A DNA stretch of 64,000 nt from an uncultured Thermoplasmata archaeon (lineage in GTDB: Archaea > Thermoplasmatota > Thermoplasmata > RBG-16-68-12): contig CAVYJM010000006.1 of NCBI GenBank assembly GCA_963768855.1, forward strand, positions 224,001 through 288,000, given 5' to 3'. Both the position numbers and the translations under genes were made by a program. Below are positions 1 to 64,000 of the stretch, in pieces. Positions within the stretch are counted from its first letter, which is position 1. Every line of letters starts with the position of its first letter. Below the pieces are notes generated by a model. The model did not search any database and had not been told where the DNA came from. It worked only from the letters and a program-made list of their open reading frames with translations.

Positions 1-3000
1 ATCAGCTTCCCTCTTCGAGGCTTCCTCGAGGCGACCCGTCAGTTCCTTCTCCTTCGGCGCGAGGCTCGTCTCGCGCTCCCGGAGTCCTTGCTCGGTCTCC
101 TGGAGTTCGCTTCGCTGGGATTCGAGGTCCGCTGCGGTGCTATCGAGCTCCGCCTGCCTCGTTTCCATGTGGGCCGCCTGCTCCTCGAGGGTGGCTCGCA
201 CTTCCGCGAGATTCCCTTCCCTCTCCCGGAGATCTGTGTCCAGGCGGCGGAGCTTCACGGCATCCGCGTCCATCTTGGTTCGGGCGATGGTGAAGGCGTT
301 GACCATGTCTCCGAAGACGCGGGCACGGGCCTGAAGGTCCGCACGCGACTCGTTCGCGTCGGCGCGGTCGTTCTCCAGGGTCGTCTCCTCGGCGCGGGCC
401 TCCTCGACGCGTTGCTTGACGCGGTCCTCGAGCTTGTCCTGGATGCTGACAAGGAGTCCTCGGGCGAACTCGACCTCTCCGACGTCGGCGGGTCCGACCG
501 CGAGCATGATCAGGGAGAGCATGTCCCCCCGGACGGCGCGCGCATGGTACTTCGACACGCGGACGTCCTTCTCCACGGCGTTGAGGGCTCCCGCCTGGAG
601 GGCCTGGTCATACGTGACCTCACAGGAGGGATCCAGGGTGAATTCCCTGAGCAGCTGTCCGCGTTCGTCCACGAGGAAGGCCTTCGTTGGCCTCCAGCGT
701 CGTCGTTGTACAAACATGGCTACCACCATGAGCAAGCCGATGGGGGGAATGGCAAGGAAGTAGGGAGACTGCCACCACGGGGGAATGGGCGGGGCCGAGA
801 CGGTCACCCGGACGTCCGGGTCCGAGCCGGTCATTGTGAAGACGATGTCGCCCGAGTCGTTGACCGTCCCGTCCGCGAAGTCGGAACTGTCCTTCGTCAC
901 GTGGTACAGGAATCGCGAGGTGTTCCCGCCGATGGTCCACGTGATCGTCTGGGACGTTTCGCTGGACGTGTGCGTCCAGGCGTATTCGGAACCGGGGTTC
1001 CACGAAGTGAAGGCGGAGATCGTGACGAGGGCCGTTGTATCGCTGTTCGTGACCGTGAGTCCGGTGACGTTCACGGTCCCATACGCGATGGTTCCGTTCA
1101 CGGTCAGGCTGTTGAACGCGATGCGGTAGCCGGTCATGGTCAAGATGCCCGAGGCGTTCACGATCAGGCTCATGGCCGTCACTGCGGATGCGAGGGTGAT
1201 GGCCCCCGCGATCGTCAGGGTCGCGAATTGCTGGCCGGCGCCGAGCGTGATGGTCGTGCCGGCGCCGGTGAAGGTCGCGGACGAGCCGGTGGAGGTGAAG
1301 GCCGTCGCGGAGGAGGTGCCCCAGGAGCCTCCGACGGAGATCGTCGCGGAGGCGAAACTGAGGGCCGCGGCGCCGGATGAGGTCAGGTTGTCCTGGAACG
1401 CGACCGTGGCGCCGGTGAGGTTCAGGACCGAGGACCACGTGATGTTCGAGGTGAAGGTCGTCGTAATGCCCGGGTTCACCGTCAGGCTGTTCAGGGGTTG
1501 CGGAACCCGGATCGTCCCGCCGGACGCGTTGACCACGATGACGGAGCTGCCCGCGGTGAAGGCGCCTGCCGAGGTGTCCATCGCCCGGATCGTGAGGACG
1601 CTTCCGTTGGCGAGGAGCGCCCCGCCCGCCCGGACCGCCAAGGTGTCCGCGGTGATTGGGAGGTCCGAGCCTGCGGTGGTCACGGTGGTGGTCCCCGAGC
1701 CGCCTTGGACCGTGAGGGTGTGAACCTGCAAGGCGGAGCCTGTCAGGGTGAAGACGACGGTCGAGGCGCCGCCGTTGAACACGACCGCGTTGAACTCGGG
1801 ACCCGCGAGATTAGTCCCGGCGAAGGTCATCGTCTGGGACGAGGCCGTGTCGAACGTCACGCTTCCTGTACCCGCGGACCACGACGCCGAGGTCGAGCCG
1901 TTCGTCCAGCTTCCCGAGACCGTCCAGGCCTCGGAGCCGAAGGCGATGTACGAGGTGGCCGCGGAGATGTCGACGTTGCCCGTGATTGTGACGTCTCCGG
2001 ACGCGGAGGTCAGGTACCCCCCGGCGAGGGTCAGGTCGCCGTCCACCGTCAGGGGGTTGCTGCCCTTCGCAAGGCCGCCCACAGAGAGCGTCAGGGACGT
2101 CGCCGAGAGTTGCGTCGTCTGGGTGTACGCCCCGGAAAGATTCAGGGTCGCGAAGCTCTGCGCCGCTCCCAATGCGATCGTGCCCGAGGGGGCCGTGAGA
2201 GTCACCGTGGAGGTCCCGGAGCTGAAGGTGGACGCAGGCCCGGAGGTGTCCCAGGATCCCGAGACCGTGATGGATCCCGTCGTCAGGGACAACATGTCTG
2301 CCGCGGCGTCGTTCATGGTCACGGCGGACACGGAGATCGACGCGGTTGTCCCGATGAAGGCTCCGCCTCCGGAAATGACGAGGCTCGCTCCGCCTGTGAC
2401 GTTGTTGCCCGCCGTCGTCAAGGTCCCCGTGATGGCCAGGGAGCTGCTCACATCGATCGCACTGGCCTGTGTGACCGTGCCCGAGATCGTGAGGCTGTAG
2501 AAGCCGTCGGTGGGATCCAGGATCGTCAACGTGCGCGCCGTTCCCGACATGGTCACCGCGCCGGTGCCCTTCGTGAACGTCGAGCCGGATCCGGAGGTGT
2601 CCCAGTTGCCGCTCACCGTCCACGAGCCGGTCGTCATCGTGATTCTTCCGGAGACGCCCCCGGTCATCGTGACGTCGGCGACGGCAACGGCCGAGGCGTC
2701 TGCGGTCAGGATCCCGGAATTGCCGACCGTCAGGGAGCCTCCCGCGAGAGCGAGGTCCGCGGTCGCCAGGGTCGTGATCGAGCCCGCCGGATCTTGGATC
2801 GTCAGGGTGCCGCTCCACTTCAGGGAGTTGGCGCCGATTGTGAACGTGACCGCGCCGCTGACCGCGGTCGAGGCGAACGTGACGTTGTTGAACTCCTTGC
2901 CGCTGAAGCCCCCTAGGCTCATCGTCTGGGGCGTCGCGGAATTGAACACGACGGTCCCCGTGCCCGCACCCCAGTTCGCCGAGGTGCTGCCGTTGGACCA

Positions 3001-6000
3001 GGAACCGCTGAACGTCCACGTCCCGCTGCCCATCCGGAAGTAGGCCGTGGCGCTCGTGATCGAGGTGTTCCCTCCGATGCTCACCAGGGAGGCGGCCCCG
3101 GAACCGTCGAGGACCGCCGTGTCCGAGACGGTCAGGTTGCCCGTGACCGTGAGCCCGGCGCCGGCGGACGTTCCCACGGTGAGGTTCCCGCCCGCCAGCG
3201 TGAGGTTCCCGCCGACCGTGAAGTTGAATGTGCCGACCGCGATCGTTCCCGCCCATCCCGTGGTGCTCAGGGAGGCCATCGTGGCGTTCTGGTCGACCGT
3301 GACCGTACCGCCTCCGGAGTTCGCATCGAAGAAGGTCGCGCTCGCTCCGCCTGGAGCCGGGCAGCCTCCTGCGCCTCCCGAGGTGGCGGACCAGTGCGCC
3401 GAGTCGGACCAGTTGCCCGCGCCGCCGACCCAGTAGCGGGTTCCGCCGCATGGCGCGGCGATGATCACGTCGACCACGGGGTCGGACCCGAGCATGGTGA
3501 AGACCACCTGGCCCGAGCCATCCACCATGCCCGTCGTGAACGCCGTGCCATCCTTCGTGACGTTGAAGCGGTACCCGCTCGTGTTCCCGCCGATTGTAAA
3601 GGTGAGCGTCGACGTCCCGACGGTCGAGGCGTCCGTCCATCGGAACTCGCCGTCCAGAACCCACACGGAGAAGACGCTGACCGTCGTGAGATTGGTCGGA
3701 TCACTGTTCGTGATCGTCAGGTTGACCACGGTGACGACGCCGTCCACAATGCTCCCGGTCCCGGTCTCCGCGAGCCCGTTGAAGGTGAGGTTCTGTCCCG
3801 TCTTCGTCAGAACGGCCCCGTCTGTGATGCTCAGCGTCGCGAGGGCGGTCACGGTGGAACCAAGAGACGCCGTCCCACCGATCGTGAGATCATAGAACGC
3901 CTGCCCCGCCGCGAGGCGGATGGTCGCGGAGGTCCCGAGGAACGTCACCGTGGAGGTTCCGGCGGAGAAGGCCGAGCCGGCGCCCGAGGTGTCCCAGCTA
4001 CCGCCCACGCTCCATGACCCGGTGGTCACCGCGATCGTTCCGGAGGTTCCTCCGATCATCGACACGGCCGTGACGCTGACCGCCGACGCGTTTGAGGTCA
4101 GGATGCCTCCGTTGCCGAGGCTTATCATCCCGCCCGTCAATCCGAGATCGTTCGTGGCGAGGGTCGTGGTCCCGCTTCCTCCCACGATCGTGAAGATTTC
4201 CGCCCACACCACGCCGTTGCCGGCCATGGTGAACGTGACGGTGGAGGCGCCGCTGCTGAAGGTGAGGTTGTAGAACTCGGCTGCACCCCCGGGAAGTGAC
4301 GCGAACCGCATCGTCTGGGACGATGCCGAGGTGAAGGTCACCGTGGCTGTCCCCGCAGACCAGCTGGCGGAGGTCGAGTTGTTCGTCCACGATCCGCTCA
4401 CGGTCCACGTCTCCGATCCGAAGGCGATGTACGAGGATGCGGCGGAGACGGTCACGTTCCCCGCGATGCTGACCGCCCCGGACACGGACGTCAGCGCGCC
4501 TCCGGACAGGATGAGCCCGGCATTCGCGGTCAAAGCGTTCGCACCCTTCACGAACGTTCCGCCGGACAGGGTGAGCAGCCCGTTCGTGGTGAGCGGGCCC
4601 AGGAGGGTCCGCGTGCCCCCGCTGATCGTGACGGCGGCGAGGGCGGCACCCGCCCCGAGGTTGAGGCTGCCGGTGCTCGAGAACGTCACCGAGGAGCCCG
4701 TCCCGGTGAAGCCGGTCGCGGAGGATGTGTCCCAGCTGCCGGTGCTCATCGTGATGGTCGCGGACGCAAAGGTGAGGGTCGCGGCCCCGCTGGAGGTGAG
4801 GTCATTCGTCCCGAAGCTGATGATCGCGCTCGTCAGGGTGAGGGTCCCGCTCCATGCGAGCGGACCGCTAAACGTGGTGGAGATGCCCGGATTGACTGTG
4901 AGGTTGTTGGCGGTCTGCGTGAGGTTGATCGTCCCGCCCGAGGCGATCACGACCACGGTCGATGTACCGACATCGAACGTTCCCAGGTGGGTGTCGATGG
5001 AGGTGACGGTGATCGTGCACCCGTTCGCGGTCAGGGCCCCCGTGCTCGCGAGGACAAGTGCGACGGCCGCAATCGGGAGATTGGATCCGGAGGTGCTCAG
5101 GATCGTGTTCCCCGTCGGGCTCGCCGTGGAGTTCTGCACGGTGAGGGTGCCGCCCGCCCGGAGTCCGTTGGTCGCCAGGGTGTACGTGACACCGCCCGCC
5201 ACGCTCGCGTCGAATGTGACATTGCCGGCGAACTCCAGCGGCAGGTTCCCGAACGTCATCGTCTGAGATGTGTTGGATCGGAACGTGATCGAGGCCCCGA
5301 AGCTCCACGATGCCGACGTCGAGGAATCCGTCCAGGTGCCGTTCGTGACCGTCCAGGACCCGGCAGGCGACGAGGTGACGTATCCCGACCCGTTGTTCAC
5401 GGTGACGTTGCCCGTCACGATGACGAGGGATGCGTTCGACTTGAGGATTCCCGCGGCTCCGCTCACCGTGAGGCCCGCGCCGGCCGTGAGGGAGTAGTTC
5501 GCGGCGGTCGTGTCGAGCGTGCCGACGACGGTCAGCAGTCCGTTCGCGGTGAACTGGCTGCCGAGCGAATAGCTGCCCGATACGGTGACCGTCGAGAAGC
5601 TTTGCGAAGCCGCAGCCGTTACGGTCTTTCCTGCACCGGTGAAGGAGACGGTCGAGCCCGTTGACGTGAATGCAGTTACCGTGGACGTGTTCCAGTTGCC
5701 CGCGATGTTGACCGTTGCGTTGCTGATCGCGAGCGTCGCGGGACCCGAGGACGTGAGGTCGGAGTTGAACGTCGAGGTGGCCCCGGTGAGGGTCAGGACG
5801 CCCGACCAGCTGATCGCCGACGTGAACGTCGTGCTGACGCCTGGGCTCACGGTCAGGCCGCTCAACGTCTGCGGGACGTTGACCGTCCCGCCGGAGCCAC
5901 CGACGACGAGGGTGGACGTCCCCGGCGCAAAAGTCCCCAAGTGCGTGTCGATGGACGTGATGGTGATTGTGGACCCGTTGGCCGTGAGCGCCCCGCCCGC

Positions 6001-9000
6001 AACGACATTGAGCGCGGTGGCGCTGATGGCAAGGTTGGAAACGCTCGTGTTCAAGGTGGTGACCGAGGCGCCGCCGCCGAGGGTGAGCGTTCCGGCGATC
6101 GTCATTCCCCTTGCGGCCAGGGTGAAGGTGACCGCTGACGGCCCCGAGTTGAACGTCACGTTGTTGAGCTCGTTCCCGCTGAGGTTGGAGCCCGCGAACG
6201 TCATCGTCTGGGCCGATGCCGCGTTGAACAGGACCGTCCCGCCTCCGGGATTCCACGACGCCGAAGTGCTGGCGTTCGTCCAAGTCCCCGCAATCGTCCA
6301 GGACTCGGACCCGAAGGAGATGTACGAGGCGGGGGACGAGATGTTCACGTTGCCCGTCACCGTCACGCTCCCCGAGGAGGACGTGATGGCCCCGCCTCCG
6401 AGGGTCACGTTGCCGTTGATGGTGAGGACGTTCGTCCCCTTCGCGAGCGTCCCTCCATTCACGTTCAACGCGGCGGCGGTGATCGCGCTTCCAGCGGTCG
6501 CCGTGCCCGCGGAGATCGTCAGGATGTTGAATGCCTGGGCGCCGCCGAGCGTGATCGTCCCAGAGGCCGCGAAGCTGACCGTAGAGGTGTTCGGGTTGAA
6601 CGCCGCCCCTGCGGCGGTCGACGTCCAGTTGCCGTATACCGTAATGACACTCCCGTTGGCGGTCAACGTGCCGTTCGTCCCGAGGGTGAGGCTTCCGGCG
6701 GTGATGGTCAACGCGGCTCCGGAGGTGTTGAGGACCGTGTTGGCCGTCGGCGTTGCATTGGAGTTGAGAATCAGGAGCGCGCCGGCGATTCTCAGACCGT
6801 TCGTCACCATCGTGTACGCGACGCCGGCTGCAGCCGCGCTATCGAGGGTGAGGTTGTTGAACTCGTTCCCAGCCAGGTTGGTCCCGGCGAAGGTCATCGT
6901 CGCCGCGGAGGCGTCATTGAAGAGGATCGTTCCCGTCCCCGCTGACCAGGAAGCGGACGTGCTCAGGTTAGCCCACGAGCCGCCGATCGTCCAGGTCTCC
7001 GAGCCGAAGGCGATGTACGAGGCGGGGGAGGAGATGCTGACGTTTCCCGTGACGGTCCCAGACCCGGATGTGGAGGTCAGTGCTCCCCCGGACAGGGTGA
7101 GGGCGCCCGCAGCCAAGGTGAAGGTCCCCTTCGCAAGGAGGCCGGCCGACACGGTCAGGGTCGCCGTCACGGTGGTGTTGGCGGCGAGCGTCGCGGTCCC
7201 GGCCGACACGGTCAGGTTGTTGAAGGCCTGGGTCATGTTGATGGCCGCGGCGGCGGTGAAAGCGACCGTACTCGTCGCGGCGGTGAACGTGGCGTTCGCC
7301 GCGGTCACCGTCCAGTTGCCGCCGACGCTGATCGTGGATCCATTTGCCCGTAGCGTCCCGTTCGTCCCGATCGTCACGGATCCTGCGGCGATGCCCAGGT
7401 CGGCGCCCGAGGTGTCGAGGATCGTGTTCCCCGTGGGACCGACGACCGAATTGCGGATGGACAGGAGTCCGGACAGGGTGAGGCCGTTCCCGGCCATCGT
7501 GTAGGTGACGCCCGCGACCGCCGTCGTGTCGAAGGTGACTGCGCCTCCGATCCGTCCCGCTCACCTTGAACGTCATCGTCTGGCTGCTCGCGCTGCGGAA
7601 CGTGATGGGGGCGGGGAACGACCAAGAGGCCGAGGTCGTAGCGTTGGTCCACGAGCCGGTGACGGTCCACGCCCCGGCCCCCGTGCTGGTGATGTACCCG
7701 CTCGCGGCGACGCTCACGTTCCCATTCGCAGCGACGGCCGCGCCCCTCGAGGTGTAGGCTCCCAGGGCTCCGAGGCTCAGGCCGCCCAGAGTGGAACCGT
7801 AGTTCGTGGCGGTTGCGTCCAAGGCAACCACGCCGGTCGCGCCCGCTGCGGTGTTCCGAACCGTCAGGGTCCCGGCCGCCTGGAGCGCGTTGACCTGGGC
7901 ATAGGTGAAGCCGCCGACGACCGAGGAGTCGAGGACGAGGTTGTTGAACTCGCTCCCCGTCGCGGTCCAGAAGGTGAGCGTGGTGGCTCCGGAATCCACG
8001 ATCCGCACGGTTGACGAGGAGACGGACCAGCTGGCGGGGACTGAGATGTTGCTGTTCGTCCACGATCCGTTGATCGTCCAGGTCCCGGCTCCCGTGAACC
8101 GGACCGCCCCTCCGGCCGCGATCGTAACGTTCCCTGAAGTCGTGGCCATGCTCGCCTCCAGGTTCAGGACGCCGCTCGCGCCGATCGAGAGCGTGGATTG
8201 AAGGGTGAGGGTGAAGTTCGAACCCGAGGTGTCCAGGGTGCCGTTCACGGACGTGGCGCCCGACACGGTGACGTTCGAGCCCAGGGTGGTCGTCCCCGCG
8301 TTCTGGGTCAGGGTGTTGAAGGACTCGCCGACGCTCATCGTGAGCGTCCCGCTCGCGCCGAACACGACGGTCGAGGTCCCTTTGTTCCACACATGGTTGG
8401 CGGCGGTGGACGTCCAAGAGCCGTTGACCGTAATCGTGGAGCCGTTCGCGGTCAGGGTTCCGCGGCTGCCGAGGACAAGCCCTCCGGACGTGAGGGGGAG
8501 ATTCGAGGCGCCCGTCGTCAGGACCGTGTTTCCCGTGGGCGTGGCCGCAGTGTTCACGACTGTCAGGGTCCCCGCAATCCGGAGACCGTTCGTCGCCATC
8601 GTATAGGTCATGCCTGCGGCGGTCGTCGTGTCGAAGACCACGTTGTTGGCCTCGTTCGCTCCGAGGTTGGCAAAGGCCATCGTCGCGTTCGCGGGGGCCC
8701 GGAACGTGAGCGTGCCGGTCCCTGCCGACCAGTCGGCGCTGTCTGCGGTGTTGTTGGTCCACGAGCCCGCGATGGTCCATGCCGCGCTCCCGAGCACGAG
8801 ATAGGAGTTCGCGTCCGAGACGAGCACGGCTCCACTGATCGTGACGACGGATCCTTCGGATCTCAGGGCGCCTCGGGGGTTACCGAGGGTGAGTGACCCT
8901 GCGCTGAGGTTGTAGCTGCCCGCGGACGTGTCGAGGATTGTGGCGGCGGTGGCGCCCGCCGCCGTGTTCCGGATGGTTAGGGCGCCCCCGATCTTGAGGG

Positions 9001-11488
9001 AGGCATCCCCCGTGGCACCGGCCGCCATCATGTAGGTGATGCCGCCGGTCGACGTCGTGTCGAACGTCACAGCGCCGCCAAACTCGTTGCCCGCGAGATT
9101 CGAGCCGGTGAAGGTCATCGTTTTCGAAGCGGCAGCGCGGAAGGTCACCGCCGCCGCGAAGGACCAGGAGGCGGACGTGGTCCGGTCCGTCCAGAGGCCT
9201 GTGATGGCCCACGAGCCTCCCGTGTTCGTGATGTAGGCACTCGTCGCACCGATTGTGGCGTCGCCGTTGAGGGTGATCGTCGAAGCCCGCGTGTTGAATG
9301 CGCCCAAGGCGGATTCGGTCAGTCCGCCGGCCGTGACGGCGAGATTCCCCGCGGAAGTGTCCAGGATGACGGGCCCCGTCGCTCCCCCTGCGGTGTTCTG
9401 GACCGTCAGGACGCCACCGAGGTCCAGCGGGTTCGTCACCATCGTGTACGTGACGCCAGCCGCGGCGGTCGTGTCGAACGTCACGGCGCCGCCAAACTCG
9501 TTGCCCGCCTGGGCTCCAAAGGTCATCGTCTGGGCTGCCCCGGAGCGGAACGTGATCGGGGCGACGAAGGACCACGAGGCCGACGTGGACGTGTCCGTCC
9601 AGGATCCGGTGACTGTCCACGCGCCTCCCGCGTTCGCCACGGAGCCGGTGGCGGCGGAGACGTTGACGTTCCCGTTGACGGTGACGCGGAGGACTCCGAA
9701 TTGAACGCCCCCAGGTCGCGACCGTGAGCGCGCCTGCCGTGACGACCAAGTTGGAGGTGGACGTGTCCAGTCGCGTGGCCCCCGTGGCTCCGGCCGTGGA
9801 GTTGCGGAGAATCAGGGTGCCGGCCATCCGCAGTCCGTTCGTGGCCATCGTGTACGTCAGGCCGGCCGCGACACTCGCGTCCAGAGTGAGGTTGTTGAAC
9901 TCGTTCGTCGCGCCCGCTAGGTTGGCGAAGGTCAGCGTGCCGCTCCCGGCGTCCCGGATCGTGACCGTCCCGGTCCCCGCCGACCATGTGGCCGACGTGG
10001 AGTTGTTCGTCCACGTCCCGCTGATGGTCCAAGCGGACGTGCTCATCGTCACCACGGTTGCGGCGCCGAGGATCGTGACATTGCTGGAGATCGTGACGGT
10101 CGATCCCGGGGCAGGAAGGTTCCCTGGATCGTGAACGCGCCGTTCACGGTGAGGGGCCAGTTGTTGGCATTCGTCGTGTCGAGGGTTCCCGTGAAGCCCG
10201 TCATGTCGAGGCCGGCAATCGTGGTCGCCGCCGCGAGCGTCGTCGTCCCTGTCGGACTCGCGTTGAAGATGGCCAAGTCTGTCGCGGTCGGCGTGCATCC
10301 GCAGGATGCGCCACCGGAGGAGTTGGACCAATTTGCCGGGTTGCTCCACGCTCCACCCGCGCCGATCCGATAGCAGTTCGCTCCGCCGATGCTGCCGCAC
10401 GTCGGGGTGGCCACCACTTCCACCGCGGAGACGACCCACGTCGTCGCCGCGTTGGTCCAGGTGACCGCGGTCCCCGGGTTCGGGATGTCGGCGCCGGCGG
10501 CACATTCGTTGGAGCCCCCCCCTCCCGTGCAGTGCTGGATCGCCACGCCATACAGATCGGTCGCGGCCGCTCCGGTCCCAGTCACCGCGGTTGGCGGTAT
10601 GCCACCGCCTCCCTGCTGGATTGCCGCCACGGCGACGCCCAGGTTTCCGATCGAGATGGCTGACGTGAAGGTGATTGCCGCGTTGGTGGCCGTGTCCGTG
10701 TCGCTCGTTCCATTGATGAACGAACCGCTGGCCTTGACGCCTTGGAGGAGGATCGTGGCGCAGGACATCCTCGCGACTTGGCCTCCGGAAAGCGTGGCCG
10801 TCATCGTCTGGGCGCCGACCGGCACGCTGCCTGCGAACCCCCAGATCTCAGTCCTGACGAAGGTGCCGCCGTTCGCATCCGTGCTGGCTACGAGCGTGAG
10901 GCTGGCCGATCCGTACGTTACCGAGAGAAGAGTGAACGTCCCGCGTTCAGAGAGCATCACGAGGATCGCGTTGTCCGAGACCGCGGCGGTCTGGGATGTC
11001 GTACAGGTGTTCGTAGCCACGGTCACGTCGGTCACGGTCGTGCTGTCGACGACCACGGCCGCCCGCGCATCCCAGGTGAACAGGCCGAACACCCAGGCCG
11101 TGGCGGAGCGGACGGCTGCGCCCCAGTCGACCGGCGGGAACCACCGGTCGATGGCGTGGGCCACGCCTGCCGCGAGGGACTCCGGCTCCTGGCTCGGATG
11201 GGTGAATACGTTCAGGTTGGGCTGGAGATACCCCCTCTCGGCAAGCTGCATGGTCGGATACGAGGACCGAGCGGGTCCGAAGTACGTCAGATTCCAGAAC
11301 GGTTGCAGATCGTTGCCGCCGAACAGGAGGCGCTGGAGTTCGGGAGTGAGGGCGTGACCCGGGATGTGGAGGCTCCCGTCCGGCGCGCGATACGGAGCCA
11401 GCGGGTCCGTAGAAACGTGACTTACGAGTGCAAGTCCGGCCGTCGCCAAGAGGATGCAGGCGAGGAACGCCGCGCTCGCGGGTCTCAC
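1..11488 (-). CDS. Giant membrane-anchored beta-helical surface protein/adhesin (>3,800 aa) with cytoplasmic longin-like domain and coiled coil; runs off the left edge; interrupted by frameshifts near 10115, 9718, 9686 and 7550
   Basis: Stitched from minus ORFs 10049..11578, 8880..10505 (part), 6968..9640 and an unlisted open frame ~7550 to <1. That frame was translated at several points, and its continuity is inferred from the constant frame of the plus-strand shadow ORFs. N-terminal hydrophobic stretch VRPASAAFLACILLATAGLALV (GTG 11488). Thr/Gly/Asn-rich repeats (WTxxGxWTxxxxSASWS, NEFGGAVTFDTT, NEFNNL). Two Trp motifs (RYWVGGAGNWSDSAHWS ~3430; YRIGAGGAWSNPANWS ~10350). TM PWWQSPYFLAIPPIGLLMVVAMFV followed by QRRRWR at ~690-775, then EREGNLAEVRATLEEQ-type heptads. 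Confidence 0.85.
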
Positions 11489-11692
11489 GGGACCACCGCG
11501 CTCTCGAGAGCCGATCCGCCTGCGTTGACCCGGCCGTCCAGCGTCGTACGGCGGAGCTCGGTAGGGCGCGCGCTCCATCGGGCCAGGATGCGATGTACCT
11601 GAGTACGCGACTGGGAATGCATGGTCGCCGTTCCCCGGCCGCGACGAGTTGTCGCCTGCGGCGGAATCGGGAAAAACGACCTCTTTCGGACC

Positions 11693-11699
11693 TATTTAA
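11693..11699 (-). promoter_or_regulatory. TATA box upstream of the giant surface protein gene
   Basis: Minus strand CTTAAATAGG in an otherwise GC-rich intergenic region; the same motif precedes the SRP RNA. Confidence 0.5.
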
Positions 11700-11754
11700 G
11701 AGAAGTCGGGTGGTTATCTGACCTGATTCCCTAGGGACGCGGGGAGGGTCCCGA

Positions 11755-13086
11755 CTATCGGGCCGGGAGGTTCCCGGACAGGCGGGCTTCGAGGGCTTCG
11801 AGCTCCGCGGCGCGCCTGCGGAGTTTCTCCTCTCGATCGAGCAGCTCCAGAGCCTTCTGCTGGATGATCTTGACACGTCGCTCGATGTCCTTGCGGGCCT
11901 CCTCGCTCTCGGCCGGGGACACTCCCGCGTCACTCGGGGCCGCCTTGGCGAGGGCCCCCTCGCGCGTGATCAGATCCTGCTCGCGTTTGGCGAGGGCCAT
12001 GTCCCGCTCCTCCATCGCCATCTCTCGTCCGCGGATCTTCTCCTCGCGGTCGAGCATCTCGATAGCCCGACGCTGCAGGAACTTGCGTTCCTTGCCGAGC
12101 TCCGACTTGACCGTCTCGAGCTCCTGCGTCGCGGCCGGAGAGGAGACGCCGGATGCCTCCGGAGGCTTGTGGGAGTTGACGAGCCGTTCTTTCGCCATCG
12201 CGGCGAACCTCTGGCTGAGCTCTTGGACGCGTCCCTCGATCGCGACGCGCATCCGCTCTGCCTCCGCCTCGCGGGCCGCCGCGTCCGCGCGCTCCCTGGC
12301 AATCGCGTCGGCGGCTTCCTTGGATTGCTGCTCGAGCTGGCGCACCTTGTCGGAGGCTTCGCGGTATTTCGATTCGAGCTCGTCCCGAGCGACCAGGAGA
12401 GCCTTCCGCTCGTCCTCGAACTGGTGGCGCAGATCCGTGAGCGCCTTGGCGTCCGCAAGATCGTGATTCTCGGCCGCGGATGCGGCCAGATGTTCGCTCA
12501 TCTCGAGCGACTGCCGTGCCCGGTCCACTCCGCTCGCCACGCCCTGCTGCATCTGGGCGACGTAGTCGGCAAGGGCCTTGAGCCGGTCCTTCTGACGGGC
12601 GAGCTCCTCGCCCCGCCCGTTCAGGTTCGCCTCGTCCGCCTTGAGCTGGACCTCGAGCTTGGCGAGTTCTTTCTCCCTCGCCTCGAGCTGCGCTTGGCGG
12701 TCGGTCAGCGCGGCATCCGGCTCGGCGTTCGCCTTCGGCGGTTCGAGGGCCCGGCCGGCCACGGTCCGCTTGGCCTCCGCGGCAAGATGGGCGTCTGCAG
12801 CGGTCAGGAGGGTCGCGGTCCAGTCCATGTCCTCGGGCGCCAGCTGTCCGCGCGAAAGGAGCACGAACACGAACTTCCCGCTCTGGAATGCGGTGAAGAC
12901 GTACTCGCCGACGAAGAGGGCCTCACGGTCGCCGATCCCGTCATCCGGGAGGACCTTAAGGAAGTCGTTGTAGTCAATGGGGCAGTCCGAATCCAGGACG
13001 TACTCCCCGTCCATGTCCCCCATCTCGTTGAGGACGTAGATCTTCTTCAGTTGTGCGCGCGTGGCTTTCTTCGAAGGAGGCGCCAT
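11755..13086 (-). CDS. Cytoplasmic protein: N-terminal longin-like domain plus long coiled coil (paralog 2)
   Basis: ORF 11755..13161; ATG 13086 (MAPPSKK) preferred as start. KIYVLNEMGDMDGEYVLDSDC domain followed by E/K/R/A-rich heptads. Confidence 0.8.
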   Translation of the reverse strand: MAPPSKKATRAQLKKIYVLNEMGDMDGEYVLDSDCPIDYNDFLKVLPDDGIGDREALFVGEYVFTAFQSGKFVFVLLSRGQLAPEDMDWTATLLTAADAHLAAEAKRTVAGRALEPPKANAEPDAALTDRQAQLEAREKELAKLEVQLKADEANLNGRGEELARQKDRLKALADYVAQMQQGVASGVDRARQSLEMSEHLAASAAENHDLADAKALTDLRHQFEDERKALLVARDELESKYREASDKVRQLEQQSKEAADAIARERADAAAREAEAERMRVAIEGRVQELSQRFAAMAKERLVNSHKPPEASGVSSPAATQELETVKSELGKERKFLQRRAIEMLDREEKIRGREMAMEERDMALAKREQDLITREGALAKAAPSDAGVSPAESEEARKDIERRVKIIQQKALELLDREEKLRRRAAELEALEARLSGNLPAR

Positions 13087-13233
13087 GAGCACGGATGCGA
13101 GGGCGGGGCCGAGTGCCCTGAAGACGATACCGGTGACCAGGGTCTCGCGAACCCCTTGCATGCGCTGCCCGCCTCGGCGTCGCGAGGGCTGGACCTCGCG
13201 TTGCCATCGTGCAAGAATCGACTCGCCAGAAGG

Positions 13234-13241
13234 TTATTTAA
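13234..13241 (-). promoter_or_regulatory. TATA box upstream of paralog 2
   Basis: Minus strand CTTAAATAACC in the intergenic gap. Confidence 0.45.
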
Positions 13242-13299
13242 GAGGGGGCCCTTGGTTATCGGGGCTGAGAAACTCTGCCTGCAGACGGGGGATTTTCTC

Positions 13300-13971
13300 T
13301 CAGGCCGGGGTCGGGGGGAGGCCGGCTGCGGCGCGGGGGTCCTTCGCCTTCTCCTCCTTCGCCGGGAGGAACGTGCGCTGCATCTGGACCGCGTAGTCGC
13401 GGAGCGTCACGAGCTTCGCCTCCCGCGAGCGGATGTCCGCCTCGAGTTCGTTCAGCCTCGTCGAAGCGACCCGGATCTCCGATTCCATGGTTCCTGCGCG
13501 CTGCTCGCGTCGGGCGAGGTCGGACTCCCGCTGTGCGATCTCCTGCTCCCGCGCCCGCAGGTCCAGATCCTTCTTCGCGAGGAGGGGCTCGATCATGGGC
13601 GGGATGTGGATGCGCGCGGCCGCGAGGAGCGTTCCCACCGAGCCGCGCTCTTCGATGCGGGGCACGCCGTGGGTGAGGATGACGAACCAGAGGTCGTCCA
13701 CCTTGAACGGGGTGAAGGCGTACTCGCCCTGGTAGAAGCTGACGAGGTGGCGCAGGCCGCTCACGGGCACCGAGCGGACCAGGTCGGAGTTCTCGAGAGG
13801 GCAATCGTCGTTGAGCGCGTACTCGCCGATGAGGTTGCGGTTCGAATCCATGACGAAGATCCTCTCATAGTCGATCTGCGGGACCGTCTTGGGGCCCCGG
13901 ATCGAGAACCTCGTCGGGACAATCCCGCTCGCGTTCCGAGTCTTCTCATCCTGCTCGCTGACCTCTCGCAT
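13300..13971 (-). CDS. Cytoplasmic protein: N-terminal longin-like domain plus short coiled coil (paralog 3)
   Basis: ORF 13300..14022; ATG 13971 (MREVSEQ) preferred. RIFVMDSNRNLIGEYALNDDC domain aligns with paralog 2, followed by REQEIAQRESDLARRE heptads. Confidence 0.8.
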   Translation of the reverse strand: MREVSEQDEKTRNASGIVPTRFSIRGPKTVPQIDYERIFVMDSNRNLIGEYALNDDCPLENSDLVRSVPVSGLRHLVSFYQGEYAFTPFKVDDLWFVILTHGVPRIEERGSVGTLLAAARIHIPPMIEPLLAKKDLDLRAREQEIAQRESDLARREQRAGTMESEIRVASTRLNELEADIRSREAKLVTLRDYAVQMQRTFLPAKEEKAKDPRAAAGLPPTPA

Positions 13972-14107
13972 GGAACTACGCCCTCCTCTCCCACTTTGGC
14001 GCGGTGCTTGGAAGATAGGCACACGGGGTCATTTGAGCGTTTCTATTGAATTCGCACGTTCTTGTTATCGAGCCTGGGAACATCACCGGCCGAGACCGGG
14101 GAATCGC

Positions 14108-14482
14108 TCACACGACGGCGCGTGCGGCGTCGATGTTGTCGACGCCAATCGCGAGCTGCACGTGGTCCCCCATGGACTCGAGGTGCACCACGCTCTGAAT
14201 GTCGACCCCCGCATCGCCGAGTTTGTGCGCGAGGGCGGCGAAGGCGCCTGGGGTGTCCGGGAGGCTGATGACGATCACGGTCCGCTGGGCGCACTCGTAC
14301 CCGGCCTTCGTGATCGACTGGCGCGCCTTGATCGGCTGGTCCGTGATCAGGCTGACATAGGAGTGGCCGGCGCCCGAGTTCGCGCTCATCGCGTCGATGT
14401 TGATCGATTCCTCCGCAAGGAGCCGGAGGATCTTCCCCAGCTCCCCGGGACGGTCCGGGATGTCGACGTCGAGCTGTATCAC
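14108..14482 (-). CDS. Tandem ACT-domain protein
   Basis: DIPDRPGELGKILRLLAEESINI and SLPDTPGAFAALAHKLGDAGVDI ACT signatures; GTG start at 14482. Confidence 0.85.
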   Translation of the reverse strand: MIQLDVDIPDRPGELGKILRLLAEESINIDAMSANSGAGHSYVSLITDQPIKARQSITKAGYECAQRTVIVISLPDTPGAFAALAHKLGDAGVDIQSVVHLESMGDHVQLAIGVDNIDAARAVV

Positions 14483-14598
14483 GCCTCGCTTCCCCGCTGC
14501 TCCTCTCCAAGGCACCCGAGGCTACTAGGGTTGCGCGTTTCCCGGCGCCTGCCGGCGAAGGCCTTATCGGGTGCGCGCACGGTCCGTACCGGGATCAC

Positions 14599-14994
14599 AT
14601 GCAGTTCCGGTTCGTCTACGTCGGCATCCAGGTCCGAGACCTCGACCGATCCATCGCGTTCTACCGAGACCTCCTCGGCATGAAGGTCGGGCGCCGCGAG
14701 AAAGTCGCGGAGACCGGCGGGGAGTGGGCGGAGCTCCGGACGCCCGGTTCCGACCTGCTCCTGGAGCTGAACTGGTATCCCGAGGGCACGCGCTTCTTCA
14801 AGGGTCCGTACCGGCACGGCGACGAGCTCGACCATCTCGCCTTCGACTGCGAGGATGCGGATGCGGCGTACCGCGAACTCGTCGCGAAAGGCGCCCGACC
14901 CGGCCTTCCCCCGTTCACAGAGAGCACGTCCCGCCTCGCCTACGTCGTGGATCCAGACGGCGTATGGATCGAGTTGTCCTCGAAGGCGCGCTGA
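14599..14994 (+). CDS. VOC/glyoxalase-family protein
   Basis: VRDLDRSIAFY, LELNWY, LDHLAF, DPDGVWIEL motifs. Confidence 0.9.
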   Translation: MQFRFVYVGIQVRDLDRSIAFYRDLLGMKVGRREKVAETGGEWAELRTPGSDLLLELNWYPEGTRFFKGPYRHGDELDHLAFDCEDADAAYRELVAKGARPGLPPFTESTSRLAYVVDPDGVWIELSSKAR

Positions 14995-15041
14995 ACCCGC
15001 AACCCTAAGTGCGCTCGTTCGTTCGGGGGACCGGGTTGGCC

Positions 15042-15908
15042 GTGGGCGCGGAATCCGACTTGATCTTCGGGCTCGCCACGGCGTTCGGGTACGGGAGCGG
15101 GGATTTCGTCGCCCGCCAGACGGCCCGCCGAATCGGGCACCTCCAGGTCCTGTTCTACATGGAGGTGGCGAGCCTCGCGCTCCTGGTCCCCGCAGCGGTC
15201 CTCTTCGATTCAGGCCAGTGGCACTGGACCCCGATGTGGGGGTACGCCGCTGGCCTCGCGGTCCTCAACGTCGTGGCATCGCTCTTCCTCTACCGCTCGT
15301 TCGAATACGGTGTCCTCTCCGTGGTCTCGCCCGTCGTGTCGACCTTCCCCGCGGTCACGGCGATCCTTGCGTTCGTGTTCCTTCCGGAGCAGCCCACGCC
15401 TTTGGTGGTCGCCGGGATCGTCGCGGCCCTCGCGGGCGTCGTCCTGATCTCGCGGGCCCAGGCGCACCCGGACAACCCTCCTGCGAAGGACGCCCGGAAG
15501 GGCCTGGTCAGCGCCGTCCTCTGCTTCCTGGGCTATGGGGTCTTCTACTTCGCCTTGAAGTTCGTCGTGGCGGACCTGGGCGTGCTCACGACCGCGGCGT
15601 ACATCCGGGTCGTCGGCGTCGCGGCGATCGCCGTGGCCATGCTCGTGGGGATCGCGCATGTCCGCCGCGTTCCCCGCGCGTTCGTCCCCTCCCTCGTGGT
15701 CGTCGGGGTCTTGGACAGCGCGGCGTTCCTCACGTACAACGTGGGGATTACCCTCGGCTCCGTCGCGGTCGTAGGCACGCTCAGCGGTCTCTTCAGCGCG
15801 GTGACCGTCGGGCTCGCGGCCCTCATCCTCCGGGAACGCCTCGTCCGGATTCAGTACGCGGGTCTCGCCGCGATCTTCCTCGGCATCGTGCTGCTGGCCC
15901 TCGCCTGA
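15042..15908 (+). CDS. EamA/DMT-family transporter
   Basis: About 10 hydrophobic helices in two repeats (YGSGDF, GVLSVVSPVVSTFPAVT, ILRERL); GTG 15042 taken as start. Confidence 0.9.
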   Translation: MGAESDLIFGLATAFGYGSGDFVARQTARRIGHLQVLFYMEVASLALLVPAAVLFDSGQWHWTPMWGYAAGLAVLNVVASLFLYRSFEYGVLSVVSPVVSTFPAVTAILAFVFLPEQPTPLVVAGIVAALAGVVLISRAQAHPDNPPAKDARKGLVSAVLCFLGYGVFYFALKFVVADLGVLTTAAYIRVVGVAAIAVAMLVGIAHVRRVPRAFVPSLVVVGVLDSAAFLTYNVGITLGSVAVVGTLSGLFSAVTVGLAALILRERLVRIQYAGLAAIFLGIVLLALA

Positions 15909-15948
15909 CGGCTCGAAGACCATATAGCGGCACCCACTTGCCGTCCGC

Positions 15949-16350
15949 ATGGTCCCCTGCACCTTCACCTACACGGGCATCCGCGTCCGCGATCTCGACC
16001 GCTCCATCGCGTTCTACACGGGCATCCTCGGGATGCGTCTCGTGTTCCGAATGAAGCTGCGGAAGACCCGCGGGGAGGTGGCTCTCCTCCGGAGCGGGCG
16101 GAGCCGCCAGCGCCTGGAGCTGAACTGGTACGAGCCGGGAAGCCGGTACGCAAAGCCGTTCCAGGTGGGCGAGGGCCTCGACCACCTCGCCTTCCGGACG
16201 GGGGACCTGAGGAAGGCGATCCGGGAGTTCCGCAAGGCGGGCCACGCCGTCGTGGACGGTCCGCACGGGGGCCCGAAGGCCGCGTGGATCTACATCCGCG
16301 ACCCGGACGGCCTATGGATCGAGATCAACGGCCCGCTCGCGAAGGCGTGA
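15949..16350 (+). CDS. VOC/glyoxalase-family protein (paralog of 14599..14994)
   Basis: VRDLDRSIAFY, LELNWY, LDHLAF, DPDGLWIEI motifs. Confidence 0.9.
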   Translation: MVPCTFTYTGIRVRDLDRSIAFYTGILGMRLVFRMKLRKTRGEVALLRSGRSRQRLELNWYEPGSRYAKPFQVGEGLDHLAFRTGDLRKAIREFRKAGHAVVDGPHGGPKAAWIYIRDPDGLWIEINGPLAKA

Positions 16351-16354
16351 GGCG

Positions 16355-18475
16355 TCAGTCTGCCGAATCGGCGGCGACCAGGATCACGCGCGCGTCGACC
16401 GCACGATACCCCTTGCCCTGCTCCAGGGACTCGATCGGGTTCAGGTCGATCTCCTGGATCTGGTCGAAGTCGAGGACGAGCTGGGAGAACCGCAGGATCG
16501 CCTCCGCGAGCGCGTCGACATCCCGCGGAGGCTCGCCTCGGACACCCGCCAGGAGGGGGTAGGTCCGGATCGCGCGGATCATCCGGTAGGCATCCTGGTC
16601 CGTGAGGGGCGGGAGCCCGAACGACACGTCCTTCATGTACTCGACGTAGACGCCGCCCAGGCCGAACACGAGGAAGGGGCCGTACACCTTGTCCCGGGTC
16701 ATCCCCAGGATGACCTCCTTCCCGCGGAAGATGTACTCCTGGACGAGGATGGCGTCCGCTTTGATCCCCTGGGTCTCCATGCGATGCAGGAGTCGCATGC
16801 CCTCGAGCCGCAGGGCGCGCTCGTCGCGAATGTCGAGCACGACGGCCCGCAGCTCCGTCTTGTGCAGGAGCTGCTTCCCGACGGCCTTCAGGACCACCGG
16901 GTAGCCGAGCTCGCGCGCCGCACGCGCCGCGTCGTCCATGTCCTTGCAGAGCCTCGCCCGCGCGGTCGTCAGGCCGTACGCCTCGAGGAACTCCACCGCC
17001 TCGATCTCGGTGAGGCGCGTGCGCCCCTCGCCCAGCGCGTTGTCGAGGATCGTGCCGGCCCGGGCCCGGGACACGTCGAAGGTGCGGACCTTGCCCTCAT
17101 CCCGCTTCAGGTACTGGGCGTAGCGGTACATCGCCGCCAGAGCGCGGGCCGCGTTCTCCGGATACAGATACGATGGGAGGCTGTGCGTCACCAGTTCCAT
17201 GAATCCCGGACTGTCCGCGGTGCGGCCCAGGAAGTTGCAGAGGACCGGCTTCTTGAACTTCGAGGCGGCCTGCCACACGACCTTCGCCCAGTCCACCTCG
17301 TCTGTGCGCACCGGAGGCACGTAGACCGCGATCGCCGCGTCGACCTCGGGGTCCGCGAGGGCGGCCTCGAGGGCGCGCCGGTAGTCGTCGAGCGAGCCCT
17401 CCGGCGTGAGGTCGACCGGGTTCGCGATCGAGGCGTCCGGCGGCGCCCAGGCCTTCATCGAGGCCTTCGTGGTCTCCGTGAACTCCGCGAGCGTCAGACC
17501 CTGGGCCGAGAGCTCGTCCACGGCCATGATCGCGGGGCCGCCGGCGTCCGAGATCACCGCGACCCGGTTCCCCTGGGGCAGTGGTTGTAGGGAGAACGCC
17601 ATCGTGAAGTCGAACAGTTCCTCGATGGAGTTCGCCCGGAGGACGCCCGTCTGGTTGAACACGGCCTCCGCGGCGAGGTCAGATCCTCCGAGGCTGCCCG
17701 TGTGGGACGCGGTTGCCCGGCCGCCCGCCTCGGAGCGTCCCGCCTTCACCGCGATCACCGGCTTGATCTTCGTGACCTCCCGCGCGATCCGCACGAAGTT
17801 CTTCGGGTTGCCGAAGTTCTCGATGTAGGCCGCGACGAGTTTGGTCTCCGGGTCGTCCTTCCAGGCGTTGAGCAGGTCGTTCAGGCTGACCTGGGCCTTG
17901 TTGCCGAGGGAGCAGAACTTCGCGAAGCCGAGGCCGAGCGACTTCGCATGCTCCAGGATCGCGACGCCGAGCGCGCCGCTCTGCGTGATCAGAGAGACGT
18001 GGCCGCGGAGCGGCGGCGTGGGGGCGAAGGTCGCGTCCAGCTGGACGTCGGGGTGGGAGTTGATGATGCCCATGCAGTTCGGGCCGATCATCGTCATCCC
18101 GTACTTCTGGACGAGAGCGGTGAGGTCCTTCTCGCGCTCCACGCCGACGCCGCCGATTTCGCGGAAGCCGGCGGTGATCACGATGAGCCCTTTGATCCCC
18201 TTCTTGCCGCATTCCTCGACCGCGGCCAGGGCGATTGCCGCTGGGACGGTGATGATCGCGAGGTCGACCGGCTCGGGGAGCGCGGTCACGCTCGGGTAGC
18301 AGGGCAGGCCGTGGATGGCGTCGGCCTTCGGGTTCACCGGGTAGACGCGGCCCTTGTACTCGTTGACGACCAGGTTGTGGACGAGCTCGTAGCCGATCTT
18401 CCCAGGCTGGCGCGAGGCCCCGACGACCGCGATCGATCGGGGCGAGAAGATCGCGTCGAGCCCATCCTCCGCCAT
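16355..18475 (-). CDS. Acetate/acyl-CoA ligase (ADP-forming), fused alpha-beta
   Basis: FSPRSIAVVGASRQPGKIG CoA-binding fold, GPNCMG, SQ/TQSGA, ASHTGS phospho-His motif, C-terminal ATP-grasp (GYPVVLK, HKTE, DLNP); ATG 18475. Confidence 0.92.
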   Translation of the reverse strand: MAEDGLDAIFSPRSIAVVGASRQPGKIGYELVHNLVVNEYKGRVYPVNPKADAIHGLPCYPSVTALPEPVDLAIITVPAAIALAAVEECGKKGIKGLIVITAGFREIGGVGVEREKDLTALVQKYGMTMIGPNCMGIINSHPDVQLDATFAPTPPLRGHVSLITQSGALGVAILEHAKSLGLGFAKFCSLGNKAQVSLNDLLNAWKDDPETKLVAAYIENFGNPKNFVRIAREVTKIKPVIAVKAGRSEAGGRATASHTGSLGGSDLAAEAVFNQTGVLRANSIEELFDFTMAFSLQPLPQGNRVAVISDAGGPAIMAVDELSAQGLTLAEFTETTKASMKAWAPPDASIANPVDLTPEGSLDDYRRALEAALADPEVDAAIAVYVPPVRTDEVDWAKVVWQAASKFKKPVLCNFLGRTADSPGFMELVTHSLPSYLYPENAARALAAMYRYAQYLKRDEGKVRTFDVSRARAGTILDNALGEGRTRLTEIEAVEFLEAYGLTTARARLCKDMDDAARAARELGYPVVLKAVGKQLLHKTELRAVVLDIRDERALRLEGMRLLHRMETQGIKADAILVQEYIFRGKEVILGMTRDKVYGPFLVFGLGGVYVEYMKDVSFGLPPLTDQDAYRMIRAIRTYPLLAGVRGEPPRDVDALAEAILRFSQLVLDFDQIQEIDLNPIESLEQGKGYRAVDARVILVAADSAD

Positions 18476-18635
18476 CGTCGCGCCGAAGCTTCGCCGGACT
18501 AATGAACCTTCCCCGTGGGCCACGTGCGATTCGTTATCGCGGTTGGTAACGGCGCCCCTTTCCTAATATATCGTCCCGCGAACGGCGTGGGTCACTCACG
18601 CAGCGCCGATCTTCCGTTCGGAGCAGCGATTCCCT

Positions 18636-21600
18636 ATGGCCCAAGCCATCGAACGCCGGTCCCGGCGAAGCCTCGCAACCGTCCTTCTCCTCCTCGGGGC
18701 GGCGCTCACGCTCACGCCGATTCTGGCCCCGTCCGCGGTCGCTGCGGGCACGACGTACCTGTCCGGGAACGCATGTGCCTCGAGCACCACTCCGACCTGG
18801 GTGAACACGACCACGTACGTCCTAGCCGGGAACGTGACCGTCCCCGTGGGTTGCACGCTCACCATCCAGTCGGGCACGGTCATCAAGGCCGACCCCCAGG
18901 TGCGCCTCTACCTCAACGGCGTGCTCGAGGCGAACGGCACCGCTACGAGCTACATTTCGTTCGACGCGAACCGTACGAGCCAGGTCTGGGGCGGCGTCCA
19001 GTTCAACAAGACCTCCCAGGCCTCCTACCTCCAGTACGCCTCCCTGCACATGGTGGACCACGGCGTCCGCGTCGTCGGAACCCCGCTGTTCTGGGGACCG
19101 ACTCTTTCCCATCTCGACATCGACCATGCGATCGTCGGGGTCGAGTTCCAGGGGGCGAACGCGACGCTGTCCTGGAGCCGAATCAACTACACCACGATGG
19201 CCGTCCACGCCTCCGATGGCGGCTACGGCGGTTACCCGATTATCGTCGCGAACACGATCACGACCGTCCTCTCGAACCCCGCCATCGCCATCTACGCGAC
19301 CAACCTGGTGCAGCCGACGATCCAGTCAAACTGGATTACCTGGGTGAACGGAACGGACGGCTCGGCGGGCGGGGCCTTGCTGACGACCGGCCAGGACGGG
19401 GGCGCGGCCGTGGGCATCCTGGTCACCGGGGGCACCTGGCCAATCGTTGCCGGGAATACGATCAGCCAGGTCCGCGGCGGCCGGGGAGGCGCAGGAGGTT
19501 CGCCTCTCATCTCCGGCAACGGCGGCCGCGGTGGGAAGGGCGGGGACGCGAGCGGAATTGTGATGGCGAACGCCCAGAACTCGAGGGCCCAGACCAACGA
19601 CATCACGGGCGTCGTCGGCGGGCATGGCGGGAACGGAGGGGATGCGAGCGGCCTGGGCACCACCGGCGGCGCGGGTGGTGCGGGCGGCACCGCCATCGCG
19701 ATGGAAGCCCTCGACAACACGGTCACGGGATGGTGGTTCTACAACGACGCCATCGGGATCAGCGGCGGATCCGCGGGAGACGGCGGCGGGGGTCCCCTCT
19801 CGGGCGCCGGTGGGTCCGGTGGCGCCGCGTACGCTCACTTCTTCCTTCAGAACATGGCGGGCAACGCCAGCAACAACCTGGCCCAGACCCTCGTGGGCGG
19901 ATACGGCGGGAACGGGTCCGTCGGCGGCGTGGGCGGGGAGGTCGGCGGCGTCTGGATGGCCGGCATGGGTGGCAGTGGCATCGTGGGCAGCAACACGATC
20001 GCGGGACTCACCGGAGGCCAGGGCGGTGCGGGAGCTCAGCCTACGGCAGGCGGCGGAAACGCGACCGCGCTCCTCCTGATCGGGGACGCAGGCAAGTACA
20101 ACACCACGACCGTCCGGGGCAACACGATCAACGGGATCACCGGAGGCGTTGGGGGCGTCGGCAGCCGCGGCGGCTCGAACGGGGGAGTCGCCACCGCGAT
20201 CGGCGCGGTCTACACGCGCGTCGTTTCGTCTGGGAACACGATCCAGGCGATTACGGGGGGTCAGGGAGGCAGCACGGGTCCAACCTGGACGAACGGCCAG
20301 GGCGGTTCCGCCACGGCCTACGCCGTTGCCCTGACCCCGTCGAGCTCCTCGTCCCAAGATCGGGTCCAGTCCGTCACGAAGGGGCTGCCCGGGTCCGGCG
20401 GGACCAATCCGTCTCCGGCCCAGGCGATCGGCTTCTACGTCCTCGGGAACGCGACCCTCACCTCGGTCGCCTCCCTCACGAACGACACGTTCGCATCCAT
20501 CGGGGAGCGCGACCTCTTCCTCGAGAACTACACGAGGACGACCGCGCTCAACACGACCTTTGCGCCGAGCACGCTTTACGTCGGGCCTGCGGCGAACCTG
20601 ACCGTGCAGAACTTCCTGGCGGTCAAGGTCCTCTGGCCCAACAACGTCACCGCGGTCGCGGGTGCACGGGTCGCCGTCGCGGACAGTGGGGTCGAGGTCT
20701 ACAATCGGACGAGCTCCACGGGGAATCTGAAGTGGATCGTCGTGACGAATCGCGTCTACATCGACAGCGCGATCCCCTTGTGGAACACGACGCGGGTGAC
20801 GGTTAGCTATCTCACCTACACGTTCGGGAACAACCCGCGGACCGTGAACATGACCACGAGCCAGACCCAGTACTTCACGATGATCGACCGAACGCCTCCC
20901 ACGACGGCCATGACCGCCCTGTCCGCGTTCACCACGACGAGGACGTTCACCCTCCACTACTCCTACTCGGATGGCTTCGGAGCCGGAGTCACCAGCGTCA
21001 CGATCTGGGACCGTGTGAATGGGAGCACATGGAACACATACGCAATCATCTCCGTCACCGGCTCCGGGAGCGGGCAAATCTCGTTCACTGCGGCCTCCGA
21101 TGGTCTCTACGAGTTCGCCGCGACGGCGATCGACGCCGCGGCCAACCAGCAGACCCCCGTCCCGCCGACGGCGAACCAGACGTGGACGATCGTCGACACG
21201 ACGAAGCCCGCGTCCCAGGCGACCGCGCTCCCGGCCTGGGAGACGTCTCTCTCCTTCCTCGTGAGCTGGGGTCCCAGCCCGGGCACGACGGACATCGCCT
21301 CGTACACCGTCCAGTACAACAGCACGGGGACGTGGGTGACGTGGCTCAGCTCGACGCTCCTGACCTCCTCCACGTTCACGGCGACGAGCCAGACCGTCTA
21401 CCAGTTCCGGACGCTCGCCCGGGACTTCGCGGGCAACGTCGAGGTGAAGACGGGCAACGACACGTGGACCCTGGTCGACTCCGTGGTCCCGACCTCCGCG
21501 GTCTCCGCGCTACCTAGCTATGAGACGATCGCGGTCTTCTCCATCGCCTGGGGTCCGACGGCGGGCACCTCGGACGTCGCGAACTACACGGTCCAGGTCC

Positions 21601-23495
21601 GCACGGATGGCGGCGCATGGGTCACGTGGCTCTCCGGCGTCACGAACACCTCGGCCACGTTCACGGGCGTCAATGGCCACTGGTATGCCTTCCGCTCCCT
21701 CGCGACGGACGTCGCCGGAAACGTCGAGACGAAGGCGGGGAACGACACGTGGACGACCGTCGACACGAGCCCGCCGGGCTCCCTCGTCGCCTCCCTCCCC
21801 TCCTACGAGACCTCTCTCTCCTTCACCGTCTCCTGGAGCCCCGAGGCCGGGGTCACGGACATCGCCTCGTACCGGATCGAGTACAACCACGGGGCCGGAT
21901 GGGTGTCCTGGCTCGGGGACACCACCGCGACCTCGGCCACGTTCAGCATCGTCGCCCTCGGAATCGTGAGCCCACAGGGCAACTATGCGTTCCGCTCGGT
22001 CGCCACGGACCGCGCCGGGAACGTCGAGACGAAGACGGGCAACGACACGTGGACCGTCGTGGATACGATCGTTCCTACGTCGCTCGTATCCGTCCTGCCC
22101 GCATACGAGACGACCGCGGCGTTCACGGTCTCCTGGAATCCCACCGGGGTCACCTCGGACGTACAGGGCTACACCCTCCAAGTCAGCGCCGACGGCGCCG
22201 CCTGGGTGAGCTGGTTCTCCGGGGCCACGAACCGGAGCGCGACGTTCACCGGCGTCAACGGCCACCGGTATGCCTTCCGCTCCCTCGCGACGGACGTCGC
22301 GGGCAATGTGGAGACCAAGTCCGGGAACGACACGTGGACGATCGTGGACACGACCCCGCCCTCGTCTTCCATGAACGCCCTCCCGCTCTACGAGACCGCC
22401 CTGACGTTCCCGGTGAACTGGGGTCCTGCTCCCGGGACCGCAGACGTGGCGACCTGCGATGTTCAGCTCAGCTTGGATGGCGGCACCTGGACCACGTGGC
22501 TCTCCGGGGTCAACAACCGGTCCGCAGTCTTCTCCGCAGCGAATGGCCACCGGTACGCCTTTCGTTCTCTCGCGACGGATGTCGCAGGCAACGCCGAGGC
22601 GAAGTCGGGAAACGACACGTTCACCTTCGTGGACGCGACCCTGCCGACCGTCGTGCTCGATGCGCCGGAGGGCGCGGGCGTCGACCCGGCTGCCACGCTC
22701 ACGGTCACGTTCAGCGAGCCCATGGACGAAGGGTCCGTGGAACAGGCGTTCTCCCTGTCGCCCAGCATCGATGGCGCCTTCAGCTGGAATGCTGCGGGGA
22801 CCGTCCTCACCTTCACCCCGGCCCGAGCCCTTTCCGCCGGGACGTCGTACACGGTCGTCATCACCCCGGGCGCGAAGGACCTGGCCGGCAACTCCCTGGG
22901 CACGGTCAAGACGTTCACCTTTTCGACCGCGGGCTCGTCGACGGCCGCCGGTTCCTCGTTCGGGGACTGGTGGCCGCTCCTCCTAGCCGTCGTGGTTGGC
23001 GCGATCGTCGCCGTCCTCGTCCTCCTGCGTCGCCGCGGGTCCGCGGCCCAGGAGTTGGCCTCGAAGCCCGCTGCCCCGGCGAGCCCCGCTGCCGGGACGG
23101 AGATCGACGACATCTTCCTCCTCTACAAGGACGGCATCCTGATCAAGCACGAGACCCTGCGCCTGCGGCCCGACATCGACACGGACATCCTGAGCGGCAT
23201 GCTGACCGCGGTCCAGCAGTTCGTCAAGGACTCCTTCCAATCCGAGGACGAGGGCGAGCTGAACGAGATCACGGTCGGTCAGATGCATCTGCACATCGGC
23301 CGCGGCAAGTGGCTCATCCTGGCCGCCCGCGTGGCGGGCGGGGACGTCACGACGATGAACGAGCAGATCCGCAAGGCGATCCAGGACATGGAGGACCACC
23401 ACTGGGACCAGCTCGAGGACTGGGACGGGGACATGGCGCTCTCGAAGGTCCTGGGGCCCTACCTGAAGCGGCTCATCCGCGGCGACTACACGTGA
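18636..23495 (+). CDS. Large surface protein (1619 aa): signal peptide, Gly-rich beta-helix, FN3/Ig-like repeats, SbsA-type Ig domain, TM, cytoplasmic longin/roadblock-like domain
   Basis: Signal LATVLLLLGAALTL...AVAA; GNTIxxITGGxGG repeats; five to six ~100-aa repeats ending in GNVExKxGNDTWTxVD; VTFSEPMD Ig motif; TM WWPLLLAVVVGAIVAVLVLL followed by RRR; tail IDDIFLLYKDGILIKH...DILSGMLTAVQQFVKDSF. Confidence 0.9.
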   Translation: MAQAIERRSRRSLATVLLLLGAALTLTPILAPSAVAAGTTYLSGNACASSTTPTWVNTTTYVLAGNVTVPVGCTLTIQSGTVIKADPQVRLYLNGVLEANGTATSYISFDANRTSQVWGGVQFNKTSQASYLQYASLHMVDHGVRVVGTPLFWGPTLSHLDIDHAIVGVEFQGANATLSWSRINYTTMAVHASDGGYGGYPIIVANTITTVLSNPAIAIYATNLVQPTIQSNWITWVNGTDGSAGGALLTTGQDGGAAVGILVTGGTWPIVAGNTISQVRGGRGGAGGSPLISGNGGRGGKGGDASGIVMANAQNSRAQTNDITGVVGGHGGNGGDASGLGTTGGAGGAGGTAIAMEALDNTVTGWWFYNDAIGISGGSAGDGGGGPLSGAGGSGGAAYAHFFLQNMAGNASNNLAQTLVGGYGGNGSVGGVGGEVGGVWMAGMGGSGIVGSNTIAGLTGGQGGAGAQPTAGGGNATALLLIGDAGKYNTTTVRGNTINGITGGVGGVGSRGGSNGGVATAIGAVYTRVVSSGNTIQAITGGQGGSTGPTWTNGQGGSATAYAVALTPSSSSSQDRVQSVTKGLPGSGGTNPSPAQAIGFYVLGNATLTSVASLTNDTFASIGERDLFLENYTRTTALNTTFAPSTLYVGPAANLTVQNFLAVKVLWPNNVTAVAGARVAVADSGVEVYNRTSSTGNLKWIVVTNRVYIDSAIPLWNTTRVTVSYLTYTFGNNPRTVNMTTSQTQYFTMIDRTPPTTAMTALSAFTTTRTFTLHYSYSDGFGAGVTSVTIWDRVNGSTWNTYAIISVTGSGSGQISFTAASDGLYEFAATAIDAAANQQTPVPPTANQTWTIVDTTKPASQATALPAWETSLSFLVSWGPSPGTTDIASYTVQYNSTGTWVTWLSSTLLTSSTFTATSQTVYQFRTLARDFAGNVEVKTGNDTWTLVDSVVPTSAVSALPSYETIAVFSIAWGPTAGTSDVANYTVQVRTDGGAWVTWLSGVTNTSATFTGVNGHWYAFRSLATDVAGNVETKAGNDTWTTVDTSPPGSLVASLPSYETSLSFTVSWSPEAGVTDIASYRIEYNHGAGWVSWLGDTTATSATFSIVALGIVSPQGNYAFRSVATDRAGNVETKTGNDTWTVVDTIVPTSLVSVLPAYETTAAFTVSWNPTGVTSDVQGYTLQVSADGAAWVSWFSGATNRSATFTGVNGHRYAFRSLATDVAGNVETKSGNDTWTIVDTTPPSSSMNALPLYETALTFPVNWGPAPGTADVATCDVQLSLDGGTWTTWLSGVNNRSAVFSAANGHRYAFRSLATDVAGNAEAKSGNDTFTFVDATLPTVVLDAPEGAGVDPAATLTVTFSEPMDEGSVEQAFSLSPSIDGAFSWNAAGTVLTFTPARALSAGTSYTVVITPGAKDLAGNSLGTVKTFTFSTAGSSTAAGSSFGDWWPLLLAVVVGAIVAVLVLLRRRGSAAQELASKPAAPASPAAGTEIDDIFLLYKDGILIKHETLRLRPDIDTDILSGMLTAVQQFVKDSFQSEDEGELNEITVGQMHLHIGRGKWLILAARVAGGDVTTMNEQIRKAIQDMEDHHWDQLEDWDGDMALSKVLGPYLKRLIRGDYT
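20890..22640 (+). repeat. Tandem ~300-bp intragenic repeats encoding FN3-like domains
   Basis: Recurring DNA such as gccttccgctccctcgcgacggacgtcgc (~21688, ~22272) and aacgacacgtggac at ~295-bp spacing. Confidence 0.8.
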
Positions 23496-23507
23496 GACGG
23501 GCGTCCG

Positions 23508-24092
23508 TCACACGGGCAGCGTCGTGAGCAGGGCCATGACCTCGTCGCCCGGCTCACCCTGTGCGCGGGCCTTCGCCTCGAGGCGCTCGAGCTTGTGCTT
23601 CGCCTCGTCGAAGATCTCCATGACCTGCTGGACCGTGTCCTTCCGCCAAGGCACATGGTAGAAGTAGAGCCGGCCCACCTCGAAGTCGACCGTGCCCTTG
23701 GCCTGGATACGCTTGATGGACTCGTTCACGAGCCCCTTCAGCATACCGAGGACCGCGACCCGGTAGTTCACCTTGTCCTCCGGGCCGAGCTGGTCCCAGA
23801 TCGCGCTCGAGTCGAGGGAGGTGCCCGGGATGCGGTAGTACTTCTCGACGAGGTTCCCGCGGATCTCCGTCTTCGTGGGCTCGATGAGCTTCGCGGCGAG
23901 CAGCTGGTTCACGTGATGGTGGACCGTGGCGGGGCTCAGCTCGAGGGCCTTCGCGATCCCGCTGATCGACATGTCCCGCTCCATCAGGAGCGTGAGCATC
24001 CGCAGGCGGGAGGGCTCGCTCAGGACCTTGAATTGGTCGACGGTGACGGACACGGCGCGCTCGGTTGGGACCGGGAGCTGCTCGTCGGGCAT
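23508..24092 (-). CDS. ArsR/HTH_20-family transcriptional regulator
   Basis: FKVLSEPSRLRMLTLL...SISGIAKALELSPATVHHHVNQLLAAKLI wHTH; ATG 24092. Confidence 0.9.
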   Translation of the reverse strand: MPDEQLPVPTERAVSVTVDQFKVLSEPSRLRMLTLLMERDMSISGIAKALELSPATVHHHVNQLLAAKLIEPTKTEIRGNLVEKYYRIPGTSLDSSAIWDQLGPEDKVNYRVAVLGMLKGLVNESIKRIQAKGTVDFEVGRLYFYHVPWRKDTVQQVMEIFDEAKHKLERLEAKARAQGEPGDEVMALLTTLPV

Positions 24093-24141
24093 GACCACAC
24101 CCCATTCGATAATATCAAAGCGTGTAAATGACGCCGATATA

Positions 24142-24193
24142 TTTAAATACTTCCGAGGAATAGTCTCGTTTAGATAACACCGAAACGATGTTA
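24142..24193 (+). promoter_or_regulatory. TATA box and overlapping inverted repeats (candidate operator) in the divergent promoter
   Basis: TTTAAATA 24142-24149; TCGTTT-N11-AAACGA 24166-24188; TAACA-N9-TGTTA 24175-24193; AT-rich island. Confidence 0.6.
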
Positions 24194-24205
24194 CCAGGTG
24201 ATAAT

Positions 24206-24307
24206 ATGAAGCTCTTCAAGAAGACAACCTCCAAGGACCTCAATCTCCCCTCCGACGCCCTCGTCTGGGGCAGCGGATCGATCATCTACGCGTCCTTGAA
24301 GCGGTAG
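24206..24307 (+). CDS. Small protein, 33 aa (MKLFKKTTSKDLNLPSDALVWGSGSIIYASLKR)
   Basis: Translated by hand; SD AGGTGA just upstream; lies downstream of the TATA box; below the ORF-track cut-off. Confidence 0.6.
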   Translation: MKLFKKTTSKDLNLPSDALVWGSGSIIYASLKR

Positions 24308-24340
24308 ACTGGCCGGAAGGAACCGTGGGAGGTGACCCTG

Positions 24341-24430
24341 TTGCAACTGATTCTGACCCCCTCCACCGTCCGCCTCCTTGTGCGCGAGCACGGCGAGAAG
24401 ACGGTGAACCGACCCGTCCCGCCTCTCTAG
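24341..24430 (+). CDS. Small protein, 29 aa (MQLILTPSTVRLLVREHGEKTVNRPVPPL, TTG start)
   Basis: Translated by hand; strong SD GGAGGTGA just upstream of the TTG. Confidence 0.5.
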   Translation: MQLILTPSTVRLLVREHGEKTVNRPVPPL

Positions 24431-24454
24431 ATCCGACTCAACCCTCCTCCAAGT

Positions 24455-24487
24455 TCCGCCCGCACCCGCGGGCGGACCCCACTTTTT
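24455..24487 (+). terminator. GC hairpin followed by T-run
   Basis: TCCGCCCGC-ACCC-GCGGGCGGA 9-bp stem, then TTTTT at 24483-24487. Confidence 0.55.
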
Positions 24488-24522
24488 CTGCGTCCGACTC
24501 TGCGTGAGCGGAGCGGCCGTCT

Positions 24523-25203
24523 TCACGGCCCCGGCGGGCCGGGGGGCGGAGACAGCTGGGAGGGCGGATAGCTGGGCGGGGACGCCGGGAGCAGCTGCGG
24601 CGGGACGCCTCCAGGTGGAGGCTGCCATGCCGGGGCCAACGGCGGGAGAGCCGCGGCCTTCCGTCGCTTACGGAGGATGGAGAGGACGACCAGGACGCTT
24701 CCGACCCCGATCAACGCGACAAGGACGAGCCCGACGATGAGCCGCGTCGTATCCCCGCCGGCGTTTCCTACCTGAGCGCTCACGACGACCGTCGCGCTCG
24801 CCGCTCCCATGGCCCCGGAAGACGAGATCGGGGCGTTGTCCACCACGAAATAGTAGGTCGCCACCCGAGGCGCGGTGAAGCTCCCGGAGAACGACATCGT
24901 GTTCTCTTGCGTGCCGGCCGAGTAGTATCCGAAGGTGAGCTCCATCGGATCCTTGTATTCCGCGTAGCTCGTCGCGTTGAACAGGTAGACGTCCACGGGC
25001 CCTCCTGCGGTGACTCGCACGGAGAAGGTGAACGGAGACGCGGGCGAGAGGCTCACCCCGTACGCCTTGTACTCGTCCGACGGGAGCGTGAGGGTCTCGG
25101 ACATCGTATTGCCCATCATCGTCTCCATCTGTGCGCTCGCAAGCGGGAGCAGCACCGCCATCAGCACGATTCCGACGAGAACGGACGCGATGGCGCCGGT
25201 CAC
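24523..25203 (-). CDS. Single-pass membrane protein with beta-sandwich (p24/GOLD-like) ectodomain and Pro-rich tail
   Basis: Signal peptide ...LLPLASA; GGPVDVYLFN and YYFVVDN strands; TM LIVGLVLVALIGVGSVLVVLSIL followed by RKRRK; PPLAP/PPSYPP tail. Confidence 0.75.
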   Translation of the reverse strand: MTGAIASVLVGIVLMAVLLPLASAQMETMMGNTMSETLTLPSDEYKAYGVSLSPASPFTFSVRVTAGGPVDVYLFNATSYAEYKDPMELTFGYYSAGTQENTMSFSGSFTAPRVATYYFVVDNAPISSSGAMGAASATVVVSAQVGNAGGDTTRLIVGLVLVALIGVGSVLVVLSILRKRRKAAALPPLAPAWQPPPGGVPPQLLPASPPSYPPSQLSPPPGPPGP

Positions 25204-25326
25204 GTGTTTCGTATGGATCCCTCCGGTCTCCCGAACGCAGGTGGGGCACCATGTAACTGTCCTACTTACTCGCGCGGGTCCCGGCGGCCGGGAAACGTTT
25301 TACGCCGCTCGGTCCATGGCGCCGCG

Positions 25327-26109
25327 ATGGCCCCCCGGAGTCCCCATCCCGAGCCCGACCCGGCCGGCTCCCTCGCCGGACGTTCGGCCCTGGTCACGGG
25401 CGGCTCCCGCCGGATCGGGAAGGCGATCGCCCTCGCCCTGGCCCGCCACGGCGCGGACGTTGCGATTACATACCGGACCCAGCGGCGGGACGCCGAGACC
25501 GTCGTCGGGTCCGTCCGGGCGATGGGCCGCCGGTCCATCGCGATACGCGCCGACCTGACGCGGCCTGCGGACTGTCGGCACGCTGTCTCGTCCGCCGCCA
25601 AGGCCCTGGGACGGCTCGACATCCTCGTGAACAACGTGGGCGAGTGGATCGTGAAGACTGTCGAGGCGACGGACCTCGAGGAATGGCGAGAAGTCCTCGA
25701 TTCGAACCTGACCGCTGCCTACCTGTGCTCCCGCGCGGCCCTGCCCCACATGCGCGCGCACGGATGGGGGCGGATCGTGAGCATGGGAGCCGCGGGCGCG
25801 TACCGCGCGCACGGCACGGCCCGCATGTCCTCGTTCTACGCTGCGAAGGCCGGGATCGTAGCGTTTTCCAAGTCCCTTGCGCGGGAGGTCGGTCGGGACG
25901 GGATCACGGTGAACGTCGTTTCCCCCGGCGTGATCGCGGACCCGGAGTTGTCCCGGGCCCGCGCGCGGCGGCGGAAGGATCCCGACACCGCCGTCCGGCG
26001 GCCGGGCACGGGCGCGGACGTCGCGGCGGCCGTCCTGTTCCTCGTCTCGGACGACGCGGAATTCATCACGGGGGATGTGGTCGGGGTCACCGGTGGCTGG
26101 CTCCTCTGA
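25327..26109 (+). CDS. Short-chain dehydrogenase/reductase (FabG/FolM-like)
   Basis: ALVTGGSRRIG, LDILVNNVG, GRIVSM, GITVNVVSPG; ATG 25327. Confidence 0.9.
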   Translation: MAPRSPHPEPDPAGSLAGRSALVTGGSRRIGKAIALALARHGADVAITYRTQRRDAETVVGSVRAMGRRSIAIRADLTRPADCRHAVSSAAKALGRLDILVNNVGEWIVKTVEATDLEEWREVLDSNLTAAYLCSRAALPHMRAHGWGRIVSMGAAGAYRAHGTARMSSFYAAKAGIVAFSKSLAREVGRDGITVNVVSPGVIADPELSRARARRRKDPDTAVRRPGTGADVAAAVLFLVSDDAEFITGDVVGVTGGWLL

Positions 26110-26216
26110 GGCGATCATTATTTCTGTGAGTGAATAATTATCTCCCGAGCAGCGGCGCTTCCCACGCGGACGCGATGCGGGCACGCTTAAGTGGCCTCAC
26201 ACCGTTTCGGGGAGGC

Positions 26217-27359
26217 GTGGCGGCGGGCCTCGTCTACCATCCGGACTACCTGCGGTACGACTTCGGCGGTGACCACGCCCTGCGGCAGCTCCGAGTGCGC
26301 CTGGCCCGCGATCTCATTGCCGACTACGGCCTCCTCAAGGAGGCGGAGGAGATCCTTCCCATCCCCGCAGGGCCGGAGGCGGTTGCCCGCGTCCACACCG
26401 AGGACTACCTGTCCGTCGTGAAAGACCTGAGCGTCCACCCGAAGGGTGCGGCCTACCAGCACGGCTTGGGCACTGCGGACAACCCGGTGTTCGAGGGGAT
26501 GTACGAGGCGACCCTGCTCCACGTCGGCGGGACCCTGCGCGCCTGCGAGGAGGTCGCTTCCGGCCGCCGGACTCGCGCGATGACCCTGGGAGGCGGCTTC
26601 CACCACGCGATGCGCGACAAGGCGTCCGGGTTCTGCATCTTCAACGATGTGGCGGTGGGCATTCAATCCCTCCTGGAGGACCACAAGCTCCGGCGGATCC
26701 TCTATGTCGACATCGACGCCCACCATGCGGACGGCGTCCAGTCAATCTTCTACGAGGATCCGCGCGTCCTCACGATCTCTCTCCACGAGGACGGTCATTA
26801 TCTCTTCCCGGGGACCGGGTTCACGGACGAAATCGGGGCCGGCGAGGGACGTGGGTATGCGGCGAACGTGCCGCTCCCTCCCTACACCCGGGACGTGTCC
26901 TACCTGTACGCGTTCCAGGAGATCGTGCCCCCGCTCGCTCGCGCGTTCAAACCGGAGCTGATCGTCAGCCAGCTCGGCGCGGACGGTCACTATCTCGACC
27001 CGCTCACGCACCTCATGCTCACCACGGAGACCTACGAGGCCGTCGGCATGATGCTCGACGGACTCTCGAAGGAGCTCTGCGGCGGTCGCTGGATCGCGAC
27101 GGGCGGCGGCGGCTACGAGGTCACAGCGGTGCCGCGCGTTTGGACGGTCATGTTCGCCACGATGAACGGCCGCGAGCTCGAGGACGCGCTGCCCGCGGAG
27201 TGGCTCAGGGAGTGCAACCACCTGGCGGGCTCCGTGCCTCCGGACAAGTCGCTGCGGGACCACGTGCACGCGGAGGAGGAGACCCATGTTCCTCGCGCCG
27301 CGAAACGCGTCGTCGACGAGCTCCGCAAAACGCTGTTCCCTCTCCACGGAATCCGGTGA
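26217..27359 (+). CDS. Zn-dependent deacetylase (HDAC/AcuC family)
   Basis: GGGFHHA, SGFCIFND, DIDAHHADG, SLHE, FPGTG, GADGHYLDPL, GGGGY; start uncertain (26130, 26175 or 26217). Confidence 0.92.
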   Translation: MAAGLVYHPDYLRYDFGGDHALRQLRVRLARDLIADYGLLKEAEEILPIPAGPEAVARVHTEDYLSVVKDLSVHPKGAAYQHGLGTADNPVFEGMYEATLLHVGGTLRACEEVASGRRTRAMTLGGGFHHAMRDKASGFCIFNDVAVGIQSLLEDHKLRRILYVDIDAHHADGVQSIFYEDPRVLTISLHEDGHYLFPGTGFTDEIGAGEGRGYAANVPLPPYTRDVSYLYAFQEIVPPLARAFKPELIVSQLGADGHYLDPLTHLMLTTETYEAVGMMLDGLSKELCGGRWIATGGGGYEVTAVPRVWTVMFATMNGRELEDALPAEWLRECNHLAGSVPPDKSLRDHVHAEEETHVPRAAKRVVDELRKTLFPLHGIR

Positions 27360-27563
27360 GCCGGCGGTTGTCGTCGGACTCGCGAGGGAATCGGGCTCCC
27401 TCCCGGCGTGCGGTCCGGCGAGCGCCGACGCGTCTTCATGCGTTTTTCGGCGGACCTAAACAATTCAAGGTGACGCCGAACCGGGATTTGGCGGGATGTC
27501 GAAGCGAGAACGGCCTTTTTCCCATAGAATCGGCTCGTTCGTCACTCGTTCCACAAAGGGGAC

Positions 27564-27575
27564 AAAAGCTTTAAT
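27564..27575 (+). promoter_or_regulatory. BRE/TATA-like element upstream of the ARC ATPase operon
   Basis: CAAAAGCTTTAATG about 125 bp before the ATG; GGTGA SD precedes ATG 27699. Confidence 0.45.
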
Positions 27576-27698
27576 GTCACACGCGAGTTGCTAACACGGG
27601 ACGGGACAAAGCGCACTGTTCCTCCATAGGCATCCGCGAGGGGAGGTGCCGCCGAGTCCGACCGTCGTTCGCGGGCTGGAACCCGTGGTGATACAAGA

Positions 27699-29258
27699 AT
27701 GACCAACGACGAGGTCGACGAGAAGGTGTCCAAGTCGGCGGAGGATGTGCGCGATGAGTTCGAGGAGAAGATGGACCGGCTCCGTCGCCAGTACGAGCGG
27801 GACCTCCACTCCTTCCGCTACGAGATTGAGGAACGGGAATACCGCCTCAAGGCGTACGAGGACAAGTTCAACAAGATCAAGCAGCCCCCGCTCCTGTACG
27901 CCTACGTCATCCGCAAGGAGGGGCCGGACATGGACGGAAACCAGGTCGTGGTCGCCCGCGCCACAGAGCTCCTGAAGGTCTCCACCGGCCTCGCGGACAA
28001 GACCCAGCTCCAGGTCGGACAGTACGTGTGGGTGCACCCCCAGACCTACGCGATCGTCGAGGGGAGTGCCGTCCGCAACGAGGGAGTGATCGCGAAGGTC
28101 GTGGACATGATCGACGGCAAGCTCGTCGTGTCGGTCGAAGGGGACATGGAGAAGCGCCTCGTGTCGTGCGACAAGTCCGTGTACAAGAAGCTGAAACCCG
28201 GATTCCAGATCAGCGTGCTTCCTCCGACGATGGAGGTCCTCGACATCCTCCCGAACTTGGAGGTGAAGTCTCTCCTCCTCGGGGAGAAGCCGAACGTCTC
28301 CTATGCGGCGATCGGCGGGCTCTCCGAGATGATTGAGCGCATCAAGGACGTCGTGGTCCTGCCCTACCGCGAGGCGAAGCTGTTCGAGCAGATCAAGCTC
28401 GAGGCCCCGCGCGGCATCCTGCTCTACGGCCCGCCGGGCTGCGGCAAGACCCTCCTGGTGAAGGCAATCGCCACGGAGAACGACATGACCTTCTTCAACG
28501 TCAGCATCGCGGACGTCCTCTCGAAGTGGGTGGGGGAGTCCGAGCGGATCATCAAGGAGATTTTCCGCCAGGCCCACGAGAAGAAGCCGAGCATCGTTTT
28601 CTTCGACGAGATCGAGGCCCTCTTCACGGTCCGGGGGATGATGGACACGTCGGGCGTGCACAAGAACATCATCGCTCAGATCCTGAGCGAGATGGACGGC
28701 CTGGTCCGCCTGCATGACGTGTTCGTGATCGGAGCGACGAACCGCGCGGACCTCGTCGACCCCGCGTTGCTGCGGCCCGGACGCTTCGACGAGATCATCG
28801 AGATTCCGAGGCCCGAGCGGGCCGCCGCGGAGGAGATCCTCAAGATTTACCTGACGGACGACCTGCCGCTCGCCGTGGACGTGGTCCAGGAGTACGGCGG
28901 CCGCTCGGAGGCCGCGCAGGGTCTGCGGCGCTTCGTCCTGGACGAGCTCTATGGCGAGAACAAGTGGGTCAAGGTCAAGCTGGACGCCGAGGCGAACGAG
29001 GCGATCAAGACGGTCAAGCGGAAAGACATCATCTCCGGCGCGATCATCGAGGCCATCATCAAGACGGCGAAGAAGAACTACGTGAAGCGTGTGATCGCCC
29101 TGAAGAAGGGCGACCGGAAGAAGGAGGGCCTGACGGCGCGGGACCTCGAGATGGCCATCGAGGAGGAATGCAAGGAGCACGCGATCACGGAGATGTACAT
29201 CTACGAAAAGCGGCAGCGGGAGGTCTTCCGGACCGGCGCGGACCCGATGGTCGGGTGA
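27699..29258 (+). CDS. arc: ARC/Mpa-type proteasome-associated AAA ATPase
   Basis: N-terminal coiled coil then QPPLLYA and a double-length interdomain (two OB folds); Walker A GPPGCGKT; Walker B FFDEIE; SRH TNRADLVDPALLRPGRFD; ARC-type insert YLTDDLP...DIISGAIIEAIIKTAKK. Confidence 0.85.
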   Translation: MTNDEVDEKVSKSAEDVRDEFEEKMDRLRRQYERDLHSFRYEIEEREYRLKAYEDKFNKIKQPPLLYAYVIRKEGPDMDGNQVVVARATELLKVSTGLADKTQLQVGQYVWVHPQTYAIVEGSAVRNEGVIAKVVDMIDGKLVVSVEGDMEKRLVSCDKSVYKKLKPGFQISVLPPTMEVLDILPNLEVKSLLLGEKPNVSYAAIGGLSEMIERIKDVVVLPYREAKLFEQIKLEAPRGILLYGPPGCGKTLLVKAIATENDMTFFNVSIADVLSKWVGESERIIKEIFRQAHEKKPSIVFFDEIEALFTVRGMMDTSGVHKNIIAQILSEMDGLVRLHDVFVIGATNRADLVDPALLRPGRFDEIIEIPRPERAAAEEILKIYLTDDLPLAVDVVQEYGGRSEAAQGLRRFVLDELYGENKWVKVKLDAEANEAIKTVKRKDIISGAIIEAIIKTAKKNYVKRVIALKKGDRKKEGLTARDLEMAIEEECKEHAITEMYIYEKRQREVFRTGADPMVG

Positions 29259-29261
29259 GCG

Positions 29262-30560
29262 ATGAAGAAGATGGTCCAGGGGACCGAGCACGAGTACACC
29301 CTGTTCTGTCGCAGGATGGGGTCGATGGGGTTCGATCCCCACACCGTGGCGCTGGATCTGCTCCGCGAGAGCGACCTCCACCTCGCAGGCGAGTACATCA
29401 CGAACGGCTCGCGCGTCTACTACGACGTCGGGCACTTCGAGGTCAGCACGGCCGAGACGACGAACTTCCACGACGTCGTCGTTTGGGAGAAGGCCGGGGA
29501 GAAGGTCCTCGACTGGCTCCGCCGGGTCATGGAGGACAAGTACACGGACGGGTCCACGAAGATCCACGCGTTCAAGAACAACACCTCGCCCGACGGCACG
29601 TCCTACGGATCCCACGAGAACTACTGCGTCGCTCGCGGCGTGCCGTGGCCGGGCCGCTTCGTCCGGGACCTCGTCCCCCATCTCTCGACGCGGGTTATCT
29701 ACACCGGCGCGGGCGACATCATCCGCGGAAAGTACGTCCTGTCGCCGATGGCCTTCCTCACCTCCCAAGTGATCAGCGGGGAGACGATGCACGACACGGG
29801 CATCCTGAACACGCGCGATGAGCCGCATGCGGACGGCCGCCTCTGGCGTCGCCTGCACGTCATCGTGGGGGACGCCCTCATGAACGAGACGGCGATCATG
29901 CTGCGCCACTTCACGACCTCCGCCGTCCTCCAACTCATGGAGGCGGACGGCCTGAGGGACGTGCCCCGACTCAAGGACCCCGTCCGCGACCTGTGGCACA
30001 ATGTCGAGACCCGGATCCCGGACCAGTGGCGGATCGAGCTCGAGGACGGATCCGTCGTGTCTCCGATCGACATCCAGCGGTACTATCTCTCAAAGGTCGA
30101 GCCGCTGGTCGAGGACGCGTGGGAGAAGCGCGCCCTGAAGACCTGGGAGGAGGTCCTCGACGACCTGGAGAACCGGCGGTCGAAGGAGGCCGCCCACCGC
30201 GTCGAGTGGCTGGACCGATGGTTTGCCATCCAGGCCGCCACGGAGGACAAGGAAGGCCCCGACGTCGAGATGATGGCGTGCAAACAGTACTCCGAGATCG
30301 GTGCGGAGCGCTCCCTGTTCTACAAGAGGCAGAGGGAAGGCCTCGTCGACCGGATCACGGACGACGAGACGATCAAGGCCGCGATCACGACGCCACCGGA
30401 CGACACCCGTGCACGTCTTCGCCGGGAACTTTGCGACACCTTCAATATCGAGATGATTGATTGGTCTGTACTGGTCGTGAACGACGGGAGCCGGCGGCGG
30501 ATCGATCTTCCGGATCCGTACGCCACAAAGTTGGAGGCGACCTATGCCACTGCAGGTTGA
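29262..30560 (+). CDS. Pup-ligase/deamidase (PafA/Dop) family enzyme
   Basis: GTEHEY, NGSRVYYDVGHFEVSTAE, WEKAGE, KNNT...SYGSHENY, NTRDEPHA, RRLHVIVGD, PPDDTRARLR, DWS..VND...DPY, all collinear with PafA/Dop. Confidence 0.93.
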   Translation: MKKMVQGTEHEYTLFCRRMGSMGFDPHTVALDLLRESDLHLAGEYITNGSRVYYDVGHFEVSTAETTNFHDVVVWEKAGEKVLDWLRRVMEDKYTDGSTKIHAFKNNTSPDGTSYGSHENYCVARGVPWPGRFVRDLVPHLSTRVIYTGAGDIIRGKYVLSPMAFLTSQVISGETMHDTGILNTRDEPHADGRLWRRLHVIVGDALMNETAIMLRHFTTSAVLQLMEADGLRDVPRLKDPVRDLWHNVETRIPDQWRIELEDGSVVSPIDIQRYYLSKVEPLVEDAWEKRALKTWEEVLDDLENRRSKEAAHRVEWLDRWFAIQAATEDKEGPDVEMMACKQYSEIGAERSLFYKRQREGLVDRITDDETIKAAITTPPDDTRARLRRELCDTFNIEMIDWSVLVVNDGSRRRIDLPDPYATKLEATYATAG

Positions 30561-30720
30561 GGAGAAGCCGAAGAAGCGCAAGAAGCAGGAGAAGAAGCTA
30601 GAGTTCGAAGCGGGAAAGGTCTTCAGCCCGGGTGAAGTGAAGGAAGAGGACTTCGAGCTCGACCTCGACTCGGCACGGTATCGGGCATCGAAAGGGGAGG
30701 GCGGCGATCGCCGCGCTTGA
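30544..30720 (+). CDS. Pup/UBact-like small modifier, 58 aa (MPLQVEEKPKKRKKQEKKLEFEAGKVFSPGEVKEEDFELDLDSARYRASKGEGGDRRA)
   Basis: Translated by hand; SD GGAGG at 30533-30537; overlaps the PafA/Dop stop; highly charged and low in hydrophobics; DSARYRASKGE resembles the UBact C-terminal RYRQxxGE. Confidence 0.75.
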   Translation: MPLQVEEKPKKRKKQEKKLEFEAGKVFSPGEVKEEDFELDLDSARYRASKGEGGDRRA

Positions 30721-30783
30721 ACCCGCCCGCAGCGACCGCACCGGCGTAACTCTTTATGGCCCGCGGCGTTTCCCGCCGCCTGC

Positions 30784-32064
30784 ATGGCCACCCACGTGGA
30801 CACCTTGGAGAACGGCCTCAAGGTGATCCTCCGCCCCATGCCGGACACGAAGGCCCTCTCTTGCTGGGTCACGTACCGCGTCGGCTCCCGCAATGAGGTC
30901 CCCGGCATGACCGGCTCGACGCACTGGGTCGAGCACATGCTGTTCAAGGGAGGCGGGAAGCTCAAGAAGGGCGAGATCGACCGCCTCATCAGCCGGGTCG
31001 GCGGCAAGATGAACGCCTTCACCGACACGGACTTCACGACGTACTTCGAGACAATCCCCGCGTCCGAGATGGACACGGCCCTCATGATCGAGTCCGAACG
31101 GATGCGGAACGCCGCCTTCGATCCGAAGGAGGTCGAGGCGGAGCGGACCGTCGTGATCAGTGAGCGGGAGGGCGCGGAGAACCAGCCCGAATTCCTCGCC
31201 GAGGAGGAGCTCTGGGGCCTCGCCTTCCACGTGCACCCGTACCACTGGACCGCGATCGGGTACAAGCAGGACCTGGCCAAGCTGGACCGCGACCCTCTCT
31301 ACCAGCATTACCTCCGGTACTACGCGCCGAACAACGCGTTCCTCGTCCTCGTGGGCGGCTTCGACCCTGCGGTCGCGATGCAGCACATCCGGGAGTCCTT
31401 CTCGCCCCTGAAGCCCGAGCCGATCCCTCCGGTCATGCGCCTCGTGGAGCCGGAGCAGCACGGGGAGCGCCGGAGTGACCTCGAACGGCCCGGGGCGACG
31501 GACCTCTTCAGCGTCGGCTGGCACATCCCGCCGTTCGTCCACGAGGACACGCCCGCGCTGATCCTCCTCGCGACGATCCTGGGCGGTTGGCATGGGCTCA
31601 CCCCCTTCGCCGCGGGCGACTGGCACTCCCGCTCAAACCGGCTGTACCGTGCGCTCGTCGACGCGAAGCTCGCGACGGACGTCGGCGTGCGGCAGGAGCT
31701 GAAGCTCGACCCCGCGCTCCTGATCGTCAGCGCGACCCTCGCGGGCAAGATTCCGCTGGACCGGGTCGAGCACGTCCTGGACCGCGAGGTGGACCGCCTG
31801 CGCAAGGCCCCGCCCTCCAAGGCGGAGATGGACCGCGCGAAGCGGCAGGTTCGCTCGTGGTACCGCTACGAGCACGACGGGGTGACGTACCAGGGGATGC
31901 TCCTGTCCACGCTCGAGGCCCTCTCCGGCTGGGATGCGGGGGAGGGCATCCTGACGAAGGTCGACCGGCTCCGGCCGAACCACGTGCGGGAGGCCGCGCG
32001 CCGGTATCTCGTGGAGGACCACCGAAGCGTCGTCCGCTTCCACGCCCAGGAGGCGCCGTCGTGA
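30784..32064 (+). CDS. M16 (pitrilysin/MPP-like) metallopeptidase, catalytic subunit
   Basis: LENGLKVI, YRVGSRNE, GSTHWVEHMLFKG (HxxEH), NAFT, YAPNNA. Confidence 0.95.
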   Translation: MATHVDTLENGLKVILRPMPDTKALSCWVTYRVGSRNEVPGMTGSTHWVEHMLFKGGGKLKKGEIDRLISRVGGKMNAFTDTDFTTYFETIPASEMDTALMIESERMRNAAFDPKEVEAERTVVISEREGAENQPEFLAEEELWGLAFHVHPYHWTAIGYKQDLAKLDRDPLYQHYLRYYAPNNAFLVLVGGFDPAVAMQHIRESFSPLKPEPIPPVMRLVEPEQHGERRSDLERPGATDLFSVGWHIPPFVHEDTPALILLATILGGWHGLTPFAAGDWHSRSNRLYRALVDAKLATDVGVRQELKLDPALLIVSATLAGKIPLDRVEHVLDREVDRLRKAPPSKAEMDRAKRQVRSWYRYEHDGVTYQGMLLSTLEALSGWDAGEGILTKVDRLRPNHVREAARRYLVEDHRSVVRFHAQEAPS

Positions 32065-33317
32065 CGCTCCCCGACCGCGCGGTTCTGGACAACGGGGCGG
32101 TCGTCATCTCGCAGCCCCTCTCCTCGAACCCCTTCATCGCCTTCCGGGGCAGCGTCCCCGCCGGGACGGTCTCGGAGGGCACGGACTTCGGCGTCGCCGA
32201 GTTCGCGGCGCGGCTGCTCCTCGGCGGCACGCGGCGCGCCTCCGCCGCGAAGCTCGCGGACCGCCTCGAGGGGATCGGCGCGACCCTGGAGTTCCACAAC
32301 TCCCAGGAGCTGCTCGTCTTCTCGGGACGTTGCACGCGGGAGACCGTCGCCGAGACCGTGCGGATCCTGGTCGAGTGCCTCTCGCAGCCCGCTTTCCCCG
32401 CCAAGGAGGTCGAACGCGTCCGAGGTGAGCTCCTGAATGACCAGCGCATCGAGGAGGACGATCCCCGCCAGCGCGCCTACCGCGAGTTGCTCCGGATCGT
32501 GTTCCCGAAGGACCACCCGTACGGGCGGGACCCGAAGGGCGGCATGGACCGGATCCGGCGCATCAAGCGGGCGGACCTCGTCGCGTTCTACGAGGAGCAC
32601 ATCGGTCCGGACGGCCTCATCTTCGCGATCACAGGGGACGTCGACCGCCAGGTCGTCGAGACGGCCGTGGCGGCCCCCCTAGCTCGATTCCACGGAGAGG
32701 CCGTCGCGGTGCGAATTCCTCCACCGCCGCCGTACAAGCCGCGGAACGCGACGATTCCCATGCCCCACAAGTCCCAGGCGGACATCGTTGTGGGCGCCCC
32801 GGCGATCCCCCGGTGCCACGACGACTACTACCCGCTCCTCCTTGCCAACCTCCTCTTTGGTCGGATCGGGCTCTTCGGGCGCCTCGGCACGACCCTGCGC
32901 GACGAGCTCGGCCTCGCGTACTACGCGTACAGCAGCCTGGACGCGCGCACCGCGGGCGGCATGTGGTCCATCAATGTCGGCGTGAACCCGTCGAATCTCG
33001 CACGGGCCATCGAGGGCGTGCGGCACGAGATGGACCGCCTCCGCTCGAACCCCTTCCCGGCGGGCGAGATCCAGGATGGGAAGGACAACCAGGTCGGCTC
33101 GCTCATTGTCTCCCTCGAGCGGAACGCGGAGGTCGCGTCCGAGCTGCACCGCATGGAGTACTACGGCCTCGGGATGGACTTCCTCGAGCGGTACGGGGAG
33201 ATCATCCAGGGGCTCACCGCCGAGACCGTGCGCGCGACCGCCGCGAAGTACTTCAGCCCGCCGGAGAGCTCGATGGTCGTCGCCGGTCCGGTCGGCCGGT
33301 CGCGTCTCACGCTGTGA
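32061..33317 (+). CDS. M16 peptidase, non-catalytic partner subunit
   Basis: LDNGAVV, GVAEFAARLL (no HxxEH), SQADIVVG, RDELGLAYY; GTGA start/stop overlap with the catalytic subunit. Confidence 0.9.
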   Translation: MTLPDRAVLDNGAVVISQPLSSNPFIAFRGSVPAGTVSEGTDFGVAEFAARLLLGGTRRASAAKLADRLEGIGATLEFHNSQELLVFSGRCTRETVAETVRILVECLSQPAFPAKEVERVRGELLNDQRIEEDDPRQRAYRELLRIVFPKDHPYGRDPKGGMDRIRRIKRADLVAFYEEHIGPDGLIFAITGDVDRQVVETAVAAPLARFHGEAVAVRIPPPPPYKPRNATIPMPHKSQADIVVGAPAIPRCHDDYYPLLLANLLFGRIGLFGRLGTTLRDELGLAYYAYSSLDARTAGGMWSINVGVNPSNLARAIEGVRHEMDRLRSNPFPAGEIQDGKDNQVGSLIVSLERNAEVASELHRMEYYGLGMDFLERYGEIIQGLTAETVRATAAKYFSPPESSMVVAGPVGRSRLTL

Positions 33318-33449
33318 GACCTGGCGGGCCTGCACACTTACAGTATAGACCTTATTTCAACGGTTCGGACGGCGTTCTCGCTCCCTGAGCGTAGGTGGTG
33401 GGTGGACACCACTGTCGAGTTCTTTCAGTCCAGCGGAGGGAATGATTAG

Positions 33450-36400
33450 ATGAAGTCATTGACACAACGGACACTCGTAGTGCTGCTGGCATGGGTGATG
33501 GTTTCCGCGGCGCTCGTCGTCGCGGCTTCGGGGTCGGTGCGGGCGGCCGCCGTCACGGCTCGTGGACCGGCCGTCGTGATGACGGGAACGCCGGCCCCGC
33601 TGGTTCCGGCCCCCGATCCTGCGGTGGAGCGCTTCCTGCAGGGTAGTCCGGCGGATCCGAGTTACTGGGGGAAGATGAGTTCCTCCGTCCAGTCCGCGGC
33701 CCGCGTGGCGAGCGGGACGATCGAGGTCGCCATCTACACGGACGAGGTGTCCGAGCTCGGTGCCCTGCTGCGGAAGGCCGGAGTCGAGACCCAGATCGGG
33801 TCCGTTCCGTCGACCTACGCCGGACCTCGCGTGGTGACGATCGAGGTCCCCGCGAAGCTCCTGGAAAAGATTGCGACCCTTGACCACGTCGTCGCGGTCG
33901 CCCCGGCCGTCGTGCCGCAGGTCCCCGACCAGGCCGACCCGGACCTCCCCGCCCGCGCGGACGCGGGCGCCCCGGCACCGACGATCATCGAGGCGGGCAA
34001 GGGCCACCAGGTCCCGGAGGCATGGGCCCTCGGCTTCAACGGCACGGGGATCAACGTCGCGGTCATGGACAGCGGCGTCGACTTCGGCCACCCGGACCTC
34101 CAGGGCACGTTCGCCCGCGATCCGAACCCCAGCTCCCCGTACTACAACTGGCCGATCGCCTTCGACCCCAATTCGATGTTCCGTTATCTCGTCGGCGGCA
34201 TGACCTTCCCCGCCGCTCCGGGCTCCTGGTATGTCAACACGAGTTTCGCCACGACGGCGAACCCGGGGAACGGGACGCTCGATGCATCGTTCAACGGCCA
34301 CTTCTACAACGTCTTCGGCATCCCGAGCCTGAGCGGGTTGTACCACCTCGGGGTCCACCCGGACCTCACCCTCTACTACTGGTGGTTCGGGGAGCGCCCC
34401 GCGGTCCTCGTGACCGACGCGAACACCCCGGGCGTCTATGACACGGTCTACGTCGACCTGAACGACGACTACGTGTTCGGCGACGATCGGGCGGTCGACG
34501 TCAACTCGCCCGTGGCTTGGGACGACCTCGATACGGACGGGGTCGCCGACGTGTCCGGCGGCATGGTCTACTTCATCGCGGACGGGATCAACCCCGTCCC
34601 CTACTCCGACGTGGTCGCGAACCGGTACGGCCTCCCCCTGCCCACGCCCGGCTCCGGCGATCTGGTCGCCTTCATGATTGGCGACTACTTCGCACCGGGC
34701 GGCGACCACGGGACTCTCTGCTCCTCCGCGATCGTGGCCCAGAACCAAACGGGCCACGTCCTCGGGTTCGCCCCGGGGGCCAAGCTCATCGCGGTAGGTG
34801 ACATCTACTCCGGCGGCTTCGCCTACGACATCTATGAGTTCGTCGGCGAAGGCTACGACGGCGTCTCCGACACGGGCGACGAGGCCCAGGTGGCCTCCGC
34901 CTCCTTCGGCTACTCTGGCATCTTCAACGACGGCTGGGACTACGAGGCCCGCTTCGTCGAGCTCATGTCCTACATCAACATGGGCACGGCCTTCACCGTG
35001 TCCACGGGGAACGGCGGGCACGGTTTCGGCACGGTGACCTCTCCGGGTTCGAGCAACGGCGTCATCGCCGTGGGCGCGTCGACGAGCTACAACAAGGAGC
35101 TCGGCGTCGAGGGCTTCGAGGATGCAAACCACTCCACCTTCGGAGACGTCCAGCCGTGGTCCAACCGGGGTCCGAGCACCCTCGGGAACACGAAGCCCGA
35201 CGTGGTTACGGTGGGCGCTTGGGCGACCGGTGATGGGGCGCTCAACTCCTTCGGGTTCGCCCCGCCATGGACGGTCTGGGGCGGGACCTCCCTCTCGGCC
35301 CCCGCCACCGCAGGGATCGTCGCACTCATTGCGGAAGCCTGGACTAGCAACGGCATGGGCACGCCCTGGGCGAACTTCATCGGGAAGCTCCTCCTGGACG
35401 ACGGCGCCACGAACATCCACTACGATCCGCAGGTGATGGGACACGGGCTGGCGAACGCCTACCGGTCCGTCCTCGCCGCGAGCCTCCAGGGAGGCGTCCT
35501 CACGTACGACGCCAACGCGTCGTTCCTCCCGAGCGCGGACTGGACCGCGGGGGACTATCGGGGCGTGAAGTATCCGAGCTTCGCCCGGATCATGTCGCCC
35601 GGCCAGACGAACACAACGACCCTTGCGGTCCTGAACGCGGACCAGGTGAACGAAGATGATATCACGGTCTCGGACTGGGAGCTCCAGCTCTCGGACACGC
35701 AGACCTTCGCGTTCAACGCCTCCAACGCGGAGGAGAGCACTCCCGATTTCCTGCGGCCGGACTACCTCATGGACCTGACGCCGTACGTCCCGGCGGAGAC
35801 CAACCTCGTCAAGGTCACGGTCAGCTACCCGTACTCGGAGTTCGACCCGAACGGGAACTACGTGCAGGACAGCAGCTGGCGCCTCGTCCTCTATGATTGG
35901 GCGGACTACAACACGAACGGGATCTTCTGGAACGACGCGAACGGGAACGGCGTGGTCAACGCCGGAGAGATGGACAGCTCGAGCGGCACGGAGGTCATGC
36001 GTTTCACCTACGGCTACCCGACGGGGACGAACATCGAGGCCTTCGTGCACGATCCGATCTCGAGGATCCACACGGGTCTGTTGCTCGGCCTCCAGCACCG
36101 CGCCGTCTCGGCCCTCGTGCCGACCACGAACCTGACCGTCACGGTGGACTACTATGAGGCGGCGGACGCGCCGTGGCTGTCGACGAGCCTCCCGAGCGCG
36201 GTCATCTCGCCGCTGGGGATGATCCCGGTGTTCGTGGACGTGACCCTGCCCGCGAACCAGCCCTTCGGCACACTCTCCGGGATGGTCACGATCTCGAACT
36301 CCACGGACGTGGAGACGGAGATCCCGGTCCTCGTGAACGTCGCAGCGACCGGGACGGACTTCACCTTCGGTGGAAATTCGTCGAGCACCGCGTTCCTGAA

Positions 36401-38693
36401 CAACAACCGGGTGTTCGGCGGGAACGACTGGTCGTGGCGCGCAGAGGCCGGGGATTGGCGATTCTTCTTCACGGACATCCCCGACAGCACGCCGATCAGC
36501 CCGGGAGACACCCTCCTCGTGCACACCTCGTGGGAGAACGTCCCGACGGACATCGACACCGTGATCATGGGCCCGACGCCGGACTTCCAGTTCAGCGGGC
36601 CCGGCAGCCCCTGGGGACCGTACACGCTGGACACGGTTGGTGCGAGCGCGAATACCCTGATTACCGCGGGTACCTGGGCGTTCCAGACCGCCACGGGCGG
36701 TCCGGAGGAATGGGTCGCCGCCCCGCTCCAGACCGGGCTCCACGAGATCGCGCTGCACGATGTGAACTACGCGGGCTTCGGTCCCTCCGAGGTGTTCATG
36801 GGAGAGGTCGGTCGCTTCAGCCTGACCCCGAACCCGTGGATCGTGTCCACGCCCAACCTGACGGGGTCGTCGTCGTTCGCAACGAACTCCTCCCTCACCC
36901 TCCCCGGTCTCGATGTGGCAGCCTTCGGCGTCGCACAGCCCGTGGCGGAGGACAGCGTGTCGATCGGCCAGGGGGACTCCTGGATGACCTTCTTCTCCGC
37001 GGCGAACATCGGGGTCATCGACCTGCAGATTGACGAATCCTACCCGCAGGGGATGGACATCGATCTGTACCTCTATCGTTGGACCGGAAGCACGTACGCG
37101 CTGGTGGCGTCCTCGGCGGGTTCTACGGCCTCGGAGCACATCCGGCTCACGATGCCGGCCGATGGGGACTACGCGGTTCTCGTCGACGGGTACTCCGTGC
37201 CCGCGGGGACCGGATACTTCGACTATTTCCAGGCGGTGGTCGCGGGTGCGAACCTGATGCCGATGAACGTGCCGACCTCGACGATCCCGGCGGGAATCCC
37301 CTCCGGGTTCGACGTTGCCTGGAACTTCGACCCGGAGATCGAGCCCTTCCAGATCTATCTGGGCGTCCTCTTCGTCGGACCGAGGGGCGCCCCCGCAATT
37401 GAAGTGGACGGGCTCTTCCTCACGTACGACGACTACGCGCCTCTCGTGCAGTCGACCGACCCGGCGAACGGGACCTCGATTCGGACGCGCGTGCCGACGA
37501 TCACCGTGAGCTATGTGGACCCGGAGATCACCTCCGGCATCTCGAACGTGGCGTTCCTGCTGGACGGGCTGGACATGACGTTCGCCGGAACCTGGAACGA
37601 GACGAGCTTCGTGTGGTCCATGCCGTTTGACCTTTCCGAGGGAACCCACGATCTGGAGATTGTGATTTGGGACCACGCCGGTTTCAGCACGTCCTACACC
37701 TGGGTCTTCACGGTCGACACGACGGCGCCTCCGCTCTCGGTGACTTCGCCGGCGTACGCGCTGACGAACAGCGCCTTGGCGACGGTCGCCGGAGCCACTC
37801 AGGCGGGTGCGAAGCTCACCGTCAACGGGAACCTCGTCACCGTGGGCTCAGGCGGCGCGTTCAGCACGACGGTCACGTTGGTCGAAGGCACGAACACCCT
37901 GACCGTGGTCGCGACCGATCTTGCCGGGAATTCCGCGACCGTCGTGAAGACGGTCGTTCTGGACACGCTCCCTCCGGCGGTGGCCATCACGTCCCCCTCG
38001 GACGGCGACCCCATCGCCGACGTCGTCCATGTGGTCGGCACAGCCGAGCTCGGCGCACACCTCACGGTGAATGGGGTGAACGTCGCGGTCGACTCGAGCG
38101 GAGGCTGGAACCTGGATCTCTCCTTCGCGGGCGGCAGCCACACGATCACCGCCACGGCGACGGATACGGCCGGGAACTCCGCGACGGCGACCGTGACGCT
38201 CGCCTTCGACACCACGGCACCGATCGTGTTCGTGACAGCTCCCGCGAACGGCCTCACGACGAACCACTCCTCAGTGGTCGTCAGCGGGACGGTCGATGAT
38301 GTCACGGCCATCGTCCTCGTTAACGGAATCGTGGTGCATCCGAACGCCCAGGGCGCGTGGTCGGTACCGATCGCCCTCCTGGAAGGCAGCAACACGATTA
38401 CCGTGTCCGCGATGGACCCGGCCGGCAACATGGCGACCGCGGTGACCCGGCAGGTGACGTACAACTCGCCGATCCCCGGTCTCCAGAACGGGATCGACAA
38501 CAACCAGAACGGGATTGATGCGAACCAGCAGTCGATCAACGGGCTGTCCGGGAACCTGCTGTACGGCCTCATCGGCGTCCTCGTCGTCGCGCTCGCGGCG
38601 ATCGGCGTGGTCTATGTCCTCCTGAGCCGGAAGATTGTGGCGAGCAGCGGGAAGAAGCTCGAAGCACCGAAAGAGAACAAGGGAGAGCCCTGA
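33450..38693 (+). CDS. Membrane-anchored pyrolysin-like S8 serine protease (1747 aa) with PPC and Ig-like repeats
   Basis: Signal peptide; VAVMDSGVDFGHPDL (Asp), long insert, DHGTLCSS (His), GNGG oxyanion Asn, KPDV, GGTSLSAP (Ser); DIDLYL PPC domain; DTTAP Ig repeats; C-terminal TM. Confidence 0.93.
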   Translation: MKSLTQRTLVVLLAWVMVSAALVVAASGSVRAAAVTARGPAVVMTGTPAPLVPAPDPAVERFLQGSPADPSYWGKMSSSVQSAARVASGTIEVAIYTDEVSELGALLRKAGVETQIGSVPSTYAGPRVVTIEVPAKLLEKIATLDHVVAVAPAVVPQVPDQADPDLPARADAGAPAPTIIEAGKGHQVPEAWALGFNGTGINVAVMDSGVDFGHPDLQGTFARDPNPSSPYYNWPIAFDPNSMFRYLVGGMTFPAAPGSWYVNTSFATTANPGNGTLDASFNGHFYNVFGIPSLSGLYHLGVHPDLTLYYWWFGERPAVLVTDANTPGVYDTVYVDLNDDYVFGDDRAVDVNSPVAWDDLDTDGVADVSGGMVYFIADGINPVPYSDVVANRYGLPLPTPGSGDLVAFMIGDYFAPGGDHGTLCSSAIVAQNQTGHVLGFAPGAKLIAVGDIYSGGFAYDIYEFVGEGYDGVSDTGDEAQVASASFGYSGIFNDGWDYEARFVELMSYINMGTAFTVSTGNGGHGFGTVTSPGSSNGVIAVGASTSYNKELGVEGFEDANHSTFGDVQPWSNRGPSTLGNTKPDVVTVGAWATGDGALNSFGFAPPWTVWGGTSLSAPATAGIVALIAEAWTSNGMGTPWANFIGKLLLDDGATNIHYDPQVMGHGLANAYRSVLAASLQGGVLTYDANASFLPSADWTAGDYRGVKYPSFARIMSPGQTNTTTLAVLNADQVNEDDITVSDWELQLSDTQTFAFNASNAEESTPDFLRPDYLMDLTPYVPAETNLVKVTVSYPYSEFDPNGNYVQDSSWRLVLYDWADYNTNGIFWNDANGNGVVNAGEMDSSSGTEVMRFTYGYPTGTNIEAFVHDPISRIHTGLLLGLQHRAVSALVPTTNLTVTVDYYEAADAPWLSTSLPSAVISPLGMIPVFVDVTLPANQPFGTLSGMVTISNSTDVETEIPVLVNVAATGTDFTFGGNSSSTAFLNNNRVFGGNDWSWRAEAGDWRFFFTDIPDSTPISPGDTLLVHTSWENVPTDIDTVIMGPTPDFQFSGPGSPWGPYTLDTVGASANTLITAGTWAFQTATGGPEEWVAAPLQTGLHEIALHDVNYAGFGPSEVFMGEVGRFSLTPNPWIVSTPNLTGSSSFATNSSLTLPGLDVAAFGVAQPVAEDSVSIGQGDSWMTFFSAANIGVIDLQIDESYPQGMDIDLYLYRWTGSTYALVASSAGSTASEHIRLTMPADGDYAVLVDGYSVPAGTGYFDYFQAVVAGANLMPMNVPTSTIPAGIPSGFDVAWNFDPEIEPFQIYLGVLFVGPRGAPAIEVDGLFLTYDDYAPLVQSTDPANGTSIRTRVPTITVSYVDPEITSGISNVAFLLDGLDMTFAGTWNETSFVWSMPFDLSEGTHDLEIVIWDHAGFSTSYTWVFTVDTTAPPLSVTSPAYALTNSALATVAGATQAGAKLTVNGNLVTVGSGGAFSTTVTLVEGTNTLTVVATDLAGNSATVVKTVVLDTLPPAVAITSPSDGDPIADVVHVVGTAELGAHLTVNGVNVAVDSSGGWNLDLSFAGGSHTITATATDTAGNSATATVTLAFDTTAPIVFVTAPANGLTTNHSSVVVSGTVDDVTAIVLVNGIVVHPNAQGAWSVPIALLEGSNTITVSAMDPAGNMATAVTRQVTYNSPIPGLQNGIDNNQNGIDANQQSINGLSGNLLYGLIGVLVVALAAIGVVYVLLSRKIVASSGKKLEAPKENKGEP

Positions 38694-38887
38694 GCTCTCC
38701 CCCTTTCCCCTTTTGACCCGGAACCCCGCAACGGGTCGTGGACCGAGCGAAGCGGCCGCATGCATGAGCCGACGGGAGGGTACGTTCTCAGCTTTTATAT
38801 CGGGAGGAGGCCTACCTCGCGGCGCTCGGCCGGACTCGCGTGGGACGCCTTTCTCCGTGCGCGGTCCCCGGGCTCGAGGGACCTCTC

Positions 38888-40558
38888 ATGAGCCATTCGG
38901 TCCGAAGAGCGGCGATTGCGATCGTGGCCCTCCTCCTCATCATTTCGGCCGTGGCGGCAACCATGAGCCCGAAGGCCCGCTTGGTGGCGTTGGCGGGGGA
39001 CGTGCGCGTCTCCGCGGTCCCCATCCTGATCTTCAACGTGACCCCCTGGGACGGGCAGACTCTCGGCTCGGCCACTCCCACAATCGTCGTCCTGTTCAGC
39101 GACACGAACTTCAACGCTACCGTGGTCGGTGTCAACTTCCTGGTGGACGGGATGAACCTGACGAGCGCGGGGATCTTCAACCAGACCAGCTTCGTTCTTC
39201 CCCTCGCCCTCGAACTCCGGGACGGCCCCCATTTCGCCTCGTTCGTTGCGTTCGACAACGTCGGAGGCCTCGGATCCGTGAGCTGGTCCTTCACCGTCGA
39301 CACGATTCCGCCGATCCTCCTCGTGACCGCGCCGGTCTATCCGATCGTCCCGCTGACCGGGATCCTGGTGGAAGGGTCGGCCTTCTTGGCGAACGCCACC
39401 CTGTTCGCGGGTGCGGCCCCGATCAATGTGACCGCGACAGTCCTGCCCGCCGGCGCCACCTCCTGGACCTATGCTGCGGCGGATGGCTCGTTCGCGATTC
39501 CCCTGCCCCTGACCGAAGGAGTCAACACGATCTTCGTGAACGCGACGGACCGCGTCGGCAACTTCGCCTCGGAGATCCGGAACATCGTCCGGGACACGAC
39601 GAAGCCCTTGTTGGCCGTCCTCACGCCGGCCCTGCCGGTCTCGGCGACGAGCACGGTCTGGGTCTCCGGGCGCACGGAACCGGGCGCCTTCCTGGTCGTC
39701 GATGGCTTCAGCGTGGCCGTCTCGCCGGTCGACGGAACCTGGGGCGTGAATCTGACGCTCCCCGATGGGATCAACATCATTACGGTCGCGGCGGCGGACC
39801 AGGTCGGGAATCTCAACTACACCGGTCTCGGCATCCTCGTCGACTCGGACGCGCCGCGCGTCACCCTGAGTTCGCCCACCCAGACCCTGACAAGCAGCGA
39901 CCGGGTCCGCGTGCAAGGTAACGCGACGGACACGCGTCTCGCGGCCCTGTTCGTGAACGGCGTATCCGTAACGTGGAACGCCACGGGCGCGTTCCAAGTC
40001 ACGTTGACGTTGCCGGAGGAGGAGAACCTGATCGTGGTCGTGGCGGTGGACGCCGCGCTGCATCGCACGATCGTCTGGACCCAGATCACGGTCGACACGA
40101 TCCCGCCCGTCGTGCAGGTCGCCACCCCGCCGGATGGACTCGAGACGAACCAGTCCACGGTCCTGGTCCGGGGCACGGTCGACGACGGGAATGCCACGGT
40201 CCTCGTGAATAGCCAGATCCTCCGCCCCGACGGGACGGGTCACTGGCAGACGTCGGTGGCCCTCGTCGCGGGAGCGAACACGGTCCTCGTGTCCGCGGTC
40301 GACGCAGCCGGAAACCAAGCCGCGACCCTCCGTCTCCGCATCGAGTACTCCTCCCCGTTCCCCGAGCTCGACAACCGCGCGAGCGCGAACGCGGCGAACC
40401 TCGACCAGCTCGGCGCGATCGTGCGCTTCTCCCTCGTCGGGATCGTCCTCCTGGCCCTCGCGGTCGAGTTCATCCTCTATTCCCGCTCCTCCCGGAAGAT
40501 CCGGGAGACGAGGAGCTTGCTCGCGGCGCTCCTCCGGGAGAAGAAGCCGAAGCCGTAG
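38888..40558 (+). CDS. Membrane-anchored Ig-repeat surface protein, paralog of the C-terminal half of the upstream protease
   Basis: Signal AAIAIVALLLIISAVAA; DTIPP/DTTKP Ig repeats with EGxNxI motifs; YSSPFPELDN stalk then TM; ATG 38888. Confidence 0.85.
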   Translation: MSHSVRRAAIAIVALLLIISAVAATMSPKARLVALAGDVRVSAVPILIFNVTPWDGQTLGSATPTIVVLFSDTNFNATVVGVNFLVDGMNLTSAGIFNQTSFVLPLALELRDGPHFASFVAFDNVGGLGSVSWSFTVDTIPPILLVTAPVYPIVPLTGILVEGSAFLANATLFAGAAPINVTATVLPAGATSWTYAAADGSFAIPLPLTEGVNTIFVNATDRVGNFASEIRNIVRDTTKPLLAVLTPALPVSATSTVWVSGRTEPGAFLVVDGFSVAVSPVDGTWGVNLTLPDGINIITVAAADQVGNLNYTGLGILVDSDAPRVTLSSPTQTLTSSDRVRVQGNATDTRLAALFVNGVSVTWNATGAFQVTLTLPEEENLIVVVAVDAALHRTIVWTQITVDTIPPVVQVATPPDGLETNQSTVLVRGTVDDGNATVLVNSQILRPDGTGHWQTSVALVAGANTVLVSAVDAAGNQAATLRLRIEYSSPFPELDNRASANAANLDQLGAIVRFSLVGIVLLALAVEFILYSRSSRKIRETRSLLAALLREKKPKP

Positions 40559-40565
40559 GCCGACG

Positions 40566-41525
40566 TCAGAACAGGGGCTCGTCGACGAGGCGCGCGGGGC
40601 CGCCGACCGTGCACGGGATTGTCCGGATGCCGAGTTCCTCGATGAGGGCTTGGACCTCGGGGCCGCGCCCCTGCAGGGTGTTCACGTAGACCGTCGCCCC
40701 CGTGTCGATCGAGAAGAACGCGGGGAGGCCCGCCTCGCGCATCTTGCGCACCGCCAGGATGACCCGCAGGGTCTCTGGCTGCCACAGGACCATCTCCGCG
40801 GCTCCGGTCATCGTGATGCCGTGCAGCATGAGCGTGTCCCGCTCCGCGAGCGCACAGATCGCGCCGACGTCCCGCTTCCGGATCGCCAGCTCCATCTCCG
40901 CGATGAGCCGCGGCATCTCCGCGAGCCGCGCGTGGAAGAACGGCGACGTGGGGGCCTCGCGGTGGGCGTCCTCCGTCTGCTTGAACGCGGGGATCAGGGC
41001 GACGATGATGTCCATCTGGAGGTCCTCGCCCGCGAGCTGGACCGCGAACGAGTCCACGTCGGCCACGCCCATCTTCCATTTGCTGAAGGCGCCCGTGACG
41101 GAGCGCGTGGCGGAACCCGCGCCGCGGCGCGCGATCCGCGACACCTCTCCCAGGTCCGCGTCAAGGGCCGCCGCCCGGCACGCCGCGAGGGCGAGGGCCG
41201 CGAACCCGGAGGCGCTCGCGCCCAGACCGACGTTCGAAGGGAAGTCGTTGATCGACATCATGCGGAACCGCTTCGCCACCCCGGCGCGTCCCCGCACGGG
41301 GTCGACCACCGCGAGGATGCGGTCCATCTCGTGCCCGGAAACCGCCCGGCCGTCGATCGTGGCCTCGTCGCGCGGGAAGTCGCCGAACTCGAGGGTCGTG
41401 CGCGTCGTGAGCGGTGCGGTGCACACGCTGATCGAGTCGTGGAAGGGGAGGCGCAGGACGGGATCCGCGAGGCCGTGGTACTTGATCAGGCCCTGGATCG
41501 GATGGGCGACCGCCGTGGCCTTCAT
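40566..41525 (-). CDS. mvaD: Phosphomevalonate decarboxylase (GHMP family, haloarchaeal type)
   Basis: MKATAVAHPIQGLIKYHG...LPFHDSISV, NDFPSNVGLGASASGF, RRGAGSATRS, SIDTGATVYVNT. Confidence 0.88.
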   Translation of the reverse strand: MKATAVAHPIQGLIKYHGLADPVLRLPFHDSISVCTAPLTTRTTLEFGDFPRDEATIDGRAVSGHEMDRILAVVDPVRGRAGVAKRFRMMSINDFPSNVGLGASASGFAALALAACRAAALDADLGEVSRIARRGAGSATRSVTGAFSKWKMGVADVDSFAVQLAGEDLQMDIIVALIPAFKQTEDAHREAPTSPFFHARLAEMPRLIAEMELAIRKRDVGAICALAERDTLMLHGITMTGAAEMVLWQPETLRVILAVRKMREAGLPAFFSIDTGATVYVNTLQGRGPEVQALIEELGIRTIPCTVGGPARLVDEPLF

Positions 41526-42283
41526 GGCCTCCACCGCTCCAGGATCCCGAGGAGTTCACGGTGTTCATGGATCGCCGCATCCGGGGGGACGGCCTCGAGG
41601 GCCGATGGATCGTGGACCGCGTGTTCCGACTCGTGGCCGACGTCGAACCAGACCGCCCGCATGCCGATCCCCTTGGAACCCCCCACGTCCGCGACGAGGT
41701 CGTCTCCGACGTGGACGACCTCGTCCGGCCGGAGGCCCAGGTGGGAGAGGGCTTGCTCGAAGATGGCGGGCTCGGGCTTGCGGATGCCGACCTCGTCCGA
41801 GAAGACCCGATCGTCGAAGAACTTCCCGATGCCCAGGTCGTCCTGGATCGGCCTCAGGAAGCGACCCCAGGTGCGGCCCGTGTTCGAGATGAGGCCGATG
41901 CGGTAGCCACTGCGCTGGAGGGCGGCCAGCGTCGCGCCGATGTGGGGGTACAGGATCGGAAGCTTCGAGCGGATTGCATCCCCGAAGGATGCCGCGAGCG
42001 CGTCGAGCAGGTCCGCGTCCGTCGCGTCGAGGTCCGCGAACTCGAGGAACGCCCGGAGCTGTTCCTCCCCGCTCAGGTCGACGTGCTCCTTCCACTTCTC
42101 GATCAGGAGCTCCGTGTGCCGGTCGTACGCCGCGTAGAGGGTCTCGGGCTCCACGACGAGGCCGCGGTCGGAGAAGGCCTCCCGGATCCGCTCGACGCGG
42201 ATCTTGCGCATGCGGGCGTCGTAGTCAGGCCACGGCGTCTCGGCGATCGTGTGCCACCAGTCGAACGTCACGCCCTTGATCAT
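41522..42283 (-). CDS. HAD-superfamily hydrolase
   Basis: VTFDWWHT, LISNT, RKPEPAIF, HVGDDLVADV. Confidence 0.9.
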   Translation of the reverse strand: MIKGVTFDWWHTIAETPWPDYDARMRKIRVERIREAFSDRGLVVEPETLYAAYDRHTELLIEKWKEHVDLSGEEQLRAFLEFADLDATDADLLDALAASFGDAIRSKLPILYPHIGATLAALQRSGYRIGLISNTGRTWGRFLRPIQDDLGIGKFFDDRVFSDEVGIRKPEPAIFEQALSHLGLRPDEVVHVGDDLVADVGGSKGIGMRAVWFDVGHESEHAVHDPSALEAVPPDAAIHEHRELLGILERWRP

Positions 42284-42290
42284 GGAACCC

Positions 42291-42695
42291 CTATACGTCG
42301 AAGATGACCTCGGCCACGCCCTTCTCCAAATCCACGGACAGACGGTGGTAGGTGACCGCCTTCACGGCGAGCTTGAGCTCGTGCCGTTGCTTGTCGATCG
42401 CCTCGCCGCGCGCCTTCGCCTCCAAGGTCGTGCCCCGCACGCGGACCTCGAACGCGGAGAACAGGAGGTTCTGCGTCTCGTGGAGGAACAAGAGCTCGGA
42501 GAGCCACGCGACGAGGAGATTCGGGAGGTCCTCGGCCGTCAGGCGAATCTCCTCCTCGCCGACGGGCTTCACGCCGCGCAGATCCGTGATGAGGGAGAAC
42601 ATCCCTGTGGCCGCGCTTTCGAAGATCTCGGACGCCGTCGCGCCGTAGGCCCGGAGGCCCACGTCCGCCGTGTGGTCGATCTCCTCGAAGCGCAC
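42291..42695 (-). CDS. Archease
   Basis: IDHTADVG, VKAVTYH, VIFDV C-terminus. Confidence 0.95.
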   Translation of the reverse strand: MRFEEIDHTADVGLRAYGATASEIFESAATGMFSLITDLRGVKPVGEEEIRLTAEDLPNLLVAWLSELLFLHETQNLLFSAFEVRVRGTTLEAKARGEAIDKQRHELKLAVKAVTYHRLSVDLEKGVAEVIFDV

Positions 42696-42745
42696 GGGCT
42701 AGCCAAAGGGCCCCGCGATATGAACTATTCCTCCGGCGGCGGGTC

Positions 42746-43498
42746 TCAAATCCCGCGTTCCTTCCCGGGCCAGAGCACCTTGTGGAGCTGGAGTTGGAGT
42801 CGCACCGGGAGACGGTCCTTCAGGATCCAGTCCGCCAGCTGGCACGAGTCGAGTCCCTTGGCGACGTGGTGCGCAGGATTCGCGGGAGAGAAGAGGATCG
42901 TGCCCGCTTTCGTGGGATGCTCCCGGATCACGCCCTTCGCGAAGTCGTAGTCTGCCCGGTCCAGGAGGACGAACTTGACCTCGTCGTGCTCGCGGAGCCG
43001 CGGCAGGTTCTCGAAGGCCTTCGTCGCGACCATCCCCGAGCCCGGACACTTCACGTCCATGATGTACCGCACGCGGCCCGTGTCGCGCGCCCTCGCGGTG
43101 AGGCGGTCGAACGATCTCAGGTCGATCTCCCCGTCCGTCTCGATTGAATGGATGAACGTGTCCGGGAGTTGTTCGACCGCGTGCGCGATCGGCTCACCCT
43201 GGAGCAGCGGCTCCCCGCCCGTCCAGCAGATGTTCCGGACGCCCTCGAGGGGTCCGTCGGACGGGCCCGCGATGTCCGCGATCCGGCGCACGACGTCGTC
43301 CACGGCCGCGCGGGTGAACTCGCCGCCCTCGACCGCGTGCATCGAGTCGCACCACATGCACCGGAGGTTGCAGGAGTACAGGCGCACGAAGACGGTCGGC
43401 AGGCCGACCATCGAGCTCTCGCCCTGCACGGTCAGGTACAGCTCGCTCAGGAGGAATTCCTTCTCCCGGGCCGTGGTGAGGAGCGCCGTGTCCTCCAT
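42746..43498 (-). CDS. queE: 7-carboxy-7-deazaguanine synthase (radical SAM)
   Basis: TVQGE, FVRLYSCNLRCMWCDS (CxxxCxxC), TGGEPLLQ, MDVKCPGSG, LQLQLHKVLW; ATG 43498. Confidence 0.92.
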   Translation of the reverse strand: MEDTALLTTAREKEFLLSELYLTVQGESSMVGLPTVFVRLYSCNLRCMWCDSMHAVEGGEFTRAAVDDVVRRIADIAGPSDGPLEGVRNICWTGGEPLLQGEPIAHAVEQLPDTFIHSIETDGEIDLRSFDRLTARARDTGRVRYIMDVKCPGSGMVATKAFENLPRLREHDEVKFVLLDRADYDFAKGVIREHPTKAGTILFSPANPAHHVAKGLDSCQLADWILKDRLPVRLQLQLHKVLWPGKERGI

Positions 43499-43524
43499 CT
43501 TCGAACCGATGGAGGGCCGCCGTA

Positions 43525-44247
43525 TTAAGCGTTTGTCGGCGGCCCGGTCTGTGCCTTCCTCCGCGGTCTCACGTACTCGAGAGGATCCTTGACGCCCGCC
43601 TCGCGGAACCCCTTGAGCCGCAGCTGGCACGAGTCGCAGACGCCGCACGCCTTCTCGCCGCCCTGGTAGCAGGACCAGGTGAGGGCCCACGGGACGCGCA
43701 GCTCCTCCCCCTTGCGGACGATGTCCGCCTTCGACATCGAGATGAGCGGCGTGCGGATCTCGATCACGTCGCCTTCGACGCCCCGCTTCGTCCCGAGGCG
43801 GGCGACCTCCTGGAACGCCTGGTAGAACTCGGGGCGGCAATCCGGGTAGCCGGAATAGTCCAGCGCGTTGGCCGCGATGTAGATCGCCTTCGCGCCCGTC
43901 GCCTCCGCGAGTCCGAGCGCGTAGCTCAGGAGGATCGTGTTCCTCGCGGGCACGTAGGTCACCGGGATGCCCTGCCCGATCTCCTCGAGGCGCCTCTGTT
44001 CGGGCACGCGGAGGTTCCGGTCCGTGAGGGCCGAGCCGCCGATGGCCGTGAGGTCCAGGGTGACGATCCGGTGGTCCTTGACGCCGAAGTGTGCGGCGAT
44101 CCGCCGTGCGGCCTCCAGCTCCTTCCGATGCCGCTGCCCGTAGTCGACGCTGAGCGCGGTGACCTCGAACCCTTCCTGGAGGGCGATCGCCAGGGCCGTG
44201 GCCGAGTCCATGCCGCCGCTGAGGAGGACGATCGCCCGGAGGGCCAT
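43525..44247 (-). CDS. queC: 7-cyano-7-deazaguanine synthase
   Basis: [37 protein letters not shown]. Confidence 0.96.
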
Positions 44248-44292
44248 GGGCCGAGGATACGCGAAGCAGGTAAAGGGGGTTTCGGGAGACGG

Positions 44293-45363
44293 TCAGCGGG
44301 TCTTGCGGAGCCGCGGGCCGAGGCGACGGAGGTAGCCGTTCAGCATCCGCCGGGTCGCGTCGTCCCAGCGGTCGGCCCCGTGCGCGTCCCGGGCCGCGGT
44401 CTCGATCAGGTCCACCGCCGTTGCCAGGTCCCGGACCGAGACGATCTCCGGCTGAAGGTGGTTCCGCGGTCCCTGGTTGTGGTAGTTGCCGAGCGGGATG
44501 GCCACCCCCGTGGCCCGCCACCCGAAGAGGCCCCAGGGCGTCGCCTCGCACGTGCCTCCGGACATGAGCCACCGCTGGACCGGCTTGGACTTGGGGAGCT
44601 TCGAACGCGCCGCGAGCAGCAGGCTCTCCGCGAACGGATCGAATGTCTTCCGTCGATCGCCGACGCGGATGACCGGGCCCCCGCCGATCTCGACGCCCGG
44701 GATCGCCTTACTGGCCTCCACGTTGATGATGACCGCCGACTTCGGGATGACCTCGTCCTCGATGGCGGTCAGGGTCCCGACGAACCCCTCCTCCTCGGCC
44801 CGCGTGAGGAGGGCGTGGAGATTCAGCCGCCGGTTCCGGCACGCCCGCTCCATGGCCGCGATGGACACGGAGCTGCCCGCGAGGTCGTCGAGCTGCCTCG
44901 CGTGGACGAGACCTCCTCGGATCGCGAAGTCCTCGAGCTCGAAGACACCCATGTCCCCTCGCTGCAGGCGGTCGACCTCGGGGGACGCCGCGAGACGGAA
45001 GCGGTAGGTCCGACCGGAGTAGCTCTGCACCCTTGCCGGGACCGGCTCCCCCTCATGATAGAAGCGCAGACGGGTCCCCCGCCGGAAGTAGGCAGGAGCG
45101 AGCCCGCCGAGGAGGACCGCCTCCCGCTTCCCGCTCATCTCGACCCCGGGGTGATCCATGTGGGCGACGAGCCAGACCGGCCGGCCCGCCCGTCGCTGCG
45201 GCGGTGAGAGGACGAGGTTCCCCGACGCATCCCGGCGGACGCGCGCACCGAACCCCCTCGCGATCGCAACCGCCTCGGCAGCTACCTCCTCTTCATGGAA
45301 GGAGGTCGTGGGCTTGCGGGCGAGACGCTCGAGGATCCGTACGACGGGAGGGCGGACGGCCAT
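44293..45363 (-). CDS. M20/M28/M42-clan metallopeptidase
   Basis: VAHMDHPG, ARQLDDLAG, RAEEEG, GGTCEA, NYHN metal-ligand motifs. Confidence 0.85.
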   Translation of the reverse strand: MAVRPPVVRILERLARKPTTSFHEEEVAAEAVAIARGFGARVRRDASGNLVLSPPQRRAGRPVWLVAHMDHPGVEMSGKREAVLLGGLAPAYFRRGTRLRFYHEGEPVPARVQSYSGRTYRFRLAASPEVDRLQRGDMGVFELEDFAIRGGLVHARQLDDLAGSSVSIAAMERACRNRRLNLHALLTRAEEEGFVGTLTAIEDEVIPKSAVIINVEASKAIPGVEIGGGPVIRVGDRRKTFDPFAESLLLAARSKLPKSKPVQRWLMSGGTCEATPWGLFGWRATGVAIPLGNYHNQGPRNHLQPEIVSVRDLATAVDLIETAARDAHGADRWDDATRRMLNGYLRRLGPRLRKTR

Positions 45364-45450
45364 GCGATCGGGATGGCGGGTGCCGCTAAACGGTTTGCTG
45401 TCCTCCGGAGGACGCGTATGGTCAAATAACTATAACACGATCCGCGTCGC

Positions 45451-45690
45451 ATGCAGATCGGATGCGGCGCGTACGAGCACGCCGTCCACGGTCGCCGCTA
45501 CCTGTACGTCTGGCATTACGAGACCACGGGTGGCCGGCGACGGCAGGTCAAGGAGTATCTGGGACCCGCTGAGAACGAGGATGTGCGGGCCGAGGCGGTC
45601 CGCCGCGTGGATGCGTACTTCCGGAGGGCAGCCCGCGAGTTGCAGACCCTGCGCAAGGGCGCGCTCGCCGCGATCGCCCGAGGACGCTAG
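45451..45690 (+). CDS. Small basic protein (79 aa) resembling the N-terminal DNA-binding domain of archaeal integrase-like proteins
   Basis: GRRYLYVWHYE..GGRRRQVKEYLG three-strand motif followed by a helix; AT-rich promoter (AAATAACTATAA) just upstream. Confidence 0.6.
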   Translation: MQIGCGAYEHAVHGRRYLYVWHYETTGGRRRQVKEYLGPAENEDVRAEAVRRVDAYFRRAARELQTLRKGALAAIARGR

Positions 45691-45721
45691 GCCGCGGGTC
45701 TGCGATTTGGCGCGCCGCGGA

Positions 45722-45745
45722 AGTCAACCTTAAACAAGGTTGACT
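45722..45745. repeat. Perfect 10-bp inverted repeat AGTCAACCTT-AAAC-AAGGTTGACT
   Basis: Read directly, between two convergent genes. Confidence 0.8.
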
Positions 45746-45780
45746 CACCACATTGGAGCAAGGTGCGCGCGACGGCGTCC

Positions 45781-46761
45781 TCAGTGCGCGCGGATCTCGT
45801 CGAACGCGTAGTCCTCCCACTTGCGCTCCCCCAGGACGGTCTCGAACTCCTGAGGTGTCAGGAGGGGCTTCTTGTATTGCAGCACATCCTCGATCGCGAT
45901 GCGCGGGCAGGCGGTGTTCACCCACGCATCCACCCGGTATCCCTCGAGGAAATCCGGCGAGACCAGGTCCATGACGAAGATGTTCGCCAGCCTGCCATGC
46001 TTCTCGGCGAGGGCCTTCAGGTCCCGCGCCATCTCCATGCGAGTCTGGCCGATCTTCTTCGAGACGATGATGCCGAACGTCTTCGCGTCCTGCGCCCGCG
46101 CGATCGCCGCATAACGCTGACGGAGGATGCGGTCCTTGAGGTCCGCGAGGCTCCGGGCGCTCCCCCGCTCGGGGTCCGCGATGACGATCGGCTTGTCCGT
46201 CAGGAACGCCACGCCGAGCGGATGGAACTCGCCCGTGCCGATGTAGAGGTAGCCGTCCACGTCCTGCATGACGACCTCGGCCGTGTGGTAGTCGCACCCG
46301 AGGAGCTGCCCCGCGTACGCGACCCGCTTGTCCGGCTCGCCGATGCGGACCTCGTGCCCCGCCTTCTCCAGGTGTTCCTTGATCGCGGGAAGCCAGGCGC
46401 GGAACTGGGTCGTCGTCAGGAGGCCGATGCGCTTCGGGAGCATGGGCTCCGCCGCGTCCACGAACGTGAAGCCCGACAGCGCCGGACCCGGGAGGTCGTA
46501 GAAGAACACCCGGTTGTACCGCAGGTGCGGCATCGGCGCGTGGCCGAGGTGGACGATGAGGTCCACGGGCATCTCCGCGATATCGCAGGCGCCGAACGAG
46601 GGGTCCGCGGACACGAGGCACGTGACGCCCGCCTTGGACTCGATCTCCTGAGCGAGTTCGACGGCCTTCGTCCGCAGGCCTACGGGGAACTGGAGGCCGA
46701 CCGTCTTCGCGTTGCGGCCCCGGATGACCTCGAGGAGGCGTTCCGTCTCGCTCATAGGCAT
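45781..46761 (-). CDS. dph2: Diphthamide biosynthesis radical-SAM enzyme Dph2
   Basis: GLQFPVGL, DPSFGACD, HLGHA, GQLLGCDY, GTGEFH, NTACPRIAIED. Confidence 0.95.
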   Translation of the reverse strand: MPMSETERLLEVIRGRNAKTVGLQFPVGLRTKAVELAQEIESKAGVTCLVSADPSFGACDIAEMPVDLIVHLGHAPMPHLRYNRVFFYDLPGPALSGFTFVDAAEPMLPKRIGLLTTTQFRAWLPAIKEHLEKAGHEVRIGEPDKRVAYAGQLLGCDYHTAEVVMQDVDGYLYIGTGEFHPLGVAFLTDKPIVIADPERGSARSLADLKDRILRQRYAAIARAQDAKTFGIIVSKKIGQTRMEMARDLKALAEKHGRLANIFVMDLVSPDFLEGYRVDAWVNTACPRIAIEDVLQYKKPLLTPQEFETVLGERKWEDYAFDEIRAH

Positions 46762-46808
46762 GGAGCAAGGCTCGACGTGAGAGAAAAACCTGTGCGTGCG
46801 CGGGCCGG

Positions 46809-47321
46809 CTACTTCTTCGGCTTGTCGCGCTCGACGACGATTCGCCAGGGCGTCGGCAGCTTCACGCCGCCCTTGCGGAGCGCGATCTTCGCGTCCGCCA
46901 CGTGCTCCTCCGTCGTCTCCAGGGTGAAGATCTTCGTGCCCGGGTGAACCCGCGCCGCCGTCCCGACGGGTTGCCCGAATGCGGCCCGCATGCCTTCCGA
47001 GATACGGTCCGCTCCGGCGCCCGTGGCGATCTTGTTCTCCCGCAGCACGTTGTGCGGGTAGACGCGGAGCTTGAGGTGGTAGGAGTTTCCCGCCTTCTTC
47101 GCGATGTAGCGGTTCAGGGAGACACGCGCGGCCTCGAGGGCGATGTGCCGGATCTGGCACTGCTCCTCCGCGACGAGGTGGAGCCGGACCGGGAAGTGCG
47201 CGCGGAGGTCGCCGATGTCGAACTGGCTGATCCGGCTGGTGGGCACGCCACCGATGTACTTCCGCTGGCTGTACGCCTGGCCGCGGATCTCTCGGTACAT
47301 GCTCCCGGGCTTGCGCGTCAT
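46809..47321 (-). CDS. rpl10e: 50S ribosomal protein uL16 (L10e)
   Basis: RKYIGGVP, ALEAAR, LRVYPHNVLRENK, ATGAGADRISEGMRAAFGQPVGTAARV. Confidence 0.97.
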   Translation of the reverse strand: MTRKPGSMYREIRGQAYSQRKYIGGVPTSRISQFDIGDLRAHFPVRLHLVAEEQCQIRHIALEAARVSLNRYIAKKAGNSYHLKLRVYPHNVLRENKIATGAGADRISEGMRAAFGQPVGTAARVHPGTKIFTLETTEEHVADAKIALRKGGVKLPTPWRIVVERDKPKK

Positions 47322-47349
47322 GACAGGAAGCGCACGAAAGATGGGGCCG

Positions 47350-47356
47350 TATATAA
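47350..47356 (-). promoter_or_regulatory. TATA box of rpl10e
   Basis: Minus strand TTATATA about 29 bp upstream of the ATG (leaderless or short leader). Confidence 0.7.
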
Positions 47357-47359
47357 CCC

Positions 47360-47638
47360 TTAGGGAGCCGGTCTCCGAGCTCGACGCAACTTGACCGCGC
47401 CCGCACCGGTTCCTCGGCCCCGGGTCCGCTCTCTCAACCAGAGGAGGCGCGCGTACAGCGTGGTGATGGCGAGGATGAGCGTGACGGCGACGAGGACCGC
47501 GGTCCCGATTCCCAAGCCCGCGGTCGCGAGGGCGAACACGGTGGCGCCTGCGGACACGCACGTGACGGCGAGGGAGAGGCCAAAGTCGGTCTCCCGCGAC
47601 GTGTCAAGCAAGAGGAGCCAGGCCATCGGGAGAGCCAT
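47360..47638 (-). CDS. Small hypothetical membrane protein
   Basis: Two hydrophobic helices followed by a basic tail; fills the intergenic gap; no motif recognised. Confidence 0.5.
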   Translation of the reverse strand: MALPMAWLLLLDTSRETDFGLSLAVTCVSAGATVFALATAGLGIGTAVLVAVTLILAITTLYARLLWLRERTRGRGTGAGAVKLRRARRPAP

Positions 47639-47723
47639 GCTGGTTTCATCGAATTAAGGTTGTCGGGGAAGACCGCGGGAGTGGGAAAACGTTAAGTGAG
47701 CGGGCTCAGGTGGCCGCAGGACC

Positions 47724-48500
47724 ATGCTCCTCGTGAAGCTGGGCGGAAGCGTCCTCACGGACAAGGCCCGCCTCCGCACGCCGCGGAAGGCCGCGATCGC
47801 GCGGCTCACGAAGGAGCTCGCGGGCCTCGGGGACGACGTCGTCGTCGTCCACGGGGCCGGGTCCTTCGGGCACGTCCTCGCCCGCCGATATCGCCTGAAC
47901 GGCCCCGCCTCGCCGGTGAAGGCGAAGGGCGCCGCGGTCGTCCAGCGCGATGTGCGCGCACTCGACGCCCTCGTCGTCGACGGCCTCCTCAAAGCGGGCC
48001 TCGCGCCCGTCGTGTTGCCGCCATCCGCGGTCCTGGGTCTCGACGATGGACGGGTGGCTTCGTTCGACCTCGGTCCTTTCAAGGACTACCTGCGGCACGG
48101 CTTCACGCCCGTCACGTTTGGCGACGTGGTCCGCGACCGGACACGCGGCGTCGCGGTCTGCTCCGGGGATGTCCTCATGCTCGAGCTCGCGAAGGCCTTC
48201 CATCCGCGGTGCGCCGTCTTCGCCGCGGACGTGGACGGCCTCTTCACGGCCGATCCGAAGCGAGTCAAGGGGGCGCGGCTCCTGCTCTCCGTGTCGAAGG
48301 CCGATCTGCCCCTCGTCGAGTTCGCTCCGGCGAAGGGCCCCGACGTCACGGGCGGGATCGAGGCGAAGGTCCACCGGATGCTCGAGATCGCGGCCCACGC
48401 GGACGAGACGATCATCGTGAACGGTAACGTCAAGAACCGGGTCCGGGATGCCCTCCGCGGCCGGATCGTCATCGGCACGCGCGTGGTCGGGGGCCCCTGA
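47724..48500 (+). CDS. ipk: Isopentenyl phosphate kinase
   Basis: KLGGSVLTDK, VHGAGSFGH, FGDVV, CSGD, DVDG, DVTGGI; promoter GAAAACGTTAAG about 30 bp upstream. Confidence 0.95.
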   Translation: MLLVKLGGSVLTDKARLRTPRKAAIARLTKELAGLGDDVVVVHGAGSFGHVLARRYRLNGPASPVKAKGAAVVQRDVRALDALVVDGLLKAGLAPVVLPPSAVLGLDDGRVASFDLGPFKDYLRHGFTPVTFGDVVRDRTRGVAVCSGDVLMLELAKAFHPRCAVFAADVDGLFTADPKRVKGARLLLSVSKADLPLVEFAPAKGPDVTGGIEAKVHRMLEIAAHADETIIVNGNVKNRVRDALRGRIVIGTRVVGGP

Positions 48501-48501
48501 G

Positions 48502-49590
48502 ATGGCAGAGCCGTCCAAGACGGAGCAGCGCAAGGCGGAGCACGTGAACATCATCCTGAACGAGGACGTGTCCGCAGGGTACGACTACTGGGGCGACGTC
48601 CATCTTCTCCACCACGCCCTGCCGGAGATCGACCTCGACGACATCGACCTCTCGGTCACGTTCTTCGGAAAGAAGCTCGAAGCCCCGCTCGTCATCTCGT
48701 CCATGACGGGCGGCTTCGGCATGGGCGGGGAAATCAACGCCAACCTAGCGAAGGCCGCGGCCGAGGTCGGCGTCGCGATGGGCGTCGGCTCCCAGCGAGC
48801 CGCGATCGAGAAGCCCGAGCTCGAGCCGACGTACGCGGTCGTCAAGGACCACGCCGTGCCGCTCCTCTTCGCGAACCTGGGCGCGCCCCAGCTCATCCCC
48901 CAGGCCGGGAAGCGCGCCTACGGGGTCGCGGACGCGAAGAAGGCGATGGACATGATCGGCGCGGACGCCCTGATCGTCCATCTCAACTTCCTCCAGGAGG
49001 TCGTGCAGCCCGAGGGGGACCGCCGCGCGAAGGGGTGCCTCGCCGCGATCAAGACCCTCGCGGCCCGCTTCCCTGTCATGGCGAAGGAGACCGGCGCGGG
49101 TGTTTCCGGCGAGGTGGCGGCGTCCCTCAAGACCGTCGGGGTGAAGGCGATCGACGTCGGCGGGCTGGGCGGGACGTCCTTCTCCGCCGTGGAGCACTAC
49201 CGCGCCCGGAAGGAGGCCTCCTCCCTGAAGGAGCGCCTGGGCGCCACGTTCTGGGACTGGGGCATCCCGACGCCTGCGTCGATCATCCTCGCCGACGTCG
49301 GGCTCCCGCTCGTCGCCACGGGCGGCGTGCGGAGCGGGCTCGACGCGGCGAAGGGCATCGCCCTGGGCGCCACGGCCGCGGGGATGGCGAAGCCCATGCT
49401 CGAGGCCGCCAAGGTCTCGGCGGACGCCGTCGCCGCGGAGCTCCGCTCCGTCATCGAGGAACTGAAGGCCGCGATGTTCCTGACCGGCGCCTCCTCGATC
49501 GCGGAGCTCCAAGACCGGCAGGTGATTATCGACCCCCCGACCGCCACGTGGATCGAGCTCGGGGAAGCGTTGGACGAGGAAGACACGTGA
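48502..49590 (+). CDS. fni: Type 2 isopentenyl-diphosphate delta-isomerase
   Basis: RKAEH, ISSMTGG, GVGSQR, ANLG, HLNFLQE, KETGAG, GGTSFS, WGIPT. Confidence 0.96.
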   Translation: MAEPSKTEQRKAEHVNIILNEDVSAGYDYWGDVHLLHHALPEIDLDDIDLSVTFFGKKLEAPLVISSMTGGFGMGGEINANLAKAAAEVGVAMGVGSQRAAIEKPELEPTYAVVKDHAVPLLFANLGAPQLIPQAGKRAYGVADAKKAMDMIGADALIVHLNFLQEVVQPEGDRRAKGCLAAIKTLAARFPVMAKETGAGVSGEVAASLKTVGVKAIDVGGLGGTSFSAVEHYRARKEASSLKERLGATFWDWGIPTPASIILADVGLPLVATGGVRSGLDAAKGIALGATAAGMAKPMLEAAKVSADAVAAELRSVIEELKAAMFLTGASSIAELQDRQVIIDPPTATWIELGEALDEEDT

Positions 49591-49594
49591 TCGG

Positions 49595-50713
49595 ATGACC
49601 AGTACCCCTGGCTCGGAGGTCGAGCGGCTCGAGCGCCTCCTCAAGCCCTACCGGGACGCGTCGAACGCGAACATCCAGACAATGTGGGAGGAGTACCTCG
49701 CCGGCCACGCGGTCGGCCCGTACCCGTCGACGAAGACGATGTCCCGCAACGCCCGCCTCTTCCTCGCGGGCAAGCGCTACCGCTATGCGCTCGCGCTCGC
49801 CGGGTACCGCCTGCTGACGGGGCAGGCACCCTCCGTCGCCCTGGAGCGAGCGGCCTGTTGGCTCGAGTGGTACCACCTGTACACCCTGTTCCTCGACGAC
49901 ATCATGGACGAGGACGAGCGCCGCCGCACCCTTCCGAGTGCGTGGTCCTCGAACGGCGCGCTCTACCGCCGCGCGGACGCGGACCGCCCCGCGGTCGTCT
50001 TCCGAACCCGCCGCCACCGCTACGGCGCATCCCAGGCCATCCTGGATGCGCTGCGAATCCGCTCCTTGGCCGAGCGGGCGATCGAGAGCGCGAAGGAATT
50101 GGATCCAGGCGTGCGCCTTGGCCTCCTGACCGAGCTCACGGAGGTCGACCTCGTCCTGAGCGACGGGCAATCCCTCGACATCGACTTCGAAGGTCTGCGG
50201 CGGATCCCCGAGGAAGACTACGTGCGGATGAGCGAGGCGAAGACGGCGCGGCTGTACCTCGGCGCCGCCGCGACGGCGGCGATCAGCGCGGGGGCGCCTG
50301 TCGAGGTGCGCGAGACGTTCCAGGAGTACGCGCTCTTGTTCTCCGTCGCCTTCCAGGATCGCGACGACCTCCTCGGCGCGGGCGTCGTTCGCTCGGAGAT
50401 CGGCGGCTCCTCGGAGGGGGACATCCGGCAGGGGAAACGCACGCGGATCTACGTGCTGGCCACCGAGGTGCTGAAGGGGCGGGACCGGGCCGCGTTCCTC
50501 CGATCCTACGGCCGCGGACCGCGGACGACGAAGAAGGACTTGGAGATCGTCCGCGGCCTGCTCGCGCGTCACGTCCTGCCGCTGATGGAGGCGCGGATCG
50601 AGAAGAACCTCGCCTTGGCCCGCAAGGCCCTCGACCGTTTGCCGAACCAGGATCCGGAGGCGCGTGGGCTCCTCGAAGCCCTCCTCGACGCGCAACGTTC
50701 CCGGGTCCGCTAG
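49595..50713 (+). CDS. Short-chain polyprenyl (probably geranylgeranyl) diphosphate synthase
   Basis: GKRYR, FARM DDIMDEDERRR with Tyr at -5, GQSLD, KTA, FQDRDDLLG, DIRQGKRT; in an operon with ipk and fni. Confidence 0.85.
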   Translation: MTSTPGSEVERLERLLKPYRDASNANIQTMWEEYLAGHAVGPYPSTKTMSRNARLFLAGKRYRYALALAGYRLLTGQAPSVALERAACWLEWYHLYTLFLDDIMDEDERRRTLPSAWSSNGALYRRADADRPAVVFRTRRHRYGASQAILDALRIRSLAERAIESAKELDPGVRLGLLTELTEVDLVLSDGQSLDIDFEGLRRIPEEDYVRMSEAKTARLYLGAAATAAISAGAPVEVRETFQEYALLFSVAFQDRDDLLGAGVVRSEIGGSSEGDIRQGKRTRIYVLATEVLKGRDRAAFLRSYGRGPRTTKKDLEIVRGLLARHVLPLMEARIEKNLALARKALDRLPNQDPEARGLLEALLDAQRSRVR

Positions 50714-51378
50714 TCCTCGAGCCCGTGGGCCGTGATCCGGAACGTCGCCCGGGTGCCTTCCTCCCGGTGCCGGTGCTTGTCGAGGACCGCGGCTCGCTGG
50801 CTCGGTGCGACCTTCTCGAAGCGGATGATCGTCTTGGCGTTGTGGCTGAGCATGTGCCCGCCAAGGGGCATGTACCGTCCCGTGTCGAAGTCCGTATACA
50901 CCTGGGACGTGACGACGACCGGGATGCCGCGGGTCCGGGAGACCTTGAGCAGCCGAGCGATCTGCCGCGTCAGCGAGTATCGTTCGTCCCGCCGCGTCTC
51001 GTCCTTCATCGTCAGCCGGTAGTGCATCGTGATGCTGTCGATGACAATGAGGCCGACCTCCGCGTTGTTCTCCGCAATCTTGACGGCCTTCTCGATGAGC
51101 GACTCCTGCTCCTCGAAGTTGTACGGCTCGGAGAAGAGGATGTTCTTCGCCACGAGGTCGAAGTCCTCGCCGCAGATCTGCTGGAGCCGTTCCATCGACA
51201 CGCCCTCCGTGTCGATGTAGATGACCTTGCGCCCGGACCGTACGACGTTCCGCGCGAGCTGCAGACAGAAGTTCGTCTTGCCGCTCCCCGCCTCCCCGTG
51301 GAGGAGCGTGATGCACCCATCCTCGACTCCCCCGCCCAGGAGGTCGTCCAGGGCGCGGCAGCCCAGGGCCACCTTCAT
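50710..51378 (-). CDS. radB: DNA repair protein RadB
   Basis: LDDLLGGG, GEAGSGKT, IYIDTEG, IVIDS, VTSQVY, GGHML, KHR motif. Confidence 0.93.
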   Translation of the reverse strand: MKVALGCRALDDLLGGGVEDGCITLLHGEAGSGKTNFCLQLARNVVRSGRKVIYIDTEGVSMERLQQICGEDFDLVAKNILFSEPYNFEEQESLIEKAVKIAENNAEVGLIVIDSITMHYRLTMKDETRRDERYSLTRQIARLLKVSRTRGIPVVVTSQVYTDFDTGRYMPLGGHMLSHNAKTIIRFEKVAPSQRAAVLDKHRHREEGTRATFRITAHGLED

Positions 51379-51403
51379 CGCTCGGACAAGGGCGGGGCCG
51401 CCT

Positions 51404-52429
51404 TTAAGGCTTCGAGGAGTCGGCCGTCGCGGCGGAGAGGAAGGCCTCGTCCGCGGTCCACACGACCCGGTGGCGTCCCGCCTTCGCCCCGTGCGTCCGG
51501 ACGACCCGTTCCGCCCCGGACTCCGGGTGGGCGGCCACGAGGTGCCCTTGGTCGTCCGGGCGGACGTCGGCCTCGAACCGCTCCGCGTCCACGCGACGGA
51601 GGCCGCGCAGGTCCTTCGGCTTGTAGCGGCGCTTCTCGCCCGTGATCAGGTCCCGGAGCTCGACGAACGGGCGGAGGGCGAGGACCTCCATCAGGCTCTC
51701 CTTCCGCCGGATCACGTCGCCGATCTCGAACGCGGGCAGGCGGACGAGCGAGGTGACGCGATACACTTCCTTGCCCTCGCGCTGGCCGTAGAGCTTGGGC
51801 GAGGCGGCCACCGTGCCGCCGAACGTCTCTGCGATCTCCTTGGCGAGCCGCATCCCGAGGCCGTTCGTGCTCACGTAGAAATCGAGGCCGCCGTGGACCT
51901 CCTCCGTGCGGGAGATGAAGTCCCCACCCTCGTCGCGTCCTCGGTGGATGCGGGCCAGGACGAGGGTCCGGACGGCCCGCAGTTCCCGCGGCGTCAGGTC
52001 CCGGCCCTCCGCGCGCACCTGGAGGATGCCCTCGAAGTAGCGACCTCCCTGCTTCTGGCATGTGTCGCATGCAGAGGGCTTGATCCGCAGGCGAACGTGG
52101 AAGTCCTGGACCTGCCGCAGGTCCTCGAACCGCCCGCTCGCCTTGACCGTGACGAAGTAGTTGTTCGCGTCCTCTTCCCGGGCGACGTGGGTGAAGGCGA
52201 CAAGCTCGAACGGCGGGAGGGGTCGCACCCGTTCCCGAAGGAGCTGGGGGATCGCCAGGTCGAGGTCGATCCGCGACCACCCGGACCGGAAGTGGAACGC
52301 CCCGCACTGGGCGCACCGCGGGACATCGAGGTTCGTGGGCGGCTCGACGAGGGGATGCTTCTTCGCGAAGCAAGAGGCGCAGACGCCCTGATAGACCGGG
52401 CCCTCGGCCCCGCACTCGACGCAGAACAT
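51404..52429 (-). CDS. nmd3: NMD3-family 60S/50S export-like protein
   Basis: MFCVECG...CASC, CAQC, CDTC Zn sites, YFEGILQVR, GLDFY. Confidence 0.92.
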   Translation of the reverse strand: MFCVECGAEGPVYQGVCASCFAKKHPLVEPPTNLDVPRCAQCGAFHFRSGWSRIDLDLAIPQLLRERVRPLPPFELVAFTHVAREEDANNYFVTVKASGRFEDLRQVQDFHVRLRIKPSACDTCQKQGGRYFEGILQVRAEGRDLTPRELRAVRTLVLARIHRGRDEGGDFISRTEEVHGGLDFYVSTNGLGMRLAKEIAETFGGTVAASPKLYGQREGKEVYRVTSLVRLPAFEIGDVIRRKESLMEVLALRPFVELRDLITGEKRRYKPKDLRGLRRVDAERFEADVRPDDQGHLVAAHPESGAERVVRTHGAKAGRHRVVWTADEAFLSAATADSSKP

Positions 52430-52542
52430 GCGGACGCCGTTCGAACGGGGTGGGCGTACTTAAGGGCTGGGTCGGCCCATGCCGACGGGCGATAGTCGAG
52501 ACGAAGTGCCTAAGTAGCCGAGCGGGTGTCGCACGGCAACTC

Positions 52543-53097
52543 ATGGCGAAGGTCCGCTCCTGGTGGCGCCGCAAGAAGGTCTACCACCGGGACGCCGTCA
52601 TCCTGTCCGTCCTGTCGTCCGCCTGCCTGCTCGCGGGCGAGCTCGCGGACCAGGACATCTCCAGCCTGTACACGCACTTCATCGCCCCCGTCCTGGGGGA
52701 CCCGGCGATGCTCCTCTGGAACGTCACGCTCACCCTCCTCGTGTTCACCACCTACTTCGGCGGGATCCTCGTCCTCCTGGGCGGAATCAACTTCCTCTGG
52801 GGCCGCGGGTCGCGGGGACGGTTCTTCGCAGGACTGGGCACGGGGATCAGCTCGCTCACCCTGCTCCGGATCATCGCCTACTCCACCCTGACGATGGGGC
52901 AGCCCTTCCTCATCTTCTCCGGATACGCAGCGAGCCTTTCGGGGATCGGGCTCCTCCTGGGATTCGGCAGCTATCTGCTGATGCACGAGTACTCCCTGCT
53001 CCTGAAGAAGCATGCGAAGAACGCGTGGCGGCAGTGGCGCCGGTCCCGTCGGCCGGCGAACCGCCGGCGGTTCCGGGGCCTCGCGGGACGCGGCTGA
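52543..53097 (+). CDS. Hypothetical membrane protein (4-5 TM)
   Basis: Hydrophobic helices with basic termini; ATG 52543. Confidence 0.7.
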   Translation: MAKVRSWWRRKKVYHRDAVILSVLSSACLLAGELADQDISSLYTHFIAPVLGDPAMLLWNVTLTLLVFTTYFGGILVLLGGINFLWGRGSRGRFFAGLGTGISSLTLLRIIAYSTLTMGQPFLIFSGYAASLSGIGLLLGFGSYLLMHEYSLLLKKHAKNAWRQWRRSRRPANRRRFRGLAGRG

Positions 53098-53315
53098 GTG
53101 CGCCCTCACCTCACGACGCGAGGGTCCAGAGGCTCCAGCCGATGTAGGCGACCAGGGCGAGGGCCGCGAGGACGAAGCCGATCCCGATCGCCCACTCTCC
53201 CGCGGACGGCGGCTCGGCGGGCGGGGGCGCCTCGGGAGGCGCATGACCGGTTGCCGGTTCGGCGTGCATCACAACGGCGAAGGAGGAGTGCCTGAAGAAC
53301 CTTCGCAGGGCGTCT

Positions 53316-53615
53316 TCACCCCGTCATCATCACGTACTGCGCGTGGGGGATGCCACCGATCCAGAGGATCCCCTCGTCGCTCACGTAGCCGCCCTGCTTT
53401 GCCGCCTCGATCGTCTCGCGGCCGACGAAGTTGCCGATCGTCGCGAGCTTGAGGTGGTCGAGCAGGCCTTCCGGCGTCACGAGGTCGCCCTCGTAGAACT
53501 TGCCCACCTCGATCTTGAATTTCCCTTCGCGGAACGTCTTGCCGAGGAGGTCCTCGTCCGCCGCGGCAACGAGGGTCTCCTTCCCCTGAGTGTAGACCTT
53601 CATCCGGATGGGCAT
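53316..53615 (-). CDS. DUF424 family protein
   Basis: LVAAADEDLLGKTF, FYEG, ATIGNFVG, GIPHAQ. Confidence 0.9.
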   Translation of the reverse strand: MPIRMKVYTQGKETLVAAADEDLLGKTFREGKFKIEVGKFYEGDLVTPEGLLDHLKLATIGNFVGRETIEAAKQGGYVSDEGILWIGGIPHAQYVMMTG

Positions 53616-53658
53616 GAGCGGACCTGTGTCCCATCGCGGGAAGGATTAAAGGCCTTTC

Positions 53659-55830
53659 CTAGAGCCGCTCGACGAGCTTGTACTTGCTCTTCGCGGGGCT
53701 GTAGATCTCCCCTTCCTGGGACCAACGCTTGAGCCACGAGTCGACCTTGGCGGGCGGGATGCCCCGCTCCTGCGCGATGCGGACGATGTCCTCGTAGTCC
53801 GCGACCCCGTCGGGCCCGGCGAGCTCGTTGATCACGTCCCGGAGGGAGATGATCTGCTCGCGCTGGGACTGGCTGATCCCGGTCTGGATGATGTCGATGT
53901 CGAACTTGCCTTCCTCGCCGGCGACCTTGCCCATCCAGTACTCGACGATCCGCACGGCGCGGTCCGCGTCGTCGATCGTGACCTCGGCGCTCAGACGGAG
54001 ACGGGCGCTCGCCTCGGAGAGGCGGATGATGGCCTCAAGCTGCCTTGGCGTGATCGGCACGCTCGAACCGACCCCTTCGCCGGTCTTGCGGATGTCGAGG
54101 TACTTCTTCTCGATTGCCCCCATGGCCTCGTCCGTCATGACCGGGTAGATGCGCTTCGCGTACGCGACGTACTTCCGCAGGAACTCCGGGTTGAAGTGCG
54201 GGGTGTACGGCTCCTCGAGCATGTGCGTCTCCGCCGTCGCGAGGCCCGATTCGCGGCGCCGCAGCATCTCGCCGACCTGGTGTCCCTTGAGGACGTGCTC
54301 CGCGAGCTCGCGGTCCTTGTCCGCCTGGGGGCGATCGATCATGGAGAAGATGATGTCGAAGCGGCTGAGCAGCGCGGGCGGCAGGTCGATCTGCTCGGAG
54401 ATGTACTTGTGTTCGTCGAACCGTCCGAACTTCGGGTTCGCCGCGGCGAGGACCGCGCACCGCGACTGGAGGACAGCGGTGATTCCCGCCTTCGCCACGC
54501 TGATCCGTTGTTGCTCCATCGCTTCGTGGATCGCCGACCGGTCCTGTGGGTTCATCTTCTCGATCTCGTCGATGCATGCCAGGCCGAGATCGGCGAGGAC
54601 GAGGGCGCCCGCCTCGAGAGTCCAGCGGCCCTCACCGAACTCATCGCGGACTGCCGCGGCGGTAAGCCCGGCCGCGGTCGCGGCCTTGCCGGTTGCATAG
54701 ATCCCGCGCGGCGACAGGCGGCTCATGTACGACAGCAACTCGGATTTCCCGACACCGGGGTCGCCGACCATGAGCACGTGGATGTCGCCGCGGATGCGGC
54801 GGCCGTCGGGCAGTACCTTCGGCACCCCGCTGAAGAGCTGGAGGGCGAGCGCCTCCTTCTCCACGTGCATTCCGTACAGGGACGGAGCGATGGAGGCGGT
54901 GATCAGGCGATAGATATCGGGCGTCGAGCCCGCCTCGCGGATGAGCCGCGCATCTTCCTCGGTGACCTCGATCTCCTCGAACTCGACCTGCTCCCGCTCG
55001 ATCGAGTTGACGTCGATGAAGATGTCAAACAGGGTGGACTTCGCGCCGGGCCGTCCCTTCTGGACGCTCCGGAGGACGCCGTTCATGACCACGCGGTTGC
55101 CCGGGGTGATGAGCCCGGTCAGGTCGTCCTCCACGTACGTCGTGAGCCGCTGCGGCTCCTCGCCGCCCCGCAGCCCCTCGGGAGCCTCCTGGATCTCGAG
55201 CTTCTGCGTGTCGAGGTACAACGAGGTCTCCGTGAGGAGCTTGAACTTCGTCGCGCTCGCGGAGCGCTTGCATCCGCCCTGCTCCTCGTAGCACTCGAGG
55301 GGTTCGCGAAAGTTCTGGCCGTCCTGTTCCTCCTTGATGACCGTCCCGCAGCGCATGCACTGGAAGAGCGCGCCGACCACCCGCGGCCGGACTTCCGTCG
55401 ACTTGCGGACGAGCCCTTCCACGGAGATGAACCGGCCGAGGTGCTTCGCCCGCAGATCTCGAATCTGGACCCGGCCATCCCGCGGCAACCCTTTCACGCG
55501 GAGGTGGATCTGGGTGAGCTCCTCGCCCGGTGGGACCAGGCGGCGCATCGCCTCCTCGCCCGCGGTGAGGACGTTGAGCGGGTGCTTCATCAGGAAGATG
55601 GCCATGTCCGTGTCGAAGCGGTTCAGCTCCGGGAACGAGACCTCGAGGGTGCGGTCCTCCGGATACCGGTCCGCGACGGCGATGATCTTGGACAGGTATC
55701 CGGCTTCCTCGAAGAACTCCTCCCACTTCGCAATGAGCTCTTCCTGTGGAAACTCAACGAGCGTACGATCCTCCCCGTGCCTCCGGACCCGATCCCCTTC
55801 GAACTCCGGCGGCGCGTCCGCACCTGCCAT
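53659..55830 (-). CDS. mcm: Replicative helicase MCM
   Basis: C4 Zn finger (CMRC...C...C), APSLYG, GDPGVGKS, LACIDEIEKM, AANP.FGRF, ALLSRFD, TPRQLE, C-terminal wHTH; no intein. Confidence 0.98.
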   Translation of the reverse strand: MAGADAPPEFEGDRVRRHGEDRTLVEFPQEELIAKWEEFFEEAGYLSKIIAVADRYPEDRTLEVSFPELNRFDTDMAIFLMKHPLNVLTAGEEAMRRLVPPGEELTQIHLRVKGLPRDGRVQIRDLRAKHLGRFISVEGLVRKSTEVRPRVVGALFQCMRCGTVIKEEQDGQNFREPLECYEEQGGCKRSASATKFKLLTETSLYLDTQKLEIQEAPEGLRGGEEPQRLTTYVEDDLTGLITPGNRVVMNGVLRSVQKGRPGAKSTLFDIFIDVNSIEREQVEFEEIEVTEEDARLIREAGSTPDIYRLITASIAPSLYGMHVEKEALALQLFSGVPKVLPDGRRIRGDIHVLMVGDPGVGKSELLSYMSRLSPRGIYATGKAATAAGLTAAAVRDEFGEGRWTLEAGALVLADLGLACIDEIEKMNPQDRSAIHEAMEQQRISVAKAGITAVLQSRCAVLAAANPKFGRFDEHKYISEQIDLPPALLSRFDIIFSMIDRPQADKDRELAEHVLKGHQVGEMLRRRESGLATAETHMLEEPYTPHFNPEFLRKYVAYAKRIYPVMTDEAMGAIEKKYLDIRKTGEGVGSSVPITPRQLEAIIRLSEASARLRLSAEVTIDDADRAVRIVEYWMGKVAGEEGKFDIDIIQTGISQSQREQIISLRDVINELAGPDGVADYEDIVRIAQERGIPPAKVDSWLKRWSQEGEIYSPAKSKYKLVERL

Positions 55831-55864
55831 GTTCCTACTTAACCTCCCACCCCACCACTTCCTG

Positions 55865-55926
55865 TCCAGTGGAGAAGATCTGCGGTTTCCAGATAGGGAC
55901 GCGATCGGTGGTCATTTCCAGTGGAA
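55865..55926 (-). promoter_or_regulatory. Cluster of ORB/mini-ORB-like boxes upstream of mcm
   Basis: Minus strand GTTCCACTGGAAAT (55914-55927), TCTGGAAAC (55885-55893) and CTCCACTGGAC (55864-55874), the last followed by a G-rich string. Confidence 0.5.
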
Positions 55927-55949
55927 CTCCTACGGCCTTTCGGCCTGCC

Positions 55950-56093
55950 TCAATCGCACGGTGAGTACCCGCATCGGCCGCACAGGACGCATCCGTTCGT
56001 GTGAACGAGGGCCTCTCCGCACTCCGGGCATTCCGTCGCGGATGCCCCTGGGTCGCCGTCCGCGGGATGGGCGGTCGGAGAGAGGTCTTCCAT
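55950..56093 (-). CDS. Stand-alone Zn-ribbon protein, 47 aa (MEDLSPTAHPADGDPGASATECPECGEALVHTNGCVLCGRCGYSPCD)
   Basis: Translated by hand; CPECG...GCxxCxxCGYSxC pattern as in the C-terminal ribbon of class II ribonucleotide reductases. Confidence 0.75.
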   Translation of the reverse strand: MEDLSPTAHPADGDPGASATECPECGEALVHTNGCVLCGRCGYSPCD

Positions 56094-56222
56094 GGTTTGC
56101 CTGCACCATCGGAAGACAAAGGTCCCGCGGGCCTAAAAGGAGCCCCGGGGGGATGGGCGAAAGTGGTGCGCGTCGACGGAGGGAGGCGAAGCTTCTTGCC
56201 CTGCGGTTCCTTCGTCGCGCCG

Positions 56223-56627
56223 ATGGACCTCCCTGAGGAGCTTGAGGACCTCCGCCGCTTCCACGGCCACCTCGGCATCTACGTTACCCTGGGCCTGCGC
56301 ATGGGGGCGATCGGGAAACGCACCCTCGGCACGTACAAGGGACTCCGCGCCACGGTGCGGACCGTCCCGAAGCCGCCGATGATGTGCGTCGTCGACGGAG
56401 TCCAGTTCGCGAGCGCCTGCACGATGGGCAAGGGCAACATCGCGGTCGAGCCGGCCATGGAGCCCGAGGTGACCTTCGAGAAGGAGGGCCGGCGGCTCAC
56501 GATCTCCCTGAAGCCCGGCCTGCGCGAGCGGATCGACGGCGAGATGTCCCACGAGACGGAGCTCGAGCGGTCCGTTCACTACTTCCAGGTGCCCGAGGAC
56601 GAGATCTTCGACGTCCGCACGGGTTGA
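56223..56627 (+). CDS. FmdE-family protein
   Basis: RFHGHLG...LGLRMG, CVVDGVQFASACTMGKGN; ATG 56223. Confidence 0.85.
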   Translation: MDLPEELEDLRRFHGHLGIYVTLGLRMGAIGKRTLGTYKGLRATVRTVPKPPMMCVVDGVQFASACTMGKGNIAVEPAMEPEVTFEKEGRRLTISLKPGLRERIDGEMSHETELERSVHYFQVPEDEIFDVRTG

Positions 56628-56632
56628 CGCCG

Positions 56633-59600
56633 CTACCAGCCCGCCACGGTCCACACGGTCGTCGCCGCGACCCGCACCCAGTACCCGTCCCCCGCCACGA
56701 TGGGCGTGGCATTGGACAGGATCTGCGTGTGGTACGGGTCGTTCGGATCGAAGCCGACGACGAGGTCCGCGCCCGTCGCGGCCTTCAGGGACCCGACCGT
56801 CAGATTGCCCAGGAACCCGGGCAGCGCCACGAGGTTCCATCCCGCGCAGAGCCTCAGGTGAACCTGCGCCTGCGCGATCCCGAGGACGAGCAACCTTCCG
56901 GAGGCCGTCGCATTGAACCAGAACCCGCGGCCCGCGGACAGGGTGAGGGGCGGCGCCGCGCCCGCGCTCGCGTTCGTCCACCCGAAACCGCCGGAGCAGC
57001 CGTCGTACGTCCACGCCTGGGACCACGGCAGGCTGCCGGCCATCGACGAGAGGGAGAGCGTGCCCGGGTCCACGGACATCCCCTTGAGGTTGAGGCCCGG
57101 AGCGACGGTGAGCCAGGTCTTGGCAGCGACCGCCGGACTCATCTCCGAGTTGTTCGCCGCGTCGATTGTCTCGATCCGATAGAACGCGGCGGCGGGATCG
57201 CCCGCGCCGCGTCCCGGATCCACGAAGCTGTAGCTCAGGGCGCCGGTCGCGGTCAGGTTGCCGCTCACCAGGGCGTACGGTCCCGCACGCGCCCGGAGCG
57301 CGCCACACCCGGTAGCGCGCCGTGCCTCCGTACAGGCTGTCGTCCCATGCCCTCCGCCACGAGACCTGGAGGTCCGCGTTGGCGTTCGTCAGGCTCATGG
57401 AGGAGAGGACGGCCGGCGCGGGCACGACGACATCTGGCCCGGTGTCGATAACGACGAAACAGGTCGTGTTGAATGGCCCCCAGTTCCCCGCCGCGTCTTC
57501 GGCGTGCACCCACGTGCACGTGGACCCCGGGGCGACCGCGAACCCGCCTGTGAACGTGAGGTTCTCCACGGCAGCATCGAACCTCCCGTCCGCGGCGTCC
57601 AGCGGGACGCCGGTGCCGTTCGCGGCGATCGGCAGGGCCGCGGACCAGAAGAGCTCGGCCGCGGCAATCGGACTGCCTCCCGAGCGGGTGTCGTCCGCGG
57701 TCGCGTTCATCCGGGCGAGCGCCGCCGCTCCGGGCGGGGACGGGCTGAAGCGCACCGCGCCCGCATGGATCACAGGACCGAGCGTGTCCCCTCCGGTCCG
57801 GTTAATCGCGAACGTGCGGTTGCCGATTGACTGGCCCGTCAGGCTCGGGGTCCCGTTGTCCGCCGCAAGGATGCGGATCCGGTACGCATCCCCGTTCAGG
57901 ACTCCGGTCAGGGTCCAGTTCACCTCTCGGACGTTGCCCGCGACGGTCGAGAGGGGGACCCACGTCTGCCCATCGTCCGGACTGTAGGAGAGGGCGAAGA
58001 AGGCGAGGCCGACCCCCGGCCCGTGGACCATGGCCGTCCAGGTGATCGGGAGGGAGGTGCCCGTATAGACGCCGCCCGCGGGGAGGACGAGGGCCACGGA
58101 GGGGTGCTCGCGGTCCAGCGTGGCCGTCGACACGCCCACGAGCCATCGCAGGGCGTTGTCGAGGATTCCCGCCCGCGTGGAGCTCCCCGGCCGCAGGTCC
58201 GTCGCGTTCGTGTCGACGCTCGTGATCTCGAAGGCGGAATACTCGAGCCGGGACGGGACGCCGCCCCAGGTCCCCACGCCCGCGGTCCCATTGTTCGCGG
58301 AGGACACCCATCGCAGCCCGACGGGCGCACCGCCGGTGCACCCGGTGACGCCGCCGTCGCGCCACGCGATGCTCGTCGCGCCCCCGGCCCCGTACGTCGC
58401 GAGCTCGTCGTCCGCTCCGCCGGTCCGGTGGGGCGTGTAGGGGACACCTGAGCTGTACGGGCCGCTGACCGGATCGCCCGAGACCCCGGCGACCTGGGCG
58501 ATCGCGGAGGGATCGCAGGCGAAGCCTGCCTTCAGGACCCCGCGGAGCCACGCCGTGTTCGTCGCGTTGTACCAGGGGGAGGTCGTGCTCCCGAGGGACC
58601 ACGACGTGTCATGGGAGAAGACAAGGAGCCGGCCTCCGCCGTCCAGGTAGGCCTTCACGAGCGCTTGCGCGGCCGGGCTGAAGGTCGGATACTCCTCGAG
58701 GCCGACCTGCCAGACGACGGCCTTCCGCGCCTGGAGGACGGAGAGCGGCGGGAGGCCCAGGTCCGAGACGGGCCACGGTGACCACGTCCAACCCGTCCCT
58801 TCGAACGCGGCTGCGTAGGACGCCTCCCGCGCTGCCGGGAACGTGTCGTCTCCGAGGACGAGGAGGACGTCTCCCCAGGGGGGCGTGCGGAAGGCATAGT
58901 GCAGACCCCCGTTCGTGTCTCGGGTCAGGTGGCCGAGCTGGTCTTTCGACAGGACGTCGTACTCGTAGAGGGTGTCTGCCTGGAGTCCCTGGAGGACAAG
59001 GGCGTGCGAGGTCCGCAGGAGCGTCTCGTTCACGGCGCTCGTCAATCCTCCCCCGACGGGGCCGTACGCGATTTCGGAGTCCGCCGAGAGGTCCGTGGAC
59101 CATCGGATCTCCGCGGAGGTCGCTTGGATCTGGTCCGCGATCACGCCCGAGACGGCGGGGAAGGTCGTGCGGACGGTCGCCGTGGCGACCGCGCTGTGGA
59201 CGGGCGACGGGTCCGCGTACGTGGCGGTGATCGTGTCCCCATCCCGGACCTCGAGGACGCCGTCCGCCGCCGGCTGCCCGAAAGCCGTCGCGATGAACCC
59301 GGTCCACGGGGCGCCCACGGCGGCCCTCGTCAGGGTCACGGTCTCGCCCGCGGGCTCGAGGCCCGAGGCGACGAGGACGGAGACCGCGGTCGCGTTCGCG
59401 TCCTCGACGCGGAGGCGCACCGTGTCGGCCTCGCCGTAGGTCGCCTTGTCGAGGCTCACACGGCCGTAGTTCGGGTCGAGGCCACCCGTGGCGACGAGGG
59501 CGAACGGCTGCGGGCCCACCGGCACGTTGGCGCCGATCACGGTGACCTTCCAGTCGCCTGCGGCGGGGGACTTCAGGAGGACCGCCTCCTCCGTGTTCGC

Positions 59601-61933
59601 CGTGTCGAAGACGCCCCCCGCGAGGGACTGGCCCTGCGCGAAGGGTCCGAAGTTGTTCCCGCGGTATACGGTCCCGTTCGGCGCCGTCACCTGGAGGTCG
59701 AGGTCGTTCACGAGGGCCTTCGACGCGCCGAGGGTCCCGGGGTAGTCCGTCCAGGTCAGCACGAACCGTGCGGTAGCCGCGCCCGGGACGACATGGAAGG
59801 TGTACGTCATCGCCCCGCCGGTGACGAGGCCCGCGCCATTGTCGACGACTTGCGAGTCGAACGCGTCCCCGGGAAGCGGGAGGATCTTGGACAGGAGGAT
59901 TCGGCCGAACCCCTGCTGGTTGTTCGGCCACGTCGCGGCGGACGCGCCCGCGCCCGTGAGTTGCTGCCCCGAGGCAAGGAGCATCGCCCGCATCAGGGCC
60001 GCGCTCGGGTCGAAGGCGTCCGATGCGACCGGGGCGCGCGATGGGTACCAGCCTTGGGTGAAGTACTGGCGGATGATCGCCGCAGCCGCCGCCGCGGCCG
60101 GCGTGGCATAACTCGTGCCCGCCCATCCGTGGTCGCCCGGCAGGGCGCAGGTGGCGATGTTCGCGCAGTCGTACGGGCTCCCGCTCGAGGTTGCTGAGAA
60201 TCCGTCCGCGGTCGCGAGGATGTCGGGTTTCAGCCGGCCGTCCTGGGTAGGACCGCGGCTGCTGAACGTCGCCACGTCGTTCTGGTTCCCGGAGCCCGCC
60301 GAGCCCGCGCACTGGGCGTACGCCCCGTCGGGGTTGCACGCGCCGCCCACCGCGACGACGTCCTTTGCGTTCCCCGGCGAGTCGATCGAGCTCGCCGCGG
60401 GCCCCGCGTTCCCGGCGGCGAAGAACATCGTGAAGTCGGGGTGGGCCCAGACGAAGGCGTCGACCATCCGCGCCTGCACGTCGTACGCCGTCTGCGCGGA
60501 CCCCCAGCTGTCGCTCTGGATCCGTACGGGCGCCAGGGGATCATTGTAGCCCAGTCCGGCGGGTCCGAAGAGATCTGCATAGTCCTGAGGGACGTAGAGG
60601 AGCGTCTCCCCGCCGCTCGAGCACGTATTCCCGGCGGCCAGTCCTCCGATGTCCTGGAAGTAGATCGACGCGGCGAGCGCGTTCCCGTTGTTCAGGTCGC
60701 CCGTGATGCCGTACGCGTTCCCGGCGAGCGTGGATGCAACGGCCGTCCCGTGGCCGTCCGCCGCCCCGTCATACGCGCAGTCCATGATCGAGTACGGATC
60801 CCAGGGGCCGCCCCCTCCGGGCCAGGCAAGCTGCCCGGTCAGGACGCCCATGTCCAGGTACCGCACGACCTTTCGCCGCGCGGGGTCCGTCGTGTTGAAC
60901 AGGTCCCCGGAGACAATCTGGGAGCCGCGTTCGCGGAACTGGGCGTTGTCGTAGTCGAGGCCCGTGTCCGCGATGCCGATGACCTGGCCCGTGCCGTTCA
61001 GGTTCGCGTTCCAGTACCGGAAGCTCCCGCTGACGTTCGTCTGGAGGACCCAGTCCGTCGCGTAGTTCTGCGTGTGAATCGGCAGGACGGGATCGATATA
61101 CTGGACCTCGGGCAGAGCCGCGATGGCGGGGATCAGCGTAGCAGGTACCCGCGCGCGGACCCACTCGAAGTCCCCCTGCCCGAAGGCGCCCGCGATCCCG
61201 GGGGCGGTCGGGTCGAGCCCTCCGGCGGGCACCCCCTGCCGCGCGAGCCACGCGATGACCGCGTTCACGGGTTCTCCGGGGACCACGACGATCCGAAGAT
61301 CCTGGATCCCGCTCGCCGAGGCGAGCGCCGGCGGAGTCTTCCAGGATGGTTCGTACGTTCCGGTCCAGTCCACATACGGGAGGGATGCGAGCCCCGAGAC
61401 TGCGGCGGGCGTCCCCCGGACGAGCAGTGCGTCGTTCGGGATGTACAGAAGGATCTGAAGGCCCCGTCCCTCGAGCGTGGCCTGCCACGCGTCTTTGATC
61501 GGAGCGTGGAAGTGCACCAGACCGACAGCCTCCCCGCTCCCGTCCGTCGGCCACGAGCCGCCGTCGGCGACCGCGAGCGTGCGCACATCGAGGTCGCCGT
61601 TCACGAGATGGAGGAAGGGAGCCGCGGGCATCGGGACCGCATACCAGCCCGAGGCGGTCAGCCGATCCAGGGACGAGGGCGGGCCGCGGGCCACGGAGAA
61701 CGCGCCGTAGCCCTCGAGGATCTGGGCTCCCGCCGCGGCGGTTTCCTGGGTCGACGCGTCGGTGCGGAACGTGACCCAGTCGGAGGAGATCGGGGCCGGT
61801 CCGGGTCCCACGGGTTGCGGGAGCCAAGACGGGAGCTGGAGGACCAGGACGAAGGCGAGGAGGACGACCGCCGCGATACGCCACCAGCGAAGGGCCGTGC
61901 TGCCTTTCCTCCTCGGTGGACCGAAGGCCGCAT
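56633..61933 (-). CDS. Secreted multidomain S8 protease (KP-43-like) with FN3, GATase-like and Ig domains; apparent frameshifts near 61900 and 57290
   Basis: IGIADTGLD (Asp), DGHGTAVASTLAG (His), FAAGNAG, DGRLKPDI, AGTSYATP (Ser), LTWTDYP...VNDLDL jelly-roll. The signal peptide RWWRIAAVVLLAFVLVL is in frame upstream of 61811 but has no in-frame start codon (ATG 61933 is one frame off). The C-terminus continues in ORF 56633..57268. Confidence 0.85.
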
Positions 61934-62025
61934 CGAAGCCTCGGTTCCGGGGAGGTAAGATGCGGGGCTCGCCACATTAGGCTTTTGGCCCGAATCCGGA
62001 CACGCGTCGCGGTCGCGAGGAGCGT

Positions 62026-62751
62026 TCACTCCGCGATGATCCGCGTGGCCTGCAGGATCCCGTTCTGGAAAATGAGCGTGTAGTAGTTCGGCGAGTGGTT
62101 CGTGCCGCGCATCTTCACGCACCGGATGCGGCGCTGGATGTTCGCGTCGTCCACGCGCTCCATCTTCAGGTGGATGATCGCGTCGCTCAGGAACTCCTCG
62201 CCGTTCTTGCCGAAATCCTCGCTGCCCGGCTTCATCTCGGAGATCAGGATCGTCGTGGCCTTGAGGTCCCGCAGCCACTCGAAGAGCTGGAACAGATCCT
62301 CCCGCGGGTTCTCGAAGCGCGCCATGACCTCGAGCACGGGGAGCGAGTCGACGACGAGGAGGTCGTAGTTCAGGGAGCGCTTCAGGTTCGACGCATACAT
62401 CTTGAAGATGTCGATCCACGTCCGCTGCGCCATGCCGTCCAGGTTGCGGCGGATCATCCCGAGGTCGACGATGCTGACCTTGTTCTCCACGTCCTTCGGG
62501 CTCAGGCTCATGCTGACAAGGTGACGCGTGAGGTTCTCCCGCCCCTGCTCCAGGGAGATGTACGTGCCCGTGCGCCCCTCCCGAAGCGCGTTCTGGTAGA
62601 GCACGTTGAACGCGATCGTGGACTTCATCGTCCCCGGTTCCCCCGCGAGCAGGACGACGCTGCCTGGAGGAATGCCGCCGCTGAGCTTCTCATCAAAACC
62701 GTGAATGAAGGTGCGGATGCGGTCTTCTTGCCCCATCGTGGGGCGTTCCAT
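62026..62751 (-). CDS. Single-domain KaiC/RAD55-family ATPase
   Basis: GFDEKLSGGIP, GEPGTMKS, YISLEQ, LLVVDSL, EEFLSDAII, VKMRGTNH. Confidence 0.9.
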   Translation of the reverse strand: MERPTMGQEDRIRTFIHGFDEKLSGGIPPGSVVLLAGEPGTMKSTIAFNVLYQNALREGRTGTYISLEQGRENLTRHLVSMSLSPKDVENKVSIVDLGMIRRNLDGMAQRTWIDIFKMYASNLKRSLNYDLLVVDSLPVLEVMARFENPREDLFQLFEWLRDLKATTILISEMKPGSEDFGKNGEEFLSDAIIHLKMERVDDANIQRRIRCVKMRGTNHSPNYYTLIFQNGILQATRIIAE

Positions 62752-62983
62752 CCGAAGGACGGCCTATAGCCGTTCCGAGACGGTTATCAGGGCCGATAGC
62801 CGCGCCTGCCCCATCCCTTCGAAAAATAAGGGGGAGTGATCGGTAAGGTGACGGGTGGAGGACGGTCCTGGGTGATATGAGCCTTCCTGAACTCGGTCTG
62901 TAAGCAACCTTTCCTCTGGAAGCGGGGGTGAAACGTTTATTTGTTATCCGGTCTGTTACCAGGGCCGCGGGGGAACCTTCTTC

Positions 62984-63568
62984 TTGTTCGTACCTGAGAG
63001 GAACCTGAAGGACCTCATCGTCTCCTACATCCGCGACAAGGAGCGGTCGATCAGCGGGCTCACGAAGCAACTGGAGGCGGACGGCTACAGCTTCCACCGG
63101 CTCTTCGTGACCGGGTACCTCAAGGCCCTCGCCGACGTCGGGATGCTGAAGGAAAAGGAGATCCCTCCCGCCAAGGTGTACACGGCCTCCGCCCACCGGG
63201 AGGCGAACCTCTATGAGATGGTCGGTGAGCGGTGCCGGGAGGCGGCCTCGGACGAGATGGCCCAAACCCGCCTCGCGGTCGCCGCCCTCCAGCGCCTCTT
63301 CCGTCGGCCCGTCTTCCTGCGGGAGCTGCGGGAGTGCGGCTTCGCAGGGGCCGTGGACGCACCCGCCGTCGCGAAGGAGGAACGGGAGGAGGCGCGTCGT
63401 GCGCTCGCGAAGCTCGGTCTCCAGATTCCGACGAACGAGCCCGCCTACCGCGTCGAGGAGCGGCGGAATGACCTGCGGGACGCGATCCTGTGCGACATCA
63501 TCGTGGAGCGCTTCGGGCTGACGACCCTCGTCCTCGACACGAAGCAGATGAAGCTGATGGAGCGCTGA
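62984..63568 (+). CDS. Hypothetical protein with N-terminal wHTH
   Basis: SISGLTKQL...HRLFVTGYLKAL..GML...PAKVY; TTG start about 45 bp after the TTTATTT box. Confidence 0.75.
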   Translation: MFVPERNLKDLIVSYIRDKERSISGLTKQLEADGYSFHRLFVTGYLKALADVGMLKEKEIPPAKVYTASAHREANLYEMVGERCREAASDEMAQTRLAVAALQRLFRRPVFLRELRECGFAGAVDAPAVAKEEREEARRALAKLGLQIPTNEPAYRVEERRNDLRDAILCDIIVERFGLTTLVLDTKQMKLMER

Positions 63569-63573
63569 GGGGA

Positions 63574-63884
63574 GCTAGGCCATCGGGGTGGACGCTCAGC
63601 TCTAACGCTGGTGGATCCGGGTGCCTCCTCGGTCCTGCGACCCCGCGAGCGTTGGTAGTCCGCGGTTAGGCTGCTCACTTCCGTGCCTGACCCGTTCCCC
63701 ACGGTCAGGATAAGGGACGCAACTCTCCAGCTGCGTTCCCTACCGCCTCCAGCCCCGCGGGACAGAGCCTCAACGTCGGCATCCGGACCAGCGCCAGACT
63801 GGGAGCGCCGCCCCCGACTGTCACCGCCCCATGAGGACGATTTGGGTCTAAAAGGAGACGCCCGGCCTCCCGGTCAAGCCTAGC
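63574..63884 (-). ncRNA. ffs: Archaeal signal recognition particle (7S) RNA
   Basis: Helix-8 motif GTCAGGCACGGAAGTGAGCAGCC (63669-63691 reverse complement); 5' GCTAGGC pairs with 3' GCCTAGC (helix 1); length 311 nt; TATA box 25 bp upstream. Confidence 0.93.
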
Positions 63885-63908
63885 GGGAAAGCCCAACCGA
63901 GGCCATCC

Positions 63909-63915
63909 TATTTAA
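63909..63915 (-). promoter_or_regulatory. TATA box of SRP RNA
   Basis: Minus strand TTAAATA 25 bp before the predicted 5' end. Confidence 0.75.
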
Positions 63916-64000
63916 CGATTCTCGGACGGTCGTCGGCCAGCTCCGCAGGGGCGGGCGGAGCACGGGTCGTCGGGGCCGTCTCAAGCGCGGCGGCGCGGGA

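Follow-up and report, generated by a model that had tools for sequence, protein, structure and literature searches.

The left end of the window (the 64,000-nucleotide stretch of DNA analysed here, from a soil or wetland archaeon of the Thermoplasmata) carries three genes on the minus strand, namely, a small gene (13300..14022; 240 aa), a mid-sized gene (11755..13161; 468 aa), and a giant gene that leaves the window. The frame of the giant gene is open from window position 7560 to position 1 (2,520 codons) and runs 3,818 nt further left on the contig, as far as the stop codon at C6:220182-220184; between stops it comprises 3,792 codons. From 7560 it passes without a break through the last beta-sandwich of the ectodomain, a transmembrane (TM) helix, and a folded domain into heptads. 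A GTG start at 11488 aligns with Met1 of the intact 4,781-aa homolog P0005 (tblastn); an alternative ATG start lies at 11578. An earlier sequence-only reading had placed one protein of more than 3,800 aa across 1-11488 and proposed leftward extension as a check. The extension shows that the frame continues, and the peptide quoted in that reading, the TM helix, the alpha/beta domain, and the heptads leaving the window all fall in this one minus frame, open from 7560 to 1. However, the region from 11488 to 1 is split into collinear tblastn pieces in three frames (11488-10106, 10103-9708, 9685-7550, and 7536 onward), and the length holds only when the breaks are read through, the conceptual protein then being about 5,103 aa long.

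All parts of the giant gene lie on the minus strand. The first piece (10106..11488; 81.6% identity to P0005 residues 1-461 by tblastn) has no Pfam match and comprises the GTG start, an N-terminal hydrophobic signal or anchor (hydropathy peak at residues 3-9), an N-terminal region of roughly 330 aa, the first Cys-rich motif (YxxGxGGxW), and the beginning of a beta-helix. Beta-helix repeats continue for 132 aa in a second frame (9708..10103; 85.6% identity to P0005 463-594) and for 712 aa back in the frame of the first piece (7550..9685; 75.4% identity to P0005 603-1314). In translation, the main-frame ectodomain (781..7536) shows long T/S/A/G-rich repeats, in which the motif SW-x-STSASW recurs; it also has a second Cys-rich motif and two modules of the beta-sandwich type that end in FTM-x-GSDP. 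Motifs are spaced about 137 aa and about 230 aa apart. The ectodomain is followed by the single TM helix YFLAIPPIGLLMVVAMFV (709..762, by hydropathy) with QRRRWR on its cytoplasmic side, a small cytoplasmic domain (481..693), and the start of a coiled-coil tail (1..483), which extends another 3,815 nt beyond the window's left end and totals about 1,430 residues. Hydropathy exceeds 1.8 (19-aa windows) only at the TM helix, the N-terminus, and one beta-helix core segment, and the W/R residues flanking the TM helix are conserved in 54 sequences (alignment A1).

The 5' third of the gene is broken by four deletions of 1-2 nt, at about 10105, 9710, 9685, and 7550. The first removes 1 nt at 10105-10111, leaving C4G3 where the relatives point to C4G4. 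The three-frame reading and two 1-nt gaps against L014 and L015 reveal two more, a 1-nt deletion in a G run at 9708-9712 (G5 for G6) and one missing G at about 9685 (GCG-TC). The fourth is a 2-nt deletion at 7550 (7547..7553), where the window has GGATCGG and relatives have GGAATTCGG (as read in L013) or GAGTTCGG. Independent contigs covered only this last site, at which a near-identical (98%) wetland metagenome contig with 18 differences in 1,036 nt is intact, with AT inserted behind 7550. Among 133 other genes compared with a congener (55,006 aligned aa; 165 kb coding), no frame change was found, and the four deletions in 2.6 kb are thus a strongly local anomaly. This clustering speaks against a generally error-prone assembly, and real decay would also explain it: the giant would then be a recent pseudogene in this strain, or would yield only an N-terminally truncated, signal-less product from the ATG at 7497. 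Such decay is considered the less likely reading, since all four lesions are deletions and three of them affect G runs or the AATT of GAATTC (the fourth concerns a lone G), which is the typical signature of consensus errors. Moreover, the broken pieces contain no in-frame stops and retain 75-86% identity to the intact homolog, the downstream 11.4-kb frame is fully intact, and many genomes carry intact orthologs. The deletions are therefore probably local errors of the consensus, in a gene that is repetitive and varies between strains, rather than a real inactivation.

The ectodomain is predicted to be a right-handed beta-helix of about 3,500 aa punctuated by beta-sandwich modules. In an AlphaFold2 model built from alignment A3, its last 434 residues (799..2100) form a parallel beta-helix followed by an eight-strand beta-sandwich (mean pLDDT 95.6, pTM 0.89). 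The Ig-like ectodomain proposed earlier is thus matched by the last module, a beta-sandwich, but not by most of the chain, which is modelled as beta-helix. The best Foldseek rows for this segment are the HK620 tailspike (E 8e-3), the Hbp passenger, and VacA p55. All best PDB rows belong to the class of long beta-solenoids, as found in tailspikes, autotransporter passengers (Hbp), VacA p55, and fungal Awp adhesins; with E-values of only 8e-3 to 0.4 and TM-scores below 0.3, this points to a shared fold class and does not imply homology. These beta-helix surface proteins are anchored by a beta-barrel, a sortase signal, or PGF-CTERM, whereas the giant has a C-terminal TM helix and a giant cytoplasmic tail. 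No catalytic domain was detected in the giant with Pfam. N-x-S/T sequons number 91 in the conceptual ectodomain (first three pieces included) versus 6 in the cytoplasmic part, and their density in the ectodomain is 2.57 per 100 aa versus 1.77 expected. Several other giant surface proteins are also encoded in the 64-kb window.

The giant belongs to a conserved and so far undescribed family of very large single-pass membrane proteins, which is confined to Thermoplasmata metagenome-assembled genomes, mostly of the order RBG-16-68-12 (Ca. Angelarchaeales). Among 24 congeneric genomes, 22 encode TM helix, domain, and tail together in open frames, as do three of the six other families of this order, the longest of these frames having 4,508 aa. 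The combination also occurs in 51 proteins from databases, which are 2,161-5,462 aa long. As looking for the same architecture in relatives had been suggested earlier, it is relevant that more than 50 homologs carry the fusion in one frame, with neither stop nor frameshift separating TM helix and domain. Ectodomain length varies from 1,055 to 3,930 aa among homologs. For example, P0008 and P0009 are 65-66% identical across a 1,500-aa tail, with no detectable similarity between their ectodomains, which contain DNRLRE, ConA-like, and disaggregatase-type domains instead. In such sequence comparisons, tail and domain are the conserved part, and ectodomains are swapped between close relatives.

The domain directly under the membrane (P0004 residues 30-100, as delimited by alignment A1, AlphaFold2, and fold matches) has a modelled beta-beta-alpha-beta-beta-beta-alpha topology with pLDDT 87-90 over residues 31-100, and E46, L49, C53, Y78, L93, G96, and L110 are invariant in alignment A1. 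Its best structural match is the longin domain of AP-2 mu (9pwb_M; rmsd 2.4 over 87 residues) with Z 8.3, in a range which the tool calls common and which may reflect just a common arrangement. Next come sedlin, VAMP7, zeta-COP, and roadblock/MglB, other longin rows having Z 6.8-7.7; the best Foldseek E-value is 0.014. On these moderate fold scores, the domain of roughly 70 aa resembles a longin domain. The folded longin-like domain expected after the TM helix is present as a confidently modelled fold with longin domains as top match. It shares its strand-first topology with the longin domains of AP-1/-2/-3/-4 mu and sigma, zeta-COP, sedlin/TRAPPC2, synbindin, VAMP7/Ykt6/Sec22, and SRX, and eukaryotic Clat_adaptor_s clusters are its nearest named Atlas folds. 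Unlike these, it lacks sequence similarity to longin domains (no Pfam match even at E 10), is tethered straight to a TM helix, continues its last helix as a 1,400-aa coiled coil, and occurs in an archaeon without known endomembranes. The Roadblock/LC7/MglB/LAMTOR fold (PF03259) is a related alpha/beta sandwich, and many Foldseek rows with probability 0.9-1.0 are MglB, Ragulator, and Asgard Roadblock or Rag C-terminal domains. Roadblock, however, has an N-terminal helix, whereas the model of the giant passes from the TM helix into beta-1; PF03259 gave no match, and hhalign against the genome's own seven Roadblock proteins returned 0.3% probability.

Longin and roadblock domains usually serve as docking, GEF, or GAP platforms for small GTPases, and members of the Roadblock superfamily are typically dimeric GTPase platforms. 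The giant might thus be a signalling receptor whose domain docks, or acts as GEF/GAP platform for, a small Ras-like GTPase, the coil being an effector scaffold; if so, one of the many Ras-like GTPases of the organism would be coupled to events at the surface fibre. The fold class (that of MglB, Ragulator, TRAPP, AP sigma/mu, and SRX) agrees with this, as do the 18 Ras-family GTPase genes and seven Roadblock genes of the genome and the invariance of E46, C53, and Y78 across the three paralog families described below, a hint of a specific site for binding or chemistry. Nevertheless, no GTPase gene adjoins the cluster, either at this locus or at those examined in relatives (the nearest Ras match lies about 89 kb away on the contig), the domain has no sequence similarity to Roadblock, and a rigid single-pass fibre offers no evident route for signal transmission. 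In addition, all 40 relatives from the order have an expanded set of GTPases (9-19 genes), with or without the giant, so that there is no phyletic link. Both the receptor role and the proposed coupling are therefore regarded as quite improbable.

The C-terminal helix of the domain runs directly into an in-phase heptad coiled coil of about 1,400 aa; the heptads leaving the window, put at more than 140 aa before, are real and extend much further. Autocorrelation of the tail has maxima at lags of 7, 14, 21, and so on, and its hydrophobic Fourier spectrum is highest at 3.5 residues, with 29 times the mean. Across 34 homologs, 19 of 29 distinct tail indels are multiples of 7 and a further six equal 4 mod 7. 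Tail length after the domain is mostly about 1,240-1,390 aa (commonest 1,392), and the tail ends in a conserved LDREEKLR...LGV motif. These patterns suggest that the coiled coil is under selection for phase and length. Long uninterrupted heptad rods are also found in plant CRWN, cyanobacterial HmpF, crescentin, FilP, Scy, and lamins, and precomputed Pfam labels on homologs name the coiled-coil families PF27881 CRWN_N and PF28019 HmpF. Kinship with CRWN_N or HmpF was rejected, as the matches reflect coiled-coil composition only. Proteins of the CRWN/HmpF/crescentin/lamin type are soluble or peripheral, whereas the rod of the giant is the cytoplasmic tail of a surface protein. SMC/Rad50 proteins likewise have very long coiled coils, but in the giant the heptads keep their phase all the way from membrane to C-terminus and Pfam detected no SMC/Rad50 ATPase head, hinge, or zinc hook. 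The automatic JGI name 'chromosome segregation ATPase' of some homologs was discarded as a coiled-coil artefact.

Both soluble proteins encoded upstream are paralogs of the giant's cytoplasmic part. The mid paralog (hmmsearch with the A2 profile, E 2e-29; alignment A4) has the domain at residues 39-128 (63-152 when counted along the stop-to-stop frame) plus a coiled coil, and shares the C-terminal motif KIIQ-x-KAL-x-LLDREEKLR with the giant. In the small paralog (hmmsearch E 2e-25; alignment A5), a short coiled coil comes after the giant's domain. In the window and in eight relatives, the three genes lie on one strand in the order small paralog, mid paralog, giant, the soluble paralogs always being upstream. 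A TATA-box-like 10-mer, CTCTTAAATA, occurs upstream of the giant (11693..11702, minus strand) and upstream of the mid paralog (13235..13244, minus strand), and only these two times in the window versus 0.13 expected.

These features bear on whether the giant is an ordinary surface coat protein or adhesin, in which the ectodomain does the biology (coat, adhesion, or substrate/cell binding), the coil is just an unusually long anchor or spacer that takes no part in assembly, and the paralogs are functionally unrelated. The beta-helix/beta-sandwich build, which has many sequons and resembles that of adhesins, tailspikes, and autotransporter passengers, would fit, as would ectodomain swaps between close relatives, expected for surface proteins under diversifying pressure, and the further giant surface proteins in the window. 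On the other hand, tail and domain, rather than the ectodomain, are the conserved part, heptad phase and tail length are kept across 1,400 residues, and about 4.3 kb of coding sequence is more than a simple anchor needs. The paralog cluster with its common C-terminal and promoter-like motifs points to a cytoplasmic assembly. An ordinary coat or adhesin is hence rather unlikely.

Overall, the architecture read earlier, i.e., a giant ectodomain, one TM helix, a longin-like domain, and a coiled coil, is retained, except that the ectodomain is not Ig-like throughout and the local copy does not read in a single frame; its trans-envelope receptor or anchored scaffold stays an inference. The explanation tentatively preferred here, at somewhat less than even confidence, combines a conserved giant family, a trans-membrane tether, and probable-artefact deletions in the local copy. 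From architecture and synteny, the best guess for its function is that it serves as a structural tether across the membrane or as a membrane skeleton. In eukaryotes, nesprin/KASH-SUN and integrin or dystroglycan with their adaptors similarly couple an outer matrix to an internal rod through a membrane-spanning chain or pair, but domains and topology differ and there is no homology, so that the comparison is an analogy only. In the proposed tether, two giant chains would pair, both through the longin-like domain and as a parallel coiled coil, which would extend for roughly 200 nm under the membrane. The soluble paralogs, having the domain in common with the giant and, in the mid paralog, the C-terminal motif, may join the same sub-membrane coiled-coil assembly, and the exchangeable glycosylated beta-helix fibre would be part of the outer coat or an adhesive surface.

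The minus-strand junction described by the sequence-only reading, in which the last ectodomain domain runs without a break through a TM helix into an alpha/beta domain and then heptads, proved sound: the frame is open from position 7560 to the window edge and contains the quoted peptide, and the junction is intact in every homolog examined. When the contig was extended leftward, the frame continued to a stop at C6:220182, giving 3,792 codons from stop to stop. It encodes a hydrophobic helix (709-762) with the basic stretch RRRWR after it, and then an alpha/beta segment that gives way to a very long tail rich in E, A, L, R, Q, and K. The further claim that 1-11488 forms one single frame does not hold, as the collinear alignment of the intact homolog P0005 (4,781 aa) is divided into four pieces in three frames (11488-10106, 10103-9708, 9685-7550, and 7536 onward). 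The breaks were placed by three-frame reading and by DNA alignment to the relatives L013, L014, and L015. On the minus strand, one base is missing in a C4G3 run (10105-10111), one G in a G5 run (9708-9712), one G at ~9685, and AT at 7550, where the window has GGATCGG and L013 has GGAATTCGG. Restoring these five bases closes the frame from the GTG at 11488 to the stop, i.e., ~5,103 codons.

These breaks probably arose when the consensus of a strain-variable gene with internal repeats was built or polished. Each of the four lesions is a deletion: three fall at G runs or at the AATT within a GAATTC site, and the last removes a lone G; no stop codon is found in the correct frames of the broken pieces, which are still 75-86% identical to P0005. 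An independent wetland metagenome contig (1,908 nt, 18 differences over 1,036 nt) carries the AT that is missing at 7550. The same observations weigh against a recent strain-specific inactivation of the gene, which is less likely, though the metagenome contigs obtained over 7300-10300 reach only the break at 7550 and not the other three sites. These contigs derive from runs in which only some 1 in 3 of the sampled words occur and which need not be the source sample. Alignment of 133 other genes (55,006 residues in total) to a congeneric genome revealed zero frame changes, as did a smaller sample; this speaks against a generally poor assembly and makes the anomaly a local one. Another reading, programmed frameshifting or phase variation, is unlikely, as four separate deletions would each have to represent the off state, while the orthologs are in one frame.

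The heptads that were seen leaving the window are real and belong to a tail of ~1,430 residues beyond the TM-proximal domain, periodic at 7 and containing only three prolines. Its autocorrelation peaks at 7, 14, 21, 28, 35, and onward at every multiple of 7, and the Fourier spectrum of its hydrophobic positions has its maximum, 29 times the mean, at 3.50 residues, together with a harmonic at 2.33. Among 34 full-length homologs, 19 of the 29 distinct tail indels are multiples of 7 (7, 14, 70, 91, 98, 105, 112), where about 4 are expected by chance, and six further ones are 4 mod 7, i.e., stutter-like; the heptad phase is under selection. After the domain, the tail mostly measures ~1,240-1,390 aa, with 1,392 as the commonest length. 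At the textbook coiled-coil rise of 0.148 nm per residue, it would form a rod of ~200 nm if the coiled coil is continuous. The three prolines (residues 242, 347, and 452 of the cytoplasmic part P0004; encoded in L001:4185-8780, minus strand) are exactly 105 residues, or 15 heptads, apart, each within L-x-P-[KR]-E, a spacing that hints at a super-repeat of ~105 residues or at kinks set at regular intervals along the proximal rod. A conserved C-terminal motif, LDREEKLRKKEEEL..LA.QLGV, is present in almost every complete homolog, and its core KKAL-x-LDREEKLR occurs twice in the giant, 94 residues apart. Precomputed labels on homologs (PF27881, PF28019) refer to the coiled-coil families CRWN_N and HmpF. 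An SMC/Rad50-like identity, as implied by a JGI automatic name, was rejected: those proteins have heads at both ends and a hinge or zinc hook, whereas no ABC ATPase head halves, hinge, or zinc hook were detected by Pfam in the 1,532-aa cytoplasmic part, and the N-terminus of the rod is formed by the TM helix and the longin-like domain.

A folded domain is indeed predicted directly after the TM helix (481-693; residues 30-100 of P0004), with an AF2 pLDDT of 87-90 across residues 31-100 and with longin domains as the best structural matches. Both the domain and the TM flanks are highly conserved in an alignment of 54 sequences, in which E46, L49, C53, Y78, L93, G96, and L110 are invariant, two soluble paralogs included. 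The modeled topology is beta-beta-alpha-beta-beta-beta followed by a helix that runs on into the tail (DSSP: E30-38, E43-48, H57-62, E73-75/78-84, E88-95, H100 onward), and it contains the five-stranded antiparallel sheet of the longin superfamily, starting with a strand; this fold evidence is of moderate strength. An exhaustive structural search placed AP-2 mu first (Z 8.3, rmsd 2.4, 87 residues), followed by AP-4, AP-3, sedlin, synbindin, zeta-COP, and VAMP7 (longin matches overall Z 6.8-8.3, rmsd 2.4-3.5), and then by MglB, Ragulator, and Asgard Roadblock or Rag C-terminal domains (Z 6-7). Foldseek returned the same families with E-values of 0.014-0.1 and high probabilities, and the nearest ESM Atlas models were archaeal paralog clusters and then eukaryotic AP mu/sigma. 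With longin domains, the giant's domain thus has the strand order beta-beta-alpha-beta-beta-beta-alpha in common, but not a sequence match to the curated longin families: hmmscan against Pfam-A (E up to 10) returned 0 families, with none of Longin, Clat_adaptor_s, Sedlin_N, or PF03259. Roadblock/LC7 proteins (PF03259) differ in having an N-terminal helix ahead of the first two strands, which is missing here, as the model shows a TM helix, a short basic linker, and beta-1 at residue 30. The profile of the domain also failed to match an alignment of the 7 PF03259 proteins of the source genome (hhalign probability 0.3%). Because the sequence methods give no link to Longin or Robl_LC7, the domain is referred to as longin-like in fold, an assignment of moderate strength, and is not filed as a member of either family.

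Outside the cell, the sequence-only reading had expected Ig-like domains, and this applies to the terminal sandwich only, as the rest of the modeled region is beta-helical. The N-terminus is followed by ~3,500 residues rich in T, A, G, and S, in which an SW-x-STSASW motif recurs at a spacing of ~137 or ~230 residues; two beta-sandwich modules end in FTM-x-GSDP, and Cys-rich YxxGxGGxW motifs open each super-repeat. For the last 434 ectodomain residues, AF2 with 22 homologs predicted an all-beta solenoid of ~40 short strands and then an 8-strand sandwich (mean pLDDT 95.6). The closest folds in the PDB belong to phage tailspikes, the Hbp passenger, and VacA p55; these share the solenoid of stacked three-strand rungs, although the scores are weak and do not imply family-level homology. 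The model is therefore read as a right-handed parallel beta-helix at the level of fold class only. Hydropathy peaks were found at the N-terminus (signal or anchor), at 709-762, and at one segment of the beta-helix core. The ectodomain holds 91 N-x-S/T sequons (2.57 per 100 aa, versus 1.77 expected from composition) and the cytoplasmic part 6, a distribution that fits an exposed, N-glycosylated exterior. Single-pass, type I-like features comprise the N-terminal signal or anchor, one internal TM helix, RRRWR on the cytoplasmic side, and sequon enrichment N-terminal of the TM helix only, with the topology read from hydropathy. Pfam-A gave no meaningful match on the ectodomain, the N-terminal region, the cytoplasmic part, the isolated domain, or both paralogs. 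Archaeal S-layer, PGF-CTERM, or archaeosortase-anchored proteins carry a known S-layer domain or a PGF-CTERM sorting signal, while Pfam detected neither in the giant, whose C-terminus is the cytoplasmic coiled coil ending in ...LGVEAKS.

The same tail is combined with two types of ectodomain, namely, the all-beta-helix type of the window's giant and a ~2,800-aa type with DNRLRE, ConA-like, disaggregatase-repeat, and cadherin-like domains. The homologs P0008 and P0009 are 65-66% identical to the giant across the 1,500-aa tail and show no detectable ectodomain similarity, and ectodomain length ranges from 1,055 to 3,930 aa. These comparisons indicate that the exterior has been exchanged and the cytoplasmic module kept.

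Directly upstream of the giant, on the same strand, lie genes for two soluble proteins of 468 aa (11755-13161) and 240 aa (13300-14022) in which the same domain is joined to a coiled coil. Eight relatives in which the region is visible keep the order small, mid, giant, and the mid paralog ends in KIIQ-x-KAL-x-LLDREEKLR, the same motif as in the giant. The TATA-like 10-mer CTCTTAAATA is located upstream of the giant gene (11693-11702, minus strand) and of the mid paralog (13235-13244, minus strand); these are its only two sites in the 64-kb window (0.13 expected), which suggests separate but similar promoters for the two genes. A complex prediction for the domains of the giant and the mid paralog scored 0.02, i.e., gave no answer. 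Elsewhere in the genome, a 1,168-codon open frame (C15:96532-100035, plus strand) encodes a soluble protein with a mid-paralog-type domain and a coiled coil of ~1,000 aa, which is closely similar to parts of the giant's tail and includes a KRALDLFDREEKLR motif. This protein is perhaps a chimera and a fourth member of the family, or it may come from a co-binned strain (estimated contamination 7.7%).

The window region is rich in very large surface proteins. Two giant secreted proteins of 1,747 and 1,947 aa (33450-38693, plus strand; 56133-61976, minus strand) combine subtilase S8 with Ig-like, glucodextranase-B, and fn3 repeats. A 1,619-aa surface protein (18636-23495, plus strand) has Big_5 and fn3 repeats, one TM helix, and a cytoplasmic alpha/beta domain of ~125 aa, whose language-model neighbors are small Thermoplasmatota proteins (0.92-0.95) and, as a weaker lead (0.86), Asgard Roadblock/LAMTOR2-like clusters. 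A sequence relation between this domain and that of the giant is absent (hhalign probability 0.6%). Thermoplasmatota DUF11 surface proteins with a similar fold appeared in rows 8-9 of the Atlas fold search, and surface proteins may more widely carry longin- or roadblock-like modules on their cytoplasmic side.

The longin/roadblock fold class, together with 18 strong Ras-family genes (PF00071; 18 places, E <= 1e-15) and 7 Roadblock/LC7 genes in the source genome, makes a GTPase platform an attractive function for the giant's domain and the main functional rival to a structural role. The Ras-family genes lie outside the window, e.g., at C6:749275-749769 and in tandem at C7:106450-108233. Such genes occur in 40 of 40 relatives of the order, with 4-19 copies each (9-19 in genomes at least 70% complete), and among 14 well-known control genomes only Methanosarcina matches PF00071 at E <= 1e-15; this is an order-wide Ras-family expansion in a non-Asgard archaeal lineage. 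The platform reading is weakened, since none of the Ras-family matches lies in or adjoins the giant cluster and copy number in the order does not vary with the presence of the giant. An expansion that tracks the giant is ruled out, as it is order-wide.

The source assembly comprises 2.87 Mb in 24 contigs at 66% GC, and an archaeal SRP RNA (RF01857, 192.8 bits) at 63573-63885 on the minus strand fixes the contig's domain of life. Homologs of the giant come from MAGs labeled Thermoplasmata, Methanobacteriota, or Methanomassiliicoccales from soil, sediment, and wetland. Many of these are 'EA_' genomes; the study describing such genomes assigned its own set to the GTDB order RBG-16-68-12, Ca. Angelarchaeales (PMC9038741). 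The words coiled, adhesin, and S-layer are absent from that paper. The domain is present in 22 of 24 congeneric genomes and in 3 of 6 other families of the order, where it lies in open frames reaching 4,508 aa. Among 1.84 billion cluster representatives, a profile search retrieved only 123 proteins at E up to 1e-3, comprising giants and soluble forms of 100-600 aa. All named genomic matches are Thermoplasmata-type MAGs except for a single 1.7-kb contig from a bin labeled as a Paceibacterota bacterium, probably a fragment that was binned wrongly. Several long proteins, such as P0077, P0096, P0103, P0112, and P0120, align to the profile only over positions 5-43, its first beta-hairpin (KAFLVDE..G.L.REF.LD), and do so in 4-10 tandem stretches; they probably represent an unrelated hairpin repeat family. 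Each part of the giant belongs to a known class, i.e., beta-helix surface fiber, TM helix, longin-like fold, and coiled coil. What could not be found in Pfam or in the searched full texts is the fusion, in which a conserved cytoplasmic longin-like domain and a 1,400-residue rod form the invariant core of a giant surface protein with soluble paralogs. Since the signature domain has no Pfam model and full-text searches (Thermoplasmata giant coiled-coil; archaeal longin/roadblock with coiled-coil and TM) returned no account of the family, it is a clean target for structural and cell-biological work.

Given the established architecture, conservation pattern, coiled-coil constraint, exchangeable exterior, and paralog cluster, a structural trans-membrane tether can be proposed, tentatively as a whole and at somewhat short of even chances. 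Two chains would pair via the longin-like domain and a coiled coil in parallel orientation, the rod would be positioned under the membrane, the paralogs may join it via the shared domain or the shared C-terminal motif, and the beta-helix fiber would be part of a coat or adhesive surface. A more speculative and doubtful extension is that one protein family gives Angelarchaeales and relatives a trans-membrane exo-/endoskeleton: giant dimers would link a glycosylated beta-helix coat, itself exchangeable, to a lattice of ~200-nm coiled-coil rods beneath the membrane, and soluble longin and coiled-coil paralogs would extend or cross-link this lattice via the shared domain and the LDREEKLR motif. 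The whole would be a prokaryotic analogue of eukaryotic matrix-to-cytoskeleton linkers, and its longin-like module may be regulated by the expanded complement of Ras-like GTPases in the order.

Giant surface proteins of prokaryotes are normally anchored by short signals, and cytoskeletal proteins with long coiled coils are as a rule either soluble or peripheral. In the giant, one chain unites a surface fiber and a coiled-coil rod across the membrane, and the conserved core is the cytoplasmic rod with the longin-like domain, the outside being interchangeable. If the giant is a mechanical tether or part of a membrane skeleton, it would show how the envelope is organized in abundant, uncultured soil archaea, and it would extend membrane-tethered longin-like modules beyond Asgard archaea and eukaryotes, to a lineage with 9-19 Ras-like GTPases per genome.

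Follow-up and report, generated by a model that had tools for sequence, protein, structure and literature searches.

Pup-type tagging and the archaeal alternatives

The actinobacterial Pup-proteasome system comprises the tag Pup, the ligase PafA (forward reaction), the deamidase/depupylase Dop (reverse reaction), the ATPase Mpa/ARC, and the 20S subunits PrcB/PrcA. The Pup gene adjoins the enzyme gene, and the C-terminus of Pup shows a choice of Glu or Gln, with G-[E/Q] standing at the very end (Iyer 2008, PMC2588565). Pup uses its last 27 residues on PafA, where R201 contacts the Pup C-terminus. All Dop orthologues have the Dop-loop, 40–65 residues before strand β2, and reciprocal mutagenesis has not settled the divergence of PafA and Dop (PMC8599861). 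Both Mpa and PAN dock on the 20S particle via a penultimate tyrosine.

UBact loci of Gram-negative phyla are said to have been described by Lehmann and co-workers in 2017. In these loci homologues of both Dop and PafA are kept, in most cases together with PrcBA, and the modifier ends at G-[E/Q]. The archaeal SAMP/Urm1 system has the E1-like UbaA and β-grasp tags with a C-terminal Gly-Gly, and proceeds by adenylation and a thioester on the C-terminal Gly. In the literature searched, pupylation is treated as a bacterial invention, and archaea are said to tag solely with ubiquitin-fold SAMP/Urm1 proteins. The original prediction spoke of isolated earlier mention of an archaeal UBact locus, and one trace of an archaeal mention was found: the KOs K13527 and K13571 are enriched in Ca. 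Angelarchaeales and were called 'components of the archaeal proteosome' (Diamond et al. 2022, PMC9038741).

The locus described here shares with the actinobacterial system an enzyme of the Pup_ligase family with the glutamine-synthetase fold and a small charged tag candidate encoded beside it. It also shares E/Q alternation at the predicted reactive residue, with Gly before it, an ARC-type ATPase containing an OB domain and a single AAA module, and, by prediction, binding of the tag to the enzyme. In contrast, it has one enzyme in place of the PafA and Dop pair, a tag whose reactive residue would be internal and followed by a conserved tail of 6–9 residues, and an ATPase without GQYL. UBact, as it is reported, is likewise a Pup-like locus found beyond the Actinobacteria, and its small modifier is divergent. 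For comparison, the bacterial locus L060 codes for an ATPase and an enzyme, then for a 79-aa protein with the ending ...VTGE and a second enzyme. SAMP tagging and the system proposed here would both join proteins to lysines by isopeptide bonds in archaea, but their fold and chemistry are unrelated, as the Pup-like system would use an acyl-phosphate on the Glu side chain of a disordered peptide. The genome holds two ThiF/E1-like genes, PAN and two Cdc48 genes, so the two types of system would coexist. The system is most likely an archaeal counterpart of bacterial pupylation that is restricted to several Thermoplasmatota lineages.

Genomic setting and distribution

The window is the whole stretch of 64,000 nucleotides that was analysed (C6:224001-288000, from a contig of more than 1 Mb). 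The host is a soil/sediment archaeon of the Thermoplasmatota, Ca. Angelarchaeales, and the three-gene set also occurs in many relatives. The three genes are co-oriented and as tightly coupled as predicted (Table 1). Their neighbours had been described as archaeal housekeeping genes and are instead an SDR gene, an HDAC-family gene, M16 peptidases, and a subtilase. The absence of an obvious compositional break held with the qualification of a mild GC dip, the operon having 0.64 against about 0.67.

Table 1. Features of the operon and its surroundings, in window coordinates
Feature	Position	Strand	Remark
Operon (ATPase, enzyme, 58-codon gene)	27699-30720	+	
ARC/Mpa-type AAA+ ATPase, 519 aa	27699-29258	+	PF00004, PF16450, TIGR03689
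Walker A of ATPase, GPPGCGKT	about 28428-28451	+	
C-terminal pentapeptide DPMVG of ATPase	29241-29255	+	invariant in order
ATPase-enzyme gap, 3 bp	29259-29261		
PafA/Dop-family (Pup_ligase, glutamine-synthetase fold) enzyme, 432 aa	29262-30560	+	PF03136, 302 bits
Asp55 codon	29424-29426	+	column of PafA catalytic Asp (C. glutamicum D64)
Stretch with Met163 and Thr179-Gly180	29748-29798	+	replaces C. glutamicum PafA R185 and R201
GGAGG ribosome-binding site of small gene	30532-30536	+	inside enzyme gene end
Enzyme/small-gene overlap, 17 bp	30544-30560		
58-aa modifier candidate	30544-30720	+	kept in 29/29 loci examined; purifying selection
Glu52 codon, predicted reactive residue	30697-30699	+	E or Q in relatives
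Tail GGDRRA (six residues) after Glu52	30700-30717	+	conserved tail
Archaea_SRP RNA	63573-63885		archaeal setting of window

That the locus stems from faulty assembly or binning, or from a recent bacterial insertion without lineage-wide meaning, is extremely improbable. An estimated MAG contamination of 7.7% and the slightly lower GC at the operon speak for such an origin. Against it, the contig carries PAN and an archaeal 20S β subunit in addition to the archaeal SRP RNA. L007, one genome of the genus, has an extra PafA-like fragment (574 bits) with an Mpa-like ATPase ending in GHYL, and this pair is probably actinobacterial contamination. The enzyme gene itself is present in 56 of the 79 genomes of the order, and the SDR-HDAC flank is kept in synteny with the operon across four families. 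All named relatives (62/62) are archaeal MAGs from many studies, the closest bacterial representatives are only about 35% identical, and the archaeal enzymes form a fully supported clade. A chimeric contig or bacterial locus, against which the original prediction had warned, is thus refuted as far as the sequence data allow. The MAG survey that it proposed shows that the locus is genuine and spread through the archaeal lineage, with an ATPase of the ARC type, an enzyme of the PafA/Dop family, and a candidate for a small Pup-like modifier.

A single Pup_ligase-family enzyme

The enzyme matches PF03136 over residues 43–402, far above the cut-off of 25 bits, which confirms its assignment to the Pup_ligase family. 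Its PDB matches are Dop (182 bits) and PafA (164 bits). The equivalog models assign it to neither type, with 261 bits against a cut-off of 551 for PafA (TIGR03686) and 256 bits against 492 for Dop (TIGR03688). In the enzyme tree it belongs to a separate archaeal clade (100/100), outside the PafA clade (93/93) and outside the Dop clade, and the expected grouping with PafA or Dop is therefore not borne out. The alignment has no Dop-loop insertion in this enzyme. PF03136 occurs once per genome, including the genomes of a clade with Q in every tag examined; a Dop-type paralogue that would serve Q-form tags is absent from them.

The metal, ATP and phosphate residues are all kept. E9, E11, D55, E60, E65, H118, E119, R185, and H199 are invariant in an alignment of 42 sequences. 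R185 and H199 of the enzyme correspond to the phosphate-binding R227 and H241 of Dop, and the catalytic Asp corresponds to Dop D94-95; its column holds N in the D64N mutant of 4BJR. The actinobacterial enzymes share this set of catalytic Asp, phosphate-binding Arg and His, and metal-binding Glu.

In contrast to PafA and Dop, the archaeal enzyme has lost two Arg that those enzymes carry at the Glu-binding end of their pocket. Bacterial representatives have R at the two columns in 85/85 and 70/70 matched sequences. Tail-bearing archaeal enzymes have TG at the R201 column in 115/115 cases, and M, S, G or C at the other. The column of the Pup-contacting R201 of PafA is occupied by Thr179 in the enzyme studied here. 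The Arg losses and the gain of the tail map to one tree branch, so their covariation amounts to a single evolutionary event and not to repeated evidence. The loss of two active-site Arg could alternatively mean a changed or lost reaction.

A tail-less homologue, L055 (GCA_053529615.1, JAIYFR010000006.1), has the same gene order of ATPase, enzyme, and small gene. Its ATPase has 545 aa, its enzyme 437 aa (about 38–40% identity), and its small basic/acidic protein 57 aa. The L055 enzyme is sister to all tail-bearing archaeal enzymes. Unlike the tail-bearing loci, L055 keeps both Arg, its small protein ends in ...RDGE-stop, and its ATPase ends in ...VEYQ with a penultimate Tyr. Its neighbouring genes (TYW2, GGR, DUF357) suggest an archaeal origin.

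The tag candidate

In all 29 related loci examined, the small gene starts before the enzyme gene has ended. In the operon studied here its ATG lies 7 nt after the GGAGG. Variable columns number 24, 22, and 55 of 59 at the three codon positions, and differing codons are synonymous in 5916 cases and non-synonymous in 2666. By these substitution patterns the ORF is a real gene under purifying selection. The protein consists of a basic N-terminus with KKRKK, an invariant KLEFEAGKVF, an acidic DFELDL, and then ...KG-E52-GGDRRA. It is highly charged and probably disordered.

All 358 relatives of the small protein are unnamed or 'hypothetical', and none of the hits bears the name UBact. Searches of Pfam and NCBIfam gave no match, and the models of the Pup C-terminus, PF05639 and TIGR03687, yielded nothing even with E values as high as 10; the positive control, a bacterial Pup, scored 53.8 bits. 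The hhalign comparison with Pup was null (probability 0.1%), as was that with the Pup-like protein of L060. Of the original description as a Pup/UBact-like small modifier, the Pup-like part stands for a candidate encoded beside a PafA/Dop-family enzyme; it does not extend to sequence similarity to Pup or to the bacterial Pup-like protein, or to the position of G[E/Q], which is internal here. As in Pup systems, a gene in the range of 50–90 aa lies beside the PafA-family gene, and its product is predicted to bind the enzyme groove.

Residue 52 is E in 61 and Q in 58 of 120 relatives, with no other residue, and at least 10 switches between the two are placed on the enzyme tree. In the tail-less homologue P0316, the C-terminal Glu falls in the alignment column of Glu52. 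A terminal G-[E/Q], as in Pup, occurs solely in the sister lineage L055, and in the protein studied here G51-E52 is followed by the tail. The tail reads GGDRR[T/A/S] in 111 of the 120 relatives. Other forms are AGTRT[K/R/T]xx(x) in the ~50% clade, GGDRRQALA in L103, and GGDRSGNK in L057.

Predicted tag-enzyme complex

The modelled complex of tag and enzyme scored 0.77 (runs 0.79/0.77/0.70) against 0.00 for the best control, although part of this score may reflect likeness to, or memory of, the PafA-Pup and Dop-Pup complexes that are already solved. Of 80 solved complexes, 58 attained the score mark used, as did 2 of 110 mismatched pairs. Any differences between the runs leave at least 79% of the contacts in common, with a partner pLDDT of 58 or more. 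Among the modelled contacts are residues 11–17, 55–58, and 107–118 on the enzyme, which hold the active-site residues E11, D55, and H118, and residues 39–57 on the tag. The model supports binding of the tag to the enzyme.

The modelled contact surface spans tag residues 17–57. This is longer than the segment by which Pup binds PafA and would also suit a small protein that is never conjugated and acts as a cofactor, regulator or adaptor, for example as an inhibitor that obstructs the nucleotide or Glu site with its tail. In that case the enzyme would have a different substrate to join or hydrolyse, for instance a small amine or the Glu/Gln of another protein. The missing homology to Pup, the internal position of residue 52, and the two Arg lost at the substrate end fit this reading, which we nevertheless regard as improbable. 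The strict E-or-Q position, with its repeated switches in an otherwise invariant motif, is hard to understand without side-chain chemistry. The residues for ATP-dependent acyl-phosphate chemistry are all retained, and the sister lineage has the canonical C-terminal G-E.

The tail and its possible removal

The same tagging system could operate with the tail as a pro-peptide, in which case a protease (the M16 pair or another) would trim after residue 52 to free a C-terminal Glu/Gln, and a Pup-like ligation would follow. The sister lineage ends exactly at G-E, and the tail varies in length and sequence from clade to clade, unlike the conserved part that precedes G[E/Q]. The M16 pair begins 63 bp downstream in this genus, and K07263 is presumably an M16-type protease in KEGG. 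Four protease KOs, including K07263, are enriched in the order (Diamond et al. 2022, PMC9038741). The M16 adjacency is found in one genus only, however, and is absent from other families and clades with the same tail, and a TATA-like CTTTATGG about 27 nt before the M16 ATG suggests a separate transcript. The core [GA]-G-[DT]-R is common to every clade with a tail, and within the order GGDRR hardly varies, a degree of conservation that is unusual in a piece to be discarded. Exactly the clades with a tail have lost the two Arg that belong to the Glu-carboxylate end of the pocket, and the complex model seats tail residues 53–57 on the enzyme. We consider a pro-peptide rather unlikely. Retention of the tail during catalysis has a slight edge in probability.

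Proposed mechanism and its meaning

The preferred reading, to which we give fair but not high probability, is a Pup-like γ-glutamyl-lysine tagging by one bifunctional enzyme in Thermoplasmatota archaea. The 58-aa charged protein would be the tag, and the single PafA/Dop-family enzyme would bind it via residues ~17–57. The enzyme would deamidate residue 52 where this is Gln and, with ATP, phosphorylate the side-chain carboxylate of Glu52. Glu52 would then be joined to lysines of target proteins by a γ-glutamyl-ε-lysine isopeptide bond. Since a second paralogue is absent, the same enzyme may also take the tag off. The ARC-type ATPase would recognise and unfold the tagged proteins. Gene anatomy, the family of the enzyme, conservation, distribution, the E/Q alternation, and the Arg losses are direct observations, from which conjugation, bifunctionality, tail retention, and the fate of tagged proteins are inferred.

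The invariant tail Arg may replace the two lost pocket Arg. A more specific and tentative version, which we hold to be doubtful, is a substrate-assisted pupylation via an internal Glu, in which the tail Arg completes the active site and deamidation, ligation, and perhaps removal of the tag all fall to one enzyme. In that version the clade may keep an undivided ancestral state, as the enzyme branches outside both PafA and Dop. If so, it would reopen the question whether the origin of Pup-type tagging lies with the archaeal proteasome and not in Actinobacteria. The one-enzyme design bears on the divergence of PafA and Dop.

A conserved, expressed-looking Pup-like module in abundant soil/sediment archaea would give archaeal proteostasis a second tagging route with unrelated chemistry. 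The internal reactive residue, the conserved tail, and the loss of two otherwise universal Arg together make a concrete, testable structural prediction. In the literature searched, no description was found of a tag with a predicted attachment residue before a conserved tail, and this arrangement would be a new way of building a protein tag.

The ATPase and the proteasome

The ATPase has a coiled-coil-like N-terminal region, an OB domain, and one AAA module. Its Pfam matches are AAA (PF00004, 140 bits) and the proteasomal OB_C (PF16450, 33 bits), the latter being the sole OB match in the Pfam search; Mpa/ARC has a coiled coil, a double OB, and AAA. The predicted ARC affiliation agrees with the best-scoring model, pup_AAA (TIGR03689), which reaches 353 bits over model positions 24–482 of 512, below its cut-off of 504.75 and above the 273 bits of the PAN model. 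Mpa 7px9 aligns with residues 21–468.

The original prediction held that the system feeds the host's own 20S proteasome, and this claim finds no support here. The genome has archaeal α and β subunit genes and a divergent archaeal-type β-α pair, all elsewhere in the genome, and a search for bacterial-type prcB/prcA genes or for any 20S gene near the locus found none. Because the ATPase ends in the invariant DPMVG without the docking Tyr, a link to the proteasome is hypothetical. The host has PAN and two Cdc48 genes besides. An ATPase of this kind raises the question whether tagging leads to degradation at all.

A penultimate Tyr of the HbYX or GQYL type is absent from the ATPase C-terminus throughout the order. 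The order and L103 have GDPMVG, the ~50% clade has GVEVQ, and the tail-less sister lineage has LVEYQ. The Mpa of Ca. Moduliflexus, taken as a bacterial control, ends in AGQYL. The ATPase is co-inherited with the enzyme: wherever a locus of the order has enough flank, the ATPase gene is the one immediately upstream of the enzyme gene. In the ~50% clade, it is located elsewhere in the genome in three of four genomes.

Organization of the operon

The three-gene operon most likely encodes a Pup-like gamma-glutamyl-lysine tagging system, predicted to comprise one bifunctional enzyme and a tag with an internal reactive Glu or Gln and a functional tail. The observation behind the original prediction holds, and its interpretation is supported in part: a Pup-like archaeal tagging operon is the likeliest reading, while the enzyme groups with neither PafA nor Dop and the feeding of a proteasome is unsupported. 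The ATPase, enzyme, and small genes have the predicted layout of 519, 432, and 58 codons with a 3-bp gap and a 17-bp overlap, and GGAGG lies 7 nt upstream of the third-gene ATG.

The ATPase has an OB_C domain and a single AAA module, and its residues 21–468 are alignable to Mpa. Its top NCBIfam model is TIGR03689 (Pup-system proteasomal ATPase) with 353 bits over model positions 24–482 of 512, which is below the equivalog cut-off, whereas the PAN model gives 273 bits. Membership of the enzyme in the Pup_ligase family is confirmed by PF03136 at 302 bits; the NCBIfam models of PafA and Dop score 261 and 256 bits, each under its own cut-off. In NCBI, the enzyme is annotated as 'PafA2 family protein' and the small gene as 'hypothetical'. 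Soil metatranscriptome contigs from three runs (two studies) cover all three genes in relatives ~85–95% identical, a weak hint of transcription in these soil relatives, as strand and level are not readable and DNA carry-over is possible.

Coordinates of the operon, its neighbours, and other genes of the genome (window positions unless a contig of the genome, G000, is named)
Feature	Position	Strand	Remarks
Large ORF, 1619 aa	18636-23495	+	fn3, Big_5
HDAC-family gene	26130-27359	+	PF00850; directly upstream of the ATPase gene
Operon	27699-30720	+	ATPase, enzyme, small gene
M16 (insulinase-type) peptidase pair	30784-32064, ~32061-33317	+	4-bp overlap; 63 bp past the small gene
Large ORF, 1747 aa	33450-38693	+	subtilase S8, glucodextranase-B, Ig-like repeats
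ThiF/E1-like genes (two)	C6:574923-575627, C6:329270-329968
Second, divergent archaeal-type proteasome pair (L004/L005)	C11:7436-8597	-	adjacent, beta then alpha
Partial duplicate of the divergent pair	C17:21643-22311

The small protein

A genuine gene under strong constraint encodes the small protein. It is directly 3′ of the enzyme gene in 29/29 loci, its product is still ~70% identical where the enzymes share 65% identity, and the variable columns per codon position number 24, 22, and 55 of 59. Its profile search yielded 358 relatives, and all source names among the 120 listed are 'hypothetical protein'. The consensus comprises a basic head, KLEFEAGKVF, DFELDL, and then ...A-x-K-G-[E/Q]-G-G-D-R-R-[T/A/S]. 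The predicted reactive position, residue 52, is E in 61 and Q in 58 of 120 non-redundant relatives, with no other residue, and at least 10 changes between the two map onto a tree of 49 distinct enzymes. The last residue of Pup has the same E/Q alternation, and the Q form needs deamidation by Dop before ligation (PMC8599861, PMC2588565). In the ~50% clade of other Thermoplasmatota, there is a single PF03136 gene per genome, though all tags examined there carry Q. A single bifunctional enzyme would join the tag to lysines through the side chain of the internal Glu or Gln.

Sequence homology to Pup is not detectable. The small protein has no family match in Pfam or NCBIfam (E up to 10), only a chance match in a profile search of the PDB, and null hhalign results with a Pup and a bacterial Pup-like protein. 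Pup has been described as present in bacteria only, with a C-terminal G[EQ] (Iyer et al. 2008, PMC2588565), and full-text literature searches turned up no paper on Pup or UBact in archaea.

Archaeal origin and distribution

The operon contig is longer than 1 Mb and belongs to a MAG of 2.87 Mb (93.6% complete, 7.7% contamination). An archaeal SRP RNA is located within the window, and the contig also encodes a bona fide PAN (590 bits) and an archaeal 20S beta subunit. The enzyme gene is present in 56/79 genomes and 5/7 families of the order RBG-16-68-12, in 0 of ~336 sampled genomes from other orders of the class, and in 21 of ~400 genomes sampled from the rest of the phylum; these 21 represent at least seven further families. 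All relatives in named genomes (62/62) are archaeal MAGs labelled Thermoplasmata, Thermoplasmatota, or 'Methanobacteriota', and the SDR and HDAC-family flanking genes keep their synteny over four families. A chimeric or bacterial contig, the doubt raised by the original prediction, is rejected on the archaeal SRP RNA, the 56 genomes of the order, and the 62 archaeal relatives; the locus is archaeal and lineage-wide. The KEGG entries K13527 and K13571 are presumably mpa and pafA. Diamond et al. (2022, PMC9038741) list both KOs as enriched in Ca. Angelarchaeales and class them under 'components of the archaeal proteosome'. The RBG_16 and Angelo-soil EA genomes, which are among the named relatives, are placed in this same order, RBG-16-68-12 (PMC9038741).

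One genome of the same genus has an extra, full-length PafA-like gene (L007, G063:C74; PF03136, 574 bits) adjoining an ATPase that ends ...TGHYL. Its identity to the archaeal enzyme is only 35%, and the contig that carries it probably entered that MAG as actinobacterial contamination.

Tail-less lineage: The closest representative outside the order, P0133 of locus L055, has ~38–40% identity. Its contig neighbours are archaeal-type (TYW2, geranylgeranyl reductase, and DUF357), and the gene order is the same, with ATPase, enzyme, and a 57-aa gene. The small protein terminates in ...RDGE-stop, and MAFFT puts that Glu in the column of residue 52.

Tail-bearing lineages: In the ~50% clade (e.g. SW_10_69_26) the small protein has ...DFDLDLDSARFQGKKGQ followed by AGTRT[K/R/T]xx(x). 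The corresponding stretch reads ...KGQGGDRRQALA in L103 and ...KGQGGDRSGNK in L057. Across clades, the stretch through G[E/Q] is conserved, and the tails vary yet keep [GA]-G-[DT]-R. The ATPase gene is not adjacent in the ~50% clade, with an orthologue elsewhere in 3/4 genomes.

Enzyme phylogeny and the predicted tag-binding pocket

The enzyme trees were built with IQ-TREE; rooting by distant GS-fold outgroups was deemed unreliable at such distance. The archaeal enzymes form one clade with a long stem (100/100 and 100/99), outside both Dop (clade support 98/95) and PafA (93/93), so the expected grouping with PafA or Dop is not borne out. The tail-less lineage is the sister of all tail-bearing enzymes. 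The enzyme is without the Dop-loop, which occurs in all Dop and in no PafA (PMC8599861), and reads Y-Y-D-V-G as PafA does. Asp55 aligns with C. glutamicum PafA D64, a position at which the D64N mutant 4BJR shows N, and Arg185 and His199 correspond to the catalytic-phosphate holders R227 and H241 of Dop. No variation is seen at these three residues or at the metal-binding glutamates.

PafA R201 makes a (weak) salt bridge to the Pup C-terminus. Its column holds Thr179 in the archaeal enzyme (residues counted on the 4B0T chain), and the column of a second arginine, R185 of the 'S-Q-R' motif, holds Met163. The comparison across groups indicates that both arginines of the Glu-end pocket were lost exactly where the tag acquired a tail with an invariant Arg. 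The losses and the tail gain lie on a single tree branch, and count as one event, not as repeated evidence. The covariation is mechanistically pointed, and the pocket seems no longer suited to a free alpha-carboxylate; the tail would then be a functional part of the tag.

Residues in the two arginine columns (C. glutamicum PafA numbering)
Group	R201 column	R185 column
Bacterial representatives	Arg 85/85	Arg 70/70
Close tail-bearing homologues	T-G 115/115	M, S, or G
~50% clade (tail-bearing)	T-G	C
Tail-less L055	Arg kept	Arg kept

The enzyme–tag complex model, with both supplied as alignments, scores 0.77 (runs 0.79, 0.77, and 0.70), part of which may be likeness because PafA–Pup and Dop–Pup structures are solved; the best control scores 0.00. 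In calibration, the score mark is reached by 58/80 solved complexes and 2/110 mismatched pairs. The runs have at least 79% of contacts in common and a partner pLDDT of at least 58. Modelled contacts comprise tag residues 17–57 and enzyme residues 11–17, 33–40, 55–58, 81–89, 100–118, 163–179, and 326–376. The model supports a predicted binding of the tag to the enzyme.

Link to the proteasome

The ATPase ends in DPMVG throughout the order, and the C-termini elsewhere are GVEVQ (~50% clade), LVEYQ (tail-less lineage), and AGQYL (bacterial Mpa control). By this comparison, the 20S-docking penultimate Tyr occurs only in the tail-less lineage among the archaeal ATPases compared. Alongside canonical archaeal alpha and beta subunits, the genome encodes PAN and two each of Cdc48-type and E1-like genes; the E1-like ones suggest that a SAMP/Urm1-type pathway probably exists alongside the Pup-like module.

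The divergent beta–alpha pair, present in addition to the canonical one, scores 208 of 224 and 185 of 219 bits with NCBIfam models, under the equivalog cut-offs. Its alpha paralogue is confined to family f1 and a part of f3, and is missing from f2, f4, and f6 although the operon occurs there. For lack of co-distribution, the pair is rejected as the dedicated protease of the operon. With this and the ATPase end lacking the penultimate Tyr, the link of the operon to the proteasome is weak, as is the claim that it feeds the archaeon's own 20S proteasome.

Bacterial-looking locus L060: On this ENA metagenome scaffold lie genes for an ATPase (770 aa), a Pup_ligase homologue (485 aa), a small protein with the C-terminus ...VRQVTGE (79 aa), and another Pup_ligase homologue (537 aa) that is fused to HEAT repeats. 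The small protein has no match to the Pup model, and the 6.9-kb contig contains no 20S genes.

Neighbouring genes

M16 peptidases: The adjacency of the M16 pair is limited to this genus, with a gap of ~1 kb in some genomes; other families and clades whose tags bear this tail lack it. A promoter-like TATA-like element, CTTTATGG, is located ~27 nt upstream of the first M16 ATG. With this element, the genus-limited adjacency, and nothing tying the pair to the tag, a role as dedicated tag maturase is unlikely.

HDAC-family gene: Enzymes with the HDAC fold hydrolyse amides of N-epsilon-acyl-lysine, and such an activity could conceivably free or un-tag lysines. Four families of the order keep this gene next to the ATPase gene, which L103, the ~50% clade, and L055 do not, and the 339-bp spacer to the ATPase gene has a TATA-like element. 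Inherited synteny accounts for these data, and the gene is set aside as a functional partner.

Large ORFs: The 1747-aa and 1619-aa products are probably either secreted or located at the cell surface.

Follow-up and report, generated by a model that had tools for sequence, protein, structure and literature searches.

The window, a 64,000-nucleotide stretch of a contig from an uncultured Thermoplasmata archaeon, carries on its forward strand a compact cassette of three genes followed by a pair of peptidase genes. The features discussed here are the following.

27699-29258, forward strand: Mpa/ARC-like AAA+ ATPase of 519 aa, the first gene of the cassette (Pfam AAA and Prot_ATP_ID_OB_C; TIGR03689)
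29262-30560, forward strand: PafA/Dop-family (Pup_ligase) enzyme of 432 aa (PF03136 at 1e-89, 302 bits)
29796-29798, forward strand: Thr179 codon of the enzyme, aligned with Arg201 of C. glutamicum PafA and Arg221 of A. cellulolyticus Dop
30533-30537, forward strand: GGAGG Shine-Dalgarno-like site, seen in the sequence itself and lying inside the end of the ligase gene
30544-30720, forward strand: gene of a 58-aa Pup-like protein (P0001), recognised by its homologs, cassette linkage, codon conservation and a complex model with the ligase
30679-30699, forward strand: putative Pup-like reactive motif Y46-R-A-S-K-G51-E52, with E52 encoded by GAG at 30697-30699
30700-30717, forward strand: conserved tail G53-G54-D55-R56-R57-A58, followed by the stop codon; invariant amino acids, varied synonymous codons
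30784-33317, forward strand: pair of M16 peptidases (30784-32064 and 32061-33317; Pfam M16 and M16_C), with a GTGA overlap

The small open reading frame has 58 codons, from an ATG at 30544, the earliest start past an in-frame TGA at 30478-30480, to the TGA at 30718-30720, and as read its product ends in ...DLDSARYRASKGE-GGDRRA; its first 17 nt are shared with the end of the Pup_ligase gene. The preliminary description of this DNA had put it forward as a gene with a good Shine-Dalgarno site at the position where Pup genes lie, and on both counts we agree: GGAGG stands 6 nt before the ATG, start, stop and product are as reported there, and the gene is the third of an mpa / dop-pafA / tag cassette. 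The encoded protein begins with a basic N-terminal patch, continues with LEFEAGKVF and an acidic EEDFELDLD stretch, and closes with SARYRASKG-E52-GGDRRA.

This is a genuine gene under selection. We found 159 homologs of the small protein, 57-63 aa long, at E<=1, and 62 loci with the small ORF in species-representative Thermoplasmata MAGs, where the frame and the position of the stop are the same. Among 29 equal-length orthologs, pN/pS was 0.14 for the whole ORF and 0.08 for the tail codons, the lowest value of all segments, and a profile search of 1.84 billion representative proteins returned 92 distant relatives. The doubt that the ORF might not be conserved, raised in the preliminary description, is settled by these 62 species-level loci and this pN/pS. 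Its view that the extension past the Glu is no simple indel product was likewise borne out, as in 56 distinct DNA sequences the stop always falls 7 codons past the E/Q; this fixed stop and the G, G, D, R and R of the tail, kept while all synonymous codons occur, argue against an indel or assembly artefact. A spurious or non-coding ORF, or an extension made by an indel, might be suspected in a high-GC genome where chance ORFs are plentiful and for a protein that no family model fits, but it is refuted by these conservation data, with synonymous-only substitutions in the common frame, and we give it practically no weight. The small protein had no match in Pfam (E<=10) or NCBIfam (E<=1), the Pup models PF05639 and TIGR03687 included, a six-frame search of the host genome with PF05639 gave nothing at E<=1, and searches of PHROGs, PADLOC and the ESM Atlas gave nothing for the protein or its divergent relatives.

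The cassette is present in 32 of the 36 genomes of the window's genus, in several neighbouring families, and, across the phylum, in 22 of the 401 genomes sampled, its hosts forming a clade of soil and sediment Thermoplasmata. Wherever upstream DNA was available, in about 50 loci, all three genes stood together in the order ATPase, ligase, small ORF. Two studies provided four RNA libraries from soil whose contigs, belonging to approximately 90%-identical relatives, span the operon and the ligase/small-ORF junction; with just 6-8% of sampled words present in these runs, with contigs of relatives only, which show no starts, ends or strand, and with DNA carry-over possible in such libraries, they give a weak hint that the operon is expressed in relatives. 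The ATPase scores 353 bits against the TIGR03689 pup_AAA model, under its 505-bit cut-off, and ends in DPMVG, which is neither GQYL nor HbYX and is shared without change by 17 distinct orthologs, the most divergent of them 55% identical. It thus carries none of the known 20S-docking motifs; 20S genes lie elsewhere in the host genome, none adjoining the cassette, and any link to the 20S proteasome is presumptive. A reading of the cassette as a defence system was rejected, as the ATPase had only generic AAA matches, the ligase and tag had none, and the cassette is near-universal in the genus.

The enzyme belongs to the Pup_ligase family and is roughly equidistant from PafA and Dop. It scores 261 bits against the PafA model TIGR03686 (cut-off 551) and 256 bits against the Dop model TIGR03688 (cut-off 492), its sequence matches in the PDB are Dop at 182 bits and PafA at 164 bits, and its predicted fold is equally like both (TM 0.82-0.85), while NCBI labels it as PafA2 (Dop) family. 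The metal and catalytic residues E9, E11, Y53, D55, E60, H118, R185 and H199 are invariant in the archaeal enzymes. The alignment with Dop opens at enzyme residue 37 against Dop 77, and the Dop-loop is missing. The alpha-loop reads S-G-E-T-M-H-D-T, which is neither PafA-type (helical, S-S-A...R-S-R) nor Dop-type; its E174-T175 is Dop-like, and in the apo AlphaFold model residues 160-179 have a pLDDT below 50, at which helix (PafA) and loop (Dop) are indistinguishable. The enzyme could therefore be mainly an amidase. An ungapped alignment anchored on NTRDEPHAD sets Thr179, which all 28 archaeal enzymes compared have in common, against the Arg of PafA and Dop; in PafA, R201 makes the only salt bridge, a weak one, to the poorly ordered C-terminus of Pup (PMC8599861). 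Pup_ligase is single-copy in the host genome, in 21 of the 22 positive genomes of the phylum sample and in most relatives, second matches being fragments.

When enzyme and tag were modelled together, the complex reached an ipSAE of 0.82 (0.82-0.83 over three runs) against 0.01 for the best control; of 80 solved complexes 58 attain this mark, as do 2 of 110 mismatched pairs. The high value may come from likeness to the solved PafA-Pup and Dop-Pup complexes and not from true binding. The runs share at least 88% of contacts, with a partner pLDDT of at least 66. At the level of residue contacts the modelled interface comprises tag residues 17-56, tail residues 53-56 among them, and on the enzyme side residues 11, 13, 15, 17, 55-58, 113-118, 163-168, 174-179 and 201, that is, the catalytic cradle and alpha-loop, together with the C-terminal domain. 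In the model, these tag residues lie along the Pup groove of the enzyme and in its active site, and the small protein is very probably a true partner of the enzyme.

The preliminary description had pointed to a Pup-like YRxxxGE motif, and the orthologs keep it: G51 is invariant, and of the 56 genomic sequences 38 have E and 18 have Q at position 52, with no other residue there (among 202 family proteins, 87 have E and 115 have Q). At least nine E/Q switches were counted at this position on a ligase tree of 44 taxa, a number equal to that for shuffled labels. The spacing Tyr(-6)/Gly(-1)-[EQ], or Tyr-x4-Gly-[EQ], is common to the tag and to the ...RAYVQKGG[QE] end of Pup, taken for this comparison from PDB chains. 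On these grounds we lean towards position 52 as the reactive residue. What follows it is equally regular. All cassette-linked genes encode a tail GGDRR[ATS] of a fixed six residues, where the earlier alignment proposal had predicted variable tails behind a conserved motif; here the tail is instead the most constrained segment. In the wider family, [GA]-G-[DTNS]-R invariably follows G-[EQ], and G54 and R56 are invariant even in virus-borne members and in relatives of 30-40% identity, while the tails beyond the conserved G[EQ][GA]GxR vary in sequence and in length (2-73 residues). Truncated or aberrant singletons aside, every family member examined has four or more residues past G-[EQ], and none of about 210 members, those of the 1.84-billion-representative profile search included, is encoded with a G[EQ] end. 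Ligation through the Asp of GGD, one of the alternatives offered earlier, is unlikely because relatives have T, N or S there, and D55 was ruled out as the ligation residue for this reason.

The 58-aa product is most likely the protein tag that a bacterial-style, Pup-type tagging enzyme uses. The explanation that we prefer, with a probability of roughly 0.45, is that it is the disordered partner or modifier of a compact three-gene archaeal Pup-type system and is ligated through its internal Glu/Gln with the tail retained. The preliminary description had mentioned an internal Glu as an alternative; E52 itself is the residue that we favour, and cleavage behind it is treated below. The case for internal ligation is built on the missing conserved protease, the constraint on the tail, the Thr179 in place of Arg and the modelled contact with the tail. 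In such a system, LEFEAGKVF and the acidic/aromatic segment would dock the tag in the Pup groove, which would bring G51-[E/Q]52-G53-G54 into the ATP/Mg site, the flanking glycines allowing a mid-chain residue to enter the pocket. The single enzyme would then activate the side chain of residue 52, a Glu by ATP as PafA does, and a Gln either after deamidation or by the same acyl-phosphate route as Dop, and would couple it to a lysine of the target protein, after which the ATPase would engage the tagged protein. The invariant tail GGDR-R-x would act as a recognition element and stay on, giving a branched conjugate. That the tail is kept during the reaction falls a little short of an even chance. 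A fuller version, which we offer tentatively, has the archaeal ligase read an internal Glu/Gln in a Gly-flanked turn together with the downstream GGDR, has a single bifunctional deamidase and ligase, similar to the ancestor inferred for Dop and PafA, produce branched, tail-bearing conjugates, and has viral look-alikes, fused to domains of their own, hijack or jam the system. We know of no report of ligation through an internal Glu, PafA in known systems using a C-terminal one.

The preliminary description itself had favoured a pro-form that is matured by proteolysis. Two of its elements stand, the real gene and the Pup-like KG[E/Q] site; a ubiquitin-like pro-form with a dispensable cap is not supported, and no protease was found to be conserved with the cassette. 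Under this explanation the tag would be made with a C-terminal cap, an endopeptidase would cut after E/Q52 or a carboxypeptidase would trim back to it, the exposed ...KG[E/Q]-COOH would be ligated canonically, and [GA]G[DTNS]R would be the prime side of a protease site. Such a route agrees with all known Pup-type ligation, which proceeds through a C-terminal Glu (PMC2588565, PMC8599861), and the variable tails of the wide family are what cleavable fusions would show. A peptidase is also at hand: in the window's genus, some 30 loci have the M16 pair 3′ of the cassette, frequently at a distance of 0.7-1.7 kb. This adjacency is, however, confined to that genus. In two further families (f54 and f56 in our numbering) the pair is unlinked to the cassette; whole-genome searches with this query found no M16 in the ligase-bearing families f55 and f57 (93-97% complete genomes), f17, f34 and f36, and M16 is present in family f3, which has no ligase. 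We therefore rejected the M16 pair as an obligate maturase, as it is cassette-adjacent only in the window's genus and was not found in several ligase-bearing families, and it is probably a neighbour and not part of the system; nor did any other protease co-occur among ligase-bearing families. The tail of the cassette-linked genes, with its fixed length and its strongest constraint, is unexpected for a disposable cap, and against maturation also speak the family's lack of any member encoded with a G[EQ] end, the absence from the enzyme of the Arg that Dop and PafA have, and that in PafA touches the terminal residue of Pup, and the modelled placement of tail residues 53-56 on the enzyme. On balance we consider a pro-form rather unlikely.

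An arrangement with no conjugation at all is quite improbable. The small protein would then be a non-covalent regulator, a pseudo-substrate or an adaptor that sits in the groove of a Dop-like amidase, recruits the ATPase, or does both, or it would itself be the substrate, its Glu/Gln 52 being either deamidated or joined to a small amine; the copies carried by viruses would serve as docking modules or as inhibitors. A lone enzyme with a Dop-like E-T in its alpha-loop and its NCBI name would suit this arrangement, linear Pup fusions are known degrons (PMC12288473), and the virus-borne homologs carry extra C-terminal domains, some of them Cys-rich, with no ligase nearby. Against these points, the enzyme has no Dop-loop and retains every catalytic residue of a competent ligase, the gene order is that of mpa-dop-pup, and strict E/Q alternation with frequent flips is most easily understood if, as in Pup, chemistry at the side chain leads from either residue to a single product. 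The long-tailed relatives (tails of 10-70 residues) lie on virus-like contigs and match a cleaved fusion or a docking module equally well; a scan of IMG/VR with an alignment of the virus-type subgroup gave no confirmed loci.

Pup-type tagging is regarded as bacterial, and archaeal tagging is thought to use beta-grasp SAMPs or ubiquitin-like proteins. In our literature searches no paper on an archaeal Pup-like system was found, and here an entire clade of Thermoplasmata from soils and sediments carries a minimal three-gene Pup-like cassette. To our knowledge, one rule, a free C-terminal Glu/Gln, applies to all Pup and UBact proteins, and the archaeal tag breaks it; hence either the tagging chemistry or the maturation of the tag in this clade would be unlike anything described. 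Should the internal residue be ligated, as we prefer, the chemistry of GS-fold ligases would be extended and proteomics would gain a new mass signature to look for; should the tail be cleaved, this would be the first pro-Pup and would imply a maturase yet to be named. The virus-borne homologs suggest a contest between virus and host around the pathway.

Among known modifiers, UBact is reportedly a homolog of Pup that occurs in Nitrospirota, Verrucomicrobiota and other phyla (ascribed to Lehmann et al., 2017) and is said to end in ...YRQR[TS]G[EQ]. Such an ending resembles the archaeal [YF][RK]A[QS]KG[EQ], and UBact too is found in mpa/dop-type loci outside Actinobacteria; by the same description it stops exactly at G[EQ], whereas the archaeal family never does and the archaeal tag has no NCBIfam or Pfam match. 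With the precursors of ubiquitin, SUMO and Atg8 the tag shares residues encoded past the one that is, or would be, conjugated, and virus-borne archaeal copies are fused to other sequences. It differs from them in being disordered and not a beta-grasp fold, in a gamma-glutamyl activation in place of an E1 thioester, and in a tail that is invariant and of fixed length where theirs is variable, with no dedicated protease found.

The closest likeness is to the Pup system of PafA, Dop and Mpa/ARC. The gene order is the same (ATPase, Dop/PafA-type enzyme, small charged protein of 50-90 aa), as are the Pup_ligase fold and catalytic residues and the E/Q-alternating residue that follows a Gly six residues past a conserved aromatic, and in our model the archaeal tag likewise occupies the Pup groove. 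Several features differ. The archaeal tag does not match the Pup models, and its G-[E/Q] signature, which in Pup is the extreme C-terminus (PMC2588565), is internal and followed by GGDRR[ATS]. A single enzyme with no Dop-loop, and with Thr for PafA R201 and Dop R221, replaces the pair of Dop and PafA; the ATPase ends in DPMVG and not GQYL, the 20S genes are not adjacent, and the host is an archaeon. Lone enzymes of this family have precedents in bacteria. Hecht et al. (2020) used single-copy PafA/Dop-like enzymes of Planctomycetes as an outgroup and inferred for Dop and PafA an ancestor that was a promiscuous ligase/amidase, in a paper that mentions neither archaea nor an internal reactive residue (PMC7947786). 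The planctomycete enzymes differ from the archaeal one in coming from bacteria, in sharing about 30% identity with Dop and PafA, and in aligning in part with the Dop-loop; like it, they are single and roughly equidistant from Dop and PafA. Membrane-inserted Pup ligases were described in Rhodopirellula and Plesiocystis (Iyer et al., 2008; PMC2588565). Whether the internal residue is ligated or the tail cleaved, a one-enzyme system in which E and Q interchange freely would be a natural model of the promiscuous Dop/PafA ancestor of Hecht et al.

The 58-aa Pup-like protein, here called the tag, is encoded behind an Mpa-like ATPase and a PafA/Dop-family enzyme, and the three genes form a cassette with a pair of M16 peptidase genes on its 3′ side.

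The cassette and its downstream neighbours (window coordinates)
27699-29258, + strand: Mpa/ARC-like AAA+ ATPase (TIGR03689, 353 bits, under the model cut-off)
29262-30560, + strand: Pup_ligase-family enzyme (PF03136 at 1e-89)
30544-30720, + strand: 58-aa Pup-like ORF; product, read from the sequence, MPLQVEEKPKKRKKQEKKLEFEAGKVFSPGEVKEEDFELDLDSARYRASKGEGGDRRA
30784-33317, + strand: two M16 peptidase genes with a GTGA stop/start overlap, 3′ of the tag ORF

The ATG of the tag ORF (30544) is the earliest start past an in-frame TGA at 30478-80, has a GGAGG 6 nt upstream and lies inside the end of the ligase gene, with which the ORF shares 17 nt. No model in Pfam, NCBIfam, PHROG or PADLOC matched the small protein, which NCBI labels hypothetical; the enzyme is labelled 'PafA2 family'. 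Genes 5′ of the cassette (24907-27359) encode a 400-aa SDR-domain protein and a histone-deacetylase-family protein, and a 1747-aa ORF (33450-38693) lies on the downstream side; the cassette flanks vary among clades (CoA ligases, NosD/PKD, GNAT).

The preliminary description of this ORF as a genuine gene is borne out by its homologs, the conserved cassette order and a pN/pS of 0.14 (29 orthologs of identical length). A word-indexed search returned 159 homologs of 57-63 aa, those with a name being annotated 'hypothetical protein' in MAGs of Thermoplasmata or Methanobacteriota, and a scan of species-representative genomes gave 62 tag loci. In all of the approximately 50 loci possessing upstream DNA, the order ATPase, ligase, small ORF was unbroken and the ORF began at or within the ligase stop. 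Four soil RNA libraries, belonging to two studies, yielded contigs of ~90%-identical relatives that covered the operon and bridged the ligase/small-ORF junction, a weak hint of its expression. The six residues that follow Glu52 had been judged to be no simple indel artefact, and the DNA agrees: across 56 distinct sequences G+1, G+2, D+3, R+4 and R+5 after the E/Q are retained, every Gly (four), Asp (two) and Arg (six) codon is used for them, and the stop codon is constantly at +7. In the 29 orthologs the six tail codons were the segment with the lowest pN/pS (0.08), with synonymous sites near saturation (pS 0.74). As the tail is kept as amino acids while its synonymous codons vary freely, the extension is selected at the protein level.

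Residue 52 itself was Glu in 38 and Gln in 18 of 56 genomic sequences, with no third residue, and E in 87 and Q in 115 of 202 family proteins; rare exceptions (V, P) were singleton metagenomic reads. In a maximum-likelihood phylogeny built from 44 cassette ligases, the two states required at least nine changes and randomly shuffled labels 8-10, indicating that E and Q interchange freely over short time scales and that a third residue is not tolerated. Pup alternates likewise at its C-terminal residue, Dop deamidating Gln to Glu, which PafA then ligates (PMC12288473; PMC7947786). Pup chains in the PDB end ...RAYVQKGG[Q/E], with Tyr at -6 and Gly at -1, the same spacing as in the archaeal Y46-R-A-S-K-G51-E52. 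Together these data support residue 52 as the chemically relevant residue of the tag.

Searching 1.84 billion representatives with a profile recovered 92 tag relatives; all full-length intact family members have [FYW]-x-[AG]-x-[KH]-G-[EQ]-[GAS]-G-[DTNSG]-R in common, and none of them ended at G[EQ]. Beyond the conserved Arg, which 2 to 73 more residues follow, the sequences differ from one another; some of these extensions are Cys-rich and some are probably folded. The long-tailed members with readable context were all in virus-like contigs, and no Pup-type ligase was found near them in the 3-20 kb covered per contig. These homologs match the family profile at E 1e-7 to 1e-10 and carry KG[EQ][AG]G[TNSD]R and a further 14-73 residues.

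Long-tailed homologs of the tag (locus, coordinates, setting)
L077 10001-10216 and L078 10001-10234: 81-kb contigs, GC 44-48%
L079 8001-8246 and L080 7008-7253: contigs of 71 kb and 32 kb, with RNA ligase and dCMP deaminase
L081 773-1042: adjoins a 1852-aa virion structural protein
L012 129-494 and L013 609-977: within arrays of small ORFs

In L077 and L078 the gene lies between ThyX/DUF3310 and a family-B DNA polymerase, directly upstream of the latter, and RNR, dUTPase and primase are present. Several cassette-bearing MAGs (loci L069, L068, L070, L051, L065 and L075) have a second, unlinked tag paralog with the same six-residue tail and the pattern MxQLQMEPRARKKKK...KG[EQ]GGDRR[ASGV]; that of L069 (5992-6162) has a cupredoxin-like gene on one side and an HTH/HMG-CoA synthase/thiolase cluster on the other. 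Although the MAG name attached to L075 is bacterial, the neighbours are the same, so it is probably mis-binned. The window's genome has one tag copy only.

The window's genome (93.6% complete) encodes a single Pup_ligase, and no PF05639 Pup gene was found in it. In a 401-genome phylum sample, 21 of the 22 positive genomes had one match each and the remaining one (G113) had two fragments on two contigs; of 61 close relatives 44 were positive, most of them likewise with a single match, and the second matches there were mostly fragments. One genome of the same genus has a full-length canonical second match (G407:C74:192-1526; 574 bits, HMM positions 1-440, compared with ~300 bits from position 69 for the archaeal type); contamination of that MAG by bacterial DNA is the probable source. 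In sequence (182 bits to Dop, 164 bits to PafA) and in fold (TM 0.82-0.85 to both), the enzyme stands at about the same distance from Dop as from PafA. Against the PafA and Dop equivalog models it scored 261 and 256 bits, each far under cut-off. It retains the Mg and catalytic residues E9, E11, Y53, D55, E60, H118 and H199, plus R185, when checked against the Dop list of PMC8599861, and it lacks the Dop-loop of ~40 residues. The alpha-loop, the ligase/hydrolase discriminator according to Hecht et al. (PMC7947786), reads S172-G-E-T-M-H-D-T179 and follows the pattern of neither PafA nor Dop. Thr179 (codon 29796-29798), invariant in 28 archaeal enzymes, stands where C. glutamicum PafA has R201 and A. 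cellulolyticus Dop R221; the adjacent residue 178 is mostly Asp, with Lys in Dop and Ser in PafA. R201 of PafA makes the only, weak, salt bridge to the C-terminus of Pup (PMC8599861), and in the tag an invariant Arg, R56, sits four residues past the E/Q. The loss of the enzyme's Arg and the invariant R56 are circumstantial evidence that the archaeal enzyme may not expect a free terminal carboxylate.

Structure prediction with custom alignments gave the enzyme-tag pair an ipSAE of 0.82 (runs 0.82, 0.83, 0.82; best of three controls 0.01), a mark that 58 of 80 solved complexes attained, as did 2 of 110 mismatched pairs; since PafA-Pup and Dop-Pup complexes are already solved, this indicates likeness to Pup binding and is no proof that this copy binds. 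The runs had at least 88% of contacts in common, with partner pLDDT at least 66. The confidently modelled interface comprises tag residues 17-56, with G53-R56 inside and R57 and A58 outside, and, on the enzyme, strand 1 (11, 13, 15, 17), the catalytic Asp region (55-58), 113-118, the alpha-loop (163-168, 174-179), 201 and the C-terminal domain.

Our results support both that the tag is the PafA/Dop-type enzyme's cognate small partner and that GGDR(R-x) after residue 52 is functional rather than a cap to be discarded. We prefer a mechanism in which the enzyme would ligate the tag via the side chain of internal Glu52, the tail staying on; the Gln52 form would be deamidated by that single enzyme, with ligation following this step or proceeding through it. 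This is favoured because G-[EQ]-[GA]-G would let a mid-chain residue reach the deep pocket, because an internal Glu side-chain carboxylate is chemically as available as a terminal one, and because PafA grips the terminal carboxylate of Pup only loosely (PMC8599861).

The earlier proposal of a pro-form, cleaved after E/Q52 before ligation, draws some support from the variable tails of the virus-borne relatives, but it needs an additional protease and does not explain why the cellular tail is so extremely constrained and of fixed length; we consider it viable, though less likely. The M16 pair is not its obligate maturase. It lies 3′ of the cassette in ~30 loci, all of the window's own clade and often 0.7-1.7 kb away, and in the window's genus the ligase occurs in 32/36 and M16A (the M16 gene traced across genomes) in 34/36 genomes. 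In families f54 and f56 both are present, on separate contigs or 53 kb apart; M16A was not found in f57 (ligase in 5/5, genomes 93-97% complete) or f55. In the phylum sample it was not found in ligase-bearing f17, f34 and f36, and orthologs occurred in 8/9 of ligase-free f3. This patchy co-occurrence and the identical tail in clades without the adjacent pair (e.g., L002, L005, L061, L071) rule out such an obligate role. Since a ligase-free family belonging to the same class has orthologs at 38-43% identity, the pair resembles a housekeeping peptidase of the lineage that is a chance neighbour of the cassette in the window's genus. That the tag is a non-covalent partner or a substrate is more doubtful still, and less likely than either internal ligation or cleavage.

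No paper describing an archaeal Pup-like system turned up in our literature searches, and Hecht et al. (PMC7947786) make no mention of archaea. The 20S genes are present elsewhere in the window's genome, away from the cassette. The last five codons of the ATPase (29244-29258) encode DPMVG, which does not change across 17 distinct orthologs with identities as low as 55%; the residues just ahead of it vary. Where known systems have GQYL or HbYX docking motifs, the archaeal Mpa-like ATPase ends in DPMVG instead, which may represent a novel type of C-terminal docking motif.
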